Of a DNA stretch of 64,000 bases, positions 1 to 64,000 are shown piece after piece. The translations under genes and the position numbers were made by a program. A model generated the notes under the pieces. That model was not told the origin of the DNA. It ran no database searches and saw only the letters and a list, made by a program, of their open reading frames with translations. This stretch comes from a virus: the IMG/VR virus record IMGVR_UViG_3300027798_006580; one strand, given 5' to 3'. Position 1 is the first letter of the stretch; every line of letters starts with the position of its first letter.

Positions 1-27
1 GCCTGCAAGTATGTTGGAGGTTGTTTA

Positions 28-237
28 ATGTCTACTTGGTTTTTAATTATCTTCCTTTCATTGCCCACAGGTGAAAGTGTGGATAAGGTAGCAGTTCAAA
101 TGAAAGGTACTGTGGAGCATAGTTGTGTTAAAGACAAGACTGGTATTTGGCGATACCCTAGCCCAATTGAAGGTGTTGATCGTCACAAAATTTTAACAGT
201 ATGCGTCAGTGAAAAACATTGGCGTGGTAAAGAGTAA
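28..237 (+). CDS. hypothetical phage protein
   Basis: 69-aa ORF with SD-like ggagg upstream. Confidence 0.6.
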   Translation: MSTWFLIIFLSLPTGESVDKVAVQMKGTVEHSCVKDKTGIWRYPSPIEGVDRHKILTVCVSEKHWRGKE

Positions 238-255
238 TACTTTTAGGAGATAAAA

Positions 256-432
256 ATGTTAGATAAATTCATTGTTTGGTTTGGTAATAATCGCAAAGCT
301 ATTGGTTACAGTATTGGCGGCGTTAATGTGTTAAGCGGAATCAATTTCGCTGTCCAAGGAAATTATGGCCTAGCATTGTTATGGTTGATCATTGGCGGTG
401 CTATAATTCTTGACTCCTACGAATTCAAATGA
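256..432 (+). CDS. small hydrophobic membrane protein (not in ORF track)
   Basis: aggaga SD, ATG 256, MLDKFIVWFGNNRKAIGYSIGG..., TGA overlaps next ATG. Confidence 0.6.
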   Translation: MLDKFIVWFGNNRKAIGYSIGGVNVLSGINFAVQGNYGLALLWLIIGGAIILDSYEFK

Positions 433-662
433 ATAATAGAATCGAAGACTTGATGTATCAGTCCGGACTCACTGCCACTGGCTGTTGGGATGAAATGGAT
501 GACTACGCTCACAAGTCCATTGAAAAGTTTGGCAAGTTAACTGTCGAGGATTGTATCCAAGTATTAATCAATCATGGCTACACTGATGCGGCTCGTGCGT
601 TGACCGAAGCTCATTTTGGCGAAGAACCTGAATGGCAAGTATATAAATTTCCGGAGATTTGA
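429..662 (+). CDS. hypothetical phage protein (MNxRI...EKF family)
   Basis: shares MNxRI...EKFxxLxVxxC pattern with 7307 and 7528. Confidence 0.65.
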   Translation: MNNRIEDLMYQSGLTATGCWDEMDDYAHKSIEKFGKLTVEDCIQVLINHGYTDAARALTEAHFGEEPEWQVYKFPEI

Positions 663-985
663 TAATGGGATTTTTTAGTTGGAAGTGTGCCAAATCTGAA
701 AAACCAGTGATGGCAGAAGTTGCAGTACAAGGAACTCCTTGGAGTTTTGCCAGCGATGTTATTGTACTGTTTAAAAATGGCGATCGTATCAGCGGCACCT
801 ATGATGGTTATGGTCGAGTCGATGGTTTCGAACTAATTGATCGCCCAGAAGAATCTTGGCGCATGGTCATAGAACGTTATTACAACGGAGAAGCATTCAA
901 AGAATTGTCACAGAATAAATATGATCAAGGACAGGGATTCTTTTATAGTGACGAAGATTTAGAAAAAGAATTTAGTATTTCATAA
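659..985 (+). CDS. hypothetical phage protein
   Basis: ORF coupled to the previous gene; MGFFSWKCAKS...GTYDGYGRV. Confidence 0.65.
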   Translation: MIMGFFSWKCAKSEKPVMAEVAVQGTPWSFASDVIVLFKNGDRISGTYDGYGRVDGFELIDRPEESWRMVIERYYNGEAFKELSQNKYDQGQGFFYSDEDLEKEFSIS

Positions 986-1003
986 ATGAAGTTTATCAAT
1001 GAT

Positions 1004-1032
1004 TTGACATATAAAAGATTTTAGTGTATAAT
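1004..1032 (+). promoter_or_regulatory. sigma70-type promoter
   Basis: TTGACA-N17-TATAAT upstream of clpP. Confidence 0.85.
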
Positions 1033-1058
1033 TAATTTTTAAAACAAAAAGGAAGTTT

Positions 1059-1679
1059 ATGAGTTTAGTTCCAATGGTTCTAGAGCGCACGGGTAATACA
1101 GAACGTGCCATGGATTTGTATAGTCGCTTAATGCGAGACCGAATCATCATGTTGGAAGGCGAAGTAGAAGATCAAATGGCTAACCTTATCGTGGGTCAGC
1201 TATTGTTCCTTGAAAGCGAAGATGCTGGTAAAGACATTACAATGTTTATCAACAGTCCCGGCGGCAGTGTAACGGCTGGCTTGGCTATCTACGATACTAT
1301 GCAGTTTATTAAACCAGATGTATCTACTTATGTCATGGGACAGGCAGCAAGCATGGGTTCATTTCTAGCGCAGGCAGGTGCACCATGTAAGCGTTTTGTG
1401 CTACCAGAAAGTCGTACAATGATCCATCGTGTTAGTTCGGGCACACGTGGCACCAGTGGATCTATTCACGTACAGGATCTACAGTTTGAAGATCAAAAAC
1501 GTAGCTTTGAGGAAAGTGTGCGAATCAACAAAAGATTGACAGAATTGTATGTGCGTCACAATACCGCTGGCAAGACATATGACGAACTGTTTGCTACAAT
1601 GAAGTTTGATACTTTCCTATCAGCAGAAGAAGCAGTGGCAAGCGGTTTGGCCGACCAAGTAATTTACAAACGACCATGA
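1059..1679 (+). CDS. clpP: ATP-dependent Clp protease proteolytic subunit
   Basis: [43 protein letters not shown] (catalytic Ser), RTMIH. Confidence 0.95.
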
Positions 1680-1996
1680 TGGACTTCTTCACTGATACAA
1701 TCTTTTGGGTAGTTGTATTTTGGCTGGTTATAAAAATATGGCAAAAGTATCTTACTGCTAAGAATATCATTTTAGAAGAAGAGATCAAAGGAATGGCTGA
1801 TCAAATTAAAAATAATTTTATTCGCGTCGACATTGAAAAACATGATAATATGTTTTATTTGTACGAAAAAGATACCCGAGAATTTATTGCACAAGGCAGT
1901 AACTTTGAAGAAGTCAAGCAACGTTGTGAAGCTAGGTTCAAAGGCAAAGCAGTGGTTGCTGATGAAACTCAAATGAAAATGTTTGATTTTAAATAA
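1676..1996 (+). CDS. hypothetical protein with N-terminal TM segment
   Basis: ATGA overlap with clpP; hydrophobic N-terminus. Confidence 0.65.
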
Positions 1997-2004
1997 TTTA
2001 AGTG

Positions 2005-2034
2005 TTGACAGCCCACTTGAATTAGTGTTATAAT
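2005..2034 (+). promoter_or_regulatory. sigma70-type promoter
   Basis: TTGACA-N18-TATAAT. Confidence 0.75.
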
Positions 2035-2067
2035 TAGGCTGTGTTTTTAATTTAATAGGATAGTAAA

Positions 2068-2247
2068 ATGTCAAATATGACTTGGACAGTAACTTGTGGC
2101 AAATTCCGCAAAGTGTTTGAAGACTTCCAATCAGCAAAGGCCGAGGCAGAAAAGGAATCGTGGCTACAGGACCGTAGTGCGGAGATTAAAACTAACTTGG
2201 GTAAATCCAAGCGAGTTAAAGTTCGCAAGCCATACAGCTTTGCATAA
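2068..2247 (+). CDS. small hypothetical protein (not in ORF track)
   Basis: agga SD, MSNMTWTVTCGKFRKVF..., TAATG overlap with next gene. Confidence 0.55.
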   Translation: MSNMTWTVTCGKFRKVFEDFQSAKAEAEKESWLQDRSAEIKTNLGKSKRVKVRKPYSFA

Positions 2248-2471
2248 TGGGATTTAACGTGTCTTGGAGTGTTAGCAAAATTAAAGGTGACCTCCAGATG
2301 ATGAGTCGTGAATGCTGTTATCCTGGAAATGACGGCTTCACACAATTTGAAATTAAGAAGGACTTAATGGAAATTAAGTTTCTTCTTGAGGACCTAATTG
2401 AAAAGTCACCAAAGTTTTCCGGTGAAGAAGAATGGATGCATGAGCGTCTAATAAATAAACTTTCAAAATGA
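2247..2471 (+). CDS. hypothetical phage protein
   Basis: translationally coupled ORF. Confidence 0.6.
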   Translation: MGFNVSWSVSKIKGDLQMMSRECCYPGNDGFTQFEIKKDLMEIKFLLEDLIEKSPKFSGEEEWMHERLINKLSK

Positions 2472-3316
2472 AAATCAAAGTTGTCTCTGATCTACACTTA
2501 GAGTTCAGTGACGTTAATATTCCCAATGATGAGAACTGTGATGTTCTCATCCTCAGCGGCGACATTATGACAGCCGAGGACCTGCACGACCATCCCGAGT
2601 CTAGTTATGGTATGTACAGTAATGTCAATTTGGATAACTTGGGTCGTAGACAAGCCGTGGCCAAGCGATTCCGTGATTTCCTAAAACGTTGCAGTTTTCA
2701 ATTCCCGCATGTAGTTTATGTGGCAGGTAATCATGAATTCTATCACGGAAGATGGGATGCCAGCTTGGATCATCTACGTGAAGAATGTGCTAAGTTCAAC
2801 AATGTATATTTTCTAGAACGAGATATGAAAGTCATCGATGATGTGGTATTTGTCGGCGGCACTCTTTGGACAGATATGAACAAGCACGATCCGTTGACAC
2901 TTCATGCTGTGCGTGATATGATGAACGACTTTAGAGTTATTAAAAAAGATAAAGCAGGCTTTACTAATTTAAAACCCGAAGACACTGTTGTTCGCCATAC
3001 ACAGACTTTGGGTTATATTAAACAGATTGTCACAGAACATAAGGACAAGAAGTGCGTGGTAGTTGGGCATCATAGTCCCAGTCATTTAAGCACTCATGAG
3101 ATGTATAAAGACGAGTCTATTATGAATGGTGCTTATCATAGCAGATTAGAAGAGTTTATATTAGATCATCCGCAGATTGTAATATGGACACATGGACATA
3201 CTCATTATTGTTTTGATTATGTTATAGGTGAGACTCGTGTTTTTTGCAATCCTAGAGGATATGAAGGACACGAGCCAGACAGTGGTTGGGACAAAACTAA
3301 GTTTATTAACATTTAA
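2468..3316 (+). CDS. calcineurin-like metallophosphoesterase
   Basis: SDLHLE, LSGDI, AGNHEFY, GHHSP, HGHTH motifs. Confidence 0.9.
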   Translation: MKIKVVSDLHLEFSDVNIPNDENCDVLILSGDIMTAEDLHDHPESSYGMYSNVNLDNLGRRQAVAKRFRDFLKRCSFQFPHVVYVAGNHEFYHGRWDASLDHLREECAKFNNVYFLERDMKVIDDVVFVGGTLWTDMNKHDPLTLHAVRDMMNDFRVIKKDKAGFTNLKPEDTVVRHTQTLGYIKQIVTEHKDKKCVVVGHHSPSHLSTHEMYKDESIMNGAYHSRLEEFILDHPQIVIWTHGHTHYCFDYVIGETRVFCNPRGYEGHEPDSGWDKTKFINI

Positions 3317-3324
3317 GGACAAAT

Positions 3325-3840
3325 ATGATTACGCTAAAAGAATGGATGGAAGTGGTCGAGTATCGTGTTACTGAAGGCAGCAACTTTTGCTGGGATTGCT
3401 ATGGAGCAGACTCTTACAGTCTAGACAGTTGGAGCGGTGAACAAGACGGGAATAGCTTCACAGTCATCTTTGATACAAAGACACAAGTTGTCTACGAAGT
3501 TCAAAGTCATGATTATAGGGCTCAACGTGCTTATCGTTTAGTCAATCCTGATTTCAAATCAGAACGTGACACTGAAAGCACTGACCGAAACGTGGCATTG
3601 AACCAAGCATGGGACGATGTCAACTATGTTGATTTGGAAACAGATGATGATTGGATTCAAAAGGCCTTGGCCATTGTTGCAGGTGAGGACTATGATACTC
3701 GTGTTGTTATTCCTTTGGACTTGGAAGACGACTTGGTCTTTACTTTGATGAAAATGGCACATGAGCGTGATTTGACATTCAACGAATTTGTGGAAGAAAT
3801 TCTACGCGAGCAGTTGACCAAACTGGGTGCTAAACTTTAA
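3325..3840 (+). CDS. hypothetical phage protein with possible C-terminal ribbon-helix-helix
   Basis: SD aagga; C-terminal IPLDLEDD...AHERDLTFNEFVEEIL. Confidence 0.65.
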   Translation: MITLKEWMEVVEYRVTEGSNFCWDCYGADSYSLDSWSGEQDGNSFTVIFDTKTQVVYEVQSHDYRAQRAYRLVNPDFKSERDTESTDRNVALNQAWDDVNYVDLETDDDWIQKALAIVAGEDYDTRVVIPLDLEDDLVFTLMKMAHERDLTFNEFVEEILREQLTKLGAKL

Positions 3841-3869
3841 TTGACATGAATTGATTTTGGTGTTATACT
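3841..3869 (+). promoter_or_regulatory. sigma70-type promoter
   Basis: TTGACA-N17-TATACT. Confidence 0.75.
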
Positions 3870-3875
3870 TTACAT

Positions 3876-4235
3876 ATGAAAGTTAAAGTACAAAATCCGC
3901 AGTTTAATCGTCCTGGCATTTGGATGTTTGACCAACCCGAATTCTTCGAATATGAAGGTGATGAGGTACAGGTCAAATGGCTAAATCCAGGACAGATTGC
4001 GTTGAGCACTGGCAATCCAGAATTCCCATTTAGAGTATTAAATAGGTCAACTATTGTTTCAATAAATAATCAAACAATAGAACAAAAAGAATCTACGGTT
4101 AAAACTTTTACTGTCAAAGGCAGTAAAGGCGATACTTATACAGTAACAGTTAATTCTGGTAAAAGTCATTGCACTTGCAGTGGATTTCAATTTAGAAAAT
4201 CTTGTAAACATGTAAAGGAAGTTGATTATGCGTAA
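3876..4235 (+). CDS. SWIM zinc-finger protein
   Basis: CTCSGFQFRKSCKH (CxC...CxH). Confidence 0.8.
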   Translation: MKVKVQNPQFNRPGIWMFDQPEFFEYEGDEVQVKWLNPGQIALSTGNPEFPFRVLNRSTIVSINNQTIEQKESTVKTFTVKGSKGDTYTVTVNSGKSHCTCSGFQFRKSCKHVKEVDYA

Positions 4236-4584
4236 AATAGTATATGGTACTTTAGTACTAATTGCCCTTTCGGGTTGTGCCACACATCAGCAAAGTAATG
4301 AATTAACTGGTGCAGTCGTCGGCGGAGTAATTGGTCGTCAGCTTGGTGGCACTGGCGGTGCCATTCTTGGCGCTGGTGTAGGAACAATAATTGGTGGCCA
4401 ACAACCAACTCAGCGTGGCCAAACCGTGTATGTGGAGCGACAAGTCATTGTGCCAAATCGCAGTTATCAATGCCAACAATACGCAGACCGAGAACGTAAT
4501 TGTTGGAACATGCAATACCGAGATACCCGTGCTATGTGCATAGAGGATGCTCGCCAGCACTATCAAAGTTGCATGACTAGATAA
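4228..4584 (+). CDS. glycine-zipper lipoprotein
   Basis: lipobox LSGC; GAVVGGVIG...GAILGAGVGTIIG. Confidence 0.75.
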   Translation: MRKIVYGTLVLIALSGCATHQQSNELTGAVVGGVIGRQLGGTGGAILGAGVGTIIGGQQPTQRGQTVYVERQVIVPNRSYQCQQYADRERNCWNMQYRDTRAMCIEDARQHYQSCMTR

Positions 4585-4585
4585 C

Positions 4586-5083
4586 CTATTCCAGGTTATA
4601 TAATTTTTTAAGTTCGATCCAATCTAAAAACCAAGTAGCTTGAAAAATTCTTTTATCTTTTAATTGAAGTTCTTTGGCACCGTGTAGGCGCCAACCGGTT
4701 TTTCTATATCTCCAATCACTTAGATCACATGAAACATGATGTGATGTTTTATCACTATTGTTTAGTTTGTTTTCGTGACACAATTTGACTTTGAATTCCA
4801 TCAACGCATTCCAAACACCCATTTTCCTAAATTTAGGAACCGTATATGATAATCTATGATAGATTTTCCATGTTTGATCATTGATGTTGAAATATTTAAC
4901 TAAGGCACTACACCCTGCGAATTCATCGTTAATCTTGGCTATAAAATACCAATGATTGGCATCTTCTTTTTCTATACCATTAGTGTAAAATGAAGTATCT
5001 AAAAATACATTGTCTTGCAACAATATATCTTCAAAAGTCTTAAGGAAATCGTATGTAGTTTCTTGTATAAACAGTTTATTCAT
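4586..5083 (-). CDS. GNAT-like acetyltransferase
   Basis: YTVPKFRKMGVW acetyl-CoA-binding motif; start reassigned to the ATG 5 nt after TATAAATA. Confidence 0.65.
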   Translation of the reverse strand: MNKLFIQETTYDFLKTFEDILLQDNVFLDTSFYTNGIEKEDANHWYFIAKINDEFAGCSALVKYFNINDQTWKIYHRLSYTVPKFRKMGVWNALMEFKVKLCHENKLNNSDKTSHHVSCDLSDWRYRKTGWRLHGAKELQLKDKRIFQATWFLDWIELKKLYNLE

Positions 5084-5172
5084 CATATTATTTATATACC
5101 TGCTTCGCCAACAAAATTGTCTATTTAATAGAAAAAGATAAATAATTAACAAATAACTAAGGAGAAGTAGAT

Positions 5173-5466
5173 ATGGTTAAAGTAACTAAATCTTATACAC
5201 GTCAGAGCACAAACACACCGTGGTTCAATAGCACCGCACAAGCAGAGACACACTTCGCATACATGTCAACTAATCATAATCGTACGTCATCTTTTCAAGA
5301 TAGTGCAAATGGATTGGTCAGAACATATACTATAATATACCCAGATTTTGAGGCATATGCAAGTTTTATCAGTGATGATACTATTCAAAACGGAATTTCG
5401 ACAAGAAAGCTGTACAATTATAATAATAATATAACAGAGAGTTTTGCGGCTAAAGAAACAATTTAA
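5173..5466 (+). CDS. hypothetical protein
   Basis: TAAATA plus strong SD aaggag. Confidence 0.7.
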   Translation: MVKVTKSYTRQSTNTPWFNSTAQAETHFAYMSTNHNRTSSFQDSANGLVRTYTIIYPDFEAYASFISDDTIQNGISTRKLYNYNNNITESFAAKETI

Positions 5467-5495
5467 TTGACATAAACTCCCTGTTATGCTATAAT
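5467..5495 (+). promoter_or_regulatory. sigma70-type promoter (AATTGACATAAA class)
   Basis: TTGACA-N17-TATAAT. Confidence 0.85.
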
Positions 5496-5523
5496 ACTTG
5501 TATTGTAACAAAACGGGGGTTGT

Positions 5524-6195
5524 ATGGCATACTCAACTAGTAAAAAAGTATCTTTTCCCATTAGCCTTGCATGGTCGGCTATCTCTGCCGCCGATCGTAT
5601 CAACGAAGGCCGATATATCAATCAAAATACTCACCCCTTTCCAGAAGGCGCCAAGTTTAACAAAGACTTGGCCATGAGCCTCTGCGAAAATCCCGGTGCC
5701 CTTACAGATGAAGATAAAGAGTTTGGTGAAAAACTTGCCAAGCATTTTTCAGGCCTACTGTTTAAAACTTTGTCAGGTCCGATTGCCAACGGCTTTATGG
5801 CCACCATTGCTAATATTGTTGCCATGGAGTCAGTGGGAAAATATGAAATCGCTTGCATGTCCTGTTTAGTGCAGACATATCGTAAGGACCTTGAGCGTGA
5901 AGTCAAGCAGGAAAAGAAACAAACATTCATGGCCACTTCAATGTTCGTTGGCACAGAAGCCAGCAAGCACGAACTTGACGTAGAAATTATTGATACATTT
6001 TATAGCAAAAACTATAATATTTTTATCAATACTGCTACAGATGGAGTAAATATATTTAAGTTCTCCACAGCACATGGCAAGGATATTTTCCCTGCCAACG
6101 AAAAGATTCGTGTTAAAGGAAGTGTAAAGCGTCATGACGTTGACAAATACACTGGTGTCAAGGAAACTTGGTTAACCCGTGTCAAAAGGATCTAA
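5524..6195 (+). CDS. hypothetical protein with possible C-terminal OB-fold
   Basis: IRVKGSVKRH...ETWLTRVK. Confidence 0.6.
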   Translation: MAYSTSKKVSFPISLAWSAISAADRINEGRYINQNTHPFPEGAKFNKDLAMSLCENPGALTDEDKEFGEKLAKHFSGLLFKTLSGPIANGFMATIANIVAMESVGKYEIACMSCLVQTYRKDLEREVKQEKKQTFMATSMFVGTEASKHELDVEIIDTFYSKNYNIFINTATDGVNIFKFSTAHGKDIFPANEKIRVKGSVKRHDVDKYTGVKETWLTRVKRI

Positions 6196-6196
6196 A

Positions 6197-6394
6197 ATGG
6201 AAGTAAGCAGAATTTCTCAACAATCGATTGAGATATATAATCGTAATTTGGCTAAACAAGCAGACATTCGTCACACAGAGCGAGTGCTTGAAGAGCGCAG
6301 AGCTAAAGAAAATGCAACTATTGCAGAACAAAAACGCATGGAAATGAATTGTCGTATGAATCGCAATGGACAAAACGTAGATAAAATGGCATGA
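6197..6394 (+). CDS. hypothetical protein
   Basis: SD aagga, ATG 6197. Confidence 0.6.
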   Translation: MEVSRISQQSIEIYNRNLAKQADIRHTERVLEERRAKENATIAEQKRMEMNCRMNRNGQNVDKMA

Positions 6395-6508
6395 TTAAAT
6401 TTATTACAAATCGGGAAGGCAGTATCAACTATCCCTGGGAACCAGGCCTACTTGAATGGCTACACGAAAACTATCCCTATAGCGGTTACTATGTCAAGGA
6501 GATTGCGT

Positions 6509-7096
6509 ATGCCTAATTGGTGTTCTAATGTTGTTACACTTACGCACAGTGATCGCACAATGATCAGTCGTGCAGTCAAGTCTGCTCAAAAAGATGCTTT
6601 ATTTAATGAATTTGTTCCTGTGCCACAGGCATTGGCAGACACCACAGAAGGATCATATGGTGATAAGTTAGAACACGCAAGACTAACTGCCCAGCGCGAA
6701 GGCAATGTCAAGACATATGGCTATGCAAGTTGGTATGATTTTGCCATAGGTGAATGGGGTTGTAAGTGGGATATCAGCAATGGCGGCGATGACTACGAAA
6801 TTAAAAAAGTCAATGCTGGTTATGCTGTTACTTTGAGTTTCGATACAGCATGGAGTCCTCCCATTAATTTTTATGACAAGTTAGTGGAACTTGAATTCGA
6901 TGTAGAAGCAATGTACTATGAATCCGGCGAAAACTTTTGTGGCCAATATTTTGATGGCAGCGAAGAAAACTACGACCTATCCAGTTTGACTAGTGCCCAA
7001 GTTAAAGAACAAGTACCAGAAGAACTTGACGACACCTTTGGTATCAGCGAACAACTGGCTGAACAAGAAGCCGAAGAAGAGGAAGAAAATGATTGA
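6509..7096 (+). CDS. DUF1281/YubB-like ferredoxin-fold phage protein
   Basis: MPNWCSN...WYDF...WGCKWD...FDTAWSPP. Confidence 0.75.
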   Translation: MPNWCSNVVTLTHSDRTMISRAVKSAQKDALFNEFVPVPQALADTTEGSYGDKLEHARLTAQREGNVKTYGYASWYDFAIGEWGCKWDISNGGDDYEIKKVNAGYAVTLSFDTAWSPPINFYDKLVELEFDVEAMYYESGENFCGQYFDGSEENYDLSSLTSAQVKEQVPEELDDTFGISEQLAEQEAEEEEEND

Positions 7097-7310
7097 TAAA
7101 GAACTAACATTGACTTGCATTGACAACGGAAAGAAAGTACAATGTCATGTATTAGCTTTTAAAGAACATGCATTCATGGATGTGGCAGTTAATACAGTTC
7201 GTATTAAATTGACTTACAATATGGGCACGTATGCTGGTAGCTTGGGTGGCTACGAGTTTAGCATTAAAGAAAATCAACTGCCACAAACAGGCAAGGAGTA
7301 TCGACGATGA
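7089..7310 (+). CDS. hypothetical protein
   Basis: MIDKELTLTC..., overlaps both neighbours. Confidence 0.6.
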   Translation: MIDKELTLTCIDNGKKVQCHVLAFKEHAFMDVAVNTVRIKLTYNMGTYAGSLGGYEFSIKENQLPQTGKEYRR

Positions 7311-7531
7311 ACGAACGAATTAAAGAGTTGGCTGAACAGGCTAGTGTATCCTCTCTTTGGATGTCCGGTACAGATCAACAAGGAAATCCAATACTTGAAA
7401 AATTCGCCGAGTTGATTGTGCGGGAATGTGCAGAAATGGTAAGAATACAAAATGAGCAATTTATGGAGAATGAATCTCATTATGGAGTTGTCTCGGCAGA
7501 TGTGTTAAAACATTTTGGAGTAGAAGAATGA
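7307..7531 (+). CDS. hypothetical phage protein, paralog A
   Basis: MNERIKELAEQA...KFAELIVREC. Confidence 0.75.
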   Translation: MNERIKELAEQASVSSLWMSGTDQQGNPILEKFAELIVRECAEMVRIQNEQFMENESHYGVVSADVLKHFGVEE

Positions 7532-7622
7532 ACCAACGATTAAAACAACTTGCTGAACAGGCTAGTGTATCCTCTCTTTGGATGTCCGGTACAGATCAAC
7601 AAGGAAATCCAATACTTGAAAA
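7331..7622 (+). repeat. 71-bp identical direct repeat (7331-7401 and 7552-7622)
   Basis: gctgaacaggctagtgtatcc...caatacttgaaaa occurs twice. Confidence 0.9.
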
Positions 7623-7752
7623 GTTCGCCCAGTTGATTGTCAAGGAATGTGTTGCTATTGCTAATAGACAGTTTAGTGCGGCAACGGGATTGGATGACCG
7701 TGACTGTTTGACTGCTCAACAGATGAAACAACATTTTAGAGTTGAAGAATGA
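7528..7752 (+). CDS. hypothetical phage protein, paralog B
   Basis: MNQRLKQLAEQA...KFAQLIVKEC. Confidence 0.75.
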   Translation: MNQRLKQLAEQASVSSLWMSGTDQQGNPILEKFAQLIVKECVAIANRQFSAATGLDDRDCLTAQQMKQHFRVEE

Positions 7753-8147
7753 AAATCGGAACAAGTCTGGGCAAGTGTGTTAAAAGTATACTTGCCGGAG
7801 AAGTCAATGAAGAAGATGTATTGTTCGTTGTCAGCAATACAAACTGCCCTACTATAGAAACATTAATGAATGTCATCGAACAATACTACTATGAACATCA
7901 AGGTAGTGGTAGAAGAGCTGCCTATGATATGAGCGCCTACAGCTTGGCCGATGCCTGTGCCGTTGCTCAACGTTTGTTTGAAAGCGGCAAGCTACATCAG
8001 CCTAGAGCAGTTGTCAAGGGCATGTATAGTAATGCTCATAGTTTGCAAGACACTTGGTATGACATTGTACCTAGTCCTGTGTCAGATAATGAAAGTGTGC
8101 AGTCGGCGTGGAATCACTACACAATGATCAAAAGTCTTGCGGCATGA
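7749..8147 (+). CDS. hypothetical phage protein
   Basis: MKIGTSLGKCVKSIL...GKLHQPR. Confidence 0.7.
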   Translation: MKIGTSLGKCVKSILAGEVNEEDVLFVVSNTNCPTIETLMNVIEQYYYEHQGSGRRAAYDMSAYSLADACAVAQRLFESGKLHQPRAVVKGMYSNAHSLQDTWYDIVPSPVSDNESVQSAWNHYTMIKSLAA

Positions 8148-8758
8148 TTAACTTATTAGGTGAACTGCCCCAGCAACCAGTTATTGCTGTCAGCGGCGGT
8201 GTTGACAGCATGGCTGTGGCAGACTTTATTAGCCGTAGTAGAGAAATTAAATGTGCGTTCTTTCATCACGGCACACCGGCAAGTCAACTAGGATTTGAAT
8301 TAGTATCGCAATATTGTGTGCATCGTAAATGGCCCTTGGCATTGGGACGTATTAGTAGCCCTAAAGTTAAGATAGAAAGCCTAGAAGAGTTTTATCGCAA
8401 TCAACGCTATAGTTGGTTAGATACACTAGGCCAAGGTGTTATTACAGCACATCATTTAGATGATTGTGTAGAAACTTATCTTTGGAGTATGATGCATGGA
8501 ACTGCTAAAATAATTCCTTATCGTAGAAATAAAGTTGTTAGACCTTTTTTACTTACACCTAAAGAGGAACTAATTGACTGGGCTAATCGTAATCAAGTAC
8601 CTTGGGTCAATGATGAAAGCAACAAGGATACAAAATTCATGCGTAATTATGTTCGTCATGAACTCGTGCCACATGCTGTTCATGTCAATCCTGGCTTGGC
8701 AAAAGTTGTAGCAAGGAAAGTAAAAGAAATTTATGAAAGCATTGACACAAATATATAA
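8144..8758 (+). CDS. tilS: tRNA(Ile)-lysidine synthetase, short form
   Basis: PP-loop AVSGGVDS, TAHHLDDCVET, VVRPFL, DESN...RNYVRH; adjacent to an Ile2-type CAT tRNA. Confidence 0.9.
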   Translation: MINLLGELPQQPVIAVSGGVDSMAVADFISRSREIKCAFFHHGTPASQLGFELVSQYCVHRKWPLALGRISSPKVKIESLEEFYRNQRYSWLDTLGQGVITAHHLDDCVETYLWSMMHGTAKIIPYRRNKVVRPFLLTPKEELIDWANRNQVPWVNDESNKDTKFMRNYVRHELVPHAVHVNPGLAKVVARKVKEIYESIDTNI

Positions 8759-8770
8759 ACCTGTTATAAT
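8742..8770 (+). promoter_or_regulatory. sigma70-type promoter of first tRNA group
   Basis: TTGACA-N17-TATAAT. Confidence 0.8.
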
Positions 8771-8804
8771 TGCTACATAAATAAAAGTAGTATATAATTA
8801 TTTA

Positions 8805-8881
8805 GGGACTCTAGCTCATTAGGTTAGAGCAGTGGACTCATAATCCATTGGTGCTGTGTTCGAATCACAGGAGTCCCACCA
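8805..8881 (+). tRNA. tRNA-Ile2 (CAT, lysidine type)
   Basis: cloverleaf, anticodon loop CT-CAT-AA, ileX-like body, CCA. Confidence 0.85.
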
Positions 8882-8887
8882 GAATTT

Positions 8888-8973
8888 GCGAGTATGGAGA
8901 AATTGGTAGACTCAAGAGACTTAAAATCTCTCGCTGTAATGGCATCCCGGTTCGACCCCGGGTACTCGCACCA
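8888..8973 (+). tRNA. tRNA-Leu (TAA)
   Basis: cloverleaf with long variable arm, CCA. Confidence 0.95.
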
Positions 8974-8980
8974 TAAACAA

Positions 8981-9055
8981 CCGGCCTTAGTATAATGGAT
9001 AATACAGCGGTCTTCTACACCGTGAATATGGGTTCGATTCCTGTAGGCCGGACCA
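8981..9055 (+). tRNA. tRNA-Arg (TCT)
   Basis: stem gcggt/accgt, loop CT-TCT-AC, CCA. Confidence 0.9.
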
Positions 9056-9105
9056 AACAAAACTTGTATCATGCAGATTCTTAATTTTAATCGCTAAATA
9101 TCAAC

Positions 9106-10521
9106 ATGACTATAAAAGGAAATAATTTTAGCAACGAAAGTTTTTGTCCAGAAGTATATAATCAGATTCAGATTGATATGCAAGGCGATTTAAGAGTTTG
9201 CTGTTTGTCTTCTGACGGCGGCCTAACCAGAGAGGCCAACGGAACTCCAATGAATGTAAAAACACATTCAATCATCACGGCAATGAACAGCGAAATACAC
9301 AAACAACACAGGTTAGATTTAAGTAATAACATTAAACCTCAACGATGTAGTAATTGCTATAATTGGGAAAATTACAGCAATGATACGAGTCGTCGTAAAA
9401 AGTTTATCAGATTATCTCAAAATAAACTTGACTATGTCAAAGCCGGTGAAGCATTTGATGTAACAAACGATGATGGCTCCGTTGATGTCGACACTACTAA
9501 GTTAATTAATTTAGATATAAGATTTGGTAATCTGTGTAACCTCAAGTGCATTATGTGTGATCCAGGAAATAGTAGTCTGTGGTATGAAGACTGGGATCTG
9601 CTGTCTAGAAAATTTTCAAAAACTGAAGCCAGCGGACGATCAGTTAAATTTCAATTGGGTGGAATAGATCCAGTCACTGGAAATACTCAGTACTGGAAAG
9701 ATAAAACTAAATTTTATTCTCTTGAAAAGAATCAGTTAGGCAAATTGAAATTGCAAAATGAAGAAAACTGGTGGGAAACTGAATCGTGGAAAAATCAGTT
9801 TAAAAAAATTGCGCCCCAGTTACAGCATATTTACTTTACAGGCGGAGAGCCCTTGCTGGTACCAGCAATGGAAGAACACTTAACTTATCTAATTGAAAAC
9901 GATTTTGCTAAAAATATTATGCTGTGTTACGACACAAACTTGACAGTTGTCAATTCAAACATAATTAACAAATGGAAATTTTTTAAAGAAGTTGAATTGA
10001 GGGTCAGCGTCGACGACACTGGTGACCGCTATAATGTGGTTCGAAATCCTGGAAATTTTGACAAGTTATATGATAACATAACTCGAATTCAAGAAGCCAA
10101 CATAAAAATTAAATACATAAGCATAGTTTGTCACTTGGCCAATGTTTATGGTGTAATTCGCGTTGCAAAGTTAGCAAAACAGATAGGTGCTTCGATGTCA
10201 TTGAGATTTGTAACTAGACCGGGATGGATGAATGTGTCGAATTTACCTAATTCTGCTAAAGAAGAAGTAATTTCAGTGCTTACTAAATTTTTAGAATCCG
10301 AAGAATGTGAATCTATCCGAGGATATGAAAATTTCGTTCAACAACAAATAAAGCATTTTCGTGACAACCCAACAACATCTACACCAAACACGGAATCAAA
10401 TTTGGAAACTTTTGTGCAAGTAATGAATCTAATGGATCAGTCTAGAAATCTAAACTGGAAACATACATTGTCTGATATTGCAGAACTTTTAAAGAAACAT
10501 GTGCCGGGATTGGACATATAA
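9106..10521 (+). CDS. radical SAM protein with N-terminal SPASM/twitch-like Cys cluster
   Basis: CNLKCIMC, FTGGEP; N-terminal FCP...VCC...CSNC. Confidence 0.9.
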   Translation: MTIKGNNFSNESFCPEVYNQIQIDMQGDLRVCCLSSDGGLTREANGTPMNVKTHSIITAMNSEIHKQHRLDLSNNIKPQRCSNCYNWENYSNDTSRRKKFIRLSQNKLDYVKAGEAFDVTNDDGSVDVDTTKLINLDIRFGNLCNLKCIMCDPGNSSLWYEDWDLLSRKFSKTEASGRSVKFQLGGIDPVTGNTQYWKDKTKFYSLEKNQLGKLKLQNEENWWETESWKNQFKKIAPQLQHIYFTGGEPLLVPAMEEHLTYLIENDFAKNIMLCYDTNLTVVNSNIINKWKFFKEVELRVSVDDTGDRYNVVRNPGNFDKLYDNITRIQEANIKIKYISIVCHLANVYGVIRVAKLAKQIGASMSLRFVTRPGWMNVSNLPNSAKEEVISVLTKFLESEECESIRGYENFVQQQIKHFRDNPTTSTPNTESNLETFVQVMNLMDQSRNLNWKHTLSDIAELLKKHVPGLDI

Positions 10522-10581
10522 AAGAAAAATATATTGACACAAAATTGTAAATACAGTACAATAGACACAAGTTAAACAAAA

Positions 10582-10657
10582 GCCCTTATAGCTCAGCTGG
10601 TAGAGCAACTGATTTGTAATCAGTAGGTCCGGTGTTCGAATCATCGTGGGGGCACCA
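10582..10657 (+). tRNA. tRNA-Thr (TGT)
   Basis: cloverleaf, CCA; own TTGACA-N17-TACAAT promoter at 10534-10562. Confidence 0.95.
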
Positions 10658-10687
10658 AAATTAGTTTTTATGTTTACTCAAAAGTAA

Positions 10688-10716
10688 TTGACATAAAAGA
10701 TAAATAAATGTATAAT
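10688..10716 (+). promoter_or_regulatory. sigma70-type promoter upstream of attenuator
   Basis: TTGACA-N17-TATAAT. Confidence 0.9.
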
Positions 10717-10765
10717 ATACACATACGCTAAAGAAAGCGTTAAGAAAGAAATTTTAGGAAAAGAT

Positions 10766-10891
10766 ATGCAAACGATTGTGAATCATAAACATTTTAATAC
10801 ATCCAAGCAGATGGGCTTAGTGCCGTCTATTTGGTTTATTAGCTATGATGATTCACAAGAGCGTATCGGGGTCCTGGAGACCAAAGTGTAA
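10766..10891 (+). CDS. putative 41-aa attenuator leader peptide
   Basis: SD agga; MQTIVNHKHFNTSKQMGLVPSIWFISYDDSQERIGVLETKV*; 3' codons carry the antiterminator arm. Confidence 0.6.
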   Translation: MQTIVNHKHFNTSKQMGLVPSIWFISYDDSQERIGVLETKV

Positions 10892-10916
10892 TAAGATTAC
10901 ATTTTAACTTCCAAGG

Positions 10917-10950
10917 ACCCTAGGCTTAAAAACCCTAGGGTTTTTTGTTT
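10917..10950 (+). terminator. intrinsic terminator (conditional)
   Basis: ACCCTAGG-N9-CCTAGGGT followed by TTTTTGTTT. Confidence 0.85.
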
Positions 10951-10963
10951 GCGAAAAGGAATT

Positions 10964-11128
10964 ATGACAGACGTAGATATTAAGAAACAAAAAGAAGCTG
11001 AGTGGATTCGACAGCATACGTTAACTCGAGAAGAAACTAAACAGTTGATTCTTAACAAATTTAAACGTGCTGAAGTCATGCACTTAGCTTTGAAAAAGCG
11101 GGAGATGTTTGTCAGCAAGCATCGTTGA
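10964..11128 (+). CDS. small basic protein directly after the attenuator (not in ORF track)
   Basis: SD aagga; MTDVDIKKQKEAEWIRQH...KHR*. Confidence 0.55.
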   Translation: MTDVDIKKQKEAEWIRQHTLTREETKQLILNKFKRAEVMHLALKKREMFVSKHR

Positions 11129-11252
11129 TCGCAGAGTGTGTAATAAGAGCAGAAATGCCCAGGAAACGAGGTCCTGACATCGCACTATAAACATTGATGT
11201 AAACGGGCGGCGACTAGGATGGAATCCCTTGTGTGGGACTAAAAATTAGATC

Positions 11253-11315
11253 GTATTAAAGCATATTACTAAATTAAGGATGGTCCACTACATTGGCCTT
11301 AGTATGCTTTAATAC
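11253..11315 (+). ncRNA. long-stem cassette RNA 1
   Basis: 15-bp stem gtattaaagcatatt/agtatgctttaatac, 33-nt loop. Confidence 0.55.
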
Positions 11316-11340
11316 ACACATTCCAAAGAGTGTGTTTAAA

Positions 11341-11934
11341 TTATTCTTCGGGATATGTTACTGTAATATTAGTATAATCGGTTCTATAATGGTGCCCGTG
11401 AAACTTATAATGCATGTGAGACCAGTTATATGGTTTTGTGGCATCAAATGGCTTTCCTATAGATAATGTTATTGGAGCAATCAGTTGACCCGAAGCTTCG
11501 TCAATTTGAATATACTTTTTTAAAGTATCCCAAGCTGACATTGCATGAATCTTGAAACTACAGCAGAAGCCAGTTAAATATCCTTGTTCAATTGCTAGCA
11601 TGCCTAGTTTAGTTTGTAACCTGCCAATTTGCATCATTGAGTGCATATCGTTATTTCTTTTTGGCGTACACAAGATTAATATAGGTGCTATTACCTGAGT
11701 ATTAGTTTTCCATGCAAACTTAGGTAATTCATATTCGTGATTAGCACTTGAATGAATTAATTTTATCTCTGATTCGTCGGTAATAACAAAACTGTTTATA
11801 TCTAACTTTTCGTGAGAAATAAAGTCATCGTGTGTGTTTTTTATTAAATTCATAAATTCACCGTCAAGCTGATTGTGAACATCAAAGGATCGTTGACATT
11901 TTTTAAATGTATCTTGTTTAATAAAATTATACAT
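11341..11934 (-). CDS. nitroreductase-like protein
   Basis: KCQRSFD N-terminus; LAIEQGYLTGFCCSF; ITLSIGKP. Confidence 0.55.
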   Translation of the reverse strand: MYNFIKQDTFKKCQRSFDVHNQLDGEFMNLIKNTHDDFISHEKLDINSFVITDESEIKLIHSSANHEYELPKFAWKTNTQVIAPILILCTPKRNNDMHSMMQIGRLQTKLGMLAIEQGYLTGFCCSFKIHAMSAWDTLKKYIQIDEASGQLIAPITLSIGKPFDATKPYNWSHMHYKFHGHHYRTDYTNITVTYPEE

Positions 11935-12256
11935 TGATTATGAACCTCGCATTAATTTCATCGTCGACGACAAAAATTTCTTTAGAATAATTAAGTTTTT
12001 TATCAGTTAAGTAGTACTCTATAGAACCTATTGCAATGCCAGTGGCGTGCCATTTTTCTATTAATTTTTGATAGTCTTCTTGATAGTTAGGGAATGGATT
12101 TACCACTCGATCTCCAAAAAAATCTAAAGTAGATGATATCTCTACTTTAATTGTAGAATTTGATATTGGAGATATGTTAGCACGAAAATATGTTTTTAAA
12201 AAACGAGCAGGGCTCCTTTTAAATATTTCGTTAAGTTCGGTGAATATCTCATTCAT
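11927..12256 (-). CDS. hypothetical protein
   Basis: ORF overlapping the nitroreductase-like start. Confidence 0.55.
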   Translation of the reverse strand: MNEIFTELNEIFKRSPARFLKTYFRANISPISNSTIKVEISSTLDFFGDRVVNPFPNYQEDYQKLIEKWHATGIAIGSIEYYLTDKKLNYSKEIFVVDDEINARFIINV

Positions 12257-12341
12257 ATAAATTATTAGTTTAATATATTTATTATTTTAATACACATATT
12301 GATCTGGCCTGGACTAAAATGTCGCAGACAGTATGTTTAAT

Positions 12342-12426
12342 GGAGATGAAGCATCAATGGTGATGCAGTGGACTGTAAATCCGCCGCCTTAGGGCACGAC
12401 TGGTTCGATCCCAGTAATCTCCACCA
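12342..12426 (+). tRNA. tRNA-Tyr (GTA)
   Basis: cloverleaf with variable arm, CCA. Confidence 0.9.
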
Positions 12427-12432
12427 AATTTA

Positions 12433-12507
12433 GGTGCGTTCATATAACGGTTATTATCTCGGATTGTCTATCCGAAGACGGGAGTTCGACTCTCCCACGC
12501 ATCGCCA
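12433..12507 (+). tRNA. tRNA-Asp (GTC)
   Basis: tcgga-TT-GTC-TA-tccga, CCA. Confidence 0.9.
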
Positions 12508-12510
12508 AGT

Positions 12511-12729
12511 TTTGTAAGTGTCAGCAAGTGAAGTCACGCTGTTCAGTATTCTTCGAAGGTACTGTCTAGTAAAAGGTTGCGGGTTCGATGCCCGACTGAT
12601 CGCCTTCGTTGGTAATCGGTATACATTATGGCGTATCAGCTGGATGAATCCCAAGTGACGTACCGACTCCCGTCCGGACTAGTATAATCGGGTGAATGGT
12701 GCTGATAACGTGGTAGCACTACTTACAAA
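12511..12729 (+). ncRNA. candidate ~220-nt structured RNA with T-loop
   Basis: closing stem tttgtaagt/acttacaaa and tcagca/tgctga; cggg-TTCGATG-cccg. Confidence 0.55.
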
Positions 12730-12737
12730 TTCAATTC

Positions 12738-12811
12738 GTATCCATAGTGTAATGGCAGCATCGCGGTCTCCAAAACCGTCAGTCTAGGTTCGAGTCCTAG
12801 TGGGTACGCCA
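12738..12811 (+). tRNA. tRNA-Trp (CCA)
   Basis: cloverleaf, CCA end. Confidence 0.95.
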
Positions 12812-12844
12812 AATAAGTAATGCCAGTGTACTAAATAATAGACT

Positions 12845-14095
12845 ATGTCAAAAACCAAATTCTCTCAAACTGTTATATGTCCAAATCCATGGACTGCAAT
12901 GTATTTTCATATCAACTCTCCAAGTCCGTGCCATATCATAAGAAACGGTCTCATGAACATGACCATGGAAGAGTATATAAACAGCGAGTGGTTAGTAGAC
13001 ATTAAACAAAAAATGATTAATGGCATACGCCCAAAAGAATGCGAAAATTGCGAAACGAAAGAAGGATTAGGTCTCAAAAGTACCAGGGGTGCTTCTTGGC
13101 GTTACTGGAACATAGGTGAAGAGCCCTATCTAGAAGATCAACCATGGTTTGACGATATAACTGTTGATACTCCCACAAAGCCTAAACGAATAGAATTGAG
13201 ATTTAGTAATTTGTGCAATATGAAATGCAGAATGTGTGACGAAACATCGAGTTCTGAAATTGCAAAAGAAAAACAAAAATACAATTTAGCCAGTAATGGT
13301 ATTCATAATCCCGATAATATCTTTTTCGAAGACACTGACGACAGCGTGTTAAAAATTACTGATGATAATATTCAAGGTTTAAAGAATATCGAATTACTAA
13401 GTGAATTGCGTAAAGTATGTTTTACTGGCGGGGAACCATTTCTAATCAAAGGTTATTATGATTATCTTGATTTTTTAATTGAACACAAATTTAACGAGCA
13501 AGTTGAATTAGAATTATTTACAAATACAAGTGTATATAATAAACTGTTTGTAGATCGTTTAATGAAATTCCCTAAAGTAGAATTTACCATGAGCATCGAC
13601 GGCGTTGGTAAAACAGCTGAATACATTAGACACGGTACAAAGTGGGACACAATTGAAAAAAATGTATTAACATTCAATTCTATGCCAAAGCCAATATTAT
13701 GCTCGATAAATGTTGCAATTTCAGCTTATGTTTTGTTAGATGTATCTAATCTGGCATTATTTTTGATGAGACTATATCGTGAAAATAATAACATATTGAT
13801 TAAATGTTATACTATATTAGTGCAAAGTCTTCGTTTTACATCTGCACCTGCACATCTCAAAGAACGTATGTTACGTGAAATTGATTTAGCAGTAGATATA
13901 TTAGACTGTCCTAATTTTGCAATATTTAGAAATGAATTGCTGAATTTACGTCCGAAGGTGGTGAAGATGTTGAATGTTTCTAGGCCGCTCGATGAGAAGA
14001 ACTTTATAGAGTTTACTCAAACATACGATAAGATTAGAAACGAATCGTTCGAGAATACATTTGGTATCCCGTTAATTTTAGATAAGGAAAAATGA
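12845..14095 (+). CDS. radical SAM protein with N-terminal SPASM/twitch-like cluster
   Basis: CNMKCRMC, FTGGEP, MSIDG; paralog of 9106. Confidence 0.9.
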   Translation: MSKTKFSQTVICPNPWTAMYFHINSPSPCHIIRNGLMNMTMEEYINSEWLVDIKQKMINGIRPKECENCETKEGLGLKSTRGASWRYWNIGEEPYLEDQPWFDDITVDTPTKPKRIELRFSNLCNMKCRMCDETSSSEIAKEKQKYNLASNGIHNPDNIFFEDTDDSVLKITDDNIQGLKNIELLSELRKVCFTGGEPFLIKGYYDYLDFLIEHKFNEQVELELFTNTSVYNKLFVDRLMKFPKVEFTMSIDGVGKTAEYIRHGTKWDTIEKNVLTFNSMPKPILCSINVAISAYVLLDVSNLALFLMRLYRENNNILIKCYTILVQSLRFTSAPAHLKERMLREIDLAVDILDCPNFAIFRNELLNLRPKVVKMLNVSRPLDEKNFIEFTQTYDKIRNESFENTFGIPLILDKEK

Positions 14096-14206
14096 CATGA
14101 AACGTTCGGCGAAACGATAGTGTCATCTTTGACCCGTATGGTCATGGATGGCACGTAAAAGAAAATTTTTACAAATCCATCCACGCTCTTGGAGCATGGA
14201 TCATAT

Positions 14207-14282
14207 GGGACTATAGCTCAGCCGGTAGAGCAGCGGACTTTTAATCCGTTGGTCGCGAGTTCGAATCTCGCTGGTCCCACCA
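14207..14282 (+). tRNA. tRNA-Lys (TTT)
   Basis: cloverleaf, CCA. Confidence 0.95.
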
Positions 14283-14358
14283 TATAGAAACACATTTTTT
14301 AACTAGGCATGCCTCTGCAAGGGTTTAACAGCAGTTTTAAGTGTGTTTCTATATGGTG
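14278..14358 (+). ncRNA. long-stem cassette RNA between tRNA-Lys and tRNA-Met
   Basis: 20-bp stem caccatatagaaacacattt/aagtgtgtttctatatggtg, 41-nt loop. Confidence 0.6.
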
Positions 14359-14429
14359 ATATAGCACAGTGGTAGTGCATCCGCTTCATACGCGGCCGGT
14401 CGTTAGTTCAAATCTAACTATCACCACCA
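14355..14429 (+). tRNA. tRNA-Met (CAT, elongator)
   Basis: loop TT-CAT-AC, paired 1:72, CCA. Confidence 0.85.
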
Positions 14430-14430
14430 T

Positions 14431-14506
14431 GGAGTTGTTAGTGTAACGGTTAACACCACGGATTGTGATTCCGTTAATACGGGTTCGATTCCCGTACGAC
14501 TCCCCA
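14431..14506 (+). tRNA. tRNA-His (GTG)
   Basis: G-1:C73, cloverleaf, CCA. Confidence 0.95.
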
Positions 14507-14515
14507 ATCAAATTT

Positions 14516-14591
14516 GCCGCAGTAGCTCCAATGGTAGAGCAGAGGATTGAAAATTCTTGTGTTACTGGTTCAAGTCCAGTTTGTGGCACCA
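14516..14591 (+). tRNA. tRNA-Phe (GAA)
   Basis: cloverleaf, CCA. Confidence 0.9.
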
Positions 14592-14597
14592 AAATTT

Positions 14598-14672
14598 ACT
14601 CGATTCGTCTATCGGTTAGGACATCTGGTTTTCAACCAGGTAAGAGCGGTTCAACTCCGCTATCGAGTACCA
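14598..14672 (+). tRNA. tRNA-Glu (TTC)
   Basis: cloverleaf, CCA. Confidence 0.9.
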
Positions 14673-14676
14673 TTTT

Positions 14677-14753
14677 AGCCTCATAGCTCAGTTGGTTAGA
14701 GCAATGTGTTGATAACGCATAGGTCCTCTGTTCGAGTCAGAGTGAGGCTACCA
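14677..14753 (+). tRNA. tRNA-Ile (GAT)
   Basis: cloverleaf, CCA. Confidence 0.95.
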
Positions 14754-14909
14754 AGTTTCGGGATAGACGATGGGTTCGAGTCCCTGTCAATCTAGTCACA
14801 GTGGGGTTAACTGTGATGACACTATAGTATGATTGATGGGTGTATAAACTTGCCTATACGAGACACGCTAGTCTATAGTACAAAGACTAGTTCCTGAAAA
14901 CCTTTTTAT

Positions 14910-14983
14910 TCCCGGGTAGTGTAGTGGCAGCACAACAGACTTTGACTCTGCTAGTATAGGTTCGATTCCTATCCCGGGTGCCA
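14910..14983 (+). tRNA. tRNA-Gln (TTG)
   Basis: cloverleaf, unpaired 1:72, G73, CCA. Confidence 0.9.
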
Positions 14984-14990
14984 AAAAAAT

Positions 14991-15066
14991 GCGGCTGTAG
15001 CTCAGTTGGTAGAGCATCACGTTGCCAACGTGAATGTCACCGGTTCGAACCCGGTTAGCCGCTCCA
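14991..15066 (+). tRNA. tRNA-Gly (GCC)
   Basis: cloverleaf, CCA. Confidence 0.95.
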
Positions 15067-15072
15067 AATAAA

Positions 15073-15160
15073 GGAAGTGTGGCAGAGTGGTCTATTGCAA
15101 CAGTCTTGAAAACTGTCGGGTCGAAAGGCTCCGTGAGTTCGAATCTCACCGCTTCCGCCA
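15073..15160 (+). tRNA. tRNA-Ser (TGA)
   Basis: long variable arm, CCA. Confidence 0.95.
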
Positions 15161-15196
15161 AAAATAAAAAAAGCATATTTGACCTTTAAATACACG

Positions 15197-16126
15197 ATGA
15201 AACAACCTATTAAAATTATTCCCAAAAAACCAGTTATAAATATATACTGGAAGCTCACTGATTTTTGTAACTTTAAATGCAATTACTGTCCTAGTTTCTT
15301 GCACAGCGGAAAGTATGCCAATGGAAAATTACCAGGCTTTCCAATTTATTCTGACATTATAATTTTTATGGACAAGCTGAAAGCTGTGGCAGCTTCCGGA
15401 ACGCATTTAAATCTTCAGTTTGGTGGTGGCGAACCGACATTGCATCCTAATTTCCTTGACATTATAAAATATATGAGTGTAGAAAATGTTTATCTAGGTG
15501 TCACTACCAACGGATCTAGAAGTGATGAATGGTGGAGCGAAGCTTTGCCATTTTTAGATAATGTAACAATGTCCCTTCATCCAGAGTTTACAAAGATAGA
15601 TAAAGTAAATAATCTGGCAAAATCTATAGTAGAGTCCGGCACTTCGATATTGTTCAACCTTAGTTGCGATCCTGACAGATGGGATACTGTATTAGAGTTA
15701 TACGACAATATAGATGATTATTTGAAACCAATGGTAACTACAAAAGTTCTAAATTATTTAGAAACAACTAGAGAAAATTATTCTTATACAGATGAACAAA
15801 CCGCATGGATTAAAAACCACATTGCGAATCCGTCATCATCCCGTGGCTTTATTAACTCAGTGATATATTTCGACGACGGATCAGCTGAAAATTTAGTCCT
15901 GGGTAAAATTACTATCAATAATTGGAATGAATTTAAAGGTTGGAAATGTAAAGTAGCTAGTCAAAGTTTAGTGATTGATTTTAACGGAAAAGTCAATGCC
16001 GGAATATGTAATGCTAAATCTCTGGGTCACATAACTGATTTTAATTTAGATACTAACTATCTAGCCTGTCCATTTAAATATTGTACTTGTCCGACTGATA
16101 TTAGGTCTGAAAAATATAAAATTTAA
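15197..16126 (+). CDS. radical SAM protein with C-terminal SPASM/twitch-like domain
   Basis: CNFKCNYC, GGGEPTLHP, VTTNGS; C-terminal WKC...GIC...CPFKYCTC. Confidence 0.9.
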   Translation: MKQPIKIIPKKPVINIYWKLTDFCNFKCNYCPSFLHSGKYANGKLPGFPIYSDIIIFMDKLKAVAASGTHLNLQFGGGEPTLHPNFLDIIKYMSVENVYLGVTTNGSRSDEWWSEALPFLDNVTMSLHPEFTKIDKVNNLAKSIVESGTSILFNLSCDPDRWDTVLELYDNIDDYLKPMVTTKVLNYLETTRENYSYTDEQTAWIKNHIANPSSSRGFINSVIYFDDGSAENLVLGKITINNWNEFKGWKCKVASQSLVIDFNGKVNAGICNAKSLGHITDFNLDTNYLACPFKYCTCPTDIRSEKYKI

Positions 16127-16130
16127 CCCG

Positions 16131-16207
16131 CGGTCCTTAACTCAATTGGATAGAGTGCCAGTCTTCGAAACTGGAAGTTGGGAGTTCGAATCTCTCAGGG
16201 CCGGCCA
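16131..16207 (+). tRNA. tRNA-Arg (TCG)
   Basis: ccagt-CT-TCG-AA-actgg, CCA. Confidence 0.9.
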
Positions 16208-16210
16208 TTA

Positions 16211-16756
16211 TTAAATAGTTTCTTCCCAGGGTCCAGGAAACAATCTTATTAAGATCATGATCCTAGTCTGATCACCATTATTGACAACTCTGTGCGGAGT
16301 TTTTACTCCCAATATGTATGGCTCATATGTTTCAGCTTCATATATTAGTTCGCACTGGTCTTCGGTGTATCTAAAAAATTGATGAGTCTTACCCTTATTG
16401 TTTACTTTGACAATGGTATAATCAGAGTTCACTTTAAAAAAATTAATCCAAGTATTTTCACAGCCGATTATTGGTATATTTAAACTATGTTTAAAAGGAC
16501 CACTGTCCATGTGATAAGTTCCGGCGTCTTTTCCAACGGTTACGTTGACAGCAATCGAACCCACTGAATCGAGCATTTTTTTACTTTTTAAAAAATCGCG
16601 TAGTGCGGCAACTTTAAGAAATATTTCCTTATTATTTTCTATATAAGTTAATGTTGTTTTATCGAGTAAATATTCAGGTATTAATTTTAATACTTCTTGT
16701 TGTATTTCGTTGAGATTTTCGATGTGTACAGGCTTATAAAAATCAGCAGTGTTCAT
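16211..16756 (-). CDS. 2OG-Fe(II)/cupin oxygenase-like protein
   Basis: HMD...PHRVVN...RIMILIR. Confidence 0.7.
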   Translation of the reverse strand: MNTADFYKPVHIENLNEIQQEVLKLIPEYLLDKTTLTYIENNKEIFLKVAALRDFLKSKKMLDSVGSIAVNVTVGKDAGTYHMDSGPFKHSLNIPIIGCENTWINFFKVNSDYTIVKVNNKGKTHQFFRYTEDQCELIYEAETYEPYILGVKTPHRVVNNGDQTRIMILIRLFPGPWEETI

Positions 16757-16785
16757 AAAAAGTATTTATACCTATAAATATAATT

Positions 16786-17325
16786 ATGCAATTTATCAAA
16801 CTTAATAAAAAATTTGATGTTAGTAATTTTACAGAAACATCATTGATCAACGAATATGCCATCAATGGCAAGGGCATTGGATTCTATAACATTGATAATT
16901 ACAATAAAGATTTGATGCTTTCGGTTATCCCTGAGAGATATAGAAAAGATTTCTTTGCAAGAGAAATGAAAATAAATTATAACATTCCTCCTCATACAGA
17001 TAGCTACGTGTATGCTACTATAAATTTTTATGTCAAAGCCGTTGATTGCCAAACAAATTTCTTTAAGAAAGTAGATGCTAGCCTAGGAGTTAAAATGACT
17101 ACTCAAACTACTGGCAGGACATTTAAAGAAGAAAATTTAGAACACGCTGGAAGTTTTGTAGCAGAATCCGGAGATGCTTGGTTATTGGATGTGTCTAGCC
17201 CACACAGCGTTAAGAATCTAAAATCCAGTACTGTTGACAGAGTTGCTCTGGTATTACAATCAAGTAACTATACCTTTGATCAGGTACACAGTATGTTGCA
17301 AGAAACTGGTTACATCGACGATTAG
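16786..17325 (+). CDS. 2OG-Fe(II)/cupin oxygenase-like protein
   Basis: PHTD...PHSVKN...RVAL. Confidence 0.7.
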   Translation: MQFIKLNKKFDVSNFTETSLINEYAINGKGIGFYNIDNYNKDLMLSVIPERYRKDFFAREMKINYNIPPHTDSYVYATINFYVKAVDCQTNFFKKVDASLGVKMTTQTTGRTFKEENLEHAGSFVAESGDAWLLDVSSPHSVKNLKSSTVDRVALVLQSSNYTFDQVHSMLQETGYIDD

Positions 17326-17873
17326 ATTATAAATTCCTGAAATCTAAGTTTCGCTTCTGCCATAGTAAGTCTTTTTTTTGTTATTAAATCAACCAATACC
17401 ACAGTAATGCATAAACGATCTTCTTTTGTAGTAGTTACATTATGCGGACATCCCGCTTGCACTAAACTAGGATAACTTAATGGGCTACTTTCCGCCAAGT
17501 CGACCATATCTGGTCTCCATGGTATATATTGGGTATTGATCGGTGTTTTTTCTACTACGGCTGGCGCAGAAGATGTTTCTTTTACTTTATACCAATGCAT
17601 TAGACTGCCATGGCCGCCGTATATAAAATTTATTTTAACGTAATCACCTCCCATGCAATCTGTGTGGATTCCTTGTTTACTTAGGTTGGCATACGGACGA
17701 GAATAAAATGATTCCATGTACCAAATTTGTATACCAAGATTTTTTAAAAAATTAATAAAATCAGGATTTATATTTTCATGATCAATGGGAGTTTGATATT
17801 TCTTTTTCAACTCGAGGTGATCTATGGTCGCTGGATTAATATTTAAATTTAAATATACGCAATAATCGGACAT
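17322..17873 (-). CDS. 2OG-Fe(II)/cupin oxygenase-like protein
   Basis: IHTD...PHNV...RLCI; start reassigned to MSDYC; paralog of 39469. Confidence 0.7.
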   Translation of the reverse strand: MSDYCVYLNLNINPATIDHLELKKKYQTPIDHENINPDFINFLKNLGIQIWYMESFYSRPYANLSKQGIHTDCMGGDYVKINFIYGGHGSLMHWYKVKETSSAPAVVEKTPINTQYIPWRPDMVDLAESSPLSYPSLVQAGCPHNVTTTKEDRLCITVVLVDLITKKRLTMAEAKLRFQEFII

Positions 17874-17939
17874 AATTATATTTAGTCGTCGTTTGACTCG
17901 AACATCAAAGTATAGTATAATACAAACAAAGGAAAAATA

Positions 17940-18407
17940 ATGCCATGGATTGAAAACGTAGCCGCAGATGATATCCCAAAAAGATTCCATCACGAGCCTG
18001 GTGAGAACAGTATGCTGATCAGTATTGTCGATCCAGCAAGCTGGAGACCTATACCTGCTCACAAGTTTAAAGAACAGCATAATTTTGAGTTCCTTGACAT
18101 TGAAAAGAATGACTTTGCATTAGATGAAGCCATGCGTTGTAGCCAAGAGCAGGCCAATGAATTGGTAAGACTACTGCAACACGCCAAGCTCAATAGAATG
18201 AATGTTGTCGTTCATTGCTATGCAGGCATTTGTCGTAGTGGCGCGGTCTGCGAAGTCGGAGTGATGATGGGTTTTGAAGATACTGGACGATTCCGTAGCC
18301 CTAACTTACTTGTCAAGCATCGCATGATGAAAGCACTGGGATGGACTTATGATGAAGATGAAAAGCCCAACATTGATGATTGGCGAACTTTTAAAAATAA
18401 TATATAA
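17940..18407 (+). CDS. protein-tyrosine/dual-specificity phosphatase-like protein
   Basis: HCYAGICRS (CX5R); own TTGACT-N17-TATAAT promoter at 17893-17921. Confidence 0.8.
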   Translation: MPWIENVAADDIPKRFHHEPGENSMLISIVDPASWRPIPAHKFKEQHNFEFLDIEKNDFALDEAMRCSQEQANELVRLLQHAKLNRMNVVVHCYAGICRSGAVCEVGVMMGFEDTGRFRSPNLLVKHRMMKALGWTYDEDEKPNIDDWRTFKNNI

Positions 18408-18487
18408 AGTTAGTAGTTCGGATCTTTTCGGACATAATTTATTATAAATATATTACATGAATGTGTATTTAAATATTGGAGAATTAT

Positions 18488-19162
18488 ATGTATGATCAAC
18501 TAAAAACTTTGGTAGAAAAAAGAAAAACTCCACGTTTAGTAGAAACTGATAATATATCTGAAGAAAATATTCAAAAAATTCTAGATATTGCAAAATTAGC
18601 ACCCTCTCTTGATCAAAATTATGGATATAAAATCCATGCGTTAACTAATAGTACAGCCGGTATAGAAAAAAAAGAAGCTTTGTTAAAATATTATAGATGT
18701 ATGAATGGCGACGGCACACATCCAAAAATAACAGATCCGTATAGTGGCAGAGAAATGATACAACCAATTTTAAGTGGATTAAGTTTGGTATTTGTAGTTA
18801 CGCCTAAACGAGCTGTTACTATGAAGACCAATGGTATAGATACTTTGATTTTTTGTATCAGGGATGCAATGATATCGGCAACTTATGCCATGATGGCCGC
18901 AGAAAGCCTTGGCTTCAAAGCAGGAGTGTTTGGTAATGTAGATAATAACGGTTTAGAACATTACCCCAGCGCAACAGCATTGTTCAGTGATGCACCCGGA
19001 GCTAGAATTATATTAACAGTTACAGTGGCTAATAAACTAGTTTCCATTCCAGAAGTTGATGAGAATGGCCGGCATTGGTTTGATTACAAAGGAGAACGTC
19101 CTTATGTTTTACCCAATAAACACCAACAGAAAACTGTAATGCCCGAAGTTATCATGACATGA
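18488..19162 (+). CDS. nitroreductase-like protein
   Basis: KRKTPR...AKLAPS...YAMMAAESLG. Confidence 0.65.
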   Translation: MYDQLKTLVEKRKTPRLVETDNISEENIQKILDIAKLAPSLDQNYGYKIHALTNSTAGIEKKEALLKYYRCMNGDGTHPKITDPYSGREMIQPILSGLSLVFVVTPKRAVTMKTNGIDTLIFCIRDAMISATYAMMAAESLGFKAGVFGNVDNNGLEHYPSATALFSDAPGARIILTVTVANKLVSIPEVDENGRHWFDYKGERPYVLPNKHQQKTVMPEVIMT

Positions 19163-19731
19163 TACCTTTTAAATATATATCAATTAAAGAACATCAACTA
19201 ATTTCTGATAAGTTATATGATTATGTTTTACATCACACTGATGTATTAAAAAACGCATCTCCTTGGACTACTTTAAAAAAGGATGATGTTTTAAAATTTG
19301 TTCCTGAGTTAGCAGTTGAATTAAGAAAAATAGTCGATGCAGATATAGAAATGATTTCTATAATACATAGAAAGCCCAAAGTTTACGGGGGTGTACACAT
19401 AGACTCTGGTGGCCTTATTAGGATGTTATTTCCGGTTAGAAATTGTGCAGGATCTTATACTAAGTTTTTTGATTTGAACGGAAACAGTGTCATCGAAAAA
19501 AAAGGCAATGAAGGAGACACATTCTTTGCTATAAGCCAATATGACGCAGTCAATGACTGTATTATTGGAAACGGAAATCCGTTAAAGGAAATTTGTGCAG
19601 CCGAATTAATTTCCCCAATCGTGTTTGATTCAGGAATAGCCCACGGTGTGTACACAAATCCCGATTGTCTAGGACCCCGGCTAACTGCCACCATTGCGTT
19701 CACCAAAGATATAAAATATTTACTACAATAA
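19159..19731 (+). CDS. 2OG-Fe(II)/cupin oxygenase-like protein
   Basis: VHID...AHGV...RLTATI. Confidence 0.7.
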   Translation: MIPFKYISIKEHQLISDKLYDYVLHHTDVLKNASPWTTLKKDDVLKFVPELAVELRKIVDADIEMISIIHRKPKVYGGVHIDSGGLIRMLFPVRNCAGSYTKFFDLNGNSVIEKKGNEGDTFFAISQYDAVNDCIIGNGNPLKEICAAELISPIVFDSGIAHGVYTNPDCLGPRLTATIAFTKDIKYLLQ

Positions 19732-19819
19732 TAACTTATTGCATGTAATTGTTTTTCAATAATATTGACATATATCAGTGTATATGTTAAAATACAAATT
19801 CAAATGAAAGGAGCAATAT

Positions 19820-20422
19820 ATGCCCAGTGTATTTTTAGTCAGCGACACGCATTTCGGTCACACCGGAGTATGTCGCTTCACACGCAACGACGGAGTTACA
19901 AAACTTCGCCCATGGGACGATGCCGACGAAATGGACGAAGAAATGATCCGTCGTTGGAATGACAGCGTTCGACCCAACGACAAAGTTTATCACCTGGGCG
20001 ATGTTGTCATTAACCGTAAGTCATTGAAAACTCTTGCTCGTCTAAACGGCGACAAGGTGCTAATTCGTGGCAACCACGACATCTTTCGAGATGACGAGTA
20101 TAGAGAATACTTTCGAGAACTACGTGCTTACCATGTTATGAACGGAATGATACTTAGCCATATTCCTGTACACAGTGATAGCTTAGGTCGTTTTGGCACT
20201 AACATTCACGGACACTTACACGCAAATCGTGTACGTAAGGCCCGCGGAGTCGATGCACGTACCGGAGAAATCTTATACAGTGACGAACCGGATGTACGCT
20301 ATCATTGTGTTTGTGTAGAGCAAACTGACTTTGCTCCTATCTTATTTGAAGATGTTATCAAACGTATTGAAGAAGAAGGCGGAAGTGTAGGTTTTAAAAA
20401 CGGCAATAATACTATTACATAA
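19820..20422 (+). CDS. calcineurin-like phosphoesterase
   Basis: SDTHFGH, HLGD, GNHD, HGHLH; sigma70 promoter at 19765-19793. Confidence 0.9.
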   Translation: MPSVFLVSDTHFGHTGVCRFTRNDGVTKLRPWDDADEMDEEMIRRWNDSVRPNDKVYHLGDVVINRKSLKTLARLNGDKVLIRGNHDIFRDDEYREYFRELRAYHVMNGMILSHIPVHSDSLGRFGTNIHGHLHANRVRKARGVDARTGEILYSDEPDVRYHCVCVEQTDFAPILFEDVIKRIEEEGGSVGFKNGNNTIT

Positions 20423-20458
20423 TAGTATTATACAATTTTACTTGAAAGAAATATTAAA

Positions 20459-21274
20459 ATGAAATATCTAATTAGTTTACTAATGTTTTTAATTAGTGGA
20501 TGTGTCAGTGTTAATTCGTCTGGTATGTCTAGGCAGACTGTAGATTCAACAACAGTTGACATTATTATTACTAACAATAATGGCCCTACAATACTATACA
20601 TTCCTGGGTGTAATGGATTAGATAAATCAGGCAAACAGTATCAGCAATATCATTTGAAAAAATTCCAAGAAGTATGGCCCAGCGCCAACATTGTCATATC
20701 GCAGTATGTGAATGACTATACTAAAGGTGAAACTGGCGGGAAGTGTGATTGGTCTGATGATAATGTCAAACTTATTGGAAAACAAATTAGTAATCAAGCC
20801 GAACATACTCAGAAACTTGGAGATTGGATCAAAACACAGCCGTGGTCCAATGGTGATGTTCATTTGTTCGGATTTAGTTATGGCGGCGCTGTTGGTTTAT
20901 GGGCACCTGCTCATAACCGCTCTACTGTTACCGGTAAGCCTTATCTGTTTAAAACAGTGGCCTTAATTTGGCCAGATTGTAGGCCGCGCCGCCAGTTTTT
21001 TGGAAATATACATACACCCTTGCGTATTTGGTCAACTGAACTCGATCCGTTGAGTATTCCTAATAATTGTTCATCTTTTTATACAGACAGTGATAAAAAA
21101 TTATCATTGAAGCTTTATCCGGGCGATACACACAGTTGGATGACATCCCCTAACTTTACTCCGTTTACTAGGTACTGGCCCAATCAAAAAGTTCATGTCC
21201 GCCATGAGTTTAAAAAGGAATGGGCAGATGAAACTTTTAGAGAGTGGCAACAGTGGGCGTTGCAACCAAACTAA
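20459..21274 (+). CDS. lipoprotein alpha/beta hydrolase (dienelactone hydrolase-like)
   Basis: lipobox ISGC; GFSYGG nucleophile elbow; D and H (YPGDTHS). Confidence 0.7.
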   Translation: MKYLISLLMFLISGCVSVNSSGMSRQTVDSTTVDIIITNNNGPTILYIPGCNGLDKSGKQYQQYHLKKFQEVWPSANIVISQYVNDYTKGETGGKCDWSDDNVKLIGKQISNQAEHTQKLGDWIKTQPWSNGDVHLFGFSYGGAVGLWAPAHNRSTVTGKPYLFKTVALIWPDCRPRRQFFGNIHTPLRIWSTELDPLSIPNNCSSFYTDSDKKLSLKLYPGDTHSWMTSPNFTPFTRYWPNQKVHVRHEFKKEWADETFREWQQWALQPN

Positions 21275-21320
21275 TAAGAGTTTTAATTATAAGTATTTGA
21301 TAACTAACATTGGAGAAATT

Positions 21321-21548
21321 ATGACAGATCAAGAAAAATTCGACTTTCTAAGATCAGCTTTTACAGACCTTTTTAAAAAGGAAATGCCAGACGTTACTAG
21401 ACTCACACCGCTTCAAGATCTGGGATTAGATAGTTTGGATATTGTAGAACTACAACTAGAATTCGAAGAACGTTACAGTGTAGAAATCTCAGATCCTAAA
21501 AATGATATTAAAACAGTGGGCGATTTGTTAGATCATTTGGCAATGTAA
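21321..21548 (+). CDS. acpP: acyl carrier protein
   Basis: DLGLDSLDIVEL phosphopantetheine site, IKTVGD; SD ggag. Confidence 0.9.
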   Translation: MTDQEKFDFLRSAFTDLFKKEMPDVTRLTPLQDLGLDSLDIVELQLEFEERYSVEISDPKNDIKTVGDLLDHLAM

Positions 21549-21549
21549 T

Positions 21550-22368
21550 ATGCAGTCTAGTGATGAACTTTATACCAGTAGAATTAAACCAATTAGAGAT
21601 GATTTTGTTTCTAGTATAATTTCATCGGCAACGGCCGAAACGTTTAGTCCCTATGATAAAGAATTCAATTGGGCTGAACGCATCGGTCCAATTAAGCGTT
21701 TACAAATTACCACTCTGCGCTGGTCTGCGAATTGGTTAACTGGTTTAGAAAAATTCCCTTTTATGTATGTTACTGATGGTAACACCGATTATCTAATCAG
21801 CCTATTTAATCGCAGTTACAATATAGCATGGAATAAGGATGACTATAGTTATTACCAACATTGGCATAGTGCAACAGGCAGACCCTATACAGAGTTATCT
21901 GAACCTGCAGATGTCGACGACTTAGTAGTATCCTGGCCAGGATATAATTATGGTGATAATACTGAATTAACATTTGCCAATCAATGCACTGCTAAAAGAA
22001 TGCATTTAGACTGCGCTTATTTGGGTATGGTAAAGCCCACTAATCTAGATGTCAGTAATTTTGAAACCGTTGGGATTAGTTTTAGTAAAACATTGTCAAT
22101 TCCGTATAATCGAATAGGCGTGTGCTTTAGTAAAACAGAAATAAAAGACATATCTTTATTGAATAAGATAGGCTACGTAAACTTATCCGGAGTTAAGCTG
22201 GCAACTCATATTATGAGTAAACTACCACCTGATTATTTTTGGAATACTTACGGTGGCGACAGATTGACTGCTATGTGCGAAAAACACGGACTAACAAAAA
22301 CAGACAGCATATTGATTGCCTATAAAAATGGCAAAAGAGTTGGCACTGCTCCTTACTGGCAGGAATAA
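21550..22368 (+). CDS. PLP-dependent (fold type I) enzyme
   Basis: LDCAY and SFSKTL...RIG motifs. Confidence 0.7.
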   Translation: MQSSDELYTSRIKPIRDDFVSSIISSATAETFSPYDKEFNWAERIGPIKRLQITTLRWSANWLTGLEKFPFMYVTDGNTDYLISLFNRSYNIAWNKDDYSYYQHWHSATGRPYTELSEPADVDDLVVSWPGYNYGDNTELTFANQCTAKRMHLDCAYLGMVKPTNLDVSNFETVGISFSKTLSIPYNRIGVCFSKTEIKDISLLNKIGYVNLSGVKLATHIMSKLPPDYFWNTYGGDRLTAMCEKHGLTKTDSILIAYKNGKRVGTAPYWQE

Positions 22369-22376
22369 ATAATTGC

Positions 22377-23024
22377 ATGAAAGAAACTTTTTTATTTAAA
22401 ATTCTAGAAATAGAAAATATCAGTATTTTAGAACAAGAGCTGGCTGTTTTTTATAAGCGGCACAGAACTGTTGGAGTAGTAAATCGTAAAAATAAAGACG
22501 GTAATACAATTATGATATTATCCGATCCCAACAACCCCGAAGCTGATAGTTTGGGTCCATTGGAAAAATTTACATTTGTTCATTTAGATTCTAATCGTGT
22601 AATGAATCATTTGCCAGAATTACAAAAATATTTTATTAAAAATAATTTAGGTGACATCGAACGCATAGCCTATGTAAGCACTCCCCCACATTCAATAAAT
22701 GCAACACACATGGATCAGGGACCAGAAATTCTGGCATTAAATTTTCCATTAACAGATTGTTCTAGTTCTTATACTCAATTTTTAAAAAACAACGGACGAT
22801 TAGAAGCAGTGGAGTTAATAGACATTGTTAAAGGAACCAAAGAGAAACGAAAGTTTATGAAGTTTGTCACCGACGATCCCATTGAAGTTGGAAGATACAC
22901 ACTAAATGGGCCAGTGATGTTAAATATAAAACAACCACACGGAGTTATTAATTACGGACCAGTGCTTAGAGCCGGAATAAGTTTTAGATTTAAAAAAGAC
23001 CCTTGGCATCTTGTTGGAGAGTAA
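22377..23024 (+). CDS. 2OG-Fe(II)/cupin oxygenase-like protein
   Basis: HMD...PHGVIN...RAGISFRF. Confidence 0.7.
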   Translation: MKETFLFKILEIENISILEQELAVFYKRHRTVGVVNRKNKDGNTIMILSDPNNPEADSLGPLEKFTFVHLDSNRVMNHLPELQKYFIKNNLGDIERIAYVSTPPHSINATHMDQGPEILALNFPLTDCSSSYTQFLKNNGRLEAVELIDIVKGTKEKRKFMKFVTDDPIEVGRYTLNGPVMLNIKQPHGVINYGPVLRAGISFRFKKDPWHLVGE

Positions 23025-23026
23025 AA

Positions 23027-23830
23027 ATGTTAAAATATAATTTAAAAATGGTATCTGACACCCCGCTGGAAGTAATGCCAAAAGAACTAGTAGATAGGAT
23101 ATTAGAGTGGCATGACAGTAAGAAACATAAACTTGATAATATTGGCGCAAGCACATTGGATTATCCTTGGGCAAGTTCACATATTAGAAATGACGTAGAT
23201 ATCAACGATCCTGTGAGAGTGGACAACTCAATTCCAGGAAATCCGTGGAATAATGAATTTGTTGTTAAATTTCCCGAAGCTTTGCATTATTTTAATCAAT
23301 TGCCATTGACTTATATTGAAAGAATTGTATTATTAGAATCCACTAAAGAAGTTCTTAGCCATGTAGACCGTAGTAAAAGTCACGTGCCCGATGCTACATG
23401 TGAACCCGCTAGCTATCGAATGCATCTTCGAGGCTGTGAAAAGAAGGGTTTTTATGTACAAGGTAAGCCTATGTCCGAATGGGGCAGTAGACGTGCTATA
23501 GAGCCGGTTAGTGCAGGATTTACACATTTAACTAAACGTTTACCTAAGAAATTTTGGCAAGGAAAAATAGGCAGCTGGTGGCTATTAAATAATTTCTGTG
23601 CCCAACATGGATCTACCTACGAACCGGGTGATAACAAAGTTATTATTTCGGTACAAGGTACTATTGATTCAGTACGGCACAAAAAATTGCTAGAGAACAA
23701 TGAGGACCGAGGATTGAATTGTATCAAGCACGAAGAACTATACAAATACGAAGAACAATATACTCCTGAAGAAAGACGTACATTTGAACATTTGATCAAC
23801 GAAACAAAGTTTAATGAACATGTCTGGTAA
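23027..23830 (+). CDS. 2OG-Fe(II)/cupin oxygenase-like protein
   Basis: HVD...QHGSTY...KVII. Confidence 0.65.
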   Translation: MLKYNLKMVSDTPLEVMPKELVDRILEWHDSKKHKLDNIGASTLDYPWASSHIRNDVDINDPVRVDNSIPGNPWNNEFVVKFPEALHYFNQLPLTYIERIVLLESTKEVLSHVDRSKSHVPDATCEPASYRMHLRGCEKKGFYVQGKPMSEWGSRRAIEPVSAGFTHLTKRLPKKFWQGKIGSWWLLNNFCAQHGSTYEPGDNKVIISVQGTIDSVRHKKLLENNEDRGLNCIKHEELYKYEEQYTPEERRTFEHLINETKFNEHVW

Positions 23831-24560
23831 TTATTTTAAGAATATTGTTGCCTGCGGTGACAGTGTAACCCATGGCTATTATTTAGAAAATGACTATCAT
23901 GATGAAACACACATAGTCAAATCTAATCAAGGATATCCAGAGATTGTGGCAGAAACACTGGGAGCAAGTATTGTAAATTTGTCTAAGCCTGGCGCCAGTA
24001 ATTACTGTATTGCCAAGCAACTAGACTATGCGTTTACACTCCAACCAGACTTTATAATCATAGGACTAACAACTGGTATGAGGTTTGATTATACTACAGA
24101 TATATTTGCAGATAAACACTGGAAAGATAATATTCCTACAATACAAGATTTTGACTACAGAAATCACAGCCGGTCCGAGCACACAAACAATCATGGCCTA
24201 ATCGAATCACAGCCATTGAGCAGTATCGAAACTTATCATGATAGAAAAGATTTAGTAAACTATATTGCAAAATACATAGACATCGACATTAAGCGTGATC
24301 AAGACAGACATATCATAATGGGTATGTTATGGAAACTTGCCGTTAAAAAAATTCCGTATGTAATAGTCGACTGGACCGAAATGATTCTATATGAATATAC
24401 CAGTCGCGCAGTTATAAGAGACTTAAAGTTATCCGAATATCGTAATCTATATCCCTGCGCCGATGGAGTACATTTCAATCAAGAAGGTCATCGCGCGGCA
24501 GCCGCAAGAATTAATAGATTCATAACTGCGTTCTTTCAGCTTAATAAATTAAAAATATGA
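23814..24560 (+). CDS. SGNH/GDSL hydrolase or acyltransferase
   Basis: CGDSVT, NLSKPGASN, DGVHFNQEGH. Confidence 0.85.
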   Translation: MNMSGNYFKNIVACGDSVTHGYYLENDYHDETHIVKSNQGYPEIVAETLGASIVNLSKPGASNYCIAKQLDYAFTLQPDFIIIGLTTGMRFDYTTDIFADKHWKDNIPTIQDFDYRNHSRSEHTNNHGLIESQPLSSIETYHDRKDLVNYIAKYIDIDIKRDQDRHIIMGMLWKLAVKKIPYVIVDWTEMILYEYTSRAVIRDLKLSEYRNLYPCADGVHFNQEGHRAAAARINRFITAFFQLNKLKI

Positions 24561-25201
24561 TACCTATAGAACAAATAATTTCAGTGCCATTGGATTTACC
24601 CAAGTTTGAGCCCGACAGCTGGACAGACTTTTGGCAAGTATGGAATGAAGATGCAAAAATTTTTAAACGTCATCATCCAGATGCAAATGGCAACGGACAA
24701 GTAGAGCCTGGTTGGAAAGGTTTCGTTTGGGAAATAACTGGTAACAAAGATATTCCCATGTTCACTACCACAATCAAAGATTACAGTGATGTATTTCCCA
24801 AGCTACGAGCACGGATTGATGCGCTGCCATTTACTACTCGTAGAATTCAATTTATCAGTAATTACAGAATAATTGGAGAACATCGCGACGGGTTATATCT
24901 TACCAAGGATACAATCGTGGGGCCAACAGCGCCCCGCATAATGTTTTATGATGCCAACACTGAGCCAACTTTTTACTATACTAAAAAAAGATTAGATGCA
25001 AAAAAATATTATCAAACACTACCAGAAGATACAAATTCATTTGCCTTTGATAATGATAGAACATATCATGGAGCAGTTTATGCTAATAGACTTAAAATTA
25101 TGTGCAGTTTAGTAATCAGCGATATTGATCAACCAGCGTGGACTGCGCTATTACAACGGAGTGCAGAAAAATATCAAAGTTACTGCATCACACATTCATG
25201 A
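24557..25201 (+). CDS. 2OG-Fe(II)/cupin oxygenase-like protein
   Basis: HRD...YHGAVY...KIM. Confidence 0.65.
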   Translation: MIPIEQIISVPLDLPKFEPDSWTDFWQVWNEDAKIFKRHHPDANGNGQVEPGWKGFVWEITGNKDIPMFTTTIKDYSDVFPKLRARIDALPFTTRRIQFISNYRIIGEHRDGLYLTKDTIVGPTAPRIMFYDANTEPTFYYTKKRLDAKKYYQTLPEDTNSFAFDNDRTYHGAVYANRLKIMCSLVISDIDQPAWTALLQRSAEKYQSYCITHS

Positions 25202-25722
25202 AAAATAATTTCATATATAAATATTTCGATAATTTACCCAAGGAACAAATACAACAAGAAATAGTTGCTTATCATCGGACAAAAAAATTTCCAATGCATT
25301 TTTATCCCACAGATATACCAGAATTATTATTAAATTTACCCACTATTAATACGTGGTTTAAGGAACAAGGACTTACTGTACACACATGTGCTCATTTAGT
25401 TCAACTAGCACATAGTAAGCAGGCTATACATGTTGATACTGGAAATCAAAATATTGCACTTAATTTTCCAATAGAAGTTATACCTGATGCATATACTGTA
25501 TTTTATAAACTCAAAGGAATAATAGTAGAAAAATTCACTCCAGTTACTAATATAAAATATGCAGAATATATTGATCACGATCTAGAAGAACTGGGCAGAT
25601 ATGTACTCAAACAACCAACATTTATAAACATTAAACTACCACATTCTATTATTAATAAATCTGATTCAGATAGATATTGTTTTAGTTTTAGATTTAAAGA
25701 GGATCCGTGGCATCTAATTTAG
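25198..25722 (+). CDS. 2OG-Fe(II)/cupin oxygenase-like protein
   Basis: HVD...PHSIIN...RYCFSFRFKEDPWHL; paralog of 22377. Confidence 0.7.
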   Translation: MKNNFIYKYFDNLPKEQIQQEIVAYHRTKKFPMHFYPTDIPELLLNLPTINTWFKEQGLTVHTCAHLVQLAHSKQAIHVDTGNQNIALNFPIEVIPDAYTVFYKLKGIIVEKFTPVTNIKYAEYIDHDLEELGRYVLKQPTFINIKLPHSIINKSDSDRYCFSFRFKEDPWHLI

Positions 25723-26537
25723 ATAAAATATTATTGTTGCGTAGTATATGGAGTTTTAGAGTGCATTGGACTTTAAATCCAAGATCCACTGCCTTGGATT
25801 TATTTTTAAATGCAATTTGCCAATTGTATGCCGCAGACAATTATATAGAATACGGTGCATTCAAAGGCGAGTCTGCGTTTTTTAATACGTCATTGACAAC
25901 ACATGGATATTTGATAGATAATTTTTCACAGGTAAATTATTACAGGGACTTTGATAAACAAAAAATAATTAATTATGATGTTGTTAATAGAAATATACAG
26001 CAATTATTACAAATTAATATGCAACTCATTGGCAATACTAATTATTCTATAATAGACATGGACGTAAAAAATAATGCAATAATAGATAAAGATGCTGGCG
26101 TAATTTTTTGGGACTTGTTTAATAAAAACAGAGATATTGAAGTAGATTGTCTTTTGAATGTAATCAACGATTGTATAACAAAATCAAAAAAAGTTATTAT
26201 TATAGTTGATGACGCAGTACATGAACGCGGAGATGATAATATACTTTTTAATAGAAAATGGAAAAAAATTTATGAAAGTAGAATATCTAAATATTTCACT
26301 CCTTTAGCAGTAACAAGTAACAGGGTGTATCTTTCAAATTTTCAAGTCGACCCTGGATTTAATAAAATTCTACAATTATTTGAAAAAATAAAATATATCA
26401 AACAACAGCAACCATCCAAGACATCTGAATTATACGGTCAACCTATATATGATTCTATTATAGATTTTTCGTCCATGGAGTTTATTGAAAATGATCAGTT
26501 ATGGGCAGACTTATCTAAATGCTTGTCAAATATATAA
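25707..26537 (+). CDS. putative class I SAM-dependent methyltransferase
   Basis: IEYGAFKGES motif I; IIIVDD. Confidence 0.55.
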   Translation: MASNLDKILLLRSIWSFRVHWTLNPRSTALDLFLNAICQLYAADNYIEYGAFKGESAFFNTSLTTHGYLIDNFSQVNYYRDFDKQKIINYDVVNRNIQQLLQINMQLIGNTNYSIIDMDVKNNAIIDKDAGVIFWDLFNKNRDIEVDCLLNVINDCITKSKKVIIIVDDAVHERGDDNILFNRKWKKIYESRISKYFTPLAVTSNRVYLSNFQVDPGFNKILQLFEKIKYIKQQQPSKTSELYGQPIYDSIIDFSSMEFIENDQLWADLSKCLSNI

Positions 26538-26558
26538 ATTTAATTATAAATACATATA

Positions 26559-27191
26559 ATGAACAATTTATCGACTATTAGTTATTTTATACCCAATCTG
26601 CCTAGGCTAGAATTGGATAAAGATAAATTTTGGGCTTGGTGGGACTGCGTAAACATTCCCATTAATAGAACACAAAAAGACAGCAGAGGAAACGGCAGTG
26701 GCTATAACGGTGAGTTTTGGGACGGCGTTACCATATGGCAAAAGCCAGACTATCAAAAAACTATAGTATGGAAAGTGAACTATCATCCCAATGAAGAGTT
26801 ATTTTCGCAACTAATCAAAGATGTAATTAAAGCCTTACCCTGGTATGATGTGCAGGGATTGACATTGTGGTCAAACAAAATCGCAATTCCCATGCATCAA
26901 GATGGACTACCGCGTGATCCATTTCCCAGTGCTCCTAGAATTGCATTATTCGATGACTGTGAAAATAGAACTTTTTTTCTTTTTGAAAAAACAAAACTTA
27001 AGAAGTCCTTTCCTGATTTAACAACAGGCCCAAACTTATTTTTCTTCAACAACGAAAATTGTTTCCATGGTGCCACAGCACCTATTAACGGACGTAAAAT
27101 TCTAATTAGAATAGACGGGCCATTAGTGGATACTGATGGATTTAAAGAATATATAAAATTACAACTAGAGCAAGGTGCTATACATGAGTGA
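26559..27191 (+). CDS. 2OG-Fe(II)/cupin oxygenase-like protein
   Basis: HQD...FHGA...KILIRIDG. Confidence 0.65.
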   Translation: MNNLSTISYFIPNLPRLELDKDKFWAWWDCVNIPINRTQKDSRGNGSGYNGEFWDGVTIWQKPDYQKTIVWKVNYHPNEELFSQLIKDVIKALPWYDVQGLTLWSNKIAIPMHQDGLPRDPFPSAPRIALFDDCENRTFFLFEKTKLKKSFPDLTTGPNLFFFNNENCFHGATAPINGRKILIRIDGPLVDTDGFKEYIKLQLEQGAIHE

Positions 27192-27975
27192 AAAATTATT
27201 GTTTACTCGAAACCGTGTGAGGACTTGGGCAAATAAATTACATGATATTTCTGTTACAGATATAGAATCACAATGGGGTAAGTATTGTCTGACACCGCTA
27301 GATATTCCCAATGTAAATGTAGACGGTATTGCCGAATGGTTCTTTGACAGAAAGAAGCCGGTTGTCAAACGTGTGGCAGATATTGCTGGCGGCCAGCCCG
27401 GGCAAGGTGACTATAATAGTGTCGACATTAACCTGTCTTCGATTCCACTAAGTTACTGGACACGCAATGAAGAACATAATTTTTTAGAAGAGTTTCCTTA
27501 CTTTGTTGATCAGTTAATGGATTTATTTCCTTTTAAAAAGATCCATATGTTTAGATTCTGGGAAAGTACCAAATCAATTGGTCTGCACAGGGATGACAAT
27601 GATTTTAGAGATTTCCCTAATAATTTTAGAACGATGGTATACGATGAAAATCCAGATTCAACTTTATTCTCGGAAGAATGGTTACCTGATGCAACCGTTG
27701 CAACTGGCCAGCGTAAATTTATTCCCAGATTGTCAGAAACAAATAGTTGGGCTTGGAATAATTTAAGAACTAGGCACGGCAGCACTTATGATCCTAATTA
27801 TAAAAAGATCTTGCTGATTGTCAGCGGATTTGAAATTGACGGAAATAAATACAATAGGATAATGCAACACAGTATAAACAAATATTCAGAATATGTTATG
27901 ACTAGTGAAAGAGATAAAACAGATTATATTATACCAATAAGTGATCATGCACTAAAAAAATTAGAAAAATTATAA
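27184..27975 (+). CDS. 2OG-Fe(II)/cupin oxygenase-like protein
   Basis: HRD...RHGSTY...KILL. Confidence 0.65.
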   Translation: MSEKLLFTRNRVRTWANKLHDISVTDIESQWGKYCLTPLDIPNVNVDGIAEWFFDRKKPVVKRVADIAGGQPGQGDYNSVDINLSSIPLSYWTRNEEHNFLEEFPYFVDQLMDLFPFKKIHMFRFWESTKSIGLHRDDNDFRDFPNNFRTMVYDENPDSTLFSEEWLPDATVATGQRKFIPRLSETNSWAWNNLRTRHGSTYDPNYKKILLIVSGFEIDGNKYNRIMQHSINKYSEYVMTSERDKTDYIIPISDHALKKLEKL

Positions 27976-27985
27976 AGGAAGAACA

Positions 27986-28648
27986 ATGGATCTAAGTAAA
28001 ATAGGATATTTCATCCCGGACGTCGACCCGTTACTGCCGCATGACATGGACAAATTTTGGGATATATGGAAGCACTACAAAGAACCATTAACTAAAGTAA
28101 AAGCAGATGGTATTGAATCTAGCACAGGTAATGACTTAAAATCATTGTACGACGAGGCCAACTTTGAAGGTATGGTTACTTGGTTGAAAACAGATGCTTA
28201 CCTAAAAGGCAGCACGTGGAAACAAAATGTAGTATTAGAACCCAGTCTATGGGATCCATATGTAGAAGCATTAGAAGAAAAAATGCCTTGGTATGAATGC
28301 GATTCTATTATACTATGGGCCGCAATTAAACCTGTATATTTTCACATAGATCCTGCTCCAATGGCGCCAGCACCAGTGGCTGTTAGAAGTTTAATATACG
28401 ATACTAATCCAAGTCCTACATTCAAATTACGCCATGGACCGGCTGGCGAAGAACGTTATGTTCCATATAACGCAGAACAAAATTTATTTGCGTTTAACAA
28501 TAGACATTTTTATCATGGCGCAGACTATCATCCTGAATATTACAAAATTTTAATGAAATCATTTGGCAGAGTTAAATATCCAGAATTGTTAGCAAAACAA
28601 ATTAAAGAAACAAAAGAAAAAGGCTTTCCAATTTGGGAGGCAGAATAA
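27986..28648 (+). CDS. 2OG-Fe(II)/cupin oxygenase-like protein
   Basis: HID...YHGADY...KILM. Confidence 0.65.
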   Translation: MDLSKIGYFIPDVDPLLPHDMDKFWDIWKHYKEPLTKVKADGIESSTGNDLKSLYDEANFEGMVTWLKTDAYLKGSTWKQNVVLEPSLWDPYVEALEEKMPWYECDSIILWAAIKPVYFHIDPAPMAPAPVAVRSLIYDTNPSPTFKLRHGPAGEERYVPYNAEQNLFAFNNRHFYHGADYHPEYYKILMKSFGRVKYPELLAKQIKETKEKGFPIWEAE

Positions 28649-29299
28649 ATGGACAATATTTCAGAAGATAATTTAATTTGGACAGTATTAGATGCTCCAA
28701 AAATACAACCCAATGATTGGAATTTTTTCTGGGAACAATGGAAAAAATATTCAGGTGCAAGCCACATTGTAAAAAGTGATCCAGCTGGTAACATAGCTTC
28801 AGAAACATCTAAAGGTATAGATTTTTTCAAAGGCTTGAACATCTACGCTAAACATCCTGATATGTTAAAAGACAATCACTGGCAAGTACCATTTTTAGAT
28901 TATCGGGAAATATTTCCAAATGTTATAGATGATTTACATAGTGCAGTACCGTGGGCCGAAATACATTTTTGTAGATTATGGATGAGCAATGTTCCTATTC
29001 CGTTTCATAGAGATCACACGAAAGAAGATGTTGCTCTTAGAGCAATGATATACAACGAAAATCCACGCGGTACATTTAAAGTATTCAAAGCGGCGGCCGG
29101 AGTTAATTATGTAGAATTACCAGAAGATTCAAATATGTTTGCATATAATAATGCAAAATGTTTGCATGGATCAGACAGGGAAGAAGGTGTTAATAAAATG
29201 ATTTTATTAACAATTCATAAAACAAAAGATAAACAAGCAATGGAAGAGCATTTTAAACGTAGTGCAGGAAAATATCCAGGAAGGTTTAAGTACTCTTGA
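28649..29299 (+). CDS. 2OG-Fe(II)/cupin oxygenase-like protein
   Basis: HRD...LHGSD...KMIL. Confidence 0.65.
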   Translation: MDNISEDNLIWTVLDAPKIQPNDWNFFWEQWKKYSGASHIVKSDPAGNIASETSKGIDFFKGLNIYAKHPDMLKDNHWQVPFLDYREIFPNVIDDLHSAVPWAEIHFCRLWMSNVPIPFHRDHTKEDVALRAMIYNENPRGTFKVFKAAAGVNYVELPEDSNMFAYNNAKCLHGSDREEGVNKMILLTIHKTKDKQAMEEHFKRSAGKYPGRFKYS

Positions 29300-29453
29300 T
29301 GTTTTTATTAATACGTGTTACAATAACAAATCGTTGTTCATTGCTGAGTTTAGGCCACTCGGCCACTTCTTCTTTGGTGCGATAACAACCAATGCAAATA
29401 TTATTATCATTTAGCTTACAAATGCTTTTACAAGGATTAGGGATTAGTTTCAT
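29286..29453 (-). CDS. DUF1289-like small Cys protein (not in ORF track)
   Basis: MKLIPNPCKSICKLNDNNICIGCYRTKEEVAEW... Confidence 0.75.
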   Translation of the reverse strand: MKLIPNPCKSICKLNDNNICIGCYRTKEEVAEWPKLSNEQRFVIVTRINKNIKST

Positions 29454-29455
29454 TT

Positions 29456-30616
29456 ATGTATAAAAATCAAGTTACGACTTGGATCAAAGATGATGTATTG
29501 GATTCGATCTACGAAGATCTTAGAAAGAAACATTACATCAAAACAGGCCATCGTTTGTATAAAAATTACTCTGAATATCATATTCAGGAAGTTAGTGCCA
29601 AGAGTATTTATTGGGGTCATTCAGGAGAACCGGAGATTATCGCTAGTATATTAACAAGGCCTTGTTGGCCAGCCGGCATTTTTCGTATTTTAAATAGATT
29701 ATGGAAACCTGCCATGCTGACAAATCCTATTTTTGAGATCAGCGAAGGTTTCGTTAAATTAATAGAAGATCAAATTAGTTGGTGTGAAATTAGAAAAGCC
29801 AAAGGTGCCTTTATGAGTAGACAAGGCGACACAGCATGGAGAGAATGGGCAATACACGAACTACAAAATAAAACAGATTTAAAATTTTATTTACCACCAC
29901 AAAAGTTTTTAACCTGTGCCACCGAAGAACACAACGACTGTTGGCAAAAAATTATGTACTGCGGGGATGAAAGTGAATTAGATAACTGGAAGAAAAAAGA
30001 AGTTCCAGTTAAGCAGGGATTACGTCTTTTAGACATGACTGATTTTAAACAGCTAAAAGAATTAGTTGATTCAAAAAGTAATATTAAGGAAATTGTAGCA
30101 GATAATTTAAGTGATATATTGCAATATAGAGCTAGATGGATTGAAGGAATGCAAACTTATTATCTAGTAGACGGCTCAAAAACTCATTATCTATATGGAT
30201 GGTACATTGACGGAATCTTAATAAGTTGCATGGGTTGGCGTTGTGATTTACCTGCTCCGTATAATGACGGCTGGGTAGTAGGAAATTTAAAAAGTCGGCC
30301 CGGGTATACCGTGAAAACAAATGGTATCTTAGAACTATGGAATAAAATGTTTGAAATCTGCGAAGGTAAAGGATTAACAAAATGGCACATGGTTATTCCA
30401 GTTTCAAATAGCAGAAGGTATCAGCTAGTAGCCGATCGTTATTTTAAAGAAATTGACAGTAGTTATGAATATGAGTGGTCTATTATTATTCCTCCGAATG
30501 AGCGTCCTACACAGGACTGGGTTTGGGGAAGTATAGGCAGAATTAAACTAAATACAGAGATAAGAGTAAGAACAGGCACAAAAAGAGCGTCTATGTTGTA
30601 CCAAAATAGTAACTAA
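29456..30616 (+). CDS. two-domain protein, probable tandem GNAT-like folds
   Basis: two halves with GNAT-like strand/helix pattern (LRLLDMTDF...YLYGWYIDGILI...EICEGKGL). Confidence 0.5.
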   Translation: MYKNQVTTWIKDDVLDSIYEDLRKKHYIKTGHRLYKNYSEYHIQEVSAKSIYWGHSGEPEIIASILTRPCWPAGIFRILNRLWKPAMLTNPIFEISEGFVKLIEDQISWCEIRKAKGAFMSRQGDTAWREWAIHELQNKTDLKFYLPPQKFLTCATEEHNDCWQKIMYCGDESELDNWKKKEVPVKQGLRLLDMTDFKQLKELVDSKSNIKEIVADNLSDILQYRARWIEGMQTYYLVDGSKTHYLYGWYIDGILISCMGWRCDLPAPYNDGWVVGNLKSRPGYTVKTNGILELWNKMFEICEGKGLTKWHMVIPVSNSRRYQLVADRYFKEIDSSYEYEWSIIIPPNERPTQDWVWGSIGRIKLNTEIRVRTGTKRASMLYQNSN

Positions 30617-30628
30617 AATAGGAATAAA

Positions 30629-31441
30629 ATGCGTAAACAATTAACTTTCGTTGATTTTTTTAAATTAACTTTTAAATATAAAAATTTATGGGCGGGCCTG
30701 ATTCCCATGAATTTAATAGCCATAGCCGCCATTATATCTGTATTTAATGGTATGTGGGAAAATTTATATTGGCTGTATTTAGGTCTGGGATATTTTTGCA
30801 TCATGATGCTGGGAGTTACTATTGGCTATCATAGATATGTTAGTCATAAAAGTTTTGAAACATATACTCCAATCAAATACATTATTCTATTCTTTGCTAT
30901 GCTAGCGGGTCAGGGCAGTCCTATTTTCTGGACAGCGACACATCGAGATCTGCATCATCCCTATAGTGATGGCGAAAAAGATCCGCATAGTCCCAATAAA
31001 GGATTGATGACTAGCTGGTTTTTATGGCTTTGGAAGATAGAAGAAAAGGATATTAATTACAGACATATTATTGATTTATTAAAAAATCCAGTATATGCAT
31101 TCTGTCACAAATATTATATGGAACTATATTGGACTGCAAATTTAGTAATAGCATTAATTAGTTTTGAATTTTGGATTTGGTTCGTTATAGTTCCTAGTTT
31201 TATCACTTTTCATAGCTACAGTATTACAAATTCATTGAATCATTTTAAAGTAATGGGTTATCAAAACTATGAATCCGGCGACAACAGTGTTAATAGTCCG
31301 TGGTTATTTCCGTTTGTATTAGGTGAATGCTGGCATAATAATCATCATGGCGACGTGCAAGCATATAATTTTGGACGAGTACGCTGGTGGGAAATTGATC
31401 CTAGCGGCTGGATAATTGATTTAATCAAAAAGAAAAGCTAA
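30629..31441 (+). CDS. membrane acyl-CoA/lipid desaturase (delta-9 type)
   Basis: His boxes HRYVSH, HRDLHH, HNNHH; DPHSP. Confidence 0.92.
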   Translation: MRKQLTFVDFFKLTFKYKNLWAGLIPMNLIAIAAIISVFNGMWENLYWLYLGLGYFCIMMLGVTIGYHRYVSHKSFETYTPIKYIILFFAMLAGQGSPIFWTATHRDLHHPYSDGEKDPHSPNKGLMTSWFLWLWKIEEKDINYRHIIDLLKNPVYAFCHKYYMELYWTANLVIALISFEFWIWFVIVPSFITFHSYSITNSLNHFKVMGYQNYESGDNSVNSPWLFPFVLGECWHNNHHGDVQAYNFGRVRWWEIDPSGWIIDLIKKKS

Positions 31442-31444
31442 CTA

Positions 31445-32581
31445 ATGACACGCATAAAAATTTATAAGGAAGAAGTTCCTAATAATAGGCCCTGCCATGT
31501 TTGGATTGAAAATAATTACAAATTAATTGATAAAATGAACAAGTTGACTCCCAAGCACGACGGGAAACAGCTGACTAGGTTGAAGTTAGATTTTGATACT
31601 GATCAACTTTTATTAGATATTAAAAAAGCAACATACAAACACAAATGGTGGGGCTGGATTAATAAAAATAGTAGTACTGGATATTTAGAAGATAATAAAA
31701 TTACCAGGATGTACGAAGGCAGAGACTTTTTAAATCGCGGCAGTTATTATGGCGGCTGGAGTATTAAAAATAATCCTATTTATTGCAGTAGTCATGGCCT
31801 TACTCCTGAAAGTGCCGGCATGGGAGAACTACCAAGTCCGATTAGTTGGTTCATTTTTTCTTCACTGGGCAGTGAAATTTTTAAAAAATTAGAACAAAGT
31901 CAGAAATTATTACCGCTGACTCGTGTTGCTGTAGAAGAAGGTTACCAGCAAGTTCTAAGATTATTAGTTCAATCAGAACTTATTACTGCTGAACAAGCAG
32001 AATCTATAAAATTACCTGTCGAAGAAAAATTAAGTCCCCATCATCAAGAAAAAGATAGTTATTACGATACATGGAGTTTTACCAACTGGACTGATGCCGC
32101 AACAGAAAGCGGAGTTCGCACTCTAGCTGAAAGTGCTAACTGTCAATTACTCAGAAGTCGAGTAGCATGGCAACGCGGCGCATTTAGAGATTATAGAATT
32201 GCTAACAAGGAGTACGAAAATAGAAATGATCGATGGACTTGGCACAGCGATGAACCCATAGTTCATAATACTCGTGTTATTATCCCTGTGCAAACTACCA
32301 ATGCATATGCCATGGAAATTGCAGAAAATGGACCGCGTGTTCCTGAAAAAGGATATGCTTATACATGGGATACTAACATTGTACACAGACAAATACAAAT
32401 TGATAACACAGATAAAACAGATCGAATCTATGTTATTCTTGGATTTAATCCATGGTTCAACTGGATTCCAGAAGAACAAGCATGGGAAAGCAATGACTTC
32501 TATGGTAAAATGCATCCTTTAGATATGATGATGGACGGACTAATTTTGCCAAATGTTAAATTTGATAAGGTAATAGAATGA
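31445..32581 (+). CDS. Asp/Asn beta-hydroxylase-like 2OG oxygenase
   Basis: LRSRV...WHSDE...RVIIPV...WDTNIVHR...RIYVILG. Confidence 0.65.
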   Translation: MTRIKIYKEEVPNNRPCHVWIENNYKLIDKMNKLTPKHDGKQLTRLKLDFDTDQLLLDIKKATYKHKWWGWINKNSSTGYLEDNKITRMYEGRDFLNRGSYYGGWSIKNNPIYCSSHGLTPESAGMGELPSPISWFIFSSLGSEIFKKLEQSQKLLPLTRVAVEEGYQQVLRLLVQSELITAEQAESIKLPVEEKLSPHHQEKDSYYDTWSFTNWTDAATESGVRTLAESANCQLLRSRVAWQRGAFRDYRIANKEYENRNDRWTWHSDEPIVHNTRVIIPVQTTNAYAMEIAENGPRVPEKGYAYTWDTNIVHRQIQIDNTDKTDRIYVILGFNPWFNWIPEEQAWESNDFYGKMHPLDMMMDGLILPNVKFDKVIE

Positions 32582-33330
32582 ACGGCATAGGCGGAAAACC
32601 TTTTATTAACTGTGAACAATTTCTAGATATTAAAACTTTAGAAGACCTAAATCTATCTATTTGTACAGGTATTGCGGTCAGTGATATTAAAGCAGGTGTA
32701 TACGGACCGGGCGTTGAAAATGCAGAACGTTATGGTAACTTCATGAAAATGAAAAATCAAATGTTGTCTGATCAAACTGAAATAGGTCAACGATGGAAGC
32801 GTATGACTCACAATCAACAAAATATATTTGCTAAATTATATTTTCATCTATATAATCCCAGTACAGTTTGTTATCTAAGGGAACCTGCAAAAGGCACAGA
32901 TCCTATACTTGCTTACATGAGAAAAGGCAGTGAAGATTCCTACGAATGGACTAATAATATTAAAAATTTTCCCGAGCTAAAAACTTGGCTGGATAGTTTG
33001 ATAGGCACAGTATTTGAACAGTACGGTCGTATATTATTCTTTATTCATGAACATGACTGCGGTTTGTTATTGCATAAAGATGGAATGAAATATGTGCCGC
33101 ATAAAAGCGAGTTTTTGTGGGTCAATCCCACAGGCTTAAAAAAGTTTTATATATATGACGAACACACCAGTATAAAACATGACGTGTATCCCAAGGCAGT
33201 ATTTTTCAATGACTTGGATATGCATGGCGGAGAGCCTACCAGTCAAATGACATGGTCGTTAAGAATAGATGGTGTATATACTCAAAAATTTAGAGAAAAA
33301 TTGGGTATAGATCATTTGTTAAATTATTAA
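32578..33330 (+). CDS. 2OG-Fe(II)/cupin oxygenase-like protein
   Basis: GRIL...LHKD...MHGG...SLRIDG. Confidence 0.6.
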   Translation: MNGIGGKPFINCEQFLDIKTLEDLNLSICTGIAVSDIKAGVYGPGVENAERYGNFMKMKNQMLSDQTEIGQRWKRMTHNQQNIFAKLYFHLYNPSTVCYLREPAKGTDPILAYMRKGSEDSYEWTNNIKNFPELKTWLDSLIGTVFEQYGRILFFIHEHDCGLLLHKDGMKYVPHKSEFLWVNPTGLKKFYIYDEHTSIKHDVYPKAVFFNDLDMHGGEPTSQMTWSLRIDGVYTQKFREKLGIDHLLNY

Positions 33331-33686
33331 GAATTTATAACTTCGATTTCAATTTGATAACCAACGCTATTGGTTTTTAATTCTAATTGTTTTTTAGTAT
33401 ATGTGTCAAGTAATTTGTTCTTAATACCTAATGCTTTCTCTTCATCTTTTTCTTCGATAATTAAAGTAGTAATCCAATTTACTTCCTCGCCTATAGGTTT
33501 AGTCTGAGTTACCTTAATAGGAAAACTTCTAAAGGTATCAAAAGATAAAATTGCATCGTCAATACTTTGGCCGCCCGTTTCTATCAAGTGCTCGGTGGCA
33601 GATTTTTTCTTACTGGGATTAAATGAACTAGGCAGGGTATCATCCCAGTTTGGACCTCCAAGCCATTTAACATTAATAGTGTACAT
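33327..33686 (-). CDS. hypothetical protein
   Basis: TAAATA and SD aagga upstream. Confidence 0.6.
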   Translation of the reverse strand: MYTINVKWLGGPNWDDTLPSSFNPSKKKSATEHLIETGGQSIDDAILSFDTFRSFPIKVTQTKPIGEEVNWITTLIIEEKDEEKALGIKNKLLDTYTKKQLELKTNSVGYQIEIEVINS

Positions 33687-33747
33687 AAATTTCCTTTCTA
33701 TTCTTCATAAATTTATTTATGATATATATTCTTAGAATTAGTTGACA

Positions 33748-34401
33748 TTAAACTAATGTTAAGAAATCTATAACCAAATGTGTTCTGGGACTTGTGCCGT
33801 TGTTTTGTACTGAATGCCGCATTAAATTATTAAGAATAAAACATTCTCCCGTGTCAAAATGACGTTTTTCGTCATTACATGTAATGTAGCTTTCGTTGTT
33901 TGTTTCTAATACCAAATGAACTCTTGTAGTTTCTTCTACAAGTCGATGGCCATCTATATGACTTTTAATTTGTGTATTCGATGTTAGTGTGTTGATTTCC
34001 ACTCCGTGTGTATAATATTGTCGCTGATTGTAATTGTTCAACGCAGTCATCATTTTTGTAGCCAATGGCACAATTAGATCTCGTACATTACGACTAAACT
34101 CCATGCGTTCAATGCTGTTATCAAGTCCAAGATGCCAAAACAGGCCGGCCCAATTGGCATCAGTGTTTTCTTCAGGATTGATACAGCCATTTGCCAATCG
34201 TATATATTTAGATTCGGCGAAGTCAGCTCTTCCTTTGATGTTCGGAGTCAGTAAATGTTGTACTGCCGGATCACTGATGTATGCTAAAAGATTGTTTATT
34301 TCTTCTTTTGTAATATCAACGGTCAGTGATTGAAAAGGAACGTTCAGCTTGACATTGGATTTCAAATAATTAAGCGTTTTAAATAATAGTCCAAATTCCA
34401 T
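33748..34401 (-). CDS. Asp/Asn beta-hydroxylase-like 2OG oxygenase
   Basis: SHID...RVHLVL...HSVQN...RTHLVIDF. Confidence 0.75.
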   Translation of the reverse strand: MEFGLLFKTLNYLKSNVKLNVPFQSLTVDITKEEINNLLAYISDPAVQHLLTPNIKGRADFAESKYIRLANGCINPEENTDANWAGLFWHLGLDNSIERMEFSRNVRDLIVPLATKMMTALNNYNQRQYYTHGVEINTLTSNTQIKSHIDGHRLVEETTRVHLVLETNNESYITCNDEKRHFDTGECFILNNLMRHSVQNNGTSPRTHLVIDFLTLV

Positions 34402-34438
34402 AACATTATTTATAACAATAAATAGACTACACTATTAA

Positions 34439-34560
34439 TTGACATAAAGTAAAAGATGTTGTATAATAGACTTTGTTAAGCAGTAATTCATTGTAGTCAT
34501 TGTTTACCAATAACTAGTTGGCCAAATCTAATTGACATAAATTGGATTCTGTGTTATAAT
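34439..34560 (+). promoter_or_regulatory. tandem sigma70 promoters (34439-34467, 34532-34560)
   Basis: two AATTGACATAAA...TATAAT promoters, each with a 17-bp spacer. Confidence 0.9.
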
Positions 34561-34584
34561 AGTTCTATGTTAAGCAATTAGCAT

Positions 34585-34596
34585 TGTTCTTTAAAA
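34585..34596 (+). promoter_or_regulatory. boxA-like antitermination site
   Basis: TGTTCTTTAAAA versus rrn boxA TGCTCTTTAACA. Confidence 0.65.
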
Positions 34597-34629
34597 ATTT
34601 ATCCCACATATGAAACGCTGTGAAGCGTC

Positions 34630-34850
34630 ATTCATATGTAAATGTATTATAGGTTACCTACACCGTTAGGTACTTAAGGCGAGGACAGTGAGGCCGCTCA
34701 CGCTCAATATAAGTATATGAAACAGGAGCGCAAGCTCTGGAGATGCGACGGAGTATGTAGGAAGTAATGACCGTACAGGCCCTTGACGGAGACGTTCCCC
34801 TGGGTAGACATAGATGTACAATGGTTCCTATAGTATTTTTACATATGAAT
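34630..34850 (+). ncRNA. candidate ~220-nt structured RNA
   Basis: closing stem attcatatgtaaa/tttacatatgaat plus tattatagg/cctatagta; gagc-GCAA-gctc; abuts tRNA-Leu. Confidence 0.55.
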
Positions 34851-34927
34851 GCCCAGGTGACGGAATTGGTATACGTGTTGGTCTTAGAAGCCAAATTTTG
34901 AGAGTTCGAGTCTCTCCTTGGGCACCA
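34851..34927 (+). tRNA. tRNA-Leu (TAG) with short variable loop
   Basis: ttggt-CT-TAG-AA-gccaa, 5-nt variable loop, A73, CCA. Confidence 0.85.
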
Positions 34928-35184
34928 AGTTTTGTGGTAAGGAAAGTAAAAGGAGAATGGGAAAGTTATTGACTAATCAATAACCGGATACCTCACCTGC
35001 CATGTTTTAATTTTGAGAGCCACATCGCCTGGACACTTCCTTTGGTAACAAAGCACTAGGTCCTGCAACCGTGGCTCTCCCCTTTTTAATTTACACTAAA
35101 GTGTGACTGCGTCACTGGCAACAGTGAGAGGCCTGTTCTAGCTACAGGACATTAGTGTGAGTTGATATCATAAGTAAGTACATT

Positions 35185-35272
35185 GGAGCATTGGCCGACC
35201 GGTTAAGGCAACAGATTGCTAATCTGTCATTCAGCAATGGGTGAGTAGGTTCGATTCCTACATGCTCCGCCA
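35185..35272 (+). tRNA. tRNA-Ser (GCT)
   Basis: long variable arm, CCA. Confidence 0.95.
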
Positions 35273-35287
35273 AAGTAAAAGGTTAAT

Positions 35288-35428
35288 ATGACAACTAACG
35301 AAATAATTGAAAAAGCCTATGGGAATATTCCTAAAGAAGTTGGCATGAGTTTCGATTTGTCATGGATACCTACACCACGTGGTGTTAAGTACTACTGGTT
35401 AGTTCTAGTAAGAAAATTTACAAGATAA
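35288..35428 (+). CDS. 46-aa hypothetical protein within tRNA array
   Basis: MTTNEIIEKAYGNIPKEV... Confidence 0.5.
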   Translation: MTTNEIIEKAYGNIPKEVGMSFDLSWIPTPRGVKYYWLVLVRKFTR

Positions 35429-35430
35429 TC

Positions 35431-35506
35431 GGGTCGTTAGCTCAGTTGGTAGAGCGTCTGCCTTACACGCAGAATGTCGGCAGTTCGAGCCTGTCACGAC
35501 CCACCA
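35431..35506 (+). tRNA. tRNA-Val (TAC)
   Basis: cloverleaf, CCA. Confidence 0.95.
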
Positions 35507-35512
35507 AATTAT

Positions 35513-35588
35513 TCCTCAGTAGCTCAGTTGGTAGAGTAGCGGACTGTTAATCCGTTGGTCGCTGGATCGTGCCCAGCCTGAGGAGCCA
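35513..35588 (+). tRNA. tRNA-Asn (GTT) with atypical T-loop
   Basis: canonical Asn body; T-loop ATCGTGC. Confidence 0.9.
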
Positions 35589-35600
35589 AGTTTTTATAAT

Positions 35601-35676
35601 GGGGGTGTAGCTCAGTTGGGAGAGCGGTTGCTTTGCAAGCAATAGGTCGCAGGTTCGATCCCTGTCTCCTCCACCA
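35601..35676 (+). tRNA. tRNA-Ala (TGC)
   Basis: G3:U70, CCA. Confidence 0.95.
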
Positions 35677-35682
35677 TTTTTC

Positions 35683-35757
35683 GGAGCGTTCGTCTATCGG
35701 TTAGGACACTGGCCTTTCACGTCGGTAAGAGGAGTTCGATTCTCCTACGCTCTACCA
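35683..35757 (+). tRNA. tRNA-Glu (TTC), second copy
   Basis: cloverleaf, CCA. Confidence 0.9.
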
Positions 35758-35760
35758 AAC

Positions 35761-36010
35761 ATGCCAAGTATCGTTGGCTACTCTGACCCAGAGGATGAAG
35801 TGCAGTGATGTGTACGGGTGGTTCGAGCAAGGGCCTGCCCCCAGCAATGGGGATGGTAAATCTGCTCCGGCGCAAGCCGCAGTTAAACCGAACTGGCGTT
35901 AGCAATACGAGAACGGTCCCTGTCGGGAAGCGGGTGGAAGGTACGTGTGATGGGTATGATAGCGTCATATCTTGATGTACTACAATTACCGCCGGGGGAT
36001 GCAGAGCATA
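35761..36010 (+). ncRNA. candidate ~250-nt GC-rich structured RNA
   Basis: three GCAA-tetraloop hairpins, a GTTCGA motif, ctctg/cagag closing helix. Confidence 0.6.
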
Positions 36011-36090
36011 TTGAAACACATTAAAGATAGGGTCGTAGCGGTTCAATGAACTTGAGTACATACCAAGGTAGTTAGTGTGTTTCAATATGT
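36006..36090 (+). ncRNA. long-stem cassette RNA
   Basis: 19-bp stem gcatattgaaacacattaa/ttagtgtgtttcaatatgt, 47-nt loop. Confidence 0.6.
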
Positions 36091-36159
36091 CCTGGCAAAA
36101 CGCAAATTGACATAAAATGACATCTATAGTATACTACAATCTTAGTACAAGGAGACATA

Positions 36160-37278
36160 ATGTCCAAAAGAGAGATAACTGTAGAAAAGTTTAAAAACAA
36201 ATTTACAGACGTAGTCCGCCATACCAAAATGGAAGTGGTGGACATCGTCATTGCACTAGAGAAAATGGATCCCACTAAGAACTTGCAGTATGTTCCTTGG
36301 CTGGCCAAACAACTAATCAATAACCAATTTAAGTTTGAGGATACAGAAAGAGTTAAAACTGTATTAACAAATTTTGACAAGCTAAAACCTCGTTTGGCTA
36401 AGCGAGACATTAACCAATTTAGTTTTTATGAGCTAGATGAGACCATAGATAAAGTTCTCAATCCTGAGATTAAGGAAGTACTAGTAACTAAAACTGTAAA
36501 AGAAGAAGGTGCCTTTCCAATTATTAAAAACACAAAGATATTGTACAATGGTCCTTTTGGCCAGTTGGCCAGTCCACAAACCGCTACCGCCGCAAGACAT
36601 TTGGGTGCAGGCACAAAGTGGTGTACTACACAGGCAACTTTCTTTAAAGACTACACTGAGACCAGTGATTTATATGTTTGGAGAGACCGCAATGGTAGCA
36701 AGTACCAATATCAGATCCAACATGACTATGCTAACAGAATTACATTATATGATGCCCGAGATAGAAGATTAGATTGGGCAGAGCAACAAAAATTTGAAGA
36801 ACATCCTGTACTTGGTCAGATTATAAAAAACCAAATAAAAGCATACACAGATTATCTGTTTAAGCAAAAGAAGGCACAACACGAGCAGGACCGACTCTAC
36901 GACATGGTCAAATATGTTTTAGATGAAACGGGCATTAACATTAAGCACGTTAAAAAGATTAACTCCTATGCTGGCGGCATGGAAGGCTTTTGTAAAGACC
37001 TGTTAGCTAAAAAGTATGACCTAATAGAGCCGCAGATGGCCCTGGGTCCACGTAGTAGCCAAGAATATGCTATGTTTATTAAAAAGGCAAGATGGGTAGA
37101 ACAGGAACCTCTCATTGCTAAACATGCAGTAAGTTGGACAATGTACAGTAGAGAAATACTGGGCACTAACAATATGACAAAGGCAGGCCGTACGCAACGA
37201 GATAAGATGCGTAAGGAAGTGTTAAAGACAATTGGTCTCAAACTTACTTCTAAAATGAAGAAACTTCCACAATGGTGA
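36160..37278 (+). CDS. hypothetical phage protein (WCT motif)
   Basis: sigma70 promoter at 36107-36135, SD aggag; AARHLGAGTKWCTT. Confidence 0.75.
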   Translation: MSKREITVEKFKNKFTDVVRHTKMEVVDIVIALEKMDPTKNLQYVPWLAKQLINNQFKFEDTERVKTVLTNFDKLKPRLAKRDINQFSFYELDETIDKVLNPEIKEVLVTKTVKEEGAFPIIKNTKILYNGPFGQLASPQTATAARHLGAGTKWCTTQATFFKDYTETSDLYVWRDRNGSKYQYQIQHDYANRITLYDARDRRLDWAEQQKFEEHPVLGQIIKNQIKAYTDYLFKQKKAQHEQDRLYDMVKYVLDETGINIKHVKKINSYAGGMEGFCKDLLAKKYDLIEPQMALGPRSSQEYAMFIKKARWVEQEPLIAKHAVSWTMYSREILGTNNMTKAGRTQRDKMRKEVLKTIGLKLTSKMKKLPQW

Positions 37279-37282
37279 TATA

Positions 37283-38107
37283 ATGGCAACAAGAAAAACA
37301 CAAACACAAACACAAACACAGACTAACATAGATCTCGACAACATCTTTAAGACAGGCACAGCCCGTCCCATCGTCAAGCACACAGAAAAACCCAAGGTTA
37401 AACCTGAGGCAAAACAAGACAATCCTAAAGTTGTAAAAGTTAACAAGGCCAGTGTTAGTAAAACATTGGCGGCCACAGGTAAAATTAAACCTACCAGGGC
37501 CATGCAGGATGTGCTAGGTAAGATGTTAGACATCAAACTTGATGCCGACCTGCCGTCATATAACGCTAGTATTGAGCAACAGCCTGTAAAGACTGTGCAA
37601 AAACAGACTAGTAGTGTTGAGCCCGAGACACCTGAGATGGTACCTGTAGTTGTAGTTAAGACTACAACATTAGCAACAACAGCAGAATACGCATTACGCA
37701 AGGCAGGCTACTTGGTACCAGACTTCCATCAAGTGGCAGCACTACCAGGTAACGTCAAAGACCAAATTAGACAGCTGGGGCGTAGTGTCTTTAAGACTAT
37801 GACAACGACACCTACTAGCAAAATCTTTGTAGTAGCTAACTTGGGCGGCATGGGTCCTAACACAGACAGAGAAGTACAAAGTGTGGCAGATTGGGTTAGA
37901 CAGCATGGCCAGGACTATGGTGATGGCAGCATTAACTTTGATAGGTCTATCCCGGGCTATGAGGCGGAGACACACATGTACACAGCCGCAGGCATTACAT
38001 GGTTGTTGGTCAAGGACTTTGCAGGACAATACATTTATGCTTGGCCAGAAAAAGAAAGTGTGTTTAGAATAGAAGTTAACAAGTTATTGCAGAAGTGCAT
38101 AACTTAG
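37283..38107 (+). CDS. hypothetical phage protein
   Basis: low-complexity TQ/K-rich N-terminus, globular C-terminus. Confidence 0.7.
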   Translation: MATRKTQTQTQTQTNIDLDNIFKTGTARPIVKHTEKPKVKPEAKQDNPKVVKVNKASVSKTLAATGKIKPTRAMQDVLGKMLDIKLDADLPSYNASIEQQPVKTVQKQTSSVEPETPEMVPVVVVKTTTLATTAEYALRKAGYLVPDFHQVAALPGNVKDQIRQLGRSVFKTMTTTPTSKIFVVANLGGMGPNTDREVQSVADWVRQHGQDYGDGSINFDRSIPGYEAETHMYTAAGITWLLVKDFAGQYIYAWPEKESVFRIEVNKLLQKCIT

Positions 38108-38114
38108 GTAAGTT

Positions 38115-38189
38115 GGTCTCATAGTATATCGGTTAGTATAATGGCCTGTCACGCCGTAGGGACGAGTTCGATTCTCGTTGAGACCGCCA
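38115..38189 (+). tRNA. tRNA-Asp (GTC), second copy
   Basis: cloverleaf, CCA. Confidence 0.95.
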
Positions 38190-38208
38190 AATTTTTAAAG
38201 GAATTAAT

Positions 38209-38406
38209 ATGTTAGTAGATAGACGAGAGTTGTTAGAACATGATGTTAGGAAGCTACACGCAGAGGCCGCAGCCATGTATTTTGACATTGTAACTCATAG
38301 TAAAGATGTACACAATGCAGAATACCAGGCTCTTAAAGAAAAAATCTCTAGCTTAGAGTTCGACCTTAATGTAGTTAATAGACTGATTGCACAAAGTCAA
38401 AAATAA
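38209..38406 (+). CDS. hypothetical protein
   Basis: SD aagga. Confidence 0.65.
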   Translation: MLVDRRELLEHDVRKLHAEAAAMYFDIVTHSKDVHNAEYQALKEKISSLEFDLNVVNRLIAQSQK

Positions 38407-38423
38407 TTTAAAGGAAATATAAA

Positions 38424-38582
38424 ATGGCATACGATCCAAGAGCAGTTAAAATCCCCAAAGCAATTAGACGCTTTGCGGCCTATGAAACAGATCCACACAA
38501 GCGTGGTGAAATTATGAGAAGTTATGTAAAAGTGTTTGAATCAGACTTGCGCGGTAACAAGCGTGGTCCAAAAGACAAGTAA
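38424..38582 (+). CDS. small basic hypothetical protein (not in ORF track)
   Basis: SD aagga; MAYDPRAVKIPKAIRRFAA... Confidence 0.6.
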   Translation: MAYDPRAVKIPKAIRRFAAYETDPHKRGEIMRSYVKVFESDLRGNKRGPKDK

Positions 38583-38904
38583 AGATTAAAGTTTTTTGGT
38601 AGTATATCCACAAGATAACTACCCGGAGAAAAGAAAGAGATGAGAACTAACACCGTTATCGCTTCATGCGATACCGAACAAATTATTGGCTGGCGCCTTG
38701 AAAACGCCTCGTGCCTGTGTGCTCCAACCCTCGGGATATGACAGAATTGTGTCTTGCTCCTGGATATACACAGGTCTCTGTGCCTTGTGCATTGTGACTT
38801 GTCAGGATTTTAGTTAAAGCTAATCCGCATGTTATTTGTCCAGTTGGTTACTTTCTTTCTTGACTCTGTTTTTATTTTGTTGTATAATTATTTAAAGGAA
38901 ATAT

Positions 38905-39474
38905 ATGAATATCAGTCTACGTAAAGCCAGTGTATTGCAGAACAGTATCAATGATGTCGTCAAAGGCATCGACCTTAAAGGTCAAGTTAGTCTAACGGAA
39001 TTCCATGATCCAATCATGGAAATTTATAAAGCTACGACTGTGTTTAAAACTAATTTGAATCGTCGAGATTCTTTGGTTAAAGCACTGTATGACATTCGCA
39101 AGCAAGTCAGCGCAGTTAACAGTCGTGTGGGCATAGACGACAAACTCACAGAGATTGCTGGTCTTGAAAAGCAAATTCAGAACTACACAGAGTTGTCTGG
39201 CTTTGCAGTTCGCGAACAAGAAGCAGTTGTGTTGGGCAAGTTGGACAAGATTAAAAATCGTAAAGAAGAAGGTCGCAGTATCTACGGTTACGAAAGCACA
39301 GTGGCCACTAGTGTGTTCACTGAAGAAGACATCAAGGGCTTTAAAGTTTTTGTAAATCTGGCCAAGAAAGCTAAACAACGTCTTCAAGACGAAGTTCTGG
39401 AATTGAATGTGCGTACTGACATCGGTCTAAGTGTAGACACGGTTCAAATATTGAAGTCAGAAGAATTATTATAA
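38905..39474 (+). CDS. coiled-coil hypothetical protein
   Basis: promoter TTGACT-N17-TATAAT at 38860-38888, SD aagga. Confidence 0.75.
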   Translation: MNISLRKASVLQNSINDVVKGIDLKGQVSLTEFHDPIMEIYKATTVFKTNLNRRDSLVKALYDIRKQVSAVNSRVGIDDKLTEIAGLEKQIQNYTELSGFAVREQEAVVLGKLDKIKNRKEEGRSIYGYESTVATSVFTEEDIKGFKVFVNLAKKAKQRLQDEVLELNVRTDIGLSVDTVQILKSEELL

Positions 39475-40002
39475 GTATTGTTCGAACATTTCAATTGATT
39501 CTGCCATAGTTAATCTAGTATTATCTTGTTTTTTTAATACTAAACTTAGGCAGTATCTGGGTTCTTCAAAATTATGTATGTTATGAGGAATACCAACTTG
39601 AACTATACTAGGAAAATTTACTGGCTGTTTATCGATTAAGTCAACTTGGTCGATCTTATAATCTATATAAAAACTATCGGTTGAGTTGAGTTCTGCACTA
39701 TTCGATATATTAGGTTTTTGTTTCCACCAATACATTAAACTGTTTTTGCCGCCGAATACATAATTGAGTTTGATATAATCTCCGCCTGTGTCATCGAGAT
39801 GTATTGTACTAAAACGAAAAGGACGATTGTAAAATAATTCTACCCGGCCAATGGTTAGATTTAAAGTTTTTAAAAATAAAATTAAATCATTGTTAATATC
39901 GTCAATTGATATTTTAATATGATTGTGTGTGCCATATGAGTTTATATTTAAATCCTTTCTCAGAGGACTTATGTCTAGATTTATATTAAGACAATTAATC
40001 AT
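39469..40002 (-). CDS. 2OG-Fe(II)/cupin oxygenase-like protein
   Basis: IHLD...PHNIHN...RYCLSL; start reassigned to MINCL. Confidence 0.7.
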   Translation of the reverse strand: MINCLNINLDISPLRKDLNINSYGTHNHIKISIDDINNDLILFLKTLNLTIGRVELFYNRPFRFSTIHLDDTGGDYIKLNYVFGGKNSLMYWWKQKPNISNSAELNSTDSFYIDYKIDQVDLIDKQPVNFPSIVQVGIPHNIHNFEEPRYCLSLVLKKQDNTRLTMAESIEMFEQYL

Positions 40003-40014
40003 AAATATATTTAT

Positions 40015-40090
40015 CGCGGGGTACGTCAGTTGGTAGACTATCAGGCTCATAACCTGGAAGACGGAGGTTCGAGTCCTTCCCCCGCAACCA
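40015..40090 (+). tRNA. initiator tRNA-fMet (CAT)
   Basis: C1:A72 mismatch, cgcgggg acceptor, CCA. Confidence 0.9.
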
Positions 40091-40091
40091 A

Positions 40092-40256
40092 TTATAAACT
40101 GTGAATATAATCTAAAGCAGAATCTAAGTTAGTAAAGTACAGCATTTCAAAGTCATTGCTAAAAATATCTTTGACAATGATATAGCAGATGCCTTGCTTG
40201 CTTAGACTTACATGAAAATGTAGGCCTGCTTCGGTGACAATGTCATAGGATTGCAT
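40092..40256 (-). CDS. 54-aa hypothetical protein (not in ORF track)
   Basis: TAAATA-N5-ATG; MQSYDIVTEAGLHFHV... Confidence 0.5.
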   Translation of the reverse strand: MQSYDIVTEAGLHFHVSLSKQGICYIIVKDIFSNDFEMLYFTNLDSALDYIHSL

Positions 40257-40476
40257 AGTAGTATTTAATCAAAGAAAACCCGGTTACACTTTGACGTCTA
40301 AAGTGGGTAGGGCAGTTACCATAAAGAGTGCTAGGTATGTAGTGCTATGACCATCCGTGCTCTGTTGTGGAGTGGCGGGAACGCATTAGGTAAGGTATAA
40401 CACCTGCCCAAAAGAATAAATGTTATGGACAGAGTAACAGCTCAGTTTAGGGCCTATGTGGTGTAGGTAGCTAAAC

Positions 40477-40542
40477 ACTTTATTATAGCATATTGTAATC
40501 AAATGAGTGTGCAATGTCTGCTGAAGTGTGCTATAATAAAGT
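40477..40542 (+). ncRNA. long-stem cassette RNA directly before tRNA-Gly
   Basis: 18-bp stem actttattatagcatatt/agtgtgctataataaagt, 30-nt loop. Confidence 0.6.
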
Positions 40543-40544
40543 AT

Positions 40545-40618
40545 GCGGGATTAGTTTAATGGTAAAACAGCAGATTTCCAATCTTCGGTCAAGAGTTCGA
40601 TTCTCTTATCCCGCTCCA
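40545..40618 (+). tRNA. tRNA-Gly (TCC)
   Basis: cloverleaf, CCA. Confidence 0.9.
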
Positions 40619-40637
40619 ATTTATTAAAGGATTCATC

Positions 40638-40817
40638 ATGGCACATGAAGCAGGCAAAGGTTCAATTCCCAGGCCATTTAGTATCGCGCAAGAAGAGTAC
40701 AATTCTAGATGGGACGCTATATTTGGTCGCGATTCAAAAAAAGAAAAACAAGAAGACGTATTGTCCGACGACAATCGTTTAGATTCTAAATTTGATAAAC
40801 TAAAAGAAGAAAATTAA
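40638..40817 (+). CDS. small hypothetical phage protein
   Basis: SD aagga; GKGSIPRPFS...RWDAIFG. Confidence 0.6.
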   Translation: MAHEAGKGSIPRPFSIAQEEYNSRWDAIFGRDSKKEKQEDVLSDDNRLDSKFDKLKEEN

Positions 40818-40818
40818 A

Positions 40819-41271
40819 ATGTTACATTTAATTCAAAATCTCAGTGATAAATTTGTCGACTTGATTGGTCAAGATCCAGTGCGTCCACACATTCCCCGGA
40901 CAGAGCGTGTTGGTGCAAACAAAGATATTTTTGTAACCAGAGACGAGAATGACAATGTGCAAGCAATTACCTGTGTCAGTTATCAACTAACTGTGCCTTG
41001 TTCTGAATCCGAATTATTTGAAACCTGCAATGAGCCCAAAGTTGCTGTATTTTATACTATTTGGAGTTATGCACCGGGCGCAGGGAAAAAATTAATCTTT
41101 AATGCAGTAAAACATATCAAAGAAAATCAAAAAACAATTAACAGATTCGTAACGCTGAGTCCAAAAACTGATATGGCTAGAAAATTTCATATTAAAAATG
41201 GAGCCGTGGTTTTTAGAGACAACGAAGAATCTGTTAACTACGAATACATAAACAACGAAGTCGAAAGTTAA
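40819..41271 (+). CDS. minimal malonyl-CoA-decarboxylase-like (GNAT-fold) protein
   Basis: AVFYTI, RFVTLSP, ARKFHIKNGA resemble MCD catalytic-domain motifs. Confidence 0.55.
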   Translation: MLHLIQNLSDKFVDLIGQDPVRPHIPRTERVGANKDIFVTRDENDNVQAITCVSYQLTVPCSESELFETCNEPKVAVFYTIWSYAPGAGKKLIFNAVKHIKENQKTINRFVTLSPKTDMARKFHIKNGAVVFRDNEESVNYEYINNEVES

Positions 41272-41284
41272 GTAAATATATATT

Positions 41285-41361
41285 CGGAGTGTAGCGCAGT
41301 CTGGTAGCGCACCTGGTTTGGGACCAGGGGGTCCAAGGTTCGAATCCTTGTACTCCGACCA
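41285..41361 (+). tRNA. tRNA-Pro (TGG)
   Basis: cloverleaf, CCA. Confidence 0.95.
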
Positions 41362-41391
41362 AGTTTAAGAGCAATTTAAATAAATATTGTT

Positions 41392-42171
41392 ATGAATTAC
41401 AAACGAATCATCAACAATGCTCTTGCGTCTAACACGCAATATCTACCCTATGTACAACTCAGTGCTACAGCACTGGTTCTACTCTATGCATTACTTTTAC
41501 CACAAGTTGGTTCACTGTGGTTGTTAAGTGTGCTAATGTATGTGGGCATAGGCGGCCTTGGAATCAGTATAGGCTTTCATAGACTATTAACACACAAAAG
41601 TTTTAAGACCAGTAAATTCTGGGAATACTTTTGTGCCACATGGGGTGCGCTAGCTTTTACTGGCAGTGCAATAGGTTGGGTAGGCATGCACAGGGATCAT
41701 CACAAGTACAGCGACAAGCCCGGTGACCCACACAGTCCCATGGTCAGTGGTCCCAAGATGTTGGTAGCTGCCTATGACTATGAGCCAAACAAATGGAAAA
41801 TACGACACTTGATTTTTGACAAGTATCATATCTTCATGCACAAGTGGTATTTTGGTCTGCTATTATTATGGACAATATTCTGGGCCGTCATAGATCCTGT
41901 GTTGGCCATGCACGTTGTTGTCATCCCCGCGGTGTTCAGCGTTTGGAGTAGTACAACTAGTAACTATATGAACCATCGCTGGGGTTATAAGAATTTCGAA
42001 ACCAGTGACAACAGTCGCAACCTTTGGATCAATGCTGTGTTCACATTTGGCGAAGGATGGCACAACAATCACCATGCACGACCAGGTAACTATGACTTTG
42101 GATCTGGCACCAGCGGCAAGTGGTGGGAATTCGATCCTGCTGCCAGAGTCATTGAATTAATTAGACGATGA
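41392..42171 (+). CDS. membrane acyl desaturase (delta-9 type)
   Basis: HRLLTH, HRDHH, GEGWHNNHH. Confidence 0.92.
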   Translation: MNYKRIINNALASNTQYLPYVQLSATALVLLYALLLPQVGSLWLLSVLMYVGIGGLGISIGFHRLLTHKSFKTSKFWEYFCATWGALAFTGSAIGWVGMHRDHHKYSDKPGDPHSPMVSGPKMLVAAYDYEPNKWKIRHLIFDKYHIFMHKWYFGLLLLWTIFWAVIDPVLAMHVVVIPAVFSVWSSTTSNYMNHRWGYKNFETSDNSRNLWINAVFTFGEGWHNNHHARPGNYDFGSGTSGKWWEFDPAARVIELIRR

Positions 42172-42923
42172 TATTTGGATCCACAAGTAGAAATATAAAT
42201 CTACTAACTATTTTTGTTTTTATTAACAGCGTAGTTGGATTGTTTTTTGTTGATTACACATTAAACAACATACTAATCATGTTAACAAGTTTTTATGTTT
42301 TGAACATCCTAGGAGTATGGATGACATTTCATAGATATTATAGTCATAAAAGTTTTGCACTAAATCCCGTGCTTAAATGGCTGTTCTCTGCTATTGCTTT
42401 ATTAACAGGTCGCGGCAGTATTTTAGGATGGGTTTATTTGCATAGACTGCATCATGCATATAGTGACCAAGACAAAGATCCGCATAGCCCGCATAATTTA
42501 GGATATAAATTATTTGGCTTTGGACACATGAAACAACAAGAGGGTGAAATGAAGATATTCTTAGTTAAAGAATTAATGACACCGGCTCAATTGTTTATAC
42601 ACAAATGGTACATGCTTTTATTACTGCCTGTGATTTCTGTATTAGCTTTAATAGATCTGCAATTATTCTATTGGGCTTGGCTAGTTCCTGCCATGCTAAT
42701 ACAAATTAGTACCAGCAATTTTAATTATTTTGGTCATAGGTTTGGTTATCGTAATCACGAAACAAAAGATCATAGTAGAAATAATGCATGGCTTTGGCCC
42801 ATTATACTGGGCGAAGCATGGCACAATAATCATCACAGCGATGCAAAGAATCCCAGCACAACATATAAATTCTGGGAAATAGATCCTTTGGCATGGATGA
42901 TTAAACTAGTATGTACAAAGTAA
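42168..42923 (+). CDS. membrane acyl desaturase (delta-9 type)
   Basis: HRYYSH, HRLHH, GEAWHNNHH. Confidence 0.92.
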   Translation: MIFGSTSRNINLLTIFVFINSVVGLFFVDYTLNNILIMLTSFYVLNILGVWMTFHRYYSHKSFALNPVLKWLFSAIALLTGRGSILGWVYLHRLHHAYSDQDKDPHSPHNLGYKLFGFGHMKQQEGEMKIFLVKELMTPAQLFIHKWYMLLLLPVISVLALIDLQLFYWAWLVPAMLIQISTSNFNYFGHRFGYRNHETKDHSRNNAWLWPIILGEAWHNNHHSDAKNPSTTYKFWEIDPLAWMIKLVCTK

Positions 42924-43552
42924 AAAAATACAATAAATTAACCAAGTCAGAACTAAAACATTTTTGGGATACTATAGAATCGGAATGTCAAAAAGATTCC
43001 AGTCCTGCCATGGTCAATATGCACAGCAAAACTTGGCGAAATGAAAATAATACTCTGCGCTATATATTGGAAGTGGACGACAAATTCAATCTCGGTGAAT
43101 ACTTTGTGTTGTTTGACGATGAACTACCTGTGGCCAGTGGCGGAGTTTACTTCAGTGAATGGACTGATGATATCGCAATGGCGGGTATCAGAACATGGGC
43201 ACACACTGAACATAGAAACAAATTATTGGTCGCTGAATACATTCTTCCCGCATGTAAAGCATGGGCAGTTGAAAACAAATGTAAATCTATTACGTTGACA
43301 TTTAATGATTACAATAAAAATTTAATCAAAGTATGTATTAGAACTCGTGCCGGTGAAAGTGCTACTAGAATTTCTGGCAGAACTCCGCGACGATTATTCT
43401 ATAATGGTGCAAATGTACTTGACTTTCCTTTGGAAATCAACTATACTAAGCAATGGCTGATATACGAAAAGTTAGACAGTGAATTTTTATTTAATTGGGA
43501 AGAATTTAAATGGCGGGACAAGATGAAGATAGTAAAGAGAAAACTGGGTTAA
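42911..43552 (+). CDS. GNAT-like protein
   Basis: YFVLFDDELPVASGG...RTWAHTEHRNKLL. Confidence 0.55.
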   Translation: MYKVKKYNKLTKSELKHFWDTIESECQKDSSPAMVNMHSKTWRNENNTLRYILEVDDKFNLGEYFVLFDDELPVASGGVYFSEWTDDIAMAGIRTWAHTEHRNKLLVAEYILPACKAWAVENKCKSITLTFNDYNKNLIKVCIRTRAGESATRISGRTPRRLFYNGANVLDFPLEINYTKQWLIYEKLDSEFLFNWEEFKWRDKMKIVKRKLG

Positions 43553-44121
43553 ATTCCAGCCCTGCTCGCGGCTCTTTCCACATCGACAATTTAATCAAGC
43601 ATGTAGAAAATGGTACAAAGTCTGCCGAAGCCGCCGAAGAAATGTTGGACTTTTATAAATCGCATGCCGAACTACGTCAAGAACTAGAAGCCACAGAACA
43701 ATGGCGCGAAGATAACATGGAGTACGATCTGCGTAGTAATACTTGGATCTGTGACAAAGTCAAAGGCGATGATGTTTATGCACAAAACTTATATGCCGCC
43801 ATGTGTAACAATGACTTTCAACGCAATGACATGATACCTATTCTAAAAGATCAAAAATGGAGTTGTAGTTGGAGACATGCCGGTGGTATTATTGCAGACA
43901 TGCAAGAAAAAGGTGACTACATTGACTGGTACTGTAGCGGTATAAAAAATGCTGGTCCAATAGAACAAAGTGAATGGGATAATTTAACTTTGGAACAACA
44001 ACTACGATACAAGGAAACAGAAGCCTATGTATCGGAAAGTGTGGTCACTGACGAAATTCGCAGTGACTTAAAGAAACTAGGTTGGCTAGTTTTGGTAGAT
44101 AACAACGAAATGGAAATATAA
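43510..44121 (+). CDS. hypothetical phage protein
   Basis: YAQNLYAAMCNN...WSCSWR...DWYCSG; start uncertain. Confidence 0.7.
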   Translation: MAGQDEDSKEKTGLNSSPARGSFHIDNLIKHVENGTKSAEAAEEMLDFYKSHAELRQELEATEQWREDNMEYDLRSNTWICDKVKGDDVYAQNLYAAMCNNDFQRNDMIPILKDQKWSCSWRHAGGIIADMQEKGDYIDWYCSGIKNAGPIEQSEWDNLTLEQQLRYKETEAYVSESVVTDEIRSDLKKLGWLVLVDNNEMEI

Positions 44122-44122
44122 A

Positions 44123-44323
44123 ATGGCTAGAATTACCAGTGAAAAAGCAGTGGAAGCAGTGGGAAACAGATTTGATCTAGTGTTGATCGCTAGTCAACGT
44201 ACCCGAGAATTGAAGCGTGGCGCTATGCCAAAAGTTTCAAGTAAAAATAGCGCAGTAGTAACAGCATTGCGTGAAATCGAAGCAGGCCACATAGGTCGTG
44301 ATTATTTAAAACGTATTAGATAA
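44123..44323 (+). CDS. rpoZ: RNA polymerase omega subunit
   Basis: MARIT...VGNRFDLVLIAS.R.REL...VTALREIEAG. Confidence 0.9.
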   Translation: MARITSEKAVEAVGNRFDLVLIASQRTRELKRGAMPKVSSKNSAVVTALREIEAGHIGRDYLKRIR

Positions 44324-44367
44324 TCAAATTTATCTTCTGATGACTTGTGCATCTATATAAATATTGT

Positions 44368-45066
44368 ATGAGATCATCAGAAGATAAAGAATTGCTAGTG
44401 TCCAGATTCACTGACACTATCTATGTAGAAGAATTTCTACAGCCTGAAGAAATCCAGTATCTAGTCGAGTTGTTTGATAACTCAAACAACAAAATTTACA
44501 AGAACACAGGACCAGTGACCTGCGATTCTATTATGAAAGATCCTATTCTAGAATCTATAGTAGAAAGACTCCGACCTTTAATTGGTGATTTTAAGATTTA
44601 TTCTGCGGCATTCTTTAATGTAAAAACGCCGCATATCATACACAATGATGACGAGAAGTCATTTCCTTTGACTTATAAAGCAATTACATTGCCATTGAAA
44701 TTAGAGTATTTTGTGGTTTCTACAGAGCTACCCAGTCTATGTATCTTTGATCAGTATTACTTGGAAGGACCAAGTAAATTTTTTAATGGCTCCAATAATA
44801 TTCCTACATATTATAATCAACAAGTCTACGAATACTCTCAAGTACAAAACAAATCCTTGACTGGTATCAGTGCCAATGACATGCAGAAATATCTAACACA
44901 TATAAAACCAAATTGGTTACATGGACTTAGTTTAAATTCGATTCATGCATGGAAGCCGGGATCTGCAATTATATTCGATGCATTAAAACTTCATTGTGCC
45001 AGCGACTTTAGACAGCGCGGCATTATCAGCAAACTGGGTATCAGTATTTTTACATACACTGATTAA
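44368..45066 (+). CDS. 2OG-Fe(II)/cupin oxygenase-like protein
   Basis: IHND...LHCAS...KLGISIF. Confidence 0.6.
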   Translation: MRSSEDKELLVSRFTDTIYVEEFLQPEEIQYLVELFDNSNNKIYKNTGPVTCDSIMKDPILESIVERLRPLIGDFKIYSAAFFNVKTPHIIHNDDEKSFPLTYKAITLPLKLEYFVVSTELPSLCIFDQYYLEGPSKFFNGSNNIPTYYNQQVYEYSQVQNKSLTGISANDMQKYLTHIKPNWLHGLSLNSIHAWKPGSAIIFDALKLHCASDFRQRGIISKLGISIFTYTD

Positions 45067-45068
45067 TT

Positions 45069-45671
45069 TTACAAAAATAAAATTTTACTGTCGTTGACAT
45101 TTTTTGCGGCATCTTCATAATCTTGGAATACTTTTATGTAGGTAAGGTCAAACAAAAGACTTGTTCTTTTACCTACATAATTATCCACTGCATGTATCGC
45201 TGAATTATTAATTAGATACCATTTGTTAAGATCAAATTTATATCGATTTATTTCTGTCAGTTCACTTTTTTCAAACATTCTAGCAGCCACGGTATTACTA
45301 ATATCCTTTTGTTTGTAAAATACAGTATCAGCCGCGCCTTCTACTACATAGATTATACTCATCTTTCTAAAGGTATCTGTATGCGGCGGCAGTTCGTTGA
45401 TACTTCGTTGCAGTGTTATATATTCTAAAAATTTTCTATTAATTTTGTGACCATGAAAAATCTCATCAAGGAAATTCATATGCTCTGGCCATTTCTGCAA
45501 TTGATAAGATCCAGCCGTTTCAACTTCAAAATCATCCTGAACCATACTTTTACCCTGTTCTATTCTTTTGAACCTTTTTCCGTAATGCTTGTACTGTTCA
45601 TAATGTTTGATTATTTTTTCAGAGACTTCTGTGCCCAATGGCGGCCAGTTTAACTCAATGGCATTATTCAT
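45069..45671 (-). CDS. 2OG-Fe(II)/cupin oxygenase-like protein
   Basis: PHTD...IHAVDN...RTSL. Confidence 0.7.
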   Translation of the reverse strand: MNNAIELNWPPLGTEVSEKIIKHYEQYKHYGKRFKRIEQGKSMVQDDFEVETAGSYQLQKWPEHMNFLDEIFHGHKINRKFLEYITLQRSINELPPHTDTFRKMSIIYVVEGAADTVFYKQKDISNTVAARMFEKSELTEINRYKFDLNKWYLINNSAIHAVDNYVGKRTSLLFDLTYIKVFQDYEDAAKNVNDSKILFL

Positions 45672-45676
45672 ATAAA

Positions 45677-46393
45677 TCAATGCCCGTGTTTAAGATTTGC
45701 AATCAATTTAGATACATTGTCAGTGGTAAACGGTACATTGAGAATCAGATGTATGCTGTTGTCGACCCAGCTAATTGTTCTATGTGTTCGTCTAGTGTTA
45801 ATGTAATAAGCCCGGCCTTCTTCAATTTGGAGTTTTGTATCGGTGCCGATTATCCAGTCATAGTCATAGGTTCCGCAATTTTTTAAAAACACTGCAATTC
45901 TAAATGTTTCTCTTGGTATTTCAGGATGGTCCCTGTGTGGAGTAAAATATCCGCCCATGTTACTTTTTACTAAAAATGTTCTGCCCAATGGAGAGAATGT
46001 ATCCAATAAAGGATGTAAACTGGGACAATTTTGGTAAACTTCTGTGTGGTGAGAAAACTCTTTCTCAAATACTTTTCTACCGGCAGCATGACTGGCCTGT
46101 GCTTGGCTGGGATTATCCTGATGTGTTTTGCCTTCAAGGTTAGTAACCGCTAGACCTTTTCTATTATTAAGTCTATCTGCTCTTGGCAAATAATCTACCC
46201 AGTCACTGTCAAATTTCGCAATTTCACGATTGAACTGTCCTGGATCTATAAAAAAGTTTAAAGATTCAAAGTCTCCCAGTGTTAATAACGCTAATTCATC
46301 CGTGACAGTTTCTTGGCTAATTGTGGCGCTGTTATATTTGGTGGGTCTTCTCACAGCATGTTTTTTACCTACAATAATATTTTTGTTATTCAT
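45677..46393 (-). CDS. Asp/Asn beta-hydroxylase-like 2OG oxygenase
   Basis: GGYFTPHRD...INTRRTH...HLILN. Confidence 0.7.
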   Translation of the reverse strand: MNNKNIIVGKKHAVRRPTKYNSATISQETVTDELALLTLGDFESLNFFIDPGQFNREIAKFDSDWVDYLPRADRLNNRKGLAVTNLEGKTHQDNPSQAQASHAAGRKVFEKEFSHHTEVYQNCPSLHPLLDTFSPLGRTFLVKSNMGGYFTPHRDHPEIPRETFRIAVFLKNCGTYDYDWIIGTDTKLQIEEGRAYYINTRRTHRTISWVDNSIHLILNVPFTTDNVSKLIANLKHGH

Positions 46394-46525
46394 ATTATAA
46401 TTTATTATCTCTATTCAGAATACAAGATGCACATTGCGATTATCAATCTCACCGATACTACCTGCAAAAGACTGTTATTGTGATAAACGACATTAGAGAT
46501 TCGACTATCTTGAATAAATATCAAT

Positions 46526-47041
46526 ATGCATATACAGTTTAAATCAATGTACCCTGAATTCAAAGAAATAGTGGATCAATGTATATATCTAGGCAAGCAA
46601 TACGCTGATTGGCCGAATAACGAAGACGGCCAGCTGGCTATTCAAACAGATGATCCAAATATAGATAACTGGACTTCTGGAATAGGAAAAAGTGTTGCAA
46701 AAACTCCCGAGTGGGAGCAACAATTTAAATATATTCAACCAAGTTTAATTGGCACGCCCGTAGATAAATATATCAAATGGCTAGGTATTCCCGTTTATCG
46801 AGCAAGAATTATGTTATCTAAATCTAAATCTTGTTACAGTGTTCATAGTGATCACAGTCCAAGATTGCATTTACCGTTGATAACTAATAAGCAATGCAAT
46901 TTTTTAATAACAAATCCGATACAAATGTTTCATCTACCAGCAAATGGAATGACAACTTGGATTGATACAACTAAACCACATACTTTTATGAATGGCAGTT
47001 TGGAAAATAGATTACATCTAGTAATGATAACAAAGGAATAA
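46526..47041 (+). CDS. Asp/Asn beta-hydroxylase-like 2OG oxygenase
   Basis: YRARIM...HSD...RLHLPL...HTFMNG...RLHLV. Confidence 0.75.
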
Positions 47042-47042
47042 T

Positions 47043-47366
47043 ATGATCACAATTACAGAAAACGTTGATACAAAAGTATCGTCAATCTTAAAAGAAGAAA
47101 ATGATCCTACCGCAAGTCTACGAGTATTTGTGCAAGGCGGCGGCTGTTCAGGAATGAGTTATGGCTTTACTTTGGAAACTGAACAAAATGAAGATGATTT
47201 TGTCATCGAACAACAAGGAGTAAAATATCTTGTTGATGCAATGAGTATGCAATACTTACAAGGTTCTGTCATTGATTACAAAGAAGACATTGAAGGTTCA
47301 AACTTTGTAATTAAAAATCCCAATGCAGAAACCAGTTGTGGTTGCGGCAGTAGCTTCAGCGTATGA
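47043..47366 (+). CDS. erpA: A-type Fe-S cluster carrier
   Basis: [26 protein letters not shown]. Confidence 0.92.
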
Positions 47367-47608
47367 TGGTCAGTAAAATCACTGAAGCAGTGATCTACGA
47401 AAGTCCGGATGGTGGCGAAACCATCTATGTGCGAGAGTCGGGTAGTAGTCAACGACAACTTCACGTCCAAAGTCCGCGAGCAGTTAGTCTTCATGAACAA
47501 CTAAAAGAAGATAAACTTTGGGGCGATATACGCAGAGTTGCCAAAACCAATTCCGCATTAAAACACGCATTAGACGAAGCTATTCTAATCTATACTTTAT
47601 CAAAATAA
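47363..47608 (+). CDS. hypothetical phage protein
   Basis: [15 protein letters not shown]. Confidence 0.7.
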
Positions 47609-47660
47609 TTGACATAAAATCTCTTCTGTAGTATAATATACAAATATTACTGGAGAACCT

Positions 47661-48053
47661 ATGAGTATGCATCTTCATCACCCTAGCCTTAGCTACAACG
47701 GCAAGAAAAAAGGCAAGGTTAAATTTGCCAGTGCGGCAGCAAAACACAAGGCGGAACAATTGGACAAAGAATGGAAAGAACTCCAGGCTAAATGGGGAGT
47801 AGACGCAGAAGAGAAAAAGCGTAAGCGAGCGATGTCTGCCGAACCTTTGGATTATAAACTGTCTGCACCTGTGGGCAGAGAAACACAAAAGATTGCCAGT
47901 CGAGACACTGGACATAGTGGTGCAGTTAAAACTAAAGGTATTCCACAATATACAGGTACAAAAGTTTTGGGTATCGGTACTATGCATAAAAGTAATGCTG
48001 TTCCAATTTTCAGTAATGAAGAAGCCATTGCAATTTCATCAATGCGCCGATAA
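47661..48053 (+). CDS. hypothetical phage protein
   Basis: sigma70 promoter at 47609-47637; YTGTKVLGIGTMHKSNAVP. Confidence 0.75.
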   Translation: MSMHLHHPSLSYNGKKKGKVKFASAAAKHKAEQLDKEWKELQAKWGVDAEEKKRKRAMSAEPLDYKLSAPVGRETQKIASRDTGHSGAVKTKGIPQYTGTKVLGIGTMHKSNAVPIFSNEEAIAISSMRR

Positions 48054-48076
48054 ATAATAGTTAAGAGGAAATATAA

Positions 48077-48400
48077 ATGACTTATGTCGTAACAGAAAAC
48101 TGCATTAAGTGCAAACACACAGATTGCGTGGCTGTTTGTCCAGTAGATTGCTTCTACGAAGGCCCAAACTTTCTAGTAATTAATCCCGACGAATGTATCG
48201 ACTGTGCAGTGTGTGTGCCAGAATGTCCCATTGATGCAATTTATGCTGACACTGATTTACCAGAAGATCAAAAAGTCTTTATAGAATGGAATAAAGAATT
48301 GAGTAAATCTTGGAAGAGAATTACTAAACAAAAACCCGCCCTGCCTGATCACGAGGAATGGAACGGTAAACCCAACAAACGTGATTTATTAGAAAGGTAA
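48077..48400 (+). CDS. fdxA: 7Fe ferredoxin
   Basis: [26 protein letters not shown]...[13 protein letters not shown]. Confidence 0.93.
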
Positions 48401-48405
48401 TTGAA

Positions 48406-49074
48406 ATGGAATTTGCAATTTATAGAAGTGCCACTGAAATTAATTCAGCCATGGGCCGTGTTTATGGACACATGAGTCTAGCAGTTATCATCAGCATGAT
48501 TGTTAGTTATTTTGTAGGAACTACTCCTGAACTATTAGAATTTTTCTTTACAGGCGTATTGAAATGGATTGTAATCTTTGCGCCACTTGTTGCAATTTTT
48601 GCAATTAGTTTTGCCATGGAAAAGGTAAACAAACAAGGTGCTCAACTCATGCTCTATGGATTTTCAGCATTAATGGGATTGAGTTTTGCTACAATCTTCG
48701 CTATGTTTACTATGGGTAGTATTGTAAGTGCATTCATGGGAGCCGCAATTTTGTTTGCTGTGATGAGTGGATATGGCTATTTTACCAAACGTAGTTTGGA
48801 TAGTGTTGGCAAATTTATGTTTGTAGGTTTAATTGCTATTGTCATTGCCAGTATTGTCAATATCTTCATCGGTAGTACTGTTATGCAGATGGTGATTTCA
48901 GCATTGGCTATCATCATCTTCCTTGGATTAACTGCTTATGATACACAAAAGATTAGAGAAGAAGTTAGTTATGAAACTAACGGAGTTGCTGAAGTTCGCG
49001 GTGCGCTAATTCTGTACATGAATTTTATTAACTTGTTTCTTAATTTATTAAATTTATTTGGAGATAGAAAATGA
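48406..49074 (+). CDS. Bax inhibitor-1/YccA family membrane protein
   Basis: multi-TM; GLTAYDTQKI...GALILYMNFINLF. Confidence 0.88.
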   Translation: MEFAIYRSATEINSAMGRVYGHMSLAVIISMIVSYFVGTTPELLEFFFTGVLKWIVIFAPLVAIFAISFAMEKVNKQGAQLMLYGFSALMGLSFATIFAMFTMGSIVSAFMGAAILFAVMSGYGYFTKRSLDSVGKFMFVGLIAIVIASIVNIFIGSTVMQMVISALAIIIFLGLTAYDTQKIREEVSYETNGVAEVRGALILYMNFINLFLNLLNLFGDRK

Positions 49075-49580
49075 CATTGGCATTGAAAAAAGGACAGACA
49101 GTAGACCTTGGTGTAGTATATAGAATTAACCCCAACGGACTTCATGAAAGCGTGAGTATCAAAGATCTGTTCGAAGGTAAAAGATTATTGGTATTCATGG
49201 GTCCGGCACCATTCAGTAAATTAGATACTGAGCAAGCGATTGAATTTGAACGTCAAAGTAAAAAAATTCTTGCATGTAAAATAGATGACATTATTGGATT
49301 ATATGTTCAAGATGCATTTGTCATGAAGAAGTTTCAAGAACATGTGCAGGCTGTTGCTGGTACAAACAATGTTCAGTTTTATGGAGACGGTGATGGATTC
49401 TTTGTTAAAGCAAACAACTTATCGCACGATTTTACATTTGAAGGTCTAAGTACACGATGCGGAAGATGGGCATTTGTCGTCAATAATGGCGTTATAGAAT
49501 ATGTAACAGTCGACGATTATTCTGTAGTAGAAACAACCAGTGCCAATAGTATTCTAAAACAATTAAAGAATGAAGCCTAA
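49071..49580 (+). CDS. peroxiredoxin-5-like protein lacking the peroxidatic Cys
   Basis: DLFEGK...PAPFSKLD, DAFVM, DGDG, RWAFVVNNG. Confidence 0.65.
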   Translation: MTLALKKGQTVDLGVVYRINPNGLHESVSIKDLFEGKRLLVFMGPAPFSKLDTEQAIEFERQSKKILACKIDDIIGLYVQDAFVMKKFQEHVQAVAGTNNVQFYGDGDGFFVKANNLSHDFTFEGLSTRCGRWAFVVNNGVIEYVTVDDYSVVETTSANSILKQLKNEA

Positions 49581-50025
49581 GTTTCAAAAATTATATAACA
49601 ACATCGCCCACGAAGTAGCCAAAATGAGTCATGCTCGTAGGCTACAAGTGGGCGCCGTTATTGTTAAAGACGACAGAGTTATCAGTATGGGCTACAATGG
49701 CATGCCCGCAGGTTGGGATAACAACTGTGAAAGCGAAGAAACAGAATTTGATCTTGTTACTAAAACTCGAACAGGTAATGGTATATTGACAACAAGACCA
49801 GAGGTACTTCATGCAGAAAGTAATTCTATTGCAAAATTGGCCAAGTCTAATGACAGTGGTGACGGTGCAGACATTTTTATTACTCATGCTCCTTGCATGG
49901 AATGCAGTAAACTTATATTTCAATCAGGCATTCGTAGGGTTTTTTATAGTGAAAATTATAGAGACGATAATGGAATCAAATTTCTTAAACAAAGCGGAGT
50001 AGAGGTAATCAAACATGACGAATAA
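49570..50025 (+). CDS. dCMP deaminase
   Basis: QVGAVIV, GYNG, HAESN, PCMEC. Confidence 0.92.
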   Translation: MKPKFQKLYNNIAHEVAKMSHARRLQVGAVIVKDDRVISMGYNGMPAGWDNNCESEETEFDLVTKTRTGNGILTTRPEVLHAESNSIAKLAKSNDSGDGADIFITHAPCMECSKLIFQSGIRRVFYSENYRDDNGIKFLKQSGVEVIKHDE

Positions 50026-50245
50026 GTGGACAATTACACTGGAAGAAGCAGATGACGGCAGCGGTGATTTGGTTATGCCGTTGCCACAAGATTTGCTCGT
50101 CGGAGCAGGCTGGCAGGAAGGCGACACGCTTAACTGGACAGATCTGGGCAATGGCGCTTGGAGTTTGACAAAGCAAGTGCATGATGTTACAATAGAAGAA
50201 GAGGAAGCGTGGCGCAACCTCGAAGCAAAACAATCAAAGGCTTGA
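50015..50245 (+). CDS. AbrB/MazE-like small protein
   Basis: GDLVMPLPQDLL..AGWQEGDTL. Confidence 0.6.
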   Translation: MTNKWTITLEEADDGSGDLVMPLPQDLLVGAGWQEGDTLNWTDLGNGAWSLTKQVHDVTIEEEEAWRNLEAKQSKA

Positions 50246-50246
50246 C

Positions 50247-50810
50247 ATGGCAGACATTATGGTGGACATTGAAACCCTTGCCACCACTCCTAATTCGGTG
50301 GTAATTACCATAGGCGCAATTCGCTTTGATCCCTTTGCCGATGATCGTGAAAGTTTCGAAGGCGACAAGATCCTCATGGATACTTTCTATCGTCGAATAG
50401 ACCCTGCTAGCTTTACGTGGCCCAGTGCTCACATTGATGACAACACTCTGGCTTGGTGGAGTAAACAAAAACCTGAAGTACAACACGAAGCATTCACAGA
50501 CGATGATAGACATCCTATTCAACAAGTAATGTTAGACTTTTATCGTTGGTGCGGCAGCTATAACAATATGTGGGCCAATGGTCCTGCCTTTGACATTGTT
50601 ATTTTAGAAGAAGTGTGTAAACAACTTAAACGAGGTGCGCCATGGAAGTATTGGCAGGTAAAAGATACTAGAACAGTCTATGGCCTAGTAGAACACGAAC
50701 GTCCTAATCCGAGACTACACCATGCCGCTTGGGATTGTTGGAGTCAAATTGTGGCACTACAAAGTTGTTTCAGGAACTTAAATATAACACAATACCCTGA
50801 GAGAAAATAA
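50247..50810 (+). CDS. DEDDh 3'-5' exonuclease
   Basis: MVDIET, WANGPAFD, DTRT, HHAAWD. Confidence 0.85.
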   Translation: MADIMVDIETLATTPNSVVITIGAIRFDPFADDRESFEGDKILMDTFYRRIDPASFTWPSAHIDDNTLAWWSKQKPEVQHEAFTDDDRHPIQQVMLDFYRWCGSYNNMWANGPAFDIVILEEVCKQLKRGAPWKYWQVKDTRTVYGLVEHERPNPRLHHAAWDCWSQIVALQSCFRNLNITQYPERK

Positions 50811-51766
50811 TGGAAACGAACGGCAAGGACACACTGAGTTGGTTACACGGCTTAGAAGATTTTTTAAAATTTACAGATAGAGATGAAGCAGTAGAATATG
50901 TGCATCATTATCTAAACTTAAATTACTCAGACGATCCGCTGAATACTGTTAAAAAATTAATAATCTCTGCCAAAGAAAAAACCAGCGAAGAAGATTTTCC
51001 CAAGGTATTGACTTTTGTGCTGAAAGCATTCAAGGCAATTGCAACTGACAGTGAAGAGAATATTGAAGTAGATGAATGGGCCAAAATTGCTAAAATTATG
51101 TTTCCCGACGAAAAGATATTTTTTCAACTGCACAGATATTTCAGACACGAACAAAGTAGTTCGGATGCTATATCGGATGCATTTAGTAGGGGTCAAATAC
51201 AAAGTAAACTTTGGCTTGCAGATGAATTATATAAGATACAAAAAAATCACGATAACGTGCTGGTGCTAGCAGGATGGTTTGGACAATTCAAATCGATATA
51301 TGTTAAAAAGTTAACTTACAGTAAAATGAGATTTGTAGACTTGGACCGTCTGAGTTGTGAAATCAGCGATGGTGTGTTCAATTTATATGATCTAGAAAAC
51401 TATAAAGTTAAAAGCTCATGTGCAGATATTAACAATATGATATTACATAAAAACGGCTACGAATTAGATTTGGAAAATTTTACGACTGGTAAAGTACTTA
51501 AAGAAAAATTCTTGCCAGATTTAATTATTAATACCAGTGCAGAACACATGGATGAAGAATGGTTCGATCAAATTCGATTTAAAGAAATGGAAAGTAATCC
51601 AATTGTCGCTATCCAAAGCAATAACTTATTCGATATACCCGAGCATATTAATTGTGTGCATGGCATTGATCATATGAAGAAAAAGTTTCCAATGAAAGAA
51701 ATTTTATTTGAAGGTGAACTTCAATTAAAAGGGTACAAACGAGTCATGCTAATCGGCAGGCCTTGA
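50810..51766 (+). CDS. putative SAM-dependent methyltransferase-like protein
   Basis: QSKLW, VLAGWFG, FVDLD, INTSAEHM. Confidence 0.6.
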   Translation: METNGKDTLSWLHGLEDFLKFTDRDEAVEYVHHYLNLNYSDDPLNTVKKLIISAKEKTSEEDFPKVLTFVLKAFKAIATDSEENIEVDEWAKIAKIMFPDEKIFFQLHRYFRHEQSSSDAISDAFSRGQIQSKLWLADELYKIQKNHDNVLVLAGWFGQFKSIYVKKLTYSKMRFVDLDRLSCEISDGVFNLYDLENYKVKSSCADINNMILHKNGYELDLENFTTGKVLKEKFLPDLIINTSAEHMDEEWFDQIRFKEMESNPIVAIQSNNLFDIPEHINCVHGIDHMKKKFPMKEILFEGELQLKGYKRVMLIGRP

Positions 51767-51777
51767 TAAGTACTTAC

Positions 51778-51846
51778 AGCGGCCTTTGAGCATCATCCCG
51801 CTTTACAAATTCTGCTGCCTATGCTATAATTAACATAGGAGAAAAC
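51778..51846 (+). promoter_or_regulatory. structured queD leader (riboswitch candidate)
   Basis: agcgg/ccgct stem; cctatg/catagg hairpin over the SD. Confidence 0.45.
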
Positions 51847-52353
51847 ATGGCAAATCTACAACCTGTACAATATATGTACACATCAACAAAAGAGTATCAC
51901 GACGCATTTCCCTGCGCTTATCGTCAGTGGAGGGCAGATAGTCACTGTAACACAATTCATGGCTACTCGTTTAGCATGAAGTTTTACTTTGGTACCAACT
52001 ATCTAGATGCACGAAACTGGGCAGCTGACTACGGCGGCTTAAAAGAACTTAAAGGTGTATTGGAAAGTCAATTTGATCATACACTACTTGTTTCCGAAGA
52101 TGATCCTCATATGGATCTGTATCTAGAAATGCAAAAGCGTGGCATTGCTAAACTTACTATACTACCAAAAGTAGGTTGTGAAGGCCTAGCAGATCAGCTT
52201 TACAAGTACGTTAATGGTGTGTATATCCCGGATTATCTAGGACATGGTGAGGCTCAACGCTTGTGGTGCTATCGTGTAGAAGTACGTGAGACACAAAGCA
52301 ACATGGCTTTTAGAGAAGGTCATCGTGAATGGAATGAGAATTTGTTTGCGTGA
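51847..52353 (+). CDS. queD: 6-pyruvoyl-tetrahydropterin synthase/QueD family
   Basis: HCNTIHGY, ADYGGLK, FDHTLL, VEVRET. Confidence 0.8.
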   Translation: MANLQPVQYMYTSTKEYHDAFPCAYRQWRADSHCNTIHGYSFSMKFYFGTNYLDARNWAADYGGLKELKGVLESQFDHTLLVSEDDPHMDLYLEMQKRGIAKLTILPKVGCEGLADQLYKYVNGVYIPDYLGHGEAQRLWCYRVEVRETQSNMAFREGHREWNENLFA

Positions 52354-52541
52354 ATAGCTTAGAACGTATTTGGGCTAGAGCAACAGGACACCTAATGGGC
52401 ACGTCGGATCATGATCGCCCCGACGTGCCCATACTTACCTTACGTGAAGCAAGGATTGCACTGTTCTTTAAAACATTTTGGGTAGTGATCCACGTTGTTA
52501 CCTGCTTTTTTATTATAGCAAATACTATTCGTCATTGGTAA
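52350..52541 (+). CDS. small membrane protein
   Basis: hydrophobic C-terminus, GTGA overlap. Confidence 0.6.
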   Translation: MNSLERIWARATGHLMGTSDHDRPDVPILTLREARIALFFKTFWVVIHVVTCFFIIANTIRHW

Positions 52542-52680
52542 CACAATGCGGACACTCACAGTCGGGGCAGGTATCACATTCACAGCCCGTATTGCAGTGA
52601 TGTTGACAACTACAGGCTAGACATTTACAAGCGACGGTGAACCTCTTGTAAGAATCATAGTCGTCCATGTAGGTTTCCAT
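52525..52680 (-). CDS. 51-aa Cys-rich metallothionein-like peptide (not in ORF track)
   Basis: CKCLACSCQHHCNTGCECDTCPDCECPHC; TAATG overlap with the endolysin stop. Confidence 0.7.
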   Translation of the reverse strand: METYMDDYDSYKRFTVACKCLACSCQHHCNTGCECDTCPDCECPHCVTNDE

Positions 52681-53318
52681 TATAGGTCTGCTTCGAATAA
52701 CTCAATACATTCATTCCAGTGATGAATACGATCTGCTAGTCCCAGTGTACCGCCATTGATTCGTTTAGACAATAAGACTACGTCACCCTTGTCGCAGATA
52801 TCGTTTAATTTATTTTTATGCCAAAACCAACAGGCACTTAAAACTGCGTATTCTGGTTCACAGACTAGATCTGGATTTTGTACAAGACAATCATCACCAA
52901 ACAAGTCTTTGCTACACTGTGTGTAATTTGCACGTCCTGTGAGTTGCACTAGTCCACGACCACGGAATTTAAATCCATCACCGCTGGCTTCAGGGCCGTT
53001 GCCCATGCGATTAGCATAAACTCTATTGGCAATCTTCTCTGGTTTTCTTGCATAAGGTGTGGCTGTTGCTAGATCAGGGAAGTATTTTTTAAATGTTCCT
53101 ACAAGACCCTTATCACTATAATTTAAGTTTTCTACTAGTGCAGTAAAGTCTGCGCTTTCGTGTTGACATTGGCTGATAAAACCAGCAACTCTAGCTGGGG
53201 TAACAATGGCAAATTGTGGTAATTGATTGCATAAACCCTCGTACCATTCGTTGGGGTTTTTATTTTTCTTGATGCATTTTGCCAGCATCTCGGCAGTGAA
53301 TTCAAAGGTAAAGTCCAT
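52680..53318 (-). CDS. glycoside hydrolase family 19 endolysin
   Basis: QCQHES, ENLNYS, FRGRGLVQLTGRANY, INGG. Confidence 0.92.
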   Translation of the reverse strand: MDFTFEFTAEMLAKCIKKNKNPNEWYEGLCNQLPQFAIVTPARVAGFISQCQHESADFTALVENLNYSDKGLVGTFKKYFPDLATATPYARKPEKIANRVYANRMGNGPEASGDGFKFRGRGLVQLTGRANYTQCSKDLFGDDCLVQNPDLVCEPEYAVLSACWFWHKNKLNDICDKGDVVLLSKRINGGTLGLADRIHHWNECIELFEADL

Positions 53319-53364
53319 GATTGTCTCCTATATGAATATTTACCTTTTTACAATCAAACTAAAT

Positions 53365-54081
53365 TTATGTCAGGTTGACTCGTTTAACTATGTCTTCAAA
53401 TGCAGGCCGAGGATATACTTTTTCTACATTAGACGGAGAAAACGGAATTCGTTTAAAGCTGTCAACTCTGGGGTCAAAATATTTATGCCAAGAGTGTTGA
53501 TCTTTACCGTATCCCACTCCCATAATAAATCTAAAATCCAATGCTCGTGGATCATTATCTATGTTAAAAATCTCAGTGGCTCGTTTATAATTATTACAAA
53601 TATTTTGACACATTCCAGTTTGTATGCCTTTGTTAGCAAGAGACAGCATTATATATGCTGAAAATATGCCAATTTCTATATTTTCTGTTTGTCTCTGGCC
53701 GCCGTCGATGTCATTGGTTCTGTGTTTCCCTTTTCCAAAGCCGTCAAGTGTTCCTCTAATTGATTCAGTTTCGTAGCGCACTTCCAAGTCACCAACCCAT
53801 CTAGCACTAAAACCCAGTAACCAAGGTGCAAGTACTTGTGGATTTCCGGGATCTTCTTCAATGGTTGCATGACCGTTTCGTTGACATATGGTCATTATTT
53901 CTTTTCTAATAGCAGGGTCATTATTTCTTAACAAATGTACTTGATATGGAAATTGCAGATTCTTACTTGGAATATGCTGATATACTTCTTGTAATGCTGA
54001 CAATATTATACTTTCTTCAGGTACAGCATCGTCCCAAGCAAATGTTGTATGCCTGGCTGTTATCAGTGGGATCCAGTCCAT
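53365..54081 (-). CDS. nitroreductase-like protein
   Basis: ARHTTFAW...IPSK...NPQV.AP...GIQTGMCQ...MGVGY. Confidence 0.6.
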   Translation of the reverse strand: MDWIPLITARHTTFAWDDAVPEESIILSALQEVYQHIPSKNLQFPYQVHLLRNNDPAIRKEIMTICQRNGHATIEEDPGNPQVLAPWLLGFSARWVGDLEVRYETESIRGTLDGFGKGKHRTNDIDGGQRQTENIEIGIFSAYIMLSLANKGIQTGMCQNICNNYKRATEIFNIDNDPRALDFRFIMGVGYGKDQHSWHKYFDPRVDSFKRIPFSPSNVEKVYPRPAFEDIVKRVNLT

Positions 54082-54146
54082 GTCAACTCCTTAATATTAT
54101 TATTGATACATTGTGCCAGCATCTCGTCTGTAAAATCAAAGTTCAT
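54063..54146 (-). pseudogene. remnant copy of the endolysin 5' end
   Basis: MNFDFTDEMLAQCINNN versus FEFTAEMLAKCIKKN; 33/39 nt identical. Confidence 0.7.
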
Positions 54147-54224
54147 AAATGTCTACTATACAGTTATTTATCCATAGCTCTGTCTAAAATTAAATAAATA
54201 CACATATTATAAGGAGATAAAATC

Positions 54225-54341
54225 ATGTTAGAAACATTATTTTGGTTAGCACTGGGTGCTTTTATTGGTTGGAATTTTCCACAACCACAATTTGCGAAAA
54301 ATATACAAGCCAAAGTATTGGCTATGCTTAAAAAGGATTAA
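54225..54341 (+). CDS. 38-aa membrane peptide (not in ORF track)
   Basis: SD aaggag; MLETLFWLALGAFIGWNFPQP. Confidence 0.65.
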   Translation: MLETLFWLALGAFIGWNFPQPQFAKNIQAKVLAMLKKD

Positions 54342-54343
54342 TC

Positions 54344-54907
54344 ATGGCATTAATTGATTCAGTATTAAACTTAATTAACAAACAACCTAAAGATCCAGAT
54401 GCACCTAAGCCTCCAGTGGGATCACGTAGTGAACGTGAAGCAAAATTAAAAGATCGAGCAGGTATGGTTATTAGCGTATTTGCTTTGCTTTTGGCAGTCA
54501 ACGCATGGTATGGTGGCAAATTGTCTAGCACAGTATTAAACAATACGCTGGGTGCTAACAACACATGGGCACAATATCAAGCTAAAGCAGGTCGTGGCGT
54601 TACATACGAAATTGCCGCAAAGACCGCATCTGATCCAAAACTACGTGCAGAATTCCAAGCCGAGAAAGAACGCATGGATGAAGATAAAAAAGAACTTGCT
54701 GTTAAAGCACGAGCTATGGAAGCTGAACGAGAAATTGCTAAAAAATCTAGTCCATGGATTGGTTATGCGTCAACAGCTTACCAACTGGCCATTGTTGTGC
54801 TATCTGCTAGTATTTTAGCAGTCAGCGTAGGCATGTTCTGGGGTAGCTTTTTTGTTGCAGGGCTGGGCATATTACTAAGCCTAAACGGCTTGTTTCTTTG
54901 GATGTAA
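54344..54907 (+). CDS. DUF4337-like membrane protein
   Basis: NNTWAQYQAK; QLAIVVLSASIL. Confidence 0.65.
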   Translation: MALIDSVLNLINKQPKDPDAPKPPVGSRSEREAKLKDRAGMVISVFALLLAVNAWYGGKLSSTVLNNTLGANNTWAQYQAKAGRGVTYEIAAKTASDPKLRAEFQAEKERMDEDKKELAVKARAMEAEREIAKKSSPWIGYASTAYQLAIVVLSASILAVSVGMFWGSFFVAGLGILLSLNGLFLWM

Positions 54908-54943
54908 TGAAAAATACATTATATTAAACATAAATATAACATT

Positions 54944-55762
54944 ATGAAAAAACTAATCACCCTACTATTCGTACTGGTTTCCTCACTAGTCCAGGCACAG
55001 ATGCCAGGTTCCACAGTACCCTTACCCGCAGATATTGCCGCAATTAAGAAGGCCAACGTTCTTGTTGTGGCAATGACTAAAAAAGATGTTCCACCTTTCT
55101 TCTCAGGAGAAGGTGACAACATTCGAGGTCTTGACGTTGAAATTGCTCGACGTATTGGAGTATTACTTGGAGTTCCTGTACAATTCAGACGTGATGCAGA
55201 AAGCTTCGCTGAAGTCGTAGAACAAGTTCGTGATGGTAAAGCAGACATTGCAGTCAGTAAATTATCTGTAACTGGTCCACGTTTACAAGTTGTCAAGTTC
55301 AGCGCACCTTATGTTAAACTAAGACAGAGTTTGGTTATTAACCGATTGTGGCTAAGTCAAAACAGCAAAGGCAAAGAAGTTTATCAAGTTATCCGTGATT
55401 TTAACGGCAAGATTAGTTTTATACGCAATTCAAGCTATGACACATTTGCTCGTATTAACTTCCCTAACGCAACATTCCTTCCAGAAGATAAGTGGGACGT
55501 AATCATTGACAATGTTACAAAAGGCACTATTGCAGCCGCTTATCGTGATGAATTTGAAATCAAGAAAATTGCTTTTGAAAAGCCTGATGCGGCCATTACT
55601 ACAAAGAGTATCACAATATCCGACAGTGTAGATAACATTGCTATCGCAGTAAATCCACGAGCTATTCAATTATTAAGCATTGTTGATTATGTGATTAAAA
55701 ATGAATTCAGCAACATTGACACTAAAAAGTTAATGGATCGCTATAAAGCTGAAAAGAAATAA
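54944..55762 (+). CDS. amino-acid substrate-binding protein (family 3)
   Basis: signal peptide; PPF...GLDVEIAR...GKADIAVS...VKFSAPY. Confidence 0.88.
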   Translation: MKKLITLLFVLVSSLVQAQMPGSTVPLPADIAAIKKANVLVVAMTKKDVPPFFSGEGDNIRGLDVEIARRIGVLLGVPVQFRRDAESFAEVVEQVRDGKADIAVSKLSVTGPRLQVVKFSAPYVKLRQSLVINRLWLSQNSKGKEVYQVIRDFNGKISFIRNSSYDTFARINFPNATFLPEDKWDVIIDNVTKGTIAAAYRDEFEIKKIAFEKPDAAITTKSITISDSVDNIAIAVNPRAIQLLSIVDYVIKNEFSNIDTKKLMDRYKAEKK

Positions 55763-55771
55763 GGATACAAA

Positions 55772-55987
55772 ATGAGATCAATAACAATATTATTTGCTAC
55801 CGCAATATTTTCTACGGTATGCCAAGCAACATGGAACCCTAGTGAGGCAGAGGTCGCATTAAGTGCAAAAGAAGATGCTAGAGATATTGCATTATTTAAA
55901 TTAATGACACCTAGTGCTGATGAAATCAAATTAAGTGCCAAAGAAGATGCAAGAGACCTTGCACTATATAAACTACTTGCAAAATAA
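55772..55987 (+). CDS. small secreted protein with internal repeat
   Basis: LSAKEDARD(I/L)AL occurs twice. Confidence 0.6.
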   Translation: MRSITILFATAIFSTVCQATWNPSEAEVALSAKEDARDIALFKLMTPSADEIKLSAKEDARDLALYKLLAK

Positions 55988-55996
55988 GGACTTACT

Positions 55997-57274
55997 ATGA
56001 CAACAGCACATTTAAAAAGTTTCCTGGTTAGTCCATGGACTATTCTTGGATCAATTATCGTAGGTATTTTAAGCGGAGTATATGCTCCTGAGTTCAGCAT
56101 AGGACTGGACAGCATTGGCAGTATCTATATTAGTTTATTAAAGGTAGTTGTACTACCATTCTTGTTGGCAACTATTCTAGTTGGTATTATTGGCTTGCTA
56201 CAAAAAGAAGGCAGTCAAACTTTAATCCGCAGGATTATCATTGGCTTTGTCAGCAGTATGTTTATTGCCGCAGTCATTGGTGTAGGTACTGTAATGATTA
56301 CAGGCACAGAAATGACACCTGAGAAGAAGACACAGCTTGGTGTTTTAGTCAATGACAAAGACAGTGGCACTGATTTGAACATCACTCTTAAAGAACCAAT
56401 GCCAGTGGCAGCAGAAGTTAGTGCTGGTAAAATGGCAGAAAAGTTTATCCCAGAAAACATTTTCAACACATTAAACAATGGTGAGAGTTTAAAGATCGTT
56501 ATCTTCTGTTTAATCTTTGGTGTAGCATTAGGACACTTAAAAACAGAGGGTCAACGTATGTTGGTTGAAGTTCTAAAGAGCGTTCAACAAGCAAGTATTA
56601 GTATTTTTAAATTCCTAAACTACTTCCTACCAATTGCCTTATTAGCAATGATTTCATCGCAGGTTGGCAAAGTTGGCGTTGGTATTTTTATGACCATGTT
56701 TGACTTTGTATTCCAACAAGCAATTGGTGGATTCTTAGTGATTGCTCTAGGTACAGTAGTAATTTGGATGCGTAGTGGATTGAGCCTTGCTACTGTTATC
56801 CGTGAAACTAAAGAAACATTAATTGTTGCTGTGAGTTCACGTAGTAGTTTGGCTTGTATCCCATATGCACAAGAAGCACTACACAAGTTGAAGTTCGACA
56901 AAGGTGGAGTTGAACTAACTGTTCCACTAAGTTTCACTGTTAACCGTATTGGTAGTATTGTTTACTATGCTATTGCTACAGTATTCATTGCTAATATCTA
57001 TGACTCACCATTAGGTTTAACAGGACTAGCAGTTGTATTGTTTGGTAGTATCTTAGCTGGTCTGGCAAGTGCAGGCACAACAGGTATTCTTACAGTTGCT
57101 ACAGTGGCAGTTGTCTGTGACTTGTTAAAACTACCAAGTGAAGCTGTATTAGTATTACTAATTGCAGTTGATCCATTAATGGATATGATTCGCACAGCAA
57201 GTCACGTACACGGAAACGTAGCAGTCACAGCATTTGTCTGTGACAAAGAGGCACCGGAAAGTGGACAAACTTAA
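55997..57274 (+). CDS. dicarboxylate/amino acid:cation symporter (DAACS)
   Basis: IPENIF, SSRSS, VPLSFTVN, AVDPLMDMIRT. Confidence 0.9.
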   Translation: MTTAHLKSFLVSPWTILGSIIVGILSGVYAPEFSIGLDSIGSIYISLLKVVVLPFLLATILVGIIGLLQKEGSQTLIRRIIIGFVSSMFIAAVIGVGTVMITGTEMTPEKKTQLGVLVNDKDSGTDLNITLKEPMPVAAEVSAGKMAEKFIPENIFNTLNNGESLKIVIFCLIFGVALGHLKTEGQRMLVEVLKSVQQASISIFKFLNYFLPIALLAMISSQVGKVGVGIFMTMFDFVFQQAIGGFLVIALGTVVIWMRSGLSLATVIRETKETLIVAVSSRSSLACIPYAQEALHKLKFDKGGVELTVPLSFTVNRIGSIVYYAIATVFIANIYDSPLGLTGLAVVLFGSILAGLASAGTTGILTVATVAVVCDLLKLPSEAVLVLLIAVDPLMDMIRTASHVHGNVAVTAFVCDKEAPESGQT

Positions 57275-57863
57275 AGATTTTCTTTTAAGTTTATTGACAT
57301 ACATAGGCGAAAGTCCATTTCGCCTATTCACTGTTGTATTCTTATGTATACTGGGCTTCGGTGGCTGGATAGTTTATTCTGAAAAAGATAACTTTATGGC
57401 CAGCTACCGTGCTCAGCAGGCATTGCCTAAGATGAATGGTCGGTATGAAGAAGCATATAATTTCTTGTTGAAGCACACAGATGTAGAACTTGTGTCTATC
57501 ATGGAAGTCAACACATTAATAAACACAAGAAAAATTGTGTTCTTGGCCACACGCAATGGCGGAAAGATTAAAGAACACAATGGATTAGACGTTGGGTTGT
57601 TTAGTAAAAACTATGACAACAACAATGATGTCATAGGACTAATGTCCGGTAAAATTCCTTGTAGTCCATATCTCAAACCGCAGAGTCTTATTGGCTTTAC
57701 TTATAAAGATAGTGGTGTTAACTATATGTGCCGTATCAGTGTGCCAGCAGAACCCGGTGTATTCATAGGACAAATCAGTGTAGGTTGGAAAGAACAGCCT
57801 GCAGATGTCGAAGCGGCACAAACAGCATTAGTCATTGCTTCTGCGTTATTATTTAAAAAATGA
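57261..57863 (+). CDS. membrane-anchored hypothetical protein
   Basis: single N-terminal TM followed by a globular domain. Confidence 0.6.
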   Translation: MDKLKDFLLSLLTYIGESPFRLFTVVFLCILGFGGWIVYSEKDNFMASYRAQQALPKMNGRYEEAYNFLLKHTDVELVSIMEVNTLINTRKIVFLATRNGGKIKEHNGLDVGLFSKNYDNNNDVIGLMSGKIPCSPYLKPQSLIGFTYKDSGVNYMCRISVPAEPGVFIGQISVGWKEQPADVEAAQTALVIASALLFKK

Positions 57864-57918
57864 GACTTCCTACTGTCATTGCTGTTGGTATTTTTATAAT
57901 CATTGTATTTTTTATACT

Positions 57919-58611
57919 ATGAAACGTTTAGGTATATTAGGTGGTATGGGTCCTGCAGCCAGTGCCGAGTTCGTTAACAGGCTTATAGCACAAACTCCTG
58001 CAACATGCGATCAAGAACACATACCTTTTGTTTTGTGGAACAATCCACAAATCCCAGACCGTAGTACAAGTATGCGAGCTGGTGACAACAAACCATTACC
58101 GTTTTTACTGGAAGGAATTCGAGGCCTAAAAGCCGCAGGCTGCGATACTATTGTTATACCCTGTAACACTGCACATTTTTGGTTCAATGATATAATTAAA
58201 ATAAATCTTGGCACTATTCATATTGTCGACAGCGTGGCTAATGCATTGCGTGATGTAAAAGTAACTAATACAACTATAGGCGTTATAGGAACACAAGCTA
58301 CTGTAGAACTAGGATTATATCAAACTAGATTAAATGATCAGGGATGGAATTGCATCGTCCCATCTAAAGAAGAAATGTCGACATTGGTGCAACCTGCCAT
58401 TGATCTAATTAAGAGTGGCAAACTTGAACAGTCACATCCAATGTTTATGTCTGTAGTGGATAGTTTGATAGCACGTGGTGCTCAAGCAGTGGTATTGGGG
58501 TGTACTGAAATACCATTGGCAGTCAAGGAAGACAACCATAATGGTATTCCATTAATCAACAGCATAGACAGCTTGGTCAAAGCGGCTATTAAAGAATTCA
58601 GCAGGCCTTAA
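57919..58611 (+). CDS. aspartate/glutamate racemase
   Basis: GILGGMGPAAS, IPDR, PCNTAH, LGCTEIP (two catalytic Cys). Confidence 0.92.
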   Translation: MKRLGILGGMGPAASAEFVNRLIAQTPATCDQEHIPFVLWNNPQIPDRSTSMRAGDNKPLPFLLEGIRGLKAAGCDTIVIPCNTAHFWFNDIIKINLGTIHIVDSVANALRDVKVTNTTIGVIGTQATVELGLYQTRLNDQGWNCIVPSKEEMSTLVQPAIDLIKSGKLEQSHPMFMSVVDSLIARGAQAVVLGCTEIPLAVKEDNHNGIPLINSIDSLVKAAIKEFSRP

Positions 58612-58614
58612 AAG

Positions 58615-59235
58615 TTATTTGTTGGCCAGGGGATTGTCAATAGCTTTTTGTATCTTGCTATCAACTTCTTTCTTTAGCTGTTCAACTTCACGATTGATTT
58701 CTCTGCGAGCTGATGTAAATTCACTGTTGATTTCTTTACGTGTTGATTCCATGTCTTTACGGATTGCGGCAGCTTCTGTTCTTGCTCGTTCTAAGTCTTC
58801 ACGTACTGCTTTACGCATTTCGCGCATTTCGCTTTCAGTTTCACGCTGTGCATTTTTAACACTGCGCTCTACTTGTTCCGTAACGGTTTCATTGCGACGA
58901 ATATCATTCTTCAAATCAACTTTAATATCACGAGTATAGTCAGCACCTTTTTGGCTATTTTCTTCTATGACTGCTAGTCGTTTGTCAAAACCACTTAGGT
59001 CTGGCGCAGAGTAATCAGCAATCTTTTTCTTCATGCCTTGATAGTCCTTGTATACTTCAAAGGTACCATAAAGTCCGCCTAGTATAGATGACACTAGTGT
59101 AAATGCCACCATTAGTTTTGCTGGCGTAAATTCATATCCACCAATACTGATAACAGTGTCCTTGCTGGCATATTTCTTTGCGGCTGCTTCGAGTTCATCA
59201 ACTTTAGCGTTTACGTCTTTAATTTCTTCTGTCAT
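58615..59235 (-). CDS. membrane-anchored coiled-coil protein
   Basis: TM segment then heptad repeats, ends DNPLANK. Confidence 0.75.
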   Translation of the reverse strand: MTEEIKDVNAKVDELEAAAKKYASKDTVISIGGYEFTPAKLMVAFTLVSSILGGLYGTFEVYKDYQGMKKKIADYSAPDLSGFDKRLAVIEENSQKGADYTRDIKVDLKNDIRRNETVTEQVERSVKNAQRETESEMREMRKAVREDLERARTEAAAIRKDMESTRKEINSEFTSARREINREVEQLKKEVDSKIQKAIDNPLANK

Positions 59236-59246
59236 TTTATTTTCCT

Positions 59247-60992
59247 TTATCTATATTGTAGGTTCACCAAATCTTGGTGTAATTTATCACTAGACAATTG
59301 ACGCAAAACTTTTGCATTGTCTACATTCACTTGATTCTTGTAAATCTCTTTTGGTGCATAGAATGCTACATCAGGTATCATCATTGAATATGCTTGATAT
59401 CCTGCGGGCTGTGTTGCCATGCCAGCAATATCCACACGTCCAGCCAGTTCATTTGGCTGTACATTTCTGTTTACTGATTCAGTTTTTTGTTCTTGTACGT
59501 TATTACTTTGTAACATTGGGCGCTGTTCCATTGCATCATTTAATGCTGAACGTCCACCAATCTTAATACCTTCATTCTGCGGTACTTCTATTTCTGGTTG
59601 TTTACTACTATTTGTTGGTGCCTGCAAACTATACATATCAACTTGACCCTGCGACATGTTTGATGACGAAGACATACTAGGATCAGCAAATACACTTTGC
59701 GTTACTGGTCGTAAGCCACCGACATTGACTACACTAGTTTGTGATACACTAGCTACATTTACCACAGTCATTTGTGATTGACTGCTGGTTACTACTGTCG
59801 ATCCAGTACTTGTACTAGACTGTGCCATACTGCTGGTAATGCTTTGTGTAGTTAATGTGCCTGCTACTGTTTCTGCTTGTTGCTGTGCTTGTTGTGCATC
59901 TTTGGCAGCGGCAGTTTCTGCAGCCTGTACAACAGACTTGGCCTCATTGCCTATTCTAGCTTGATTGCTACTAATCATACTCATAACATTGCCTAGACTA
60001 GGTCCCGTCTTATCACTTGCTGTTTTATTATCACCTGCTGTTTTAACTTCACCTGCTCGAGGTTGACTACCGCCGCCCTGCGGAGGAGGTTGATTTGCTG
60101 GTGGTGGTGAGCCAGGATTATTGCCTGGTCCAGGAGCTCCGGGTGGTGGTGGGCCTGCCATAGGTCCATCAGCAGGAGGAGGACTACCAAGCGGGGGTGG
60201 GCCACCAGGTGGTGGCGGAGCCGCTTCGTCAGGTGGCGGTGCCGGTCCAACGGTTTCAGGATTAACTACAACTGGATTTAGTTTGGCCATTGCATCGTTA
60301 TAGCCTCTGCAACTAGGAGAGTATAGTGGATTGGTAGCACAAGGATCAACACTATATTTCAAACTAAAATTTACATTGATGATTTCCGGACCGTATGGTC
60401 CAACCCAATAATTATTGTCCCTGCCAACAAATCCATACTGGGCATTGCCAACATTAGATACACTGTATGCGTTGGTAAAAGTTTTACTGTACTCAAAGGT
60501 TCTCCAACCTTGTGTGTTATAGGACAAGTCCCAGTTGTAGTTTTCTACCACTTTTGAATTTGTATTGTTGTAGATGTTTACGTAAGCACTTAGAGTGTCG
60601 GTCATTCCGTTGTCCCAGCCGTTGCCGTTCTTGGCTTGAAAACTAAAATTGAAACCATTGACTTGTAATCCTGTACCACTGTTGGGCAATGCATTTTTAA
60701 TAGCAACAGTTTGATTTAAGTCAGTTAATCCATATGAGAAGTTGATAACATTGCTGCCAACACCCCAGGCCCCAACTCTAGGAAGTGGACCACAATAACC
60801 CGGATCACCCCCTGCCCAGCAAGTTAATGGTTCTCCAATTGTGCCGGCGTTTTGCCAAGTAGAGGTAGTACTGTTAGCCTGACTAGTAAAGTTAGTCAAG
60901 TTACCGGTCGTATCAACTTGTTGACTGTTAGAATAACTTGTGGACAAGAACGCCAAGGATAGCGCCAATGCCAATTTTCTTATAAGTATCAT
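59247..60992 (-). CDS. secreted protein with Pro/Gly-rich linker
   Basis: signal peptide; DPC..NPLYSPSC; PPPPG tract. Confidence 0.75.
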   Translation of the reverse strand: MILIRKLALALSLAFLSTSYSNSQQVDTTGNLTNFTSQANSTTSTWQNAGTIGEPLTCWAGGDPGYCGPLPRVGAWGVGSNVINFSYGLTDLNQTVAIKNALPNSGTGLQVNGFNFSFQAKNGNGWDNGMTDTLSAYVNIYNNTNSKVVENYNWDLSYNTQGWRTFEYSKTFTNAYSVSNVGNAQYGFVGRDNNYWVGPYGPEIINVNFSLKYSVDPCATNPLYSPSCRGYNDAMAKLNPVVVNPETVGPAPPPDEAAPPPPGGPPPLGSPPPADGPMAGPPPPGAPGPGNNPGSPPPANQPPPQGGGSQPRAGEVKTAGDNKTASDKTGPSLGNVMSMISSNQARIGNEAKSVVQAAETAAAKDAQQAQQQAETVAGTLTTQSITSSMAQSSTSTGSTVVTSSQSQMTVVNVASVSQTSVVNVGGLRPVTQSVFADPSMSSSSNMSQGQVDMYSLQAPTNSSKQPEIEVPQNEGIKIGGRSALNDAMEQRPMLQSNNVQEQKTESVNRNVQPNELAGRVDIAGMATQPAGYQAYSMMIPDVAFYAPKEIYKNQVNVDNAKVLRQLSSDKLHQDLVNLQYR

Positions 60993-62052
60993 CTATTTTT
61001 ACCTCATCCAATTTTGGAATCTTATCTGGATTTGCATCCCAAGATGCTTTGGCTTGTTCACCGATCTTACCTTCATATGGGCACGGTGTTCCTGCGGCTA
61101 ACATGGCATCAAATACTCTGCGATCTTGACACATAGTGGCAACTGCGGCTACTTTCATGCCCATGTCATATAATGTTTTAGATAACTTTAATCTTTCGCA
61201 ATTCATGTCCCGAACAGTGCCGCCCGAACTTACACCGAAAACTTGTGTCTGCACACTACCACTACTACCAGTACTACACAAATCAGCATTACCACCCGAC
61301 AACATAGCAGGAGCCACTGCTGTTGGAGGAGGCTGAATAATACGTTGTGTAATCTCAGTGGAGTTGATATTTCGATTAGTCATGTCACCTGTCTGTACGT
61401 TTTGATTAACGGCTGTACTAGCGTTAACATTATTATTAACATTATTACTTGTACTTGTACTTGTATTGACATTTCGATTTGTCATGTCACCGGTGTTGAC
61501 ATTGTTATTAGTGGCAGTGCTAGTGTTAACATTGTTGTTGTTATTTGTAGCTGTACTTGTACTAGCATTATTGTTATTGTATGTCATTGTACCACTATTG
61601 ATGTTGTTGTTGGTGTTTACGTTGGTACTTGTACTTGTATTGACGTTGTTGTTATTGTACGTCATTGTTCCAGAGTTGACATTGTTATTATTGTATGTCA
61701 TTGTTCCAGAGTTTACGTTGTTATTGTTAATAGTGCTTGTACCACTGTTGATATTATTATTTGTGTTTACACTGGTACTGTTGTTATTGTTTATATTGTT
61801 GCTGGTGCTATTAACAGCGGCTGTGCTGGCACTGGTGCTATTGCTAGTGGTATTGCTGTTTGAAGTAACGGTGCTGGTACTGTTGCTGGTGCTATTGGTA
61901 TCTACTAGTGATTTAGAATCATAGCTTCCTTGATTAATTAATGTGGCAGTACCGGTTGTTGTTCCACCTGTTGTGCCTGATGTGGTGGTTGTTTGTGCTG
62001 ATACAGAAATTGCAATGGCTGTCAAAGCAAAGGTAACAAGTGTTCTTTTCAT
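60928..62052 (-). CDS. secreted Asn/Thr-repeat protein
   Basis: signal peptide; NNNNVNSGTMTY-like repeats; C-terminal CERLKLS...AGTPCP domain and TM. Confidence 0.8.
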   Translation of the reverse strand: MKRTLVTFALTAIAISVSAQTTTTSGTTGGTTTGTATLINQGSYDSKSLVDTNSTSNSTSTVTSNSNTTSNSTSASTAAVNSTSNNINNNNSTSVNTNNNINSGTSTINNNNVNSGTMTYNNNNVNSGTMTYNNNNVNTSTSTNVNTNNNINSGTMTYNNNNASTSTATNNNNNVNTSTATNNNVNTGDMTNRNVNTSTSTSNNVNNNVNASTAVNQNVQTGDMTNRNINSTEITQRIIQPPPTAVAPAMLSGGNADLCSTGSSGSVQTQVFGVSSGGTVRDMNCERLKLSKTLYDMGMKVAAVATMCQDRRVFDAMLAAGTPCPYEGKIGEQAKASWDANPDKIPKLDEVKIDDTYKKIGIGAILGVLVHKLF

Positions 62053-62170
62053 GAGTTTACTCCTATACCATTAAATGGCTTTTTAGTATTTAAAGTAAAA
62101 TGCGGTCGAGTAAAATACTATTAAAACTAATTACGTATAATGGTTATACTGACTTTTTTATAAATAGTCA

Positions 62171-62476
62171 ATGAAACATATTTTAATTTTTCTAACTTCT
62201 ATGGCGGCTATTACAGCATCAGCTCAACCAGCAACTACAAAAAAAGAAGTTTACTGTGATAAAATCGAAACAATGATTTCGATTTTAAAAGGACGAGACT
62301 ATGAAGAATCGCCTATTTGGTTGGGCACGGAAAAGGACAGTAAAGCACCAAACTATTCCTTGTTTGTTAACCAAGAAACCAAAACCTGGACTATAATCCA
62401 ATTCAACAAAGAAACAGCCTGCGTTCTAGGCGCAGGCGAGGATTTCATCGTACTTTCCAAAAAATCATACATTTAA
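62171..62476 (+). CDS. secreted hypothetical protein
   Basis: signal peptide; TKTWTII...ACVLGAG. Confidence 0.7.
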   Translation: MKHILIFLTSMAAITASAQPATTKKEVYCDKIETMISILKGRDYEESPIWLGTEKDSKAPNYSLFVNQETKTWTIIQFNKETACVLGAGEDFIVLSKKSYI

Positions 62477-62570
62477 CCGTTTAACTTGACAGTTAAGCCA
62501 TTAAGTGCTATTATAACGAATGTATCGTAACAGATACGTAATTAACCAACCGCGTAAAAGGAGGAGACTT

Positions 62571-63095
62571 ATGATACGCATCATGAAAATCGTTGCTACT
62601 TTTGTAGGACTAATGCTGGTAGTTTTTGTGGCAAGATATGCCTACGACTACAAAGTAACGTCACTGAAAGCAGCTCAAAATTTAAATTCCAGTGTGATCA
62701 CTGCTGAAGTTCGCAATACCCAACTCGACTGTTTGACCAGAAATATTTACTACGAAGCAGGACACGAACCCTTCGAAGGTAAAGTTGCTGTGGCCCAAGT
62801 TACATTAAACAGAGTCGACAGCGGAAAATTTCCCAATGACATCTGTAAAGTAGTTTACCAAAAAGACAATGCACTAGGACTGTGCCAGTTCAGTTGGTAC
62901 TGCAACGGCGATGTAAGAAAACCCAAAAACTTGGCCGCTTATCGTGAAAGCGAGATTGTTGCAAAACAAGTTTTACTGGAAAAATTTAGACTACCAGGTC
63001 TAAACCATGCTCTTTATTTTCACGGAACATATATTAATCCGGGATGGAAAAAAGAAAAAGTAGCCATTATCGGCAATCATATATTTTACAAATAA
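62571..63095 (+). CDS. SleB-like cell wall hydrolase
   Basis: CLTRNIYYEAGHE..GKVAVAQV.LNRV, CQFSW, GNHIFY. Confidence 0.9.
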   Translation: MIRIMKIVATFVGLMLVVFVARYAYDYKVTSLKAAQNLNSSVITAEVRNTQLDCLTRNIYYEAGHEPFEGKVAVAQVTLNRVDSGKFPNDICKVVYQKDNALGLCQFSWYCNGDVRKPKNLAAYRESEIVAKQVLLEKFRLPGLNHALYFHGTYINPGWKKEKVAIIGNHIFYK

Positions 63096-63106
63096 GAAAG
63101 ACTAAA

Positions 63107-63427
63107 ATGAATATTTTCAAAACACTCAACGATTTTACCAGTGAGAGTGCAAAAAATCTGAAAGAGCAATTGGTCACAGTCAGTGCAGAGACACTTGGCT
63201 GGGTTGCTGTTATCCTTGTACACTTGGCTACTATTCCTACGTTAGTTGCCATACTAACTGGTCTCACTGAAAAGACTCCTCCGGTTGATCTAGTATTGTT
63301 AGCTTGGGCAGGTTTGTTCTTATTCTTTGTTAAAGCTACCATCAGTAAAGATATTTTAAATATTGTTACGATTGGCTTTGGATTTTTTATTCAAGCATGT
63401 TTGATGGCCCTTATCATTTTTAAATGA
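63107..63427 (+). CDS. small membrane protein
   Basis: three hydrophobic segments. Confidence 0.65.
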   Translation: MNIFKTLNDFTSESAKNLKEQLVTVSAETLGWVAVILVHLATIPTLVAILTGLTEKTPPVDLVLLAWAGLFLFFVKATISKDILNIVTIGFGFFIQACLMALIIFK

Positions 63428-63675
63428 TCAAGTTGGTTGTTAAGACACTAAAAGTAGGGGATGTTGAAGATCCAGACATATATCTAGGTGCTGTTTCCTA
63501 CGACTGGTTACAGACCGATCATGGTAAGTATGTTAAAGAGAAGGCAAGAGATTTGACGTACCACCAAATACAGCCAGGCAGCGACTACTATTATGGATAT
63601 CAATATAATATCACAGCAGTGTTTGAAGATGAAGAAGCAGTTATATACAAATTAAAATTTGGTGATGTCAAGTAA
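63424..63675 (+). CDS. hypothetical phage protein
   Basis: GDVEDPDIY...YKLKFG. Confidence 0.65.
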   Translation: MIKLVVKTLKVGDVEDPDIYLGAVSYDWLQTDHGKYVKEKARDLTYHQIQPGSDYYYGYQYNITAVFEDEEAVIYKLKFGDVK

Positions 63676-64000
63676 TCCCACTGCACATTATAACAGTTCT
63701 AAGTTATGCTGGGAAATTCTCTTAGAAGAAGCTCAGGGTGATAGAATGGTGTTAGTGCATAAAGAAGCTAATACTGCACACAAGATGTTAAAAGAACGGG
63801 GAATTAAATTTATTGATGCAAAAGTCAGTAAATTCAGTGCCCCTATGTTATTAATCTCTGACTGGATATTTTGGCATCGGAATGAAGAAGAAATATTTGA
63901 CTGGTGCACCGAAAGTCGTGTACAATGTACACTAGCAGGTATGATACTTGAATTTGATAGTCAAGAAGATAAGATGATGTTTATGTTGCGGTGGAGTTAA
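63665..64000 (+). CDS. hypothetical phage protein
   Basis: ends MFMLRWS* at the window edge. Confidence 0.6.
   Translation: MSSNPTAHYNSSKLCWEILLEEAQGDRMVLVHKEANTAHKMLKERGIKFIDAKVSKFSAPMLLISDWIFWHRNEEEIFDWCTESRVQCTLAGMILEFDSQEDKMMFMLRWS

Follow-up and report, generated by a model that had tools for sequence, protein, structure and literature searches.

A conserved oxygenase-rich operon of large freshwater phages with a possible acyl-amino product

A block of 16 coupled plus-strand genes at positions 21,321 to 33,330 of the virus record IMGVR_UViG_3300027798_006580 is shared by a large phage from freshwater and many of its uncultured relatives. The window is the whole stretch of DNA analysed, 64,000 nucleotides; the phage's own record covers 77 kb and is estimated to be 22% complete. 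Our leading reading, to which we give slightly less than even confidence, is that the block encodes a late pathway of large T4-like freshwater phages, in which an unsaturated, hydroxylated acyl-amino compound (aminolipid-like) would be made from host acyl-ACP. A first-pass annotation had described one biosynthetic unit of viral origin, with acyl and amino chemistry drawing on borrowed host fatty-acid synthesis or on genes elsewhere in the genome, whose product would decorate virion proteins or remodel the host envelope. The comparison supports a coherent conserved module and a phage origin, and the borrowed chemistry is retained in our leading reading. No paper describing such an operon was found in the literature.

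Layout, conservation and expression

The 12-kb run of tightly coupled genes was recovered as annotated, with all 16 reading frames in place. Intergenic distances range from -17 to +21 nt, with a single exception of 156 nt. This gap holds a small gene on the minus strand (29286..29453), missed in the first pass and conserved in place, which encodes a Cys-rich DUF1289 protein of 55 aa; a single transcript across the gap is putative. In most relatives the cluster is ended by a convergent 119-aa gene (33327..33686, minus strand) having its own TAAATA motif at 33714-33719.

Synteny in related phages had been proposed as a check. Fourteen close loci share the order PLP-(cassette)-oxB-GN-GC-DES-(oxC or oxA)-oxD-reverse gene, with rearrangements in two of the 14, L014 and L038; in relatives with the conserved order the PLP enzyme is 49-94% identical. 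The small core consists of PLP enzyme, oxB, the two GNAT-like domains GN and GC, desaturase and oxD. Purifying selection was found on all 15 genes tested, oxD being left out (dN/dS 0.03-0.24), and because of these values and the gene order kept in relatives the operon is not a chance arrangement. Near-identical operon sequence is also present in lake metatranscriptome libraries.

A T4-late-type promoter-like motif, TATAAGTA (21288..21295, plus strand), and the ribosome binding site GGAG (21312-21315, plus strand) lie upstream of the first operon gene. TAA[A/G]TA is found ahead of this gene in 14/17 loci, and the late-type motif is enriched (14/16 versus 4/25). Homologues of gp55 and gp23 are present in a distant complete relative (G308) and were not found in the phage's own 22% complete fragment. 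The operon is thus apparently expressed late in infection, from a putative gp55-read promoter. It is surrounded by 26 tRNA genes and non-structural genes rather than structural ones, and no structural gene was recognised in the 77-kb record. A host recognition cluster, which is located between vrlC and gp14 together with tail fibres (PMC7029224), was rejected on account of these flanks.

Proteins encoded by the operon

The first gene (21321..21548, plus strand) encodes, as annotated, an AcpP-like acyl carrier protein (ACP) with a DSLD motif at Ser38 (PP-binding E 1e-9). The GxDSL(D) serine and acidic helix II of AcpP-type proteins are present, and the score falls under the NCBIfam equivalog cut-offs. 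The ACP is optional in the family. It adjoins GNAT and desaturase genes in the distant loci L021, L040, L043 and L169 and is missing beside the PLP gene in 6/14 close loci, and no ACP was found in a complete T4-like phage of 400 kb that retains the GN-desaturase pair. Calling the operon ACP-centred therefore overstates the core. In line with the earlier statement that the window has no PPTase or ketosynthase, none of the 16 operon genes encodes a ketosynthase, loading ligase or PPTase, and a type II FAS/PKS cluster was rejected for this reason. A ketosynthase was likewise not found in five records including the 77-kb one (12-40% complete), nor an ACPS or AMP-binding enzyme in three to four relatives' fragments (12-40% complete), nor a PPTase in the four relatives' fragments in which it was sought.

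The second gene, a core member (21550..22368, plus strand), encodes a compact PLP enzyme of 272 aa. The AlphaFold model (pLDDT 95) agrees with the annotated fold type I, and the enzyme is class I/II-like. Foldseek gave E 7e-11 against HisC, and by VIA alliinase, Plu4, HisC and MppP were tied at Z 19.5-18.4 (rmsd 3.5-4.1, about 255-262 residues). K180, D154, R188 and R263 are invariant in 44 sequences; from motif knowledge we take these to be the Schiff-base Lys, the pyridine Asp, the phosphate Arg and the carboxylate Arg. Since the carboxylate-binding Arg is kept, the substrate is probably a free amino acid. The HisC, CobD and MppP subfamilies were rejected, as the enzyme reads (S/T)-W-P-G-Y-x-x-G with no conserved Asn where these have the Asn of NPxG. 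The alpha-oxoamine synthases (SPT, ALAS) were rejected as well, the DxxH position being D154-x-A-Y157 (Y in 43/44) versus DEVH in one ALAS. In four relatives the PLP enzyme is fused to an oxA1-type oxygenase.

Exactly ten reading frames, all on the plus strand, carry HxD followed by a distal His 47-82 residues on, the same number as annotated. Two belong to the dispersed A subfamily, assigned for oxA1 by motif and homology: oxA1 (22377..23024) and oxA2 (25198..25722). Six belong to the operon-specific B family, of which oxB0 (23018..23830), oxB1 (24557..25201) and oxB3 (27184..27975) are variable and oxB2 (26559..27191), oxB4 (27986..28648) and oxB5 (28649..29299) are core. The large oxC (31445..32581), recognised by motif, is distantly AspH-like; some relatives have an A-type gene in its place. 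The core protein oxD (32578..33330) is oxB-related and has the triad without a Lys at the 2OG-binding position.

A double-stranded beta-helix (DSBH) with a facial triad had been proposed as a further check, and it is seen in oxB2, the one oxygenase folded. Its predicted fold is a 2OG/Fe(II) DSBH with H113-D115-H170 plus K180, matching proline 3-hydroxylase (VIA Z 10.5, rmsd 3.4, 157 aligned; Foldseek E 8e-5), and is extended by homology to the other five oxB genes and oxD (hhalign 91.8% for oxD). The four residues are invariant across 51 oxB rows; oxA and oxC carry an Arg near the position of the 2OG-binding Lys. The closest solved folds are amino-acid, peptide and nucleic-acid hydroxylases, with matches tied at low Z. 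No Pfam or PHROG family matches the operon's oxygenases, and one oxC homologue matches Asp_Arg_Hydrox weakly (E 0.097). Across phages the oxB paralogues cluster by operon position (100/99 support), and within this genome oxB, oxC and oxD are confined to the operon. About ten further such oxygenases stand singly elsewhere in the 77 kb, the A-type ones among tRNAs, so accumulation of oxygenases is a general trait of the phage. The earlier picture of ten oxygenases acting on one moiety is not supported as it stands: relatives have as few as four, two of the ten are from the scattered A subfamily, and with such varying numbers "ten" overstates the core.

The core protein at 29456..30616 (plus strand) comprises a pair of GNAT-like domains, GN (roughly aa 1-180) and GC (the remainder), which are separate genes in five close relatives. 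Atlas features of 0.93-0.94, a PF00583 match in 2/92 GN homologues (best E 8.5e-4) and pairwise hhalign E of 0.004 and 0.002 (probability 9-13%), where reversed controls gave 0.92 and 0.62, suggest that both halves are likely GNAT folds. The annotated tandem of GNAT-like domains is probable, with weaker support than the other fold calls, and both lack the P-loop for CoA. The motif Q/RxxGxG/A occurs in 2/92, 0/19 and 2/21 phage GNAT rows versus 23/29 control GNATs, and an acyl-CoA-dependent GNAT was rejected on this basis. Loss of the P-loop has been described for the carrier-protein-dependent GNATs SbzI and FeeM (PMC11685415); it would fit aminoacyl-tRNA-dependent or non-catalytic GNATs too. 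Neither domain had a Pfam match to the LuxI/OlsB type (PF00765, PF13444). Against these profiles hhalign gave E 0.06-0.35, with LuxI versus OlsB itself at 96%, and remote kinship is possible.

The adjoining core gene (30629..31441, plus strand) encodes an SCD/delta-9-like membrane di-iron desaturase (FA_desaturase E 2e-13, three His boxes, hydrophobic segments), confirming the annotated His-box enzyme. Its second His box is HX3HH, versus mostly HRxHH in the phage's other desaturases. A GN-anchored search gave 17 distant loci at 26-39% identity, and 13/17 have an HX3HH desaturase directly after GN or via GC. This is the most persistent link in the family.

The variable cassette contains an SGNH/GDSL hydrolase or acyltransferase (23814..24560, plus strand; Lipase_GDSL_2 E 1e-7; 3/14 close loci) and a class I SAM methyltransferase, Methyltransf_24/TylF-like (25707..26537, plus strand; Methyltransf_24 clusters matched by Atlas features at 0.95). 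Both annotated identities were recovered; as the least conserved operon members the two are optional and lie outside the core. Relatives have TylF-like O-methyltransferases, and some carry a nitroreductase in the cassette.

Proposed pathway and alternative explanations

In the acyl-amino pathway, a host PPTase would prime the phage ACP, or host AcpP in phages that lack one, and the acyl load would come from the fatty-acid synthesis of the host. The PLP enzyme would ready an amine partner from an amino acid by transamination, decarboxylation or elimination, and GN and/or GC would move the acyl chain off the ACP. The coupled desaturase would then work on the acyl chain or the product, while oxB2, oxB4, oxB5, oxC and oxD might each oxidise one fixed position. 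Exchangeable cassette genes (extra oxygenases, TauD, methyltransferase, SGNH, nitroreductase, radical SAM) could vary the product between phages. Its likeliest destination would be the host membrane late in infection, with attachment to the virion as the alternative. The conserved order, the coupling of GN to the HX3HH desaturase, the P-loop loss, the PLP-oxA fusion, the dN/dS values and the late-type motif speak for this reading; the weak GNAT match, the nearest folds of oxB2 not being lipid enzymes, the dispensable ACP and the oxygenases piled up across the phage generally speak against it. A bolder version, which we consider possible and put below the general one, is that a widespread lake-phage clade has a full phage-specific pathway, acting late and diversified by the cassette, whose product, a new aminolipid or else an acylated natural product, remodels the cell or coats the virion. 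This pathway would be built from unnamed families, namely the compact PLP enzyme, the P-loop-less GNAT pair and Lys-type 2OG oxygenases.

The late-type motif would also suit decoration of virion or host proteins, in which the oxygenases would add hydroxyl groups, and the GNATs an ACP-borne unsaturated chain, to residues. PHD2, EF-Tu prolyl hydroxylase and AspH are among the top oxB2 folds, and mass spectrometry has found an ACP in Erwinia jumbo-phage particles (PMC7760394). However, the operon is set among tRNA genes in a record with no recognised structural gene, no candidate substrate gene accompanies it, and the PLP enzyme seems suited to a free amino acid; we consider decoration unlikely.

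Somewhat less probable again is a loose late auxiliary island, whose genes share regulation and do separate jobs, the desaturase serving membrane fluidity in the manner of cyanophage vFADs and the oxygenases acting on unrelated targets. Content and copy number do vary, single A-type oxygenases occur among the tRNAs, and cyanophage desaturases work alone as delta-9 enzymes (PMC5776448). Against such an island, order is fixed over long distances, start and stop codons overlap, two gene fusions exist and GN co-varies with one desaturase subtype.

The tRNA-rich surroundings, the lack of a CoA P-loop in both GNAT domains and the AlkB/FTO-like folds among the tied oxB2 matches could instead point to an aminoacyl-tRNA-dependent small peptide or aminoacyl-lipid, by Fem/MprF- or dehydrophos-like logic, or to tRNA or DNA base modification. 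The dehydrophos pathway draws on PLP, GNAT, 2OG and methyltransferase enzymes. We regard both as improbable: GN often occurs without GC and adjoins a membrane desaturase, unlike obligate tandem GNATs, the cluster has no conserved nucleotide-handling gene, and a late-type promoter would be poorly suited to DNA base modification. Tailoring of surface glycan or LPS (O-acylation, O-methylation, lipid A hydroxylation) that excludes competing phages, as proposed for cyanophage clusters (PMC7824862), is very improbable in spite of the SGNH protein, the TylF-like enzymes of relatives and the AspH-like oxC, given that neither the operon nor its conserved core has a recognised glycosyltransferase or nucleotide-sugar gene and that SGNH and methyltransferase are so poorly conserved.

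Relation to known systems

Multi-oxygenase arrays in T4-like aquatic phages have been known since 2010, and we found no report of their product. The tandem dioxygenase arrays of T4-like cyanophages such as Synechococcus phage Syn9 (Iyer et al. 2010, PMC2938197; Iyer et al. 2021, PMC7824862) resemble the operon in that a single phage cluster brings together ten dioxygenases from several families and has no scaffold synthase. Syn9 has tryptophan halogenases and JmjC, whereas the operon has an ACP, a PLP enzyme, a GNAT pair and a membrane desaturase; a Syn9-type dioxygenase-halogenase array (PMC2938197) was rejected, as no tryptophan halogenase or JmjC match was found among the 16 genes. The present operon is unusually testable owing to its small defined core, natural minimal and expanded versions, carrier cargo readable by mass spectrometry and lake metatranscriptome matches. 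If a lipid is made, phages would build lipid products of their own, which goes beyond adjusting the metabolism of the host, and functions could be given to several new families of oxygenases, PLP enzymes and GNATs.

Ornithine lipids are made by OlsB/OlsA/OlsF, with the hydroxylases OlsC/D/E and the methylase OlsG. The operon follows a similar logic of acyl-ACP, amino head group, 2OG hydroxylases and methyltransferase, but no ornithine-lipid signature was seen: no OlsB (PF13444) or OlsA-type match was found, and a PLP enzyme and dedicated desaturase are added. Viral and bacterial sphingolipid pathways combine serine palmitoyltransferase with an acyltransferase and a desaturase. The set of PLP enzyme, acyltransferase, desaturase, hydroxylase and ACP is alike, and a sphingolipid synthase was rejected since the motifs of the PLP enzyme are those of class I/II (DxAY, SFSK...R) and not the DxxH of alpha-oxoamine synthases.

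Carrier-protein GNAT pathways (FeeM/FeeL for N-acyl amino acids; SbzI/SbzG, PMC11685415; the tyz acyl-oxazolone pathway, PMC10404671) share a P-loop-less GNAT with an ACP and oxidative tailoring, and the nitroreductase in the cassette of certain relatives is a further resemblance. The operon differs in being phage-encoded, in its many more oxygenases and in having no detectable LuxI/OlsB profile similarity, a comparison made without FeeM. Phage-encoded membrane desaturases with three His boxes are known as the cyanophage vFAD delta-9 enzymes (PMC5776448), and ACP genes are likewise known from phages (PMC7760394, PMC13573597). Those have been described as single auxiliary genes or in other islands, whereas the present operon couples both kinds of gene to GNATs, a PLP enzyme and oxygenases.

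Operon genes and enzyme classes

The 16 tightly coupled + strand ORFs reported at 21321-33330 by the first-pass annotation were confirmed. The only wide intergenic gap in the operon is 156 nt and contains an antisense DUF1289 gene (29286-29453, - strand), which lies between oxB5 and the GNAT gene and is kept antisense in many relatives. Across all 15 operon genes tested, dN/dS was 0.03-0.24. The acyl carrier protein (ACP), SGNH hydrolase and desaturase pass Pfam cut-offs, and the methyltransferase was called from Atlas features (0.95) and because relatives carry TylF-type genes in this cassette. We take the enzyme classes, their linkage and the selection on them as shown.

The second gene, PLP, encodes a compact 272-aa enzyme with a confident predicted fold of fold type I. 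Its structural matches rank alliinase, HisC and the O2-dependent MppP group equally. K180, D154, R188 and R263 are invariant, and the usual Asn of the NP motif is missing. A sphingolipid (SPT) reading was rejected as the motifs do not fit. In the related phage L061 this position is occupied by a 397-aa PLP gene, which was rejected as a full-length orthologue, being a 5-aminolevulinate synthase; in L061, genes for ketosynthase, heme oxygenase, bilin reductase and 5-aminolevulinate synthase (9-1753 and 8173-9366) adjoin a rearranged GNAT-desaturase cluster. Neither the PLP enzyme nor oxB2 had a match among GenBank phages. The PLP family had a single match in GTDB, on a low-GC fragment, GTDB being a sample and no proof of absence.

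Ten oxygenases had been proposed: oxA1 and oxA2 (A-type), oxB0-oxB5 (B family), oxC and oxD. The HxD...H triad is present in all ten ORFs and a 2OG/Fe(II) fold is predicted for oxB2; oxA1, oxA2 and oxC are assigned on motifs only. An invariant Lys in oxB2 occupies the position where most 2OG/Fe(II) enzymes carry Arg. The remote oxB relative oxD is without this Lys and would be expected to depend little on 2OG; profile comparison of oxC with oxB gave no similarity. None of the operon oxygenases reached the cut-off of a Pfam, PHROG or PADLOC family, and a PDB sequence search with profiles of oxB, oxC, oxD and GN (the N-terminal GNAT-like domain) gave no match. In the tree, oxB2, oxB4 and oxB5 each fall into a well-supported group of their own that spans phages, suggesting that their roles are old and distinct; this grouping is partly circular, because the tree labels were taken from best hits.

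Within the genome of the source phage, oxB, oxC and oxD are confined to the operon, and about ten more oxygenases elsewhere are A-type, AspH-like or motif-only. The HxD...H oxygenase-like genes outside the operon (16211-19731, 33748-34401, 39469-40050 and 44347-47041) are scattered among tRNA genes, many of them leaderless with TAAATA 10-12 nt before the ATG.

Conserved core and variable cassette

Common to 14 close loci are PLP, a variable cassette, 1-6 oxB genes, GN followed by the C-terminal GNAT-like domain GC, and the desaturase; the order is rearranged in two (L014 and L038). oxC or oxA, oxD and a convergent 119-aa gene are present in every close locus whose sequence extends far enough. 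The last belongs to an unnamed family of 97-119 aa (33327-33686, - strand, and 5173-5466, + strand), one copy of which ends the cluster convergently; genes related to it are also found next to GNAT/desaturase genes elsewhere. SGNH was found in 3/14 and the methyltransferase in 4/14 loci, the cassettes of other loci being filled by a TauD, nitroreductase or radical SAM gene. In four loci, PLP and an A-type oxygenase form one fused gene. Nitroreductase-like genes are located at 18488-19162 and 53365-54081 of the window, with a homologue inside the cassette of L013, L016, L018 and L019.

The ACP gene is immediately upstream of PLP in eight of the 14 close loci and absent there in six. It accompanies a fused GN-GC gene in 8/9 loci and split GN and GC genes in 0/5, counts which come from related loci and do not represent independent co-evolution. 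With GN as the anchor, a search recovered 17 distant loci at 26-39% identity, some of them near-duplicates. In 13, a desaturase gene comes next after GN, or after an intervening GC, and has the HX3HH box of the operon's own desaturase. A complete 400-kb phage retains the GN-desaturase pair and had no PP-binding match in a search that recovers the ACP in four positive controls. This makes GNAT plus desaturase the oldest unit, around which ACP, PLP and oxygenases were recruited. With the ACP missing beside PLP in six close loci, the description of the system as ACP-centred was not upheld.

At 41392-43552, a TAAATA motif precedes two further membrane desaturases with an HRxHH box as well as one GNAT-like gene, and in several relatives a similar desaturase comes after the main cluster.

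Acyl donor and possible product

Both GNAT halves align weakly with ordinary GNAT profiles, above reversed controls. Kinship with LuxI/OlsB, prompted by an LRxxxY motif, gained no support from profile comparison of GN and GC. The CoA-binding P-loop is missing in both halves, and a replaced P-loop reportedly marks GNATs that depend on a carrier protein (PMC11685415); this fits the use of acyl-ACP as donor, and is not proof of it. The predicted ACP-GNAT complex scored 0.30 against a mark of 0.32, a value counted neither for nor against acyl-ACP use. The reported absence of a ketosynthase was borne out in the 77-kb record (estimated 22% complete, the window being most of it), and no PPTase or acyl ligase was found in the relatives' fragments searched. 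The nearest kin of the phage ACP are fatty-acid-synthesis ACPs. From these results together, priming and loading by the host is the simplest inference.

We tentatively favour a late-acting pathway, with a core and an exchangeable cassette, that turns host-derived acyl-ACP into a lipid-like acyl-amino compound, unsaturated and hydroxylated; its chemical steps and target are all inferred. Protein decoration is unlikely, a loose auxiliary island rather more so, and tRNA-dependent or nucleic-acid chemistry is improbable; glycan or LPS tailoring is the most doubtful. The favoured lipid-like synthesis may work like the FeeM/FeeL or ornithine-lipid pathways, a likeness which implies no membership.

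Scaffold-less tailoring arrays occur in T4-like aquatic phages such as Syn9 (PMC2938197; PMC7824862). The operon is of the same broad kind, but without their halogenases, and it does not lie in a tail-fibre host-recognition cluster (PMC7029224). Phage ACPs and phage desaturases were previously known singly and are combined here; no description of this gene combination was found in the literature. We consider the operon real and conserved, and its kind known but unexplained.

Timing, source phage and surroundings

TATAAGTA sits 31-33 nt upstream of the ACP start, and the T4 late promoter is TATAAATA. By analogy with this promoter, the operon would be transcribed late. TAA[A/G]TA is found upstream of the first cluster gene in 14/17 loci, with a peak across loci at 10-11 nt before the ATG. 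In the source genome it precedes 14/16 tailoring-enzyme units versus 4/25 other genes (p 1e-5), a descriptive test only, because the classes were hand-assigned after some upstream sequences had been seen; sigma-70 promoters showed the opposite (0/16 versus 11/25). The motif also precedes a putative GH19 endolysin gene in this genome and one relative.

The operon is matched by contigs of four RNA libraries, one set from each of four studies of lake and fresh water, and many of these contigs reach >= 99% identity. They cover 23-30 of 30 bins, uncovered bins carrying no meaning, and, with no strand or single-transcript information, are compatible with expression but not proof of it.

The two-GNAT protein is letter-for-letter identical on 22 contigs examined, the longest being 271 kb, so the record represents part of a large phage genome. 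The complete 400-kb distant relative has a T4-type gp23 (E 1e-98) and a gp55-like sigma factor (E 1e-6); T4 gp55 had no match in the 22% complete source fragment or the fragments of close relatives. GN was not found in 301 genomes of one bacterial family, a sample only and not proof of absence. On a Polaromonas MAG contig (L053, about 9000-10370), a low-GC insert has 87% identity to an alpha/beta hydrolase gene at 20303-21292 and also carries a truncated PLP gene. The insert is either left over from a transfer or the product of chimeric assembly, and gives a weak hint of a betaproteobacterial host.

The operon is surrounded by 26 tRNA genes. Just past the tRNA block, 35880-36000 has very high contig depth with loose ends in one RNA library, where other organisms probably match a conserved small RNA. 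One run at 54944-58611, with a late-type motif, has putative genes for an amino-acid-binding protein, a dicarboxylate/amino-acid symporter and an aspartate racemase, on the gene list a possible amino-acid supply module. About 3.1-4.2 kb before the window start, a 366-aa gene looks PP-loop-type by eye, with no match to the family profile; it is near a GNAT-like gene (4586-5152), and PP-loop-type proteins occur near the cluster in relatives. Three radical SAM genes (9106-10521, 12845-14095 and 15197-16126) have late-type motifs, and the first scores above the NF033640 (twitch-domain radical SAM) cut-off.
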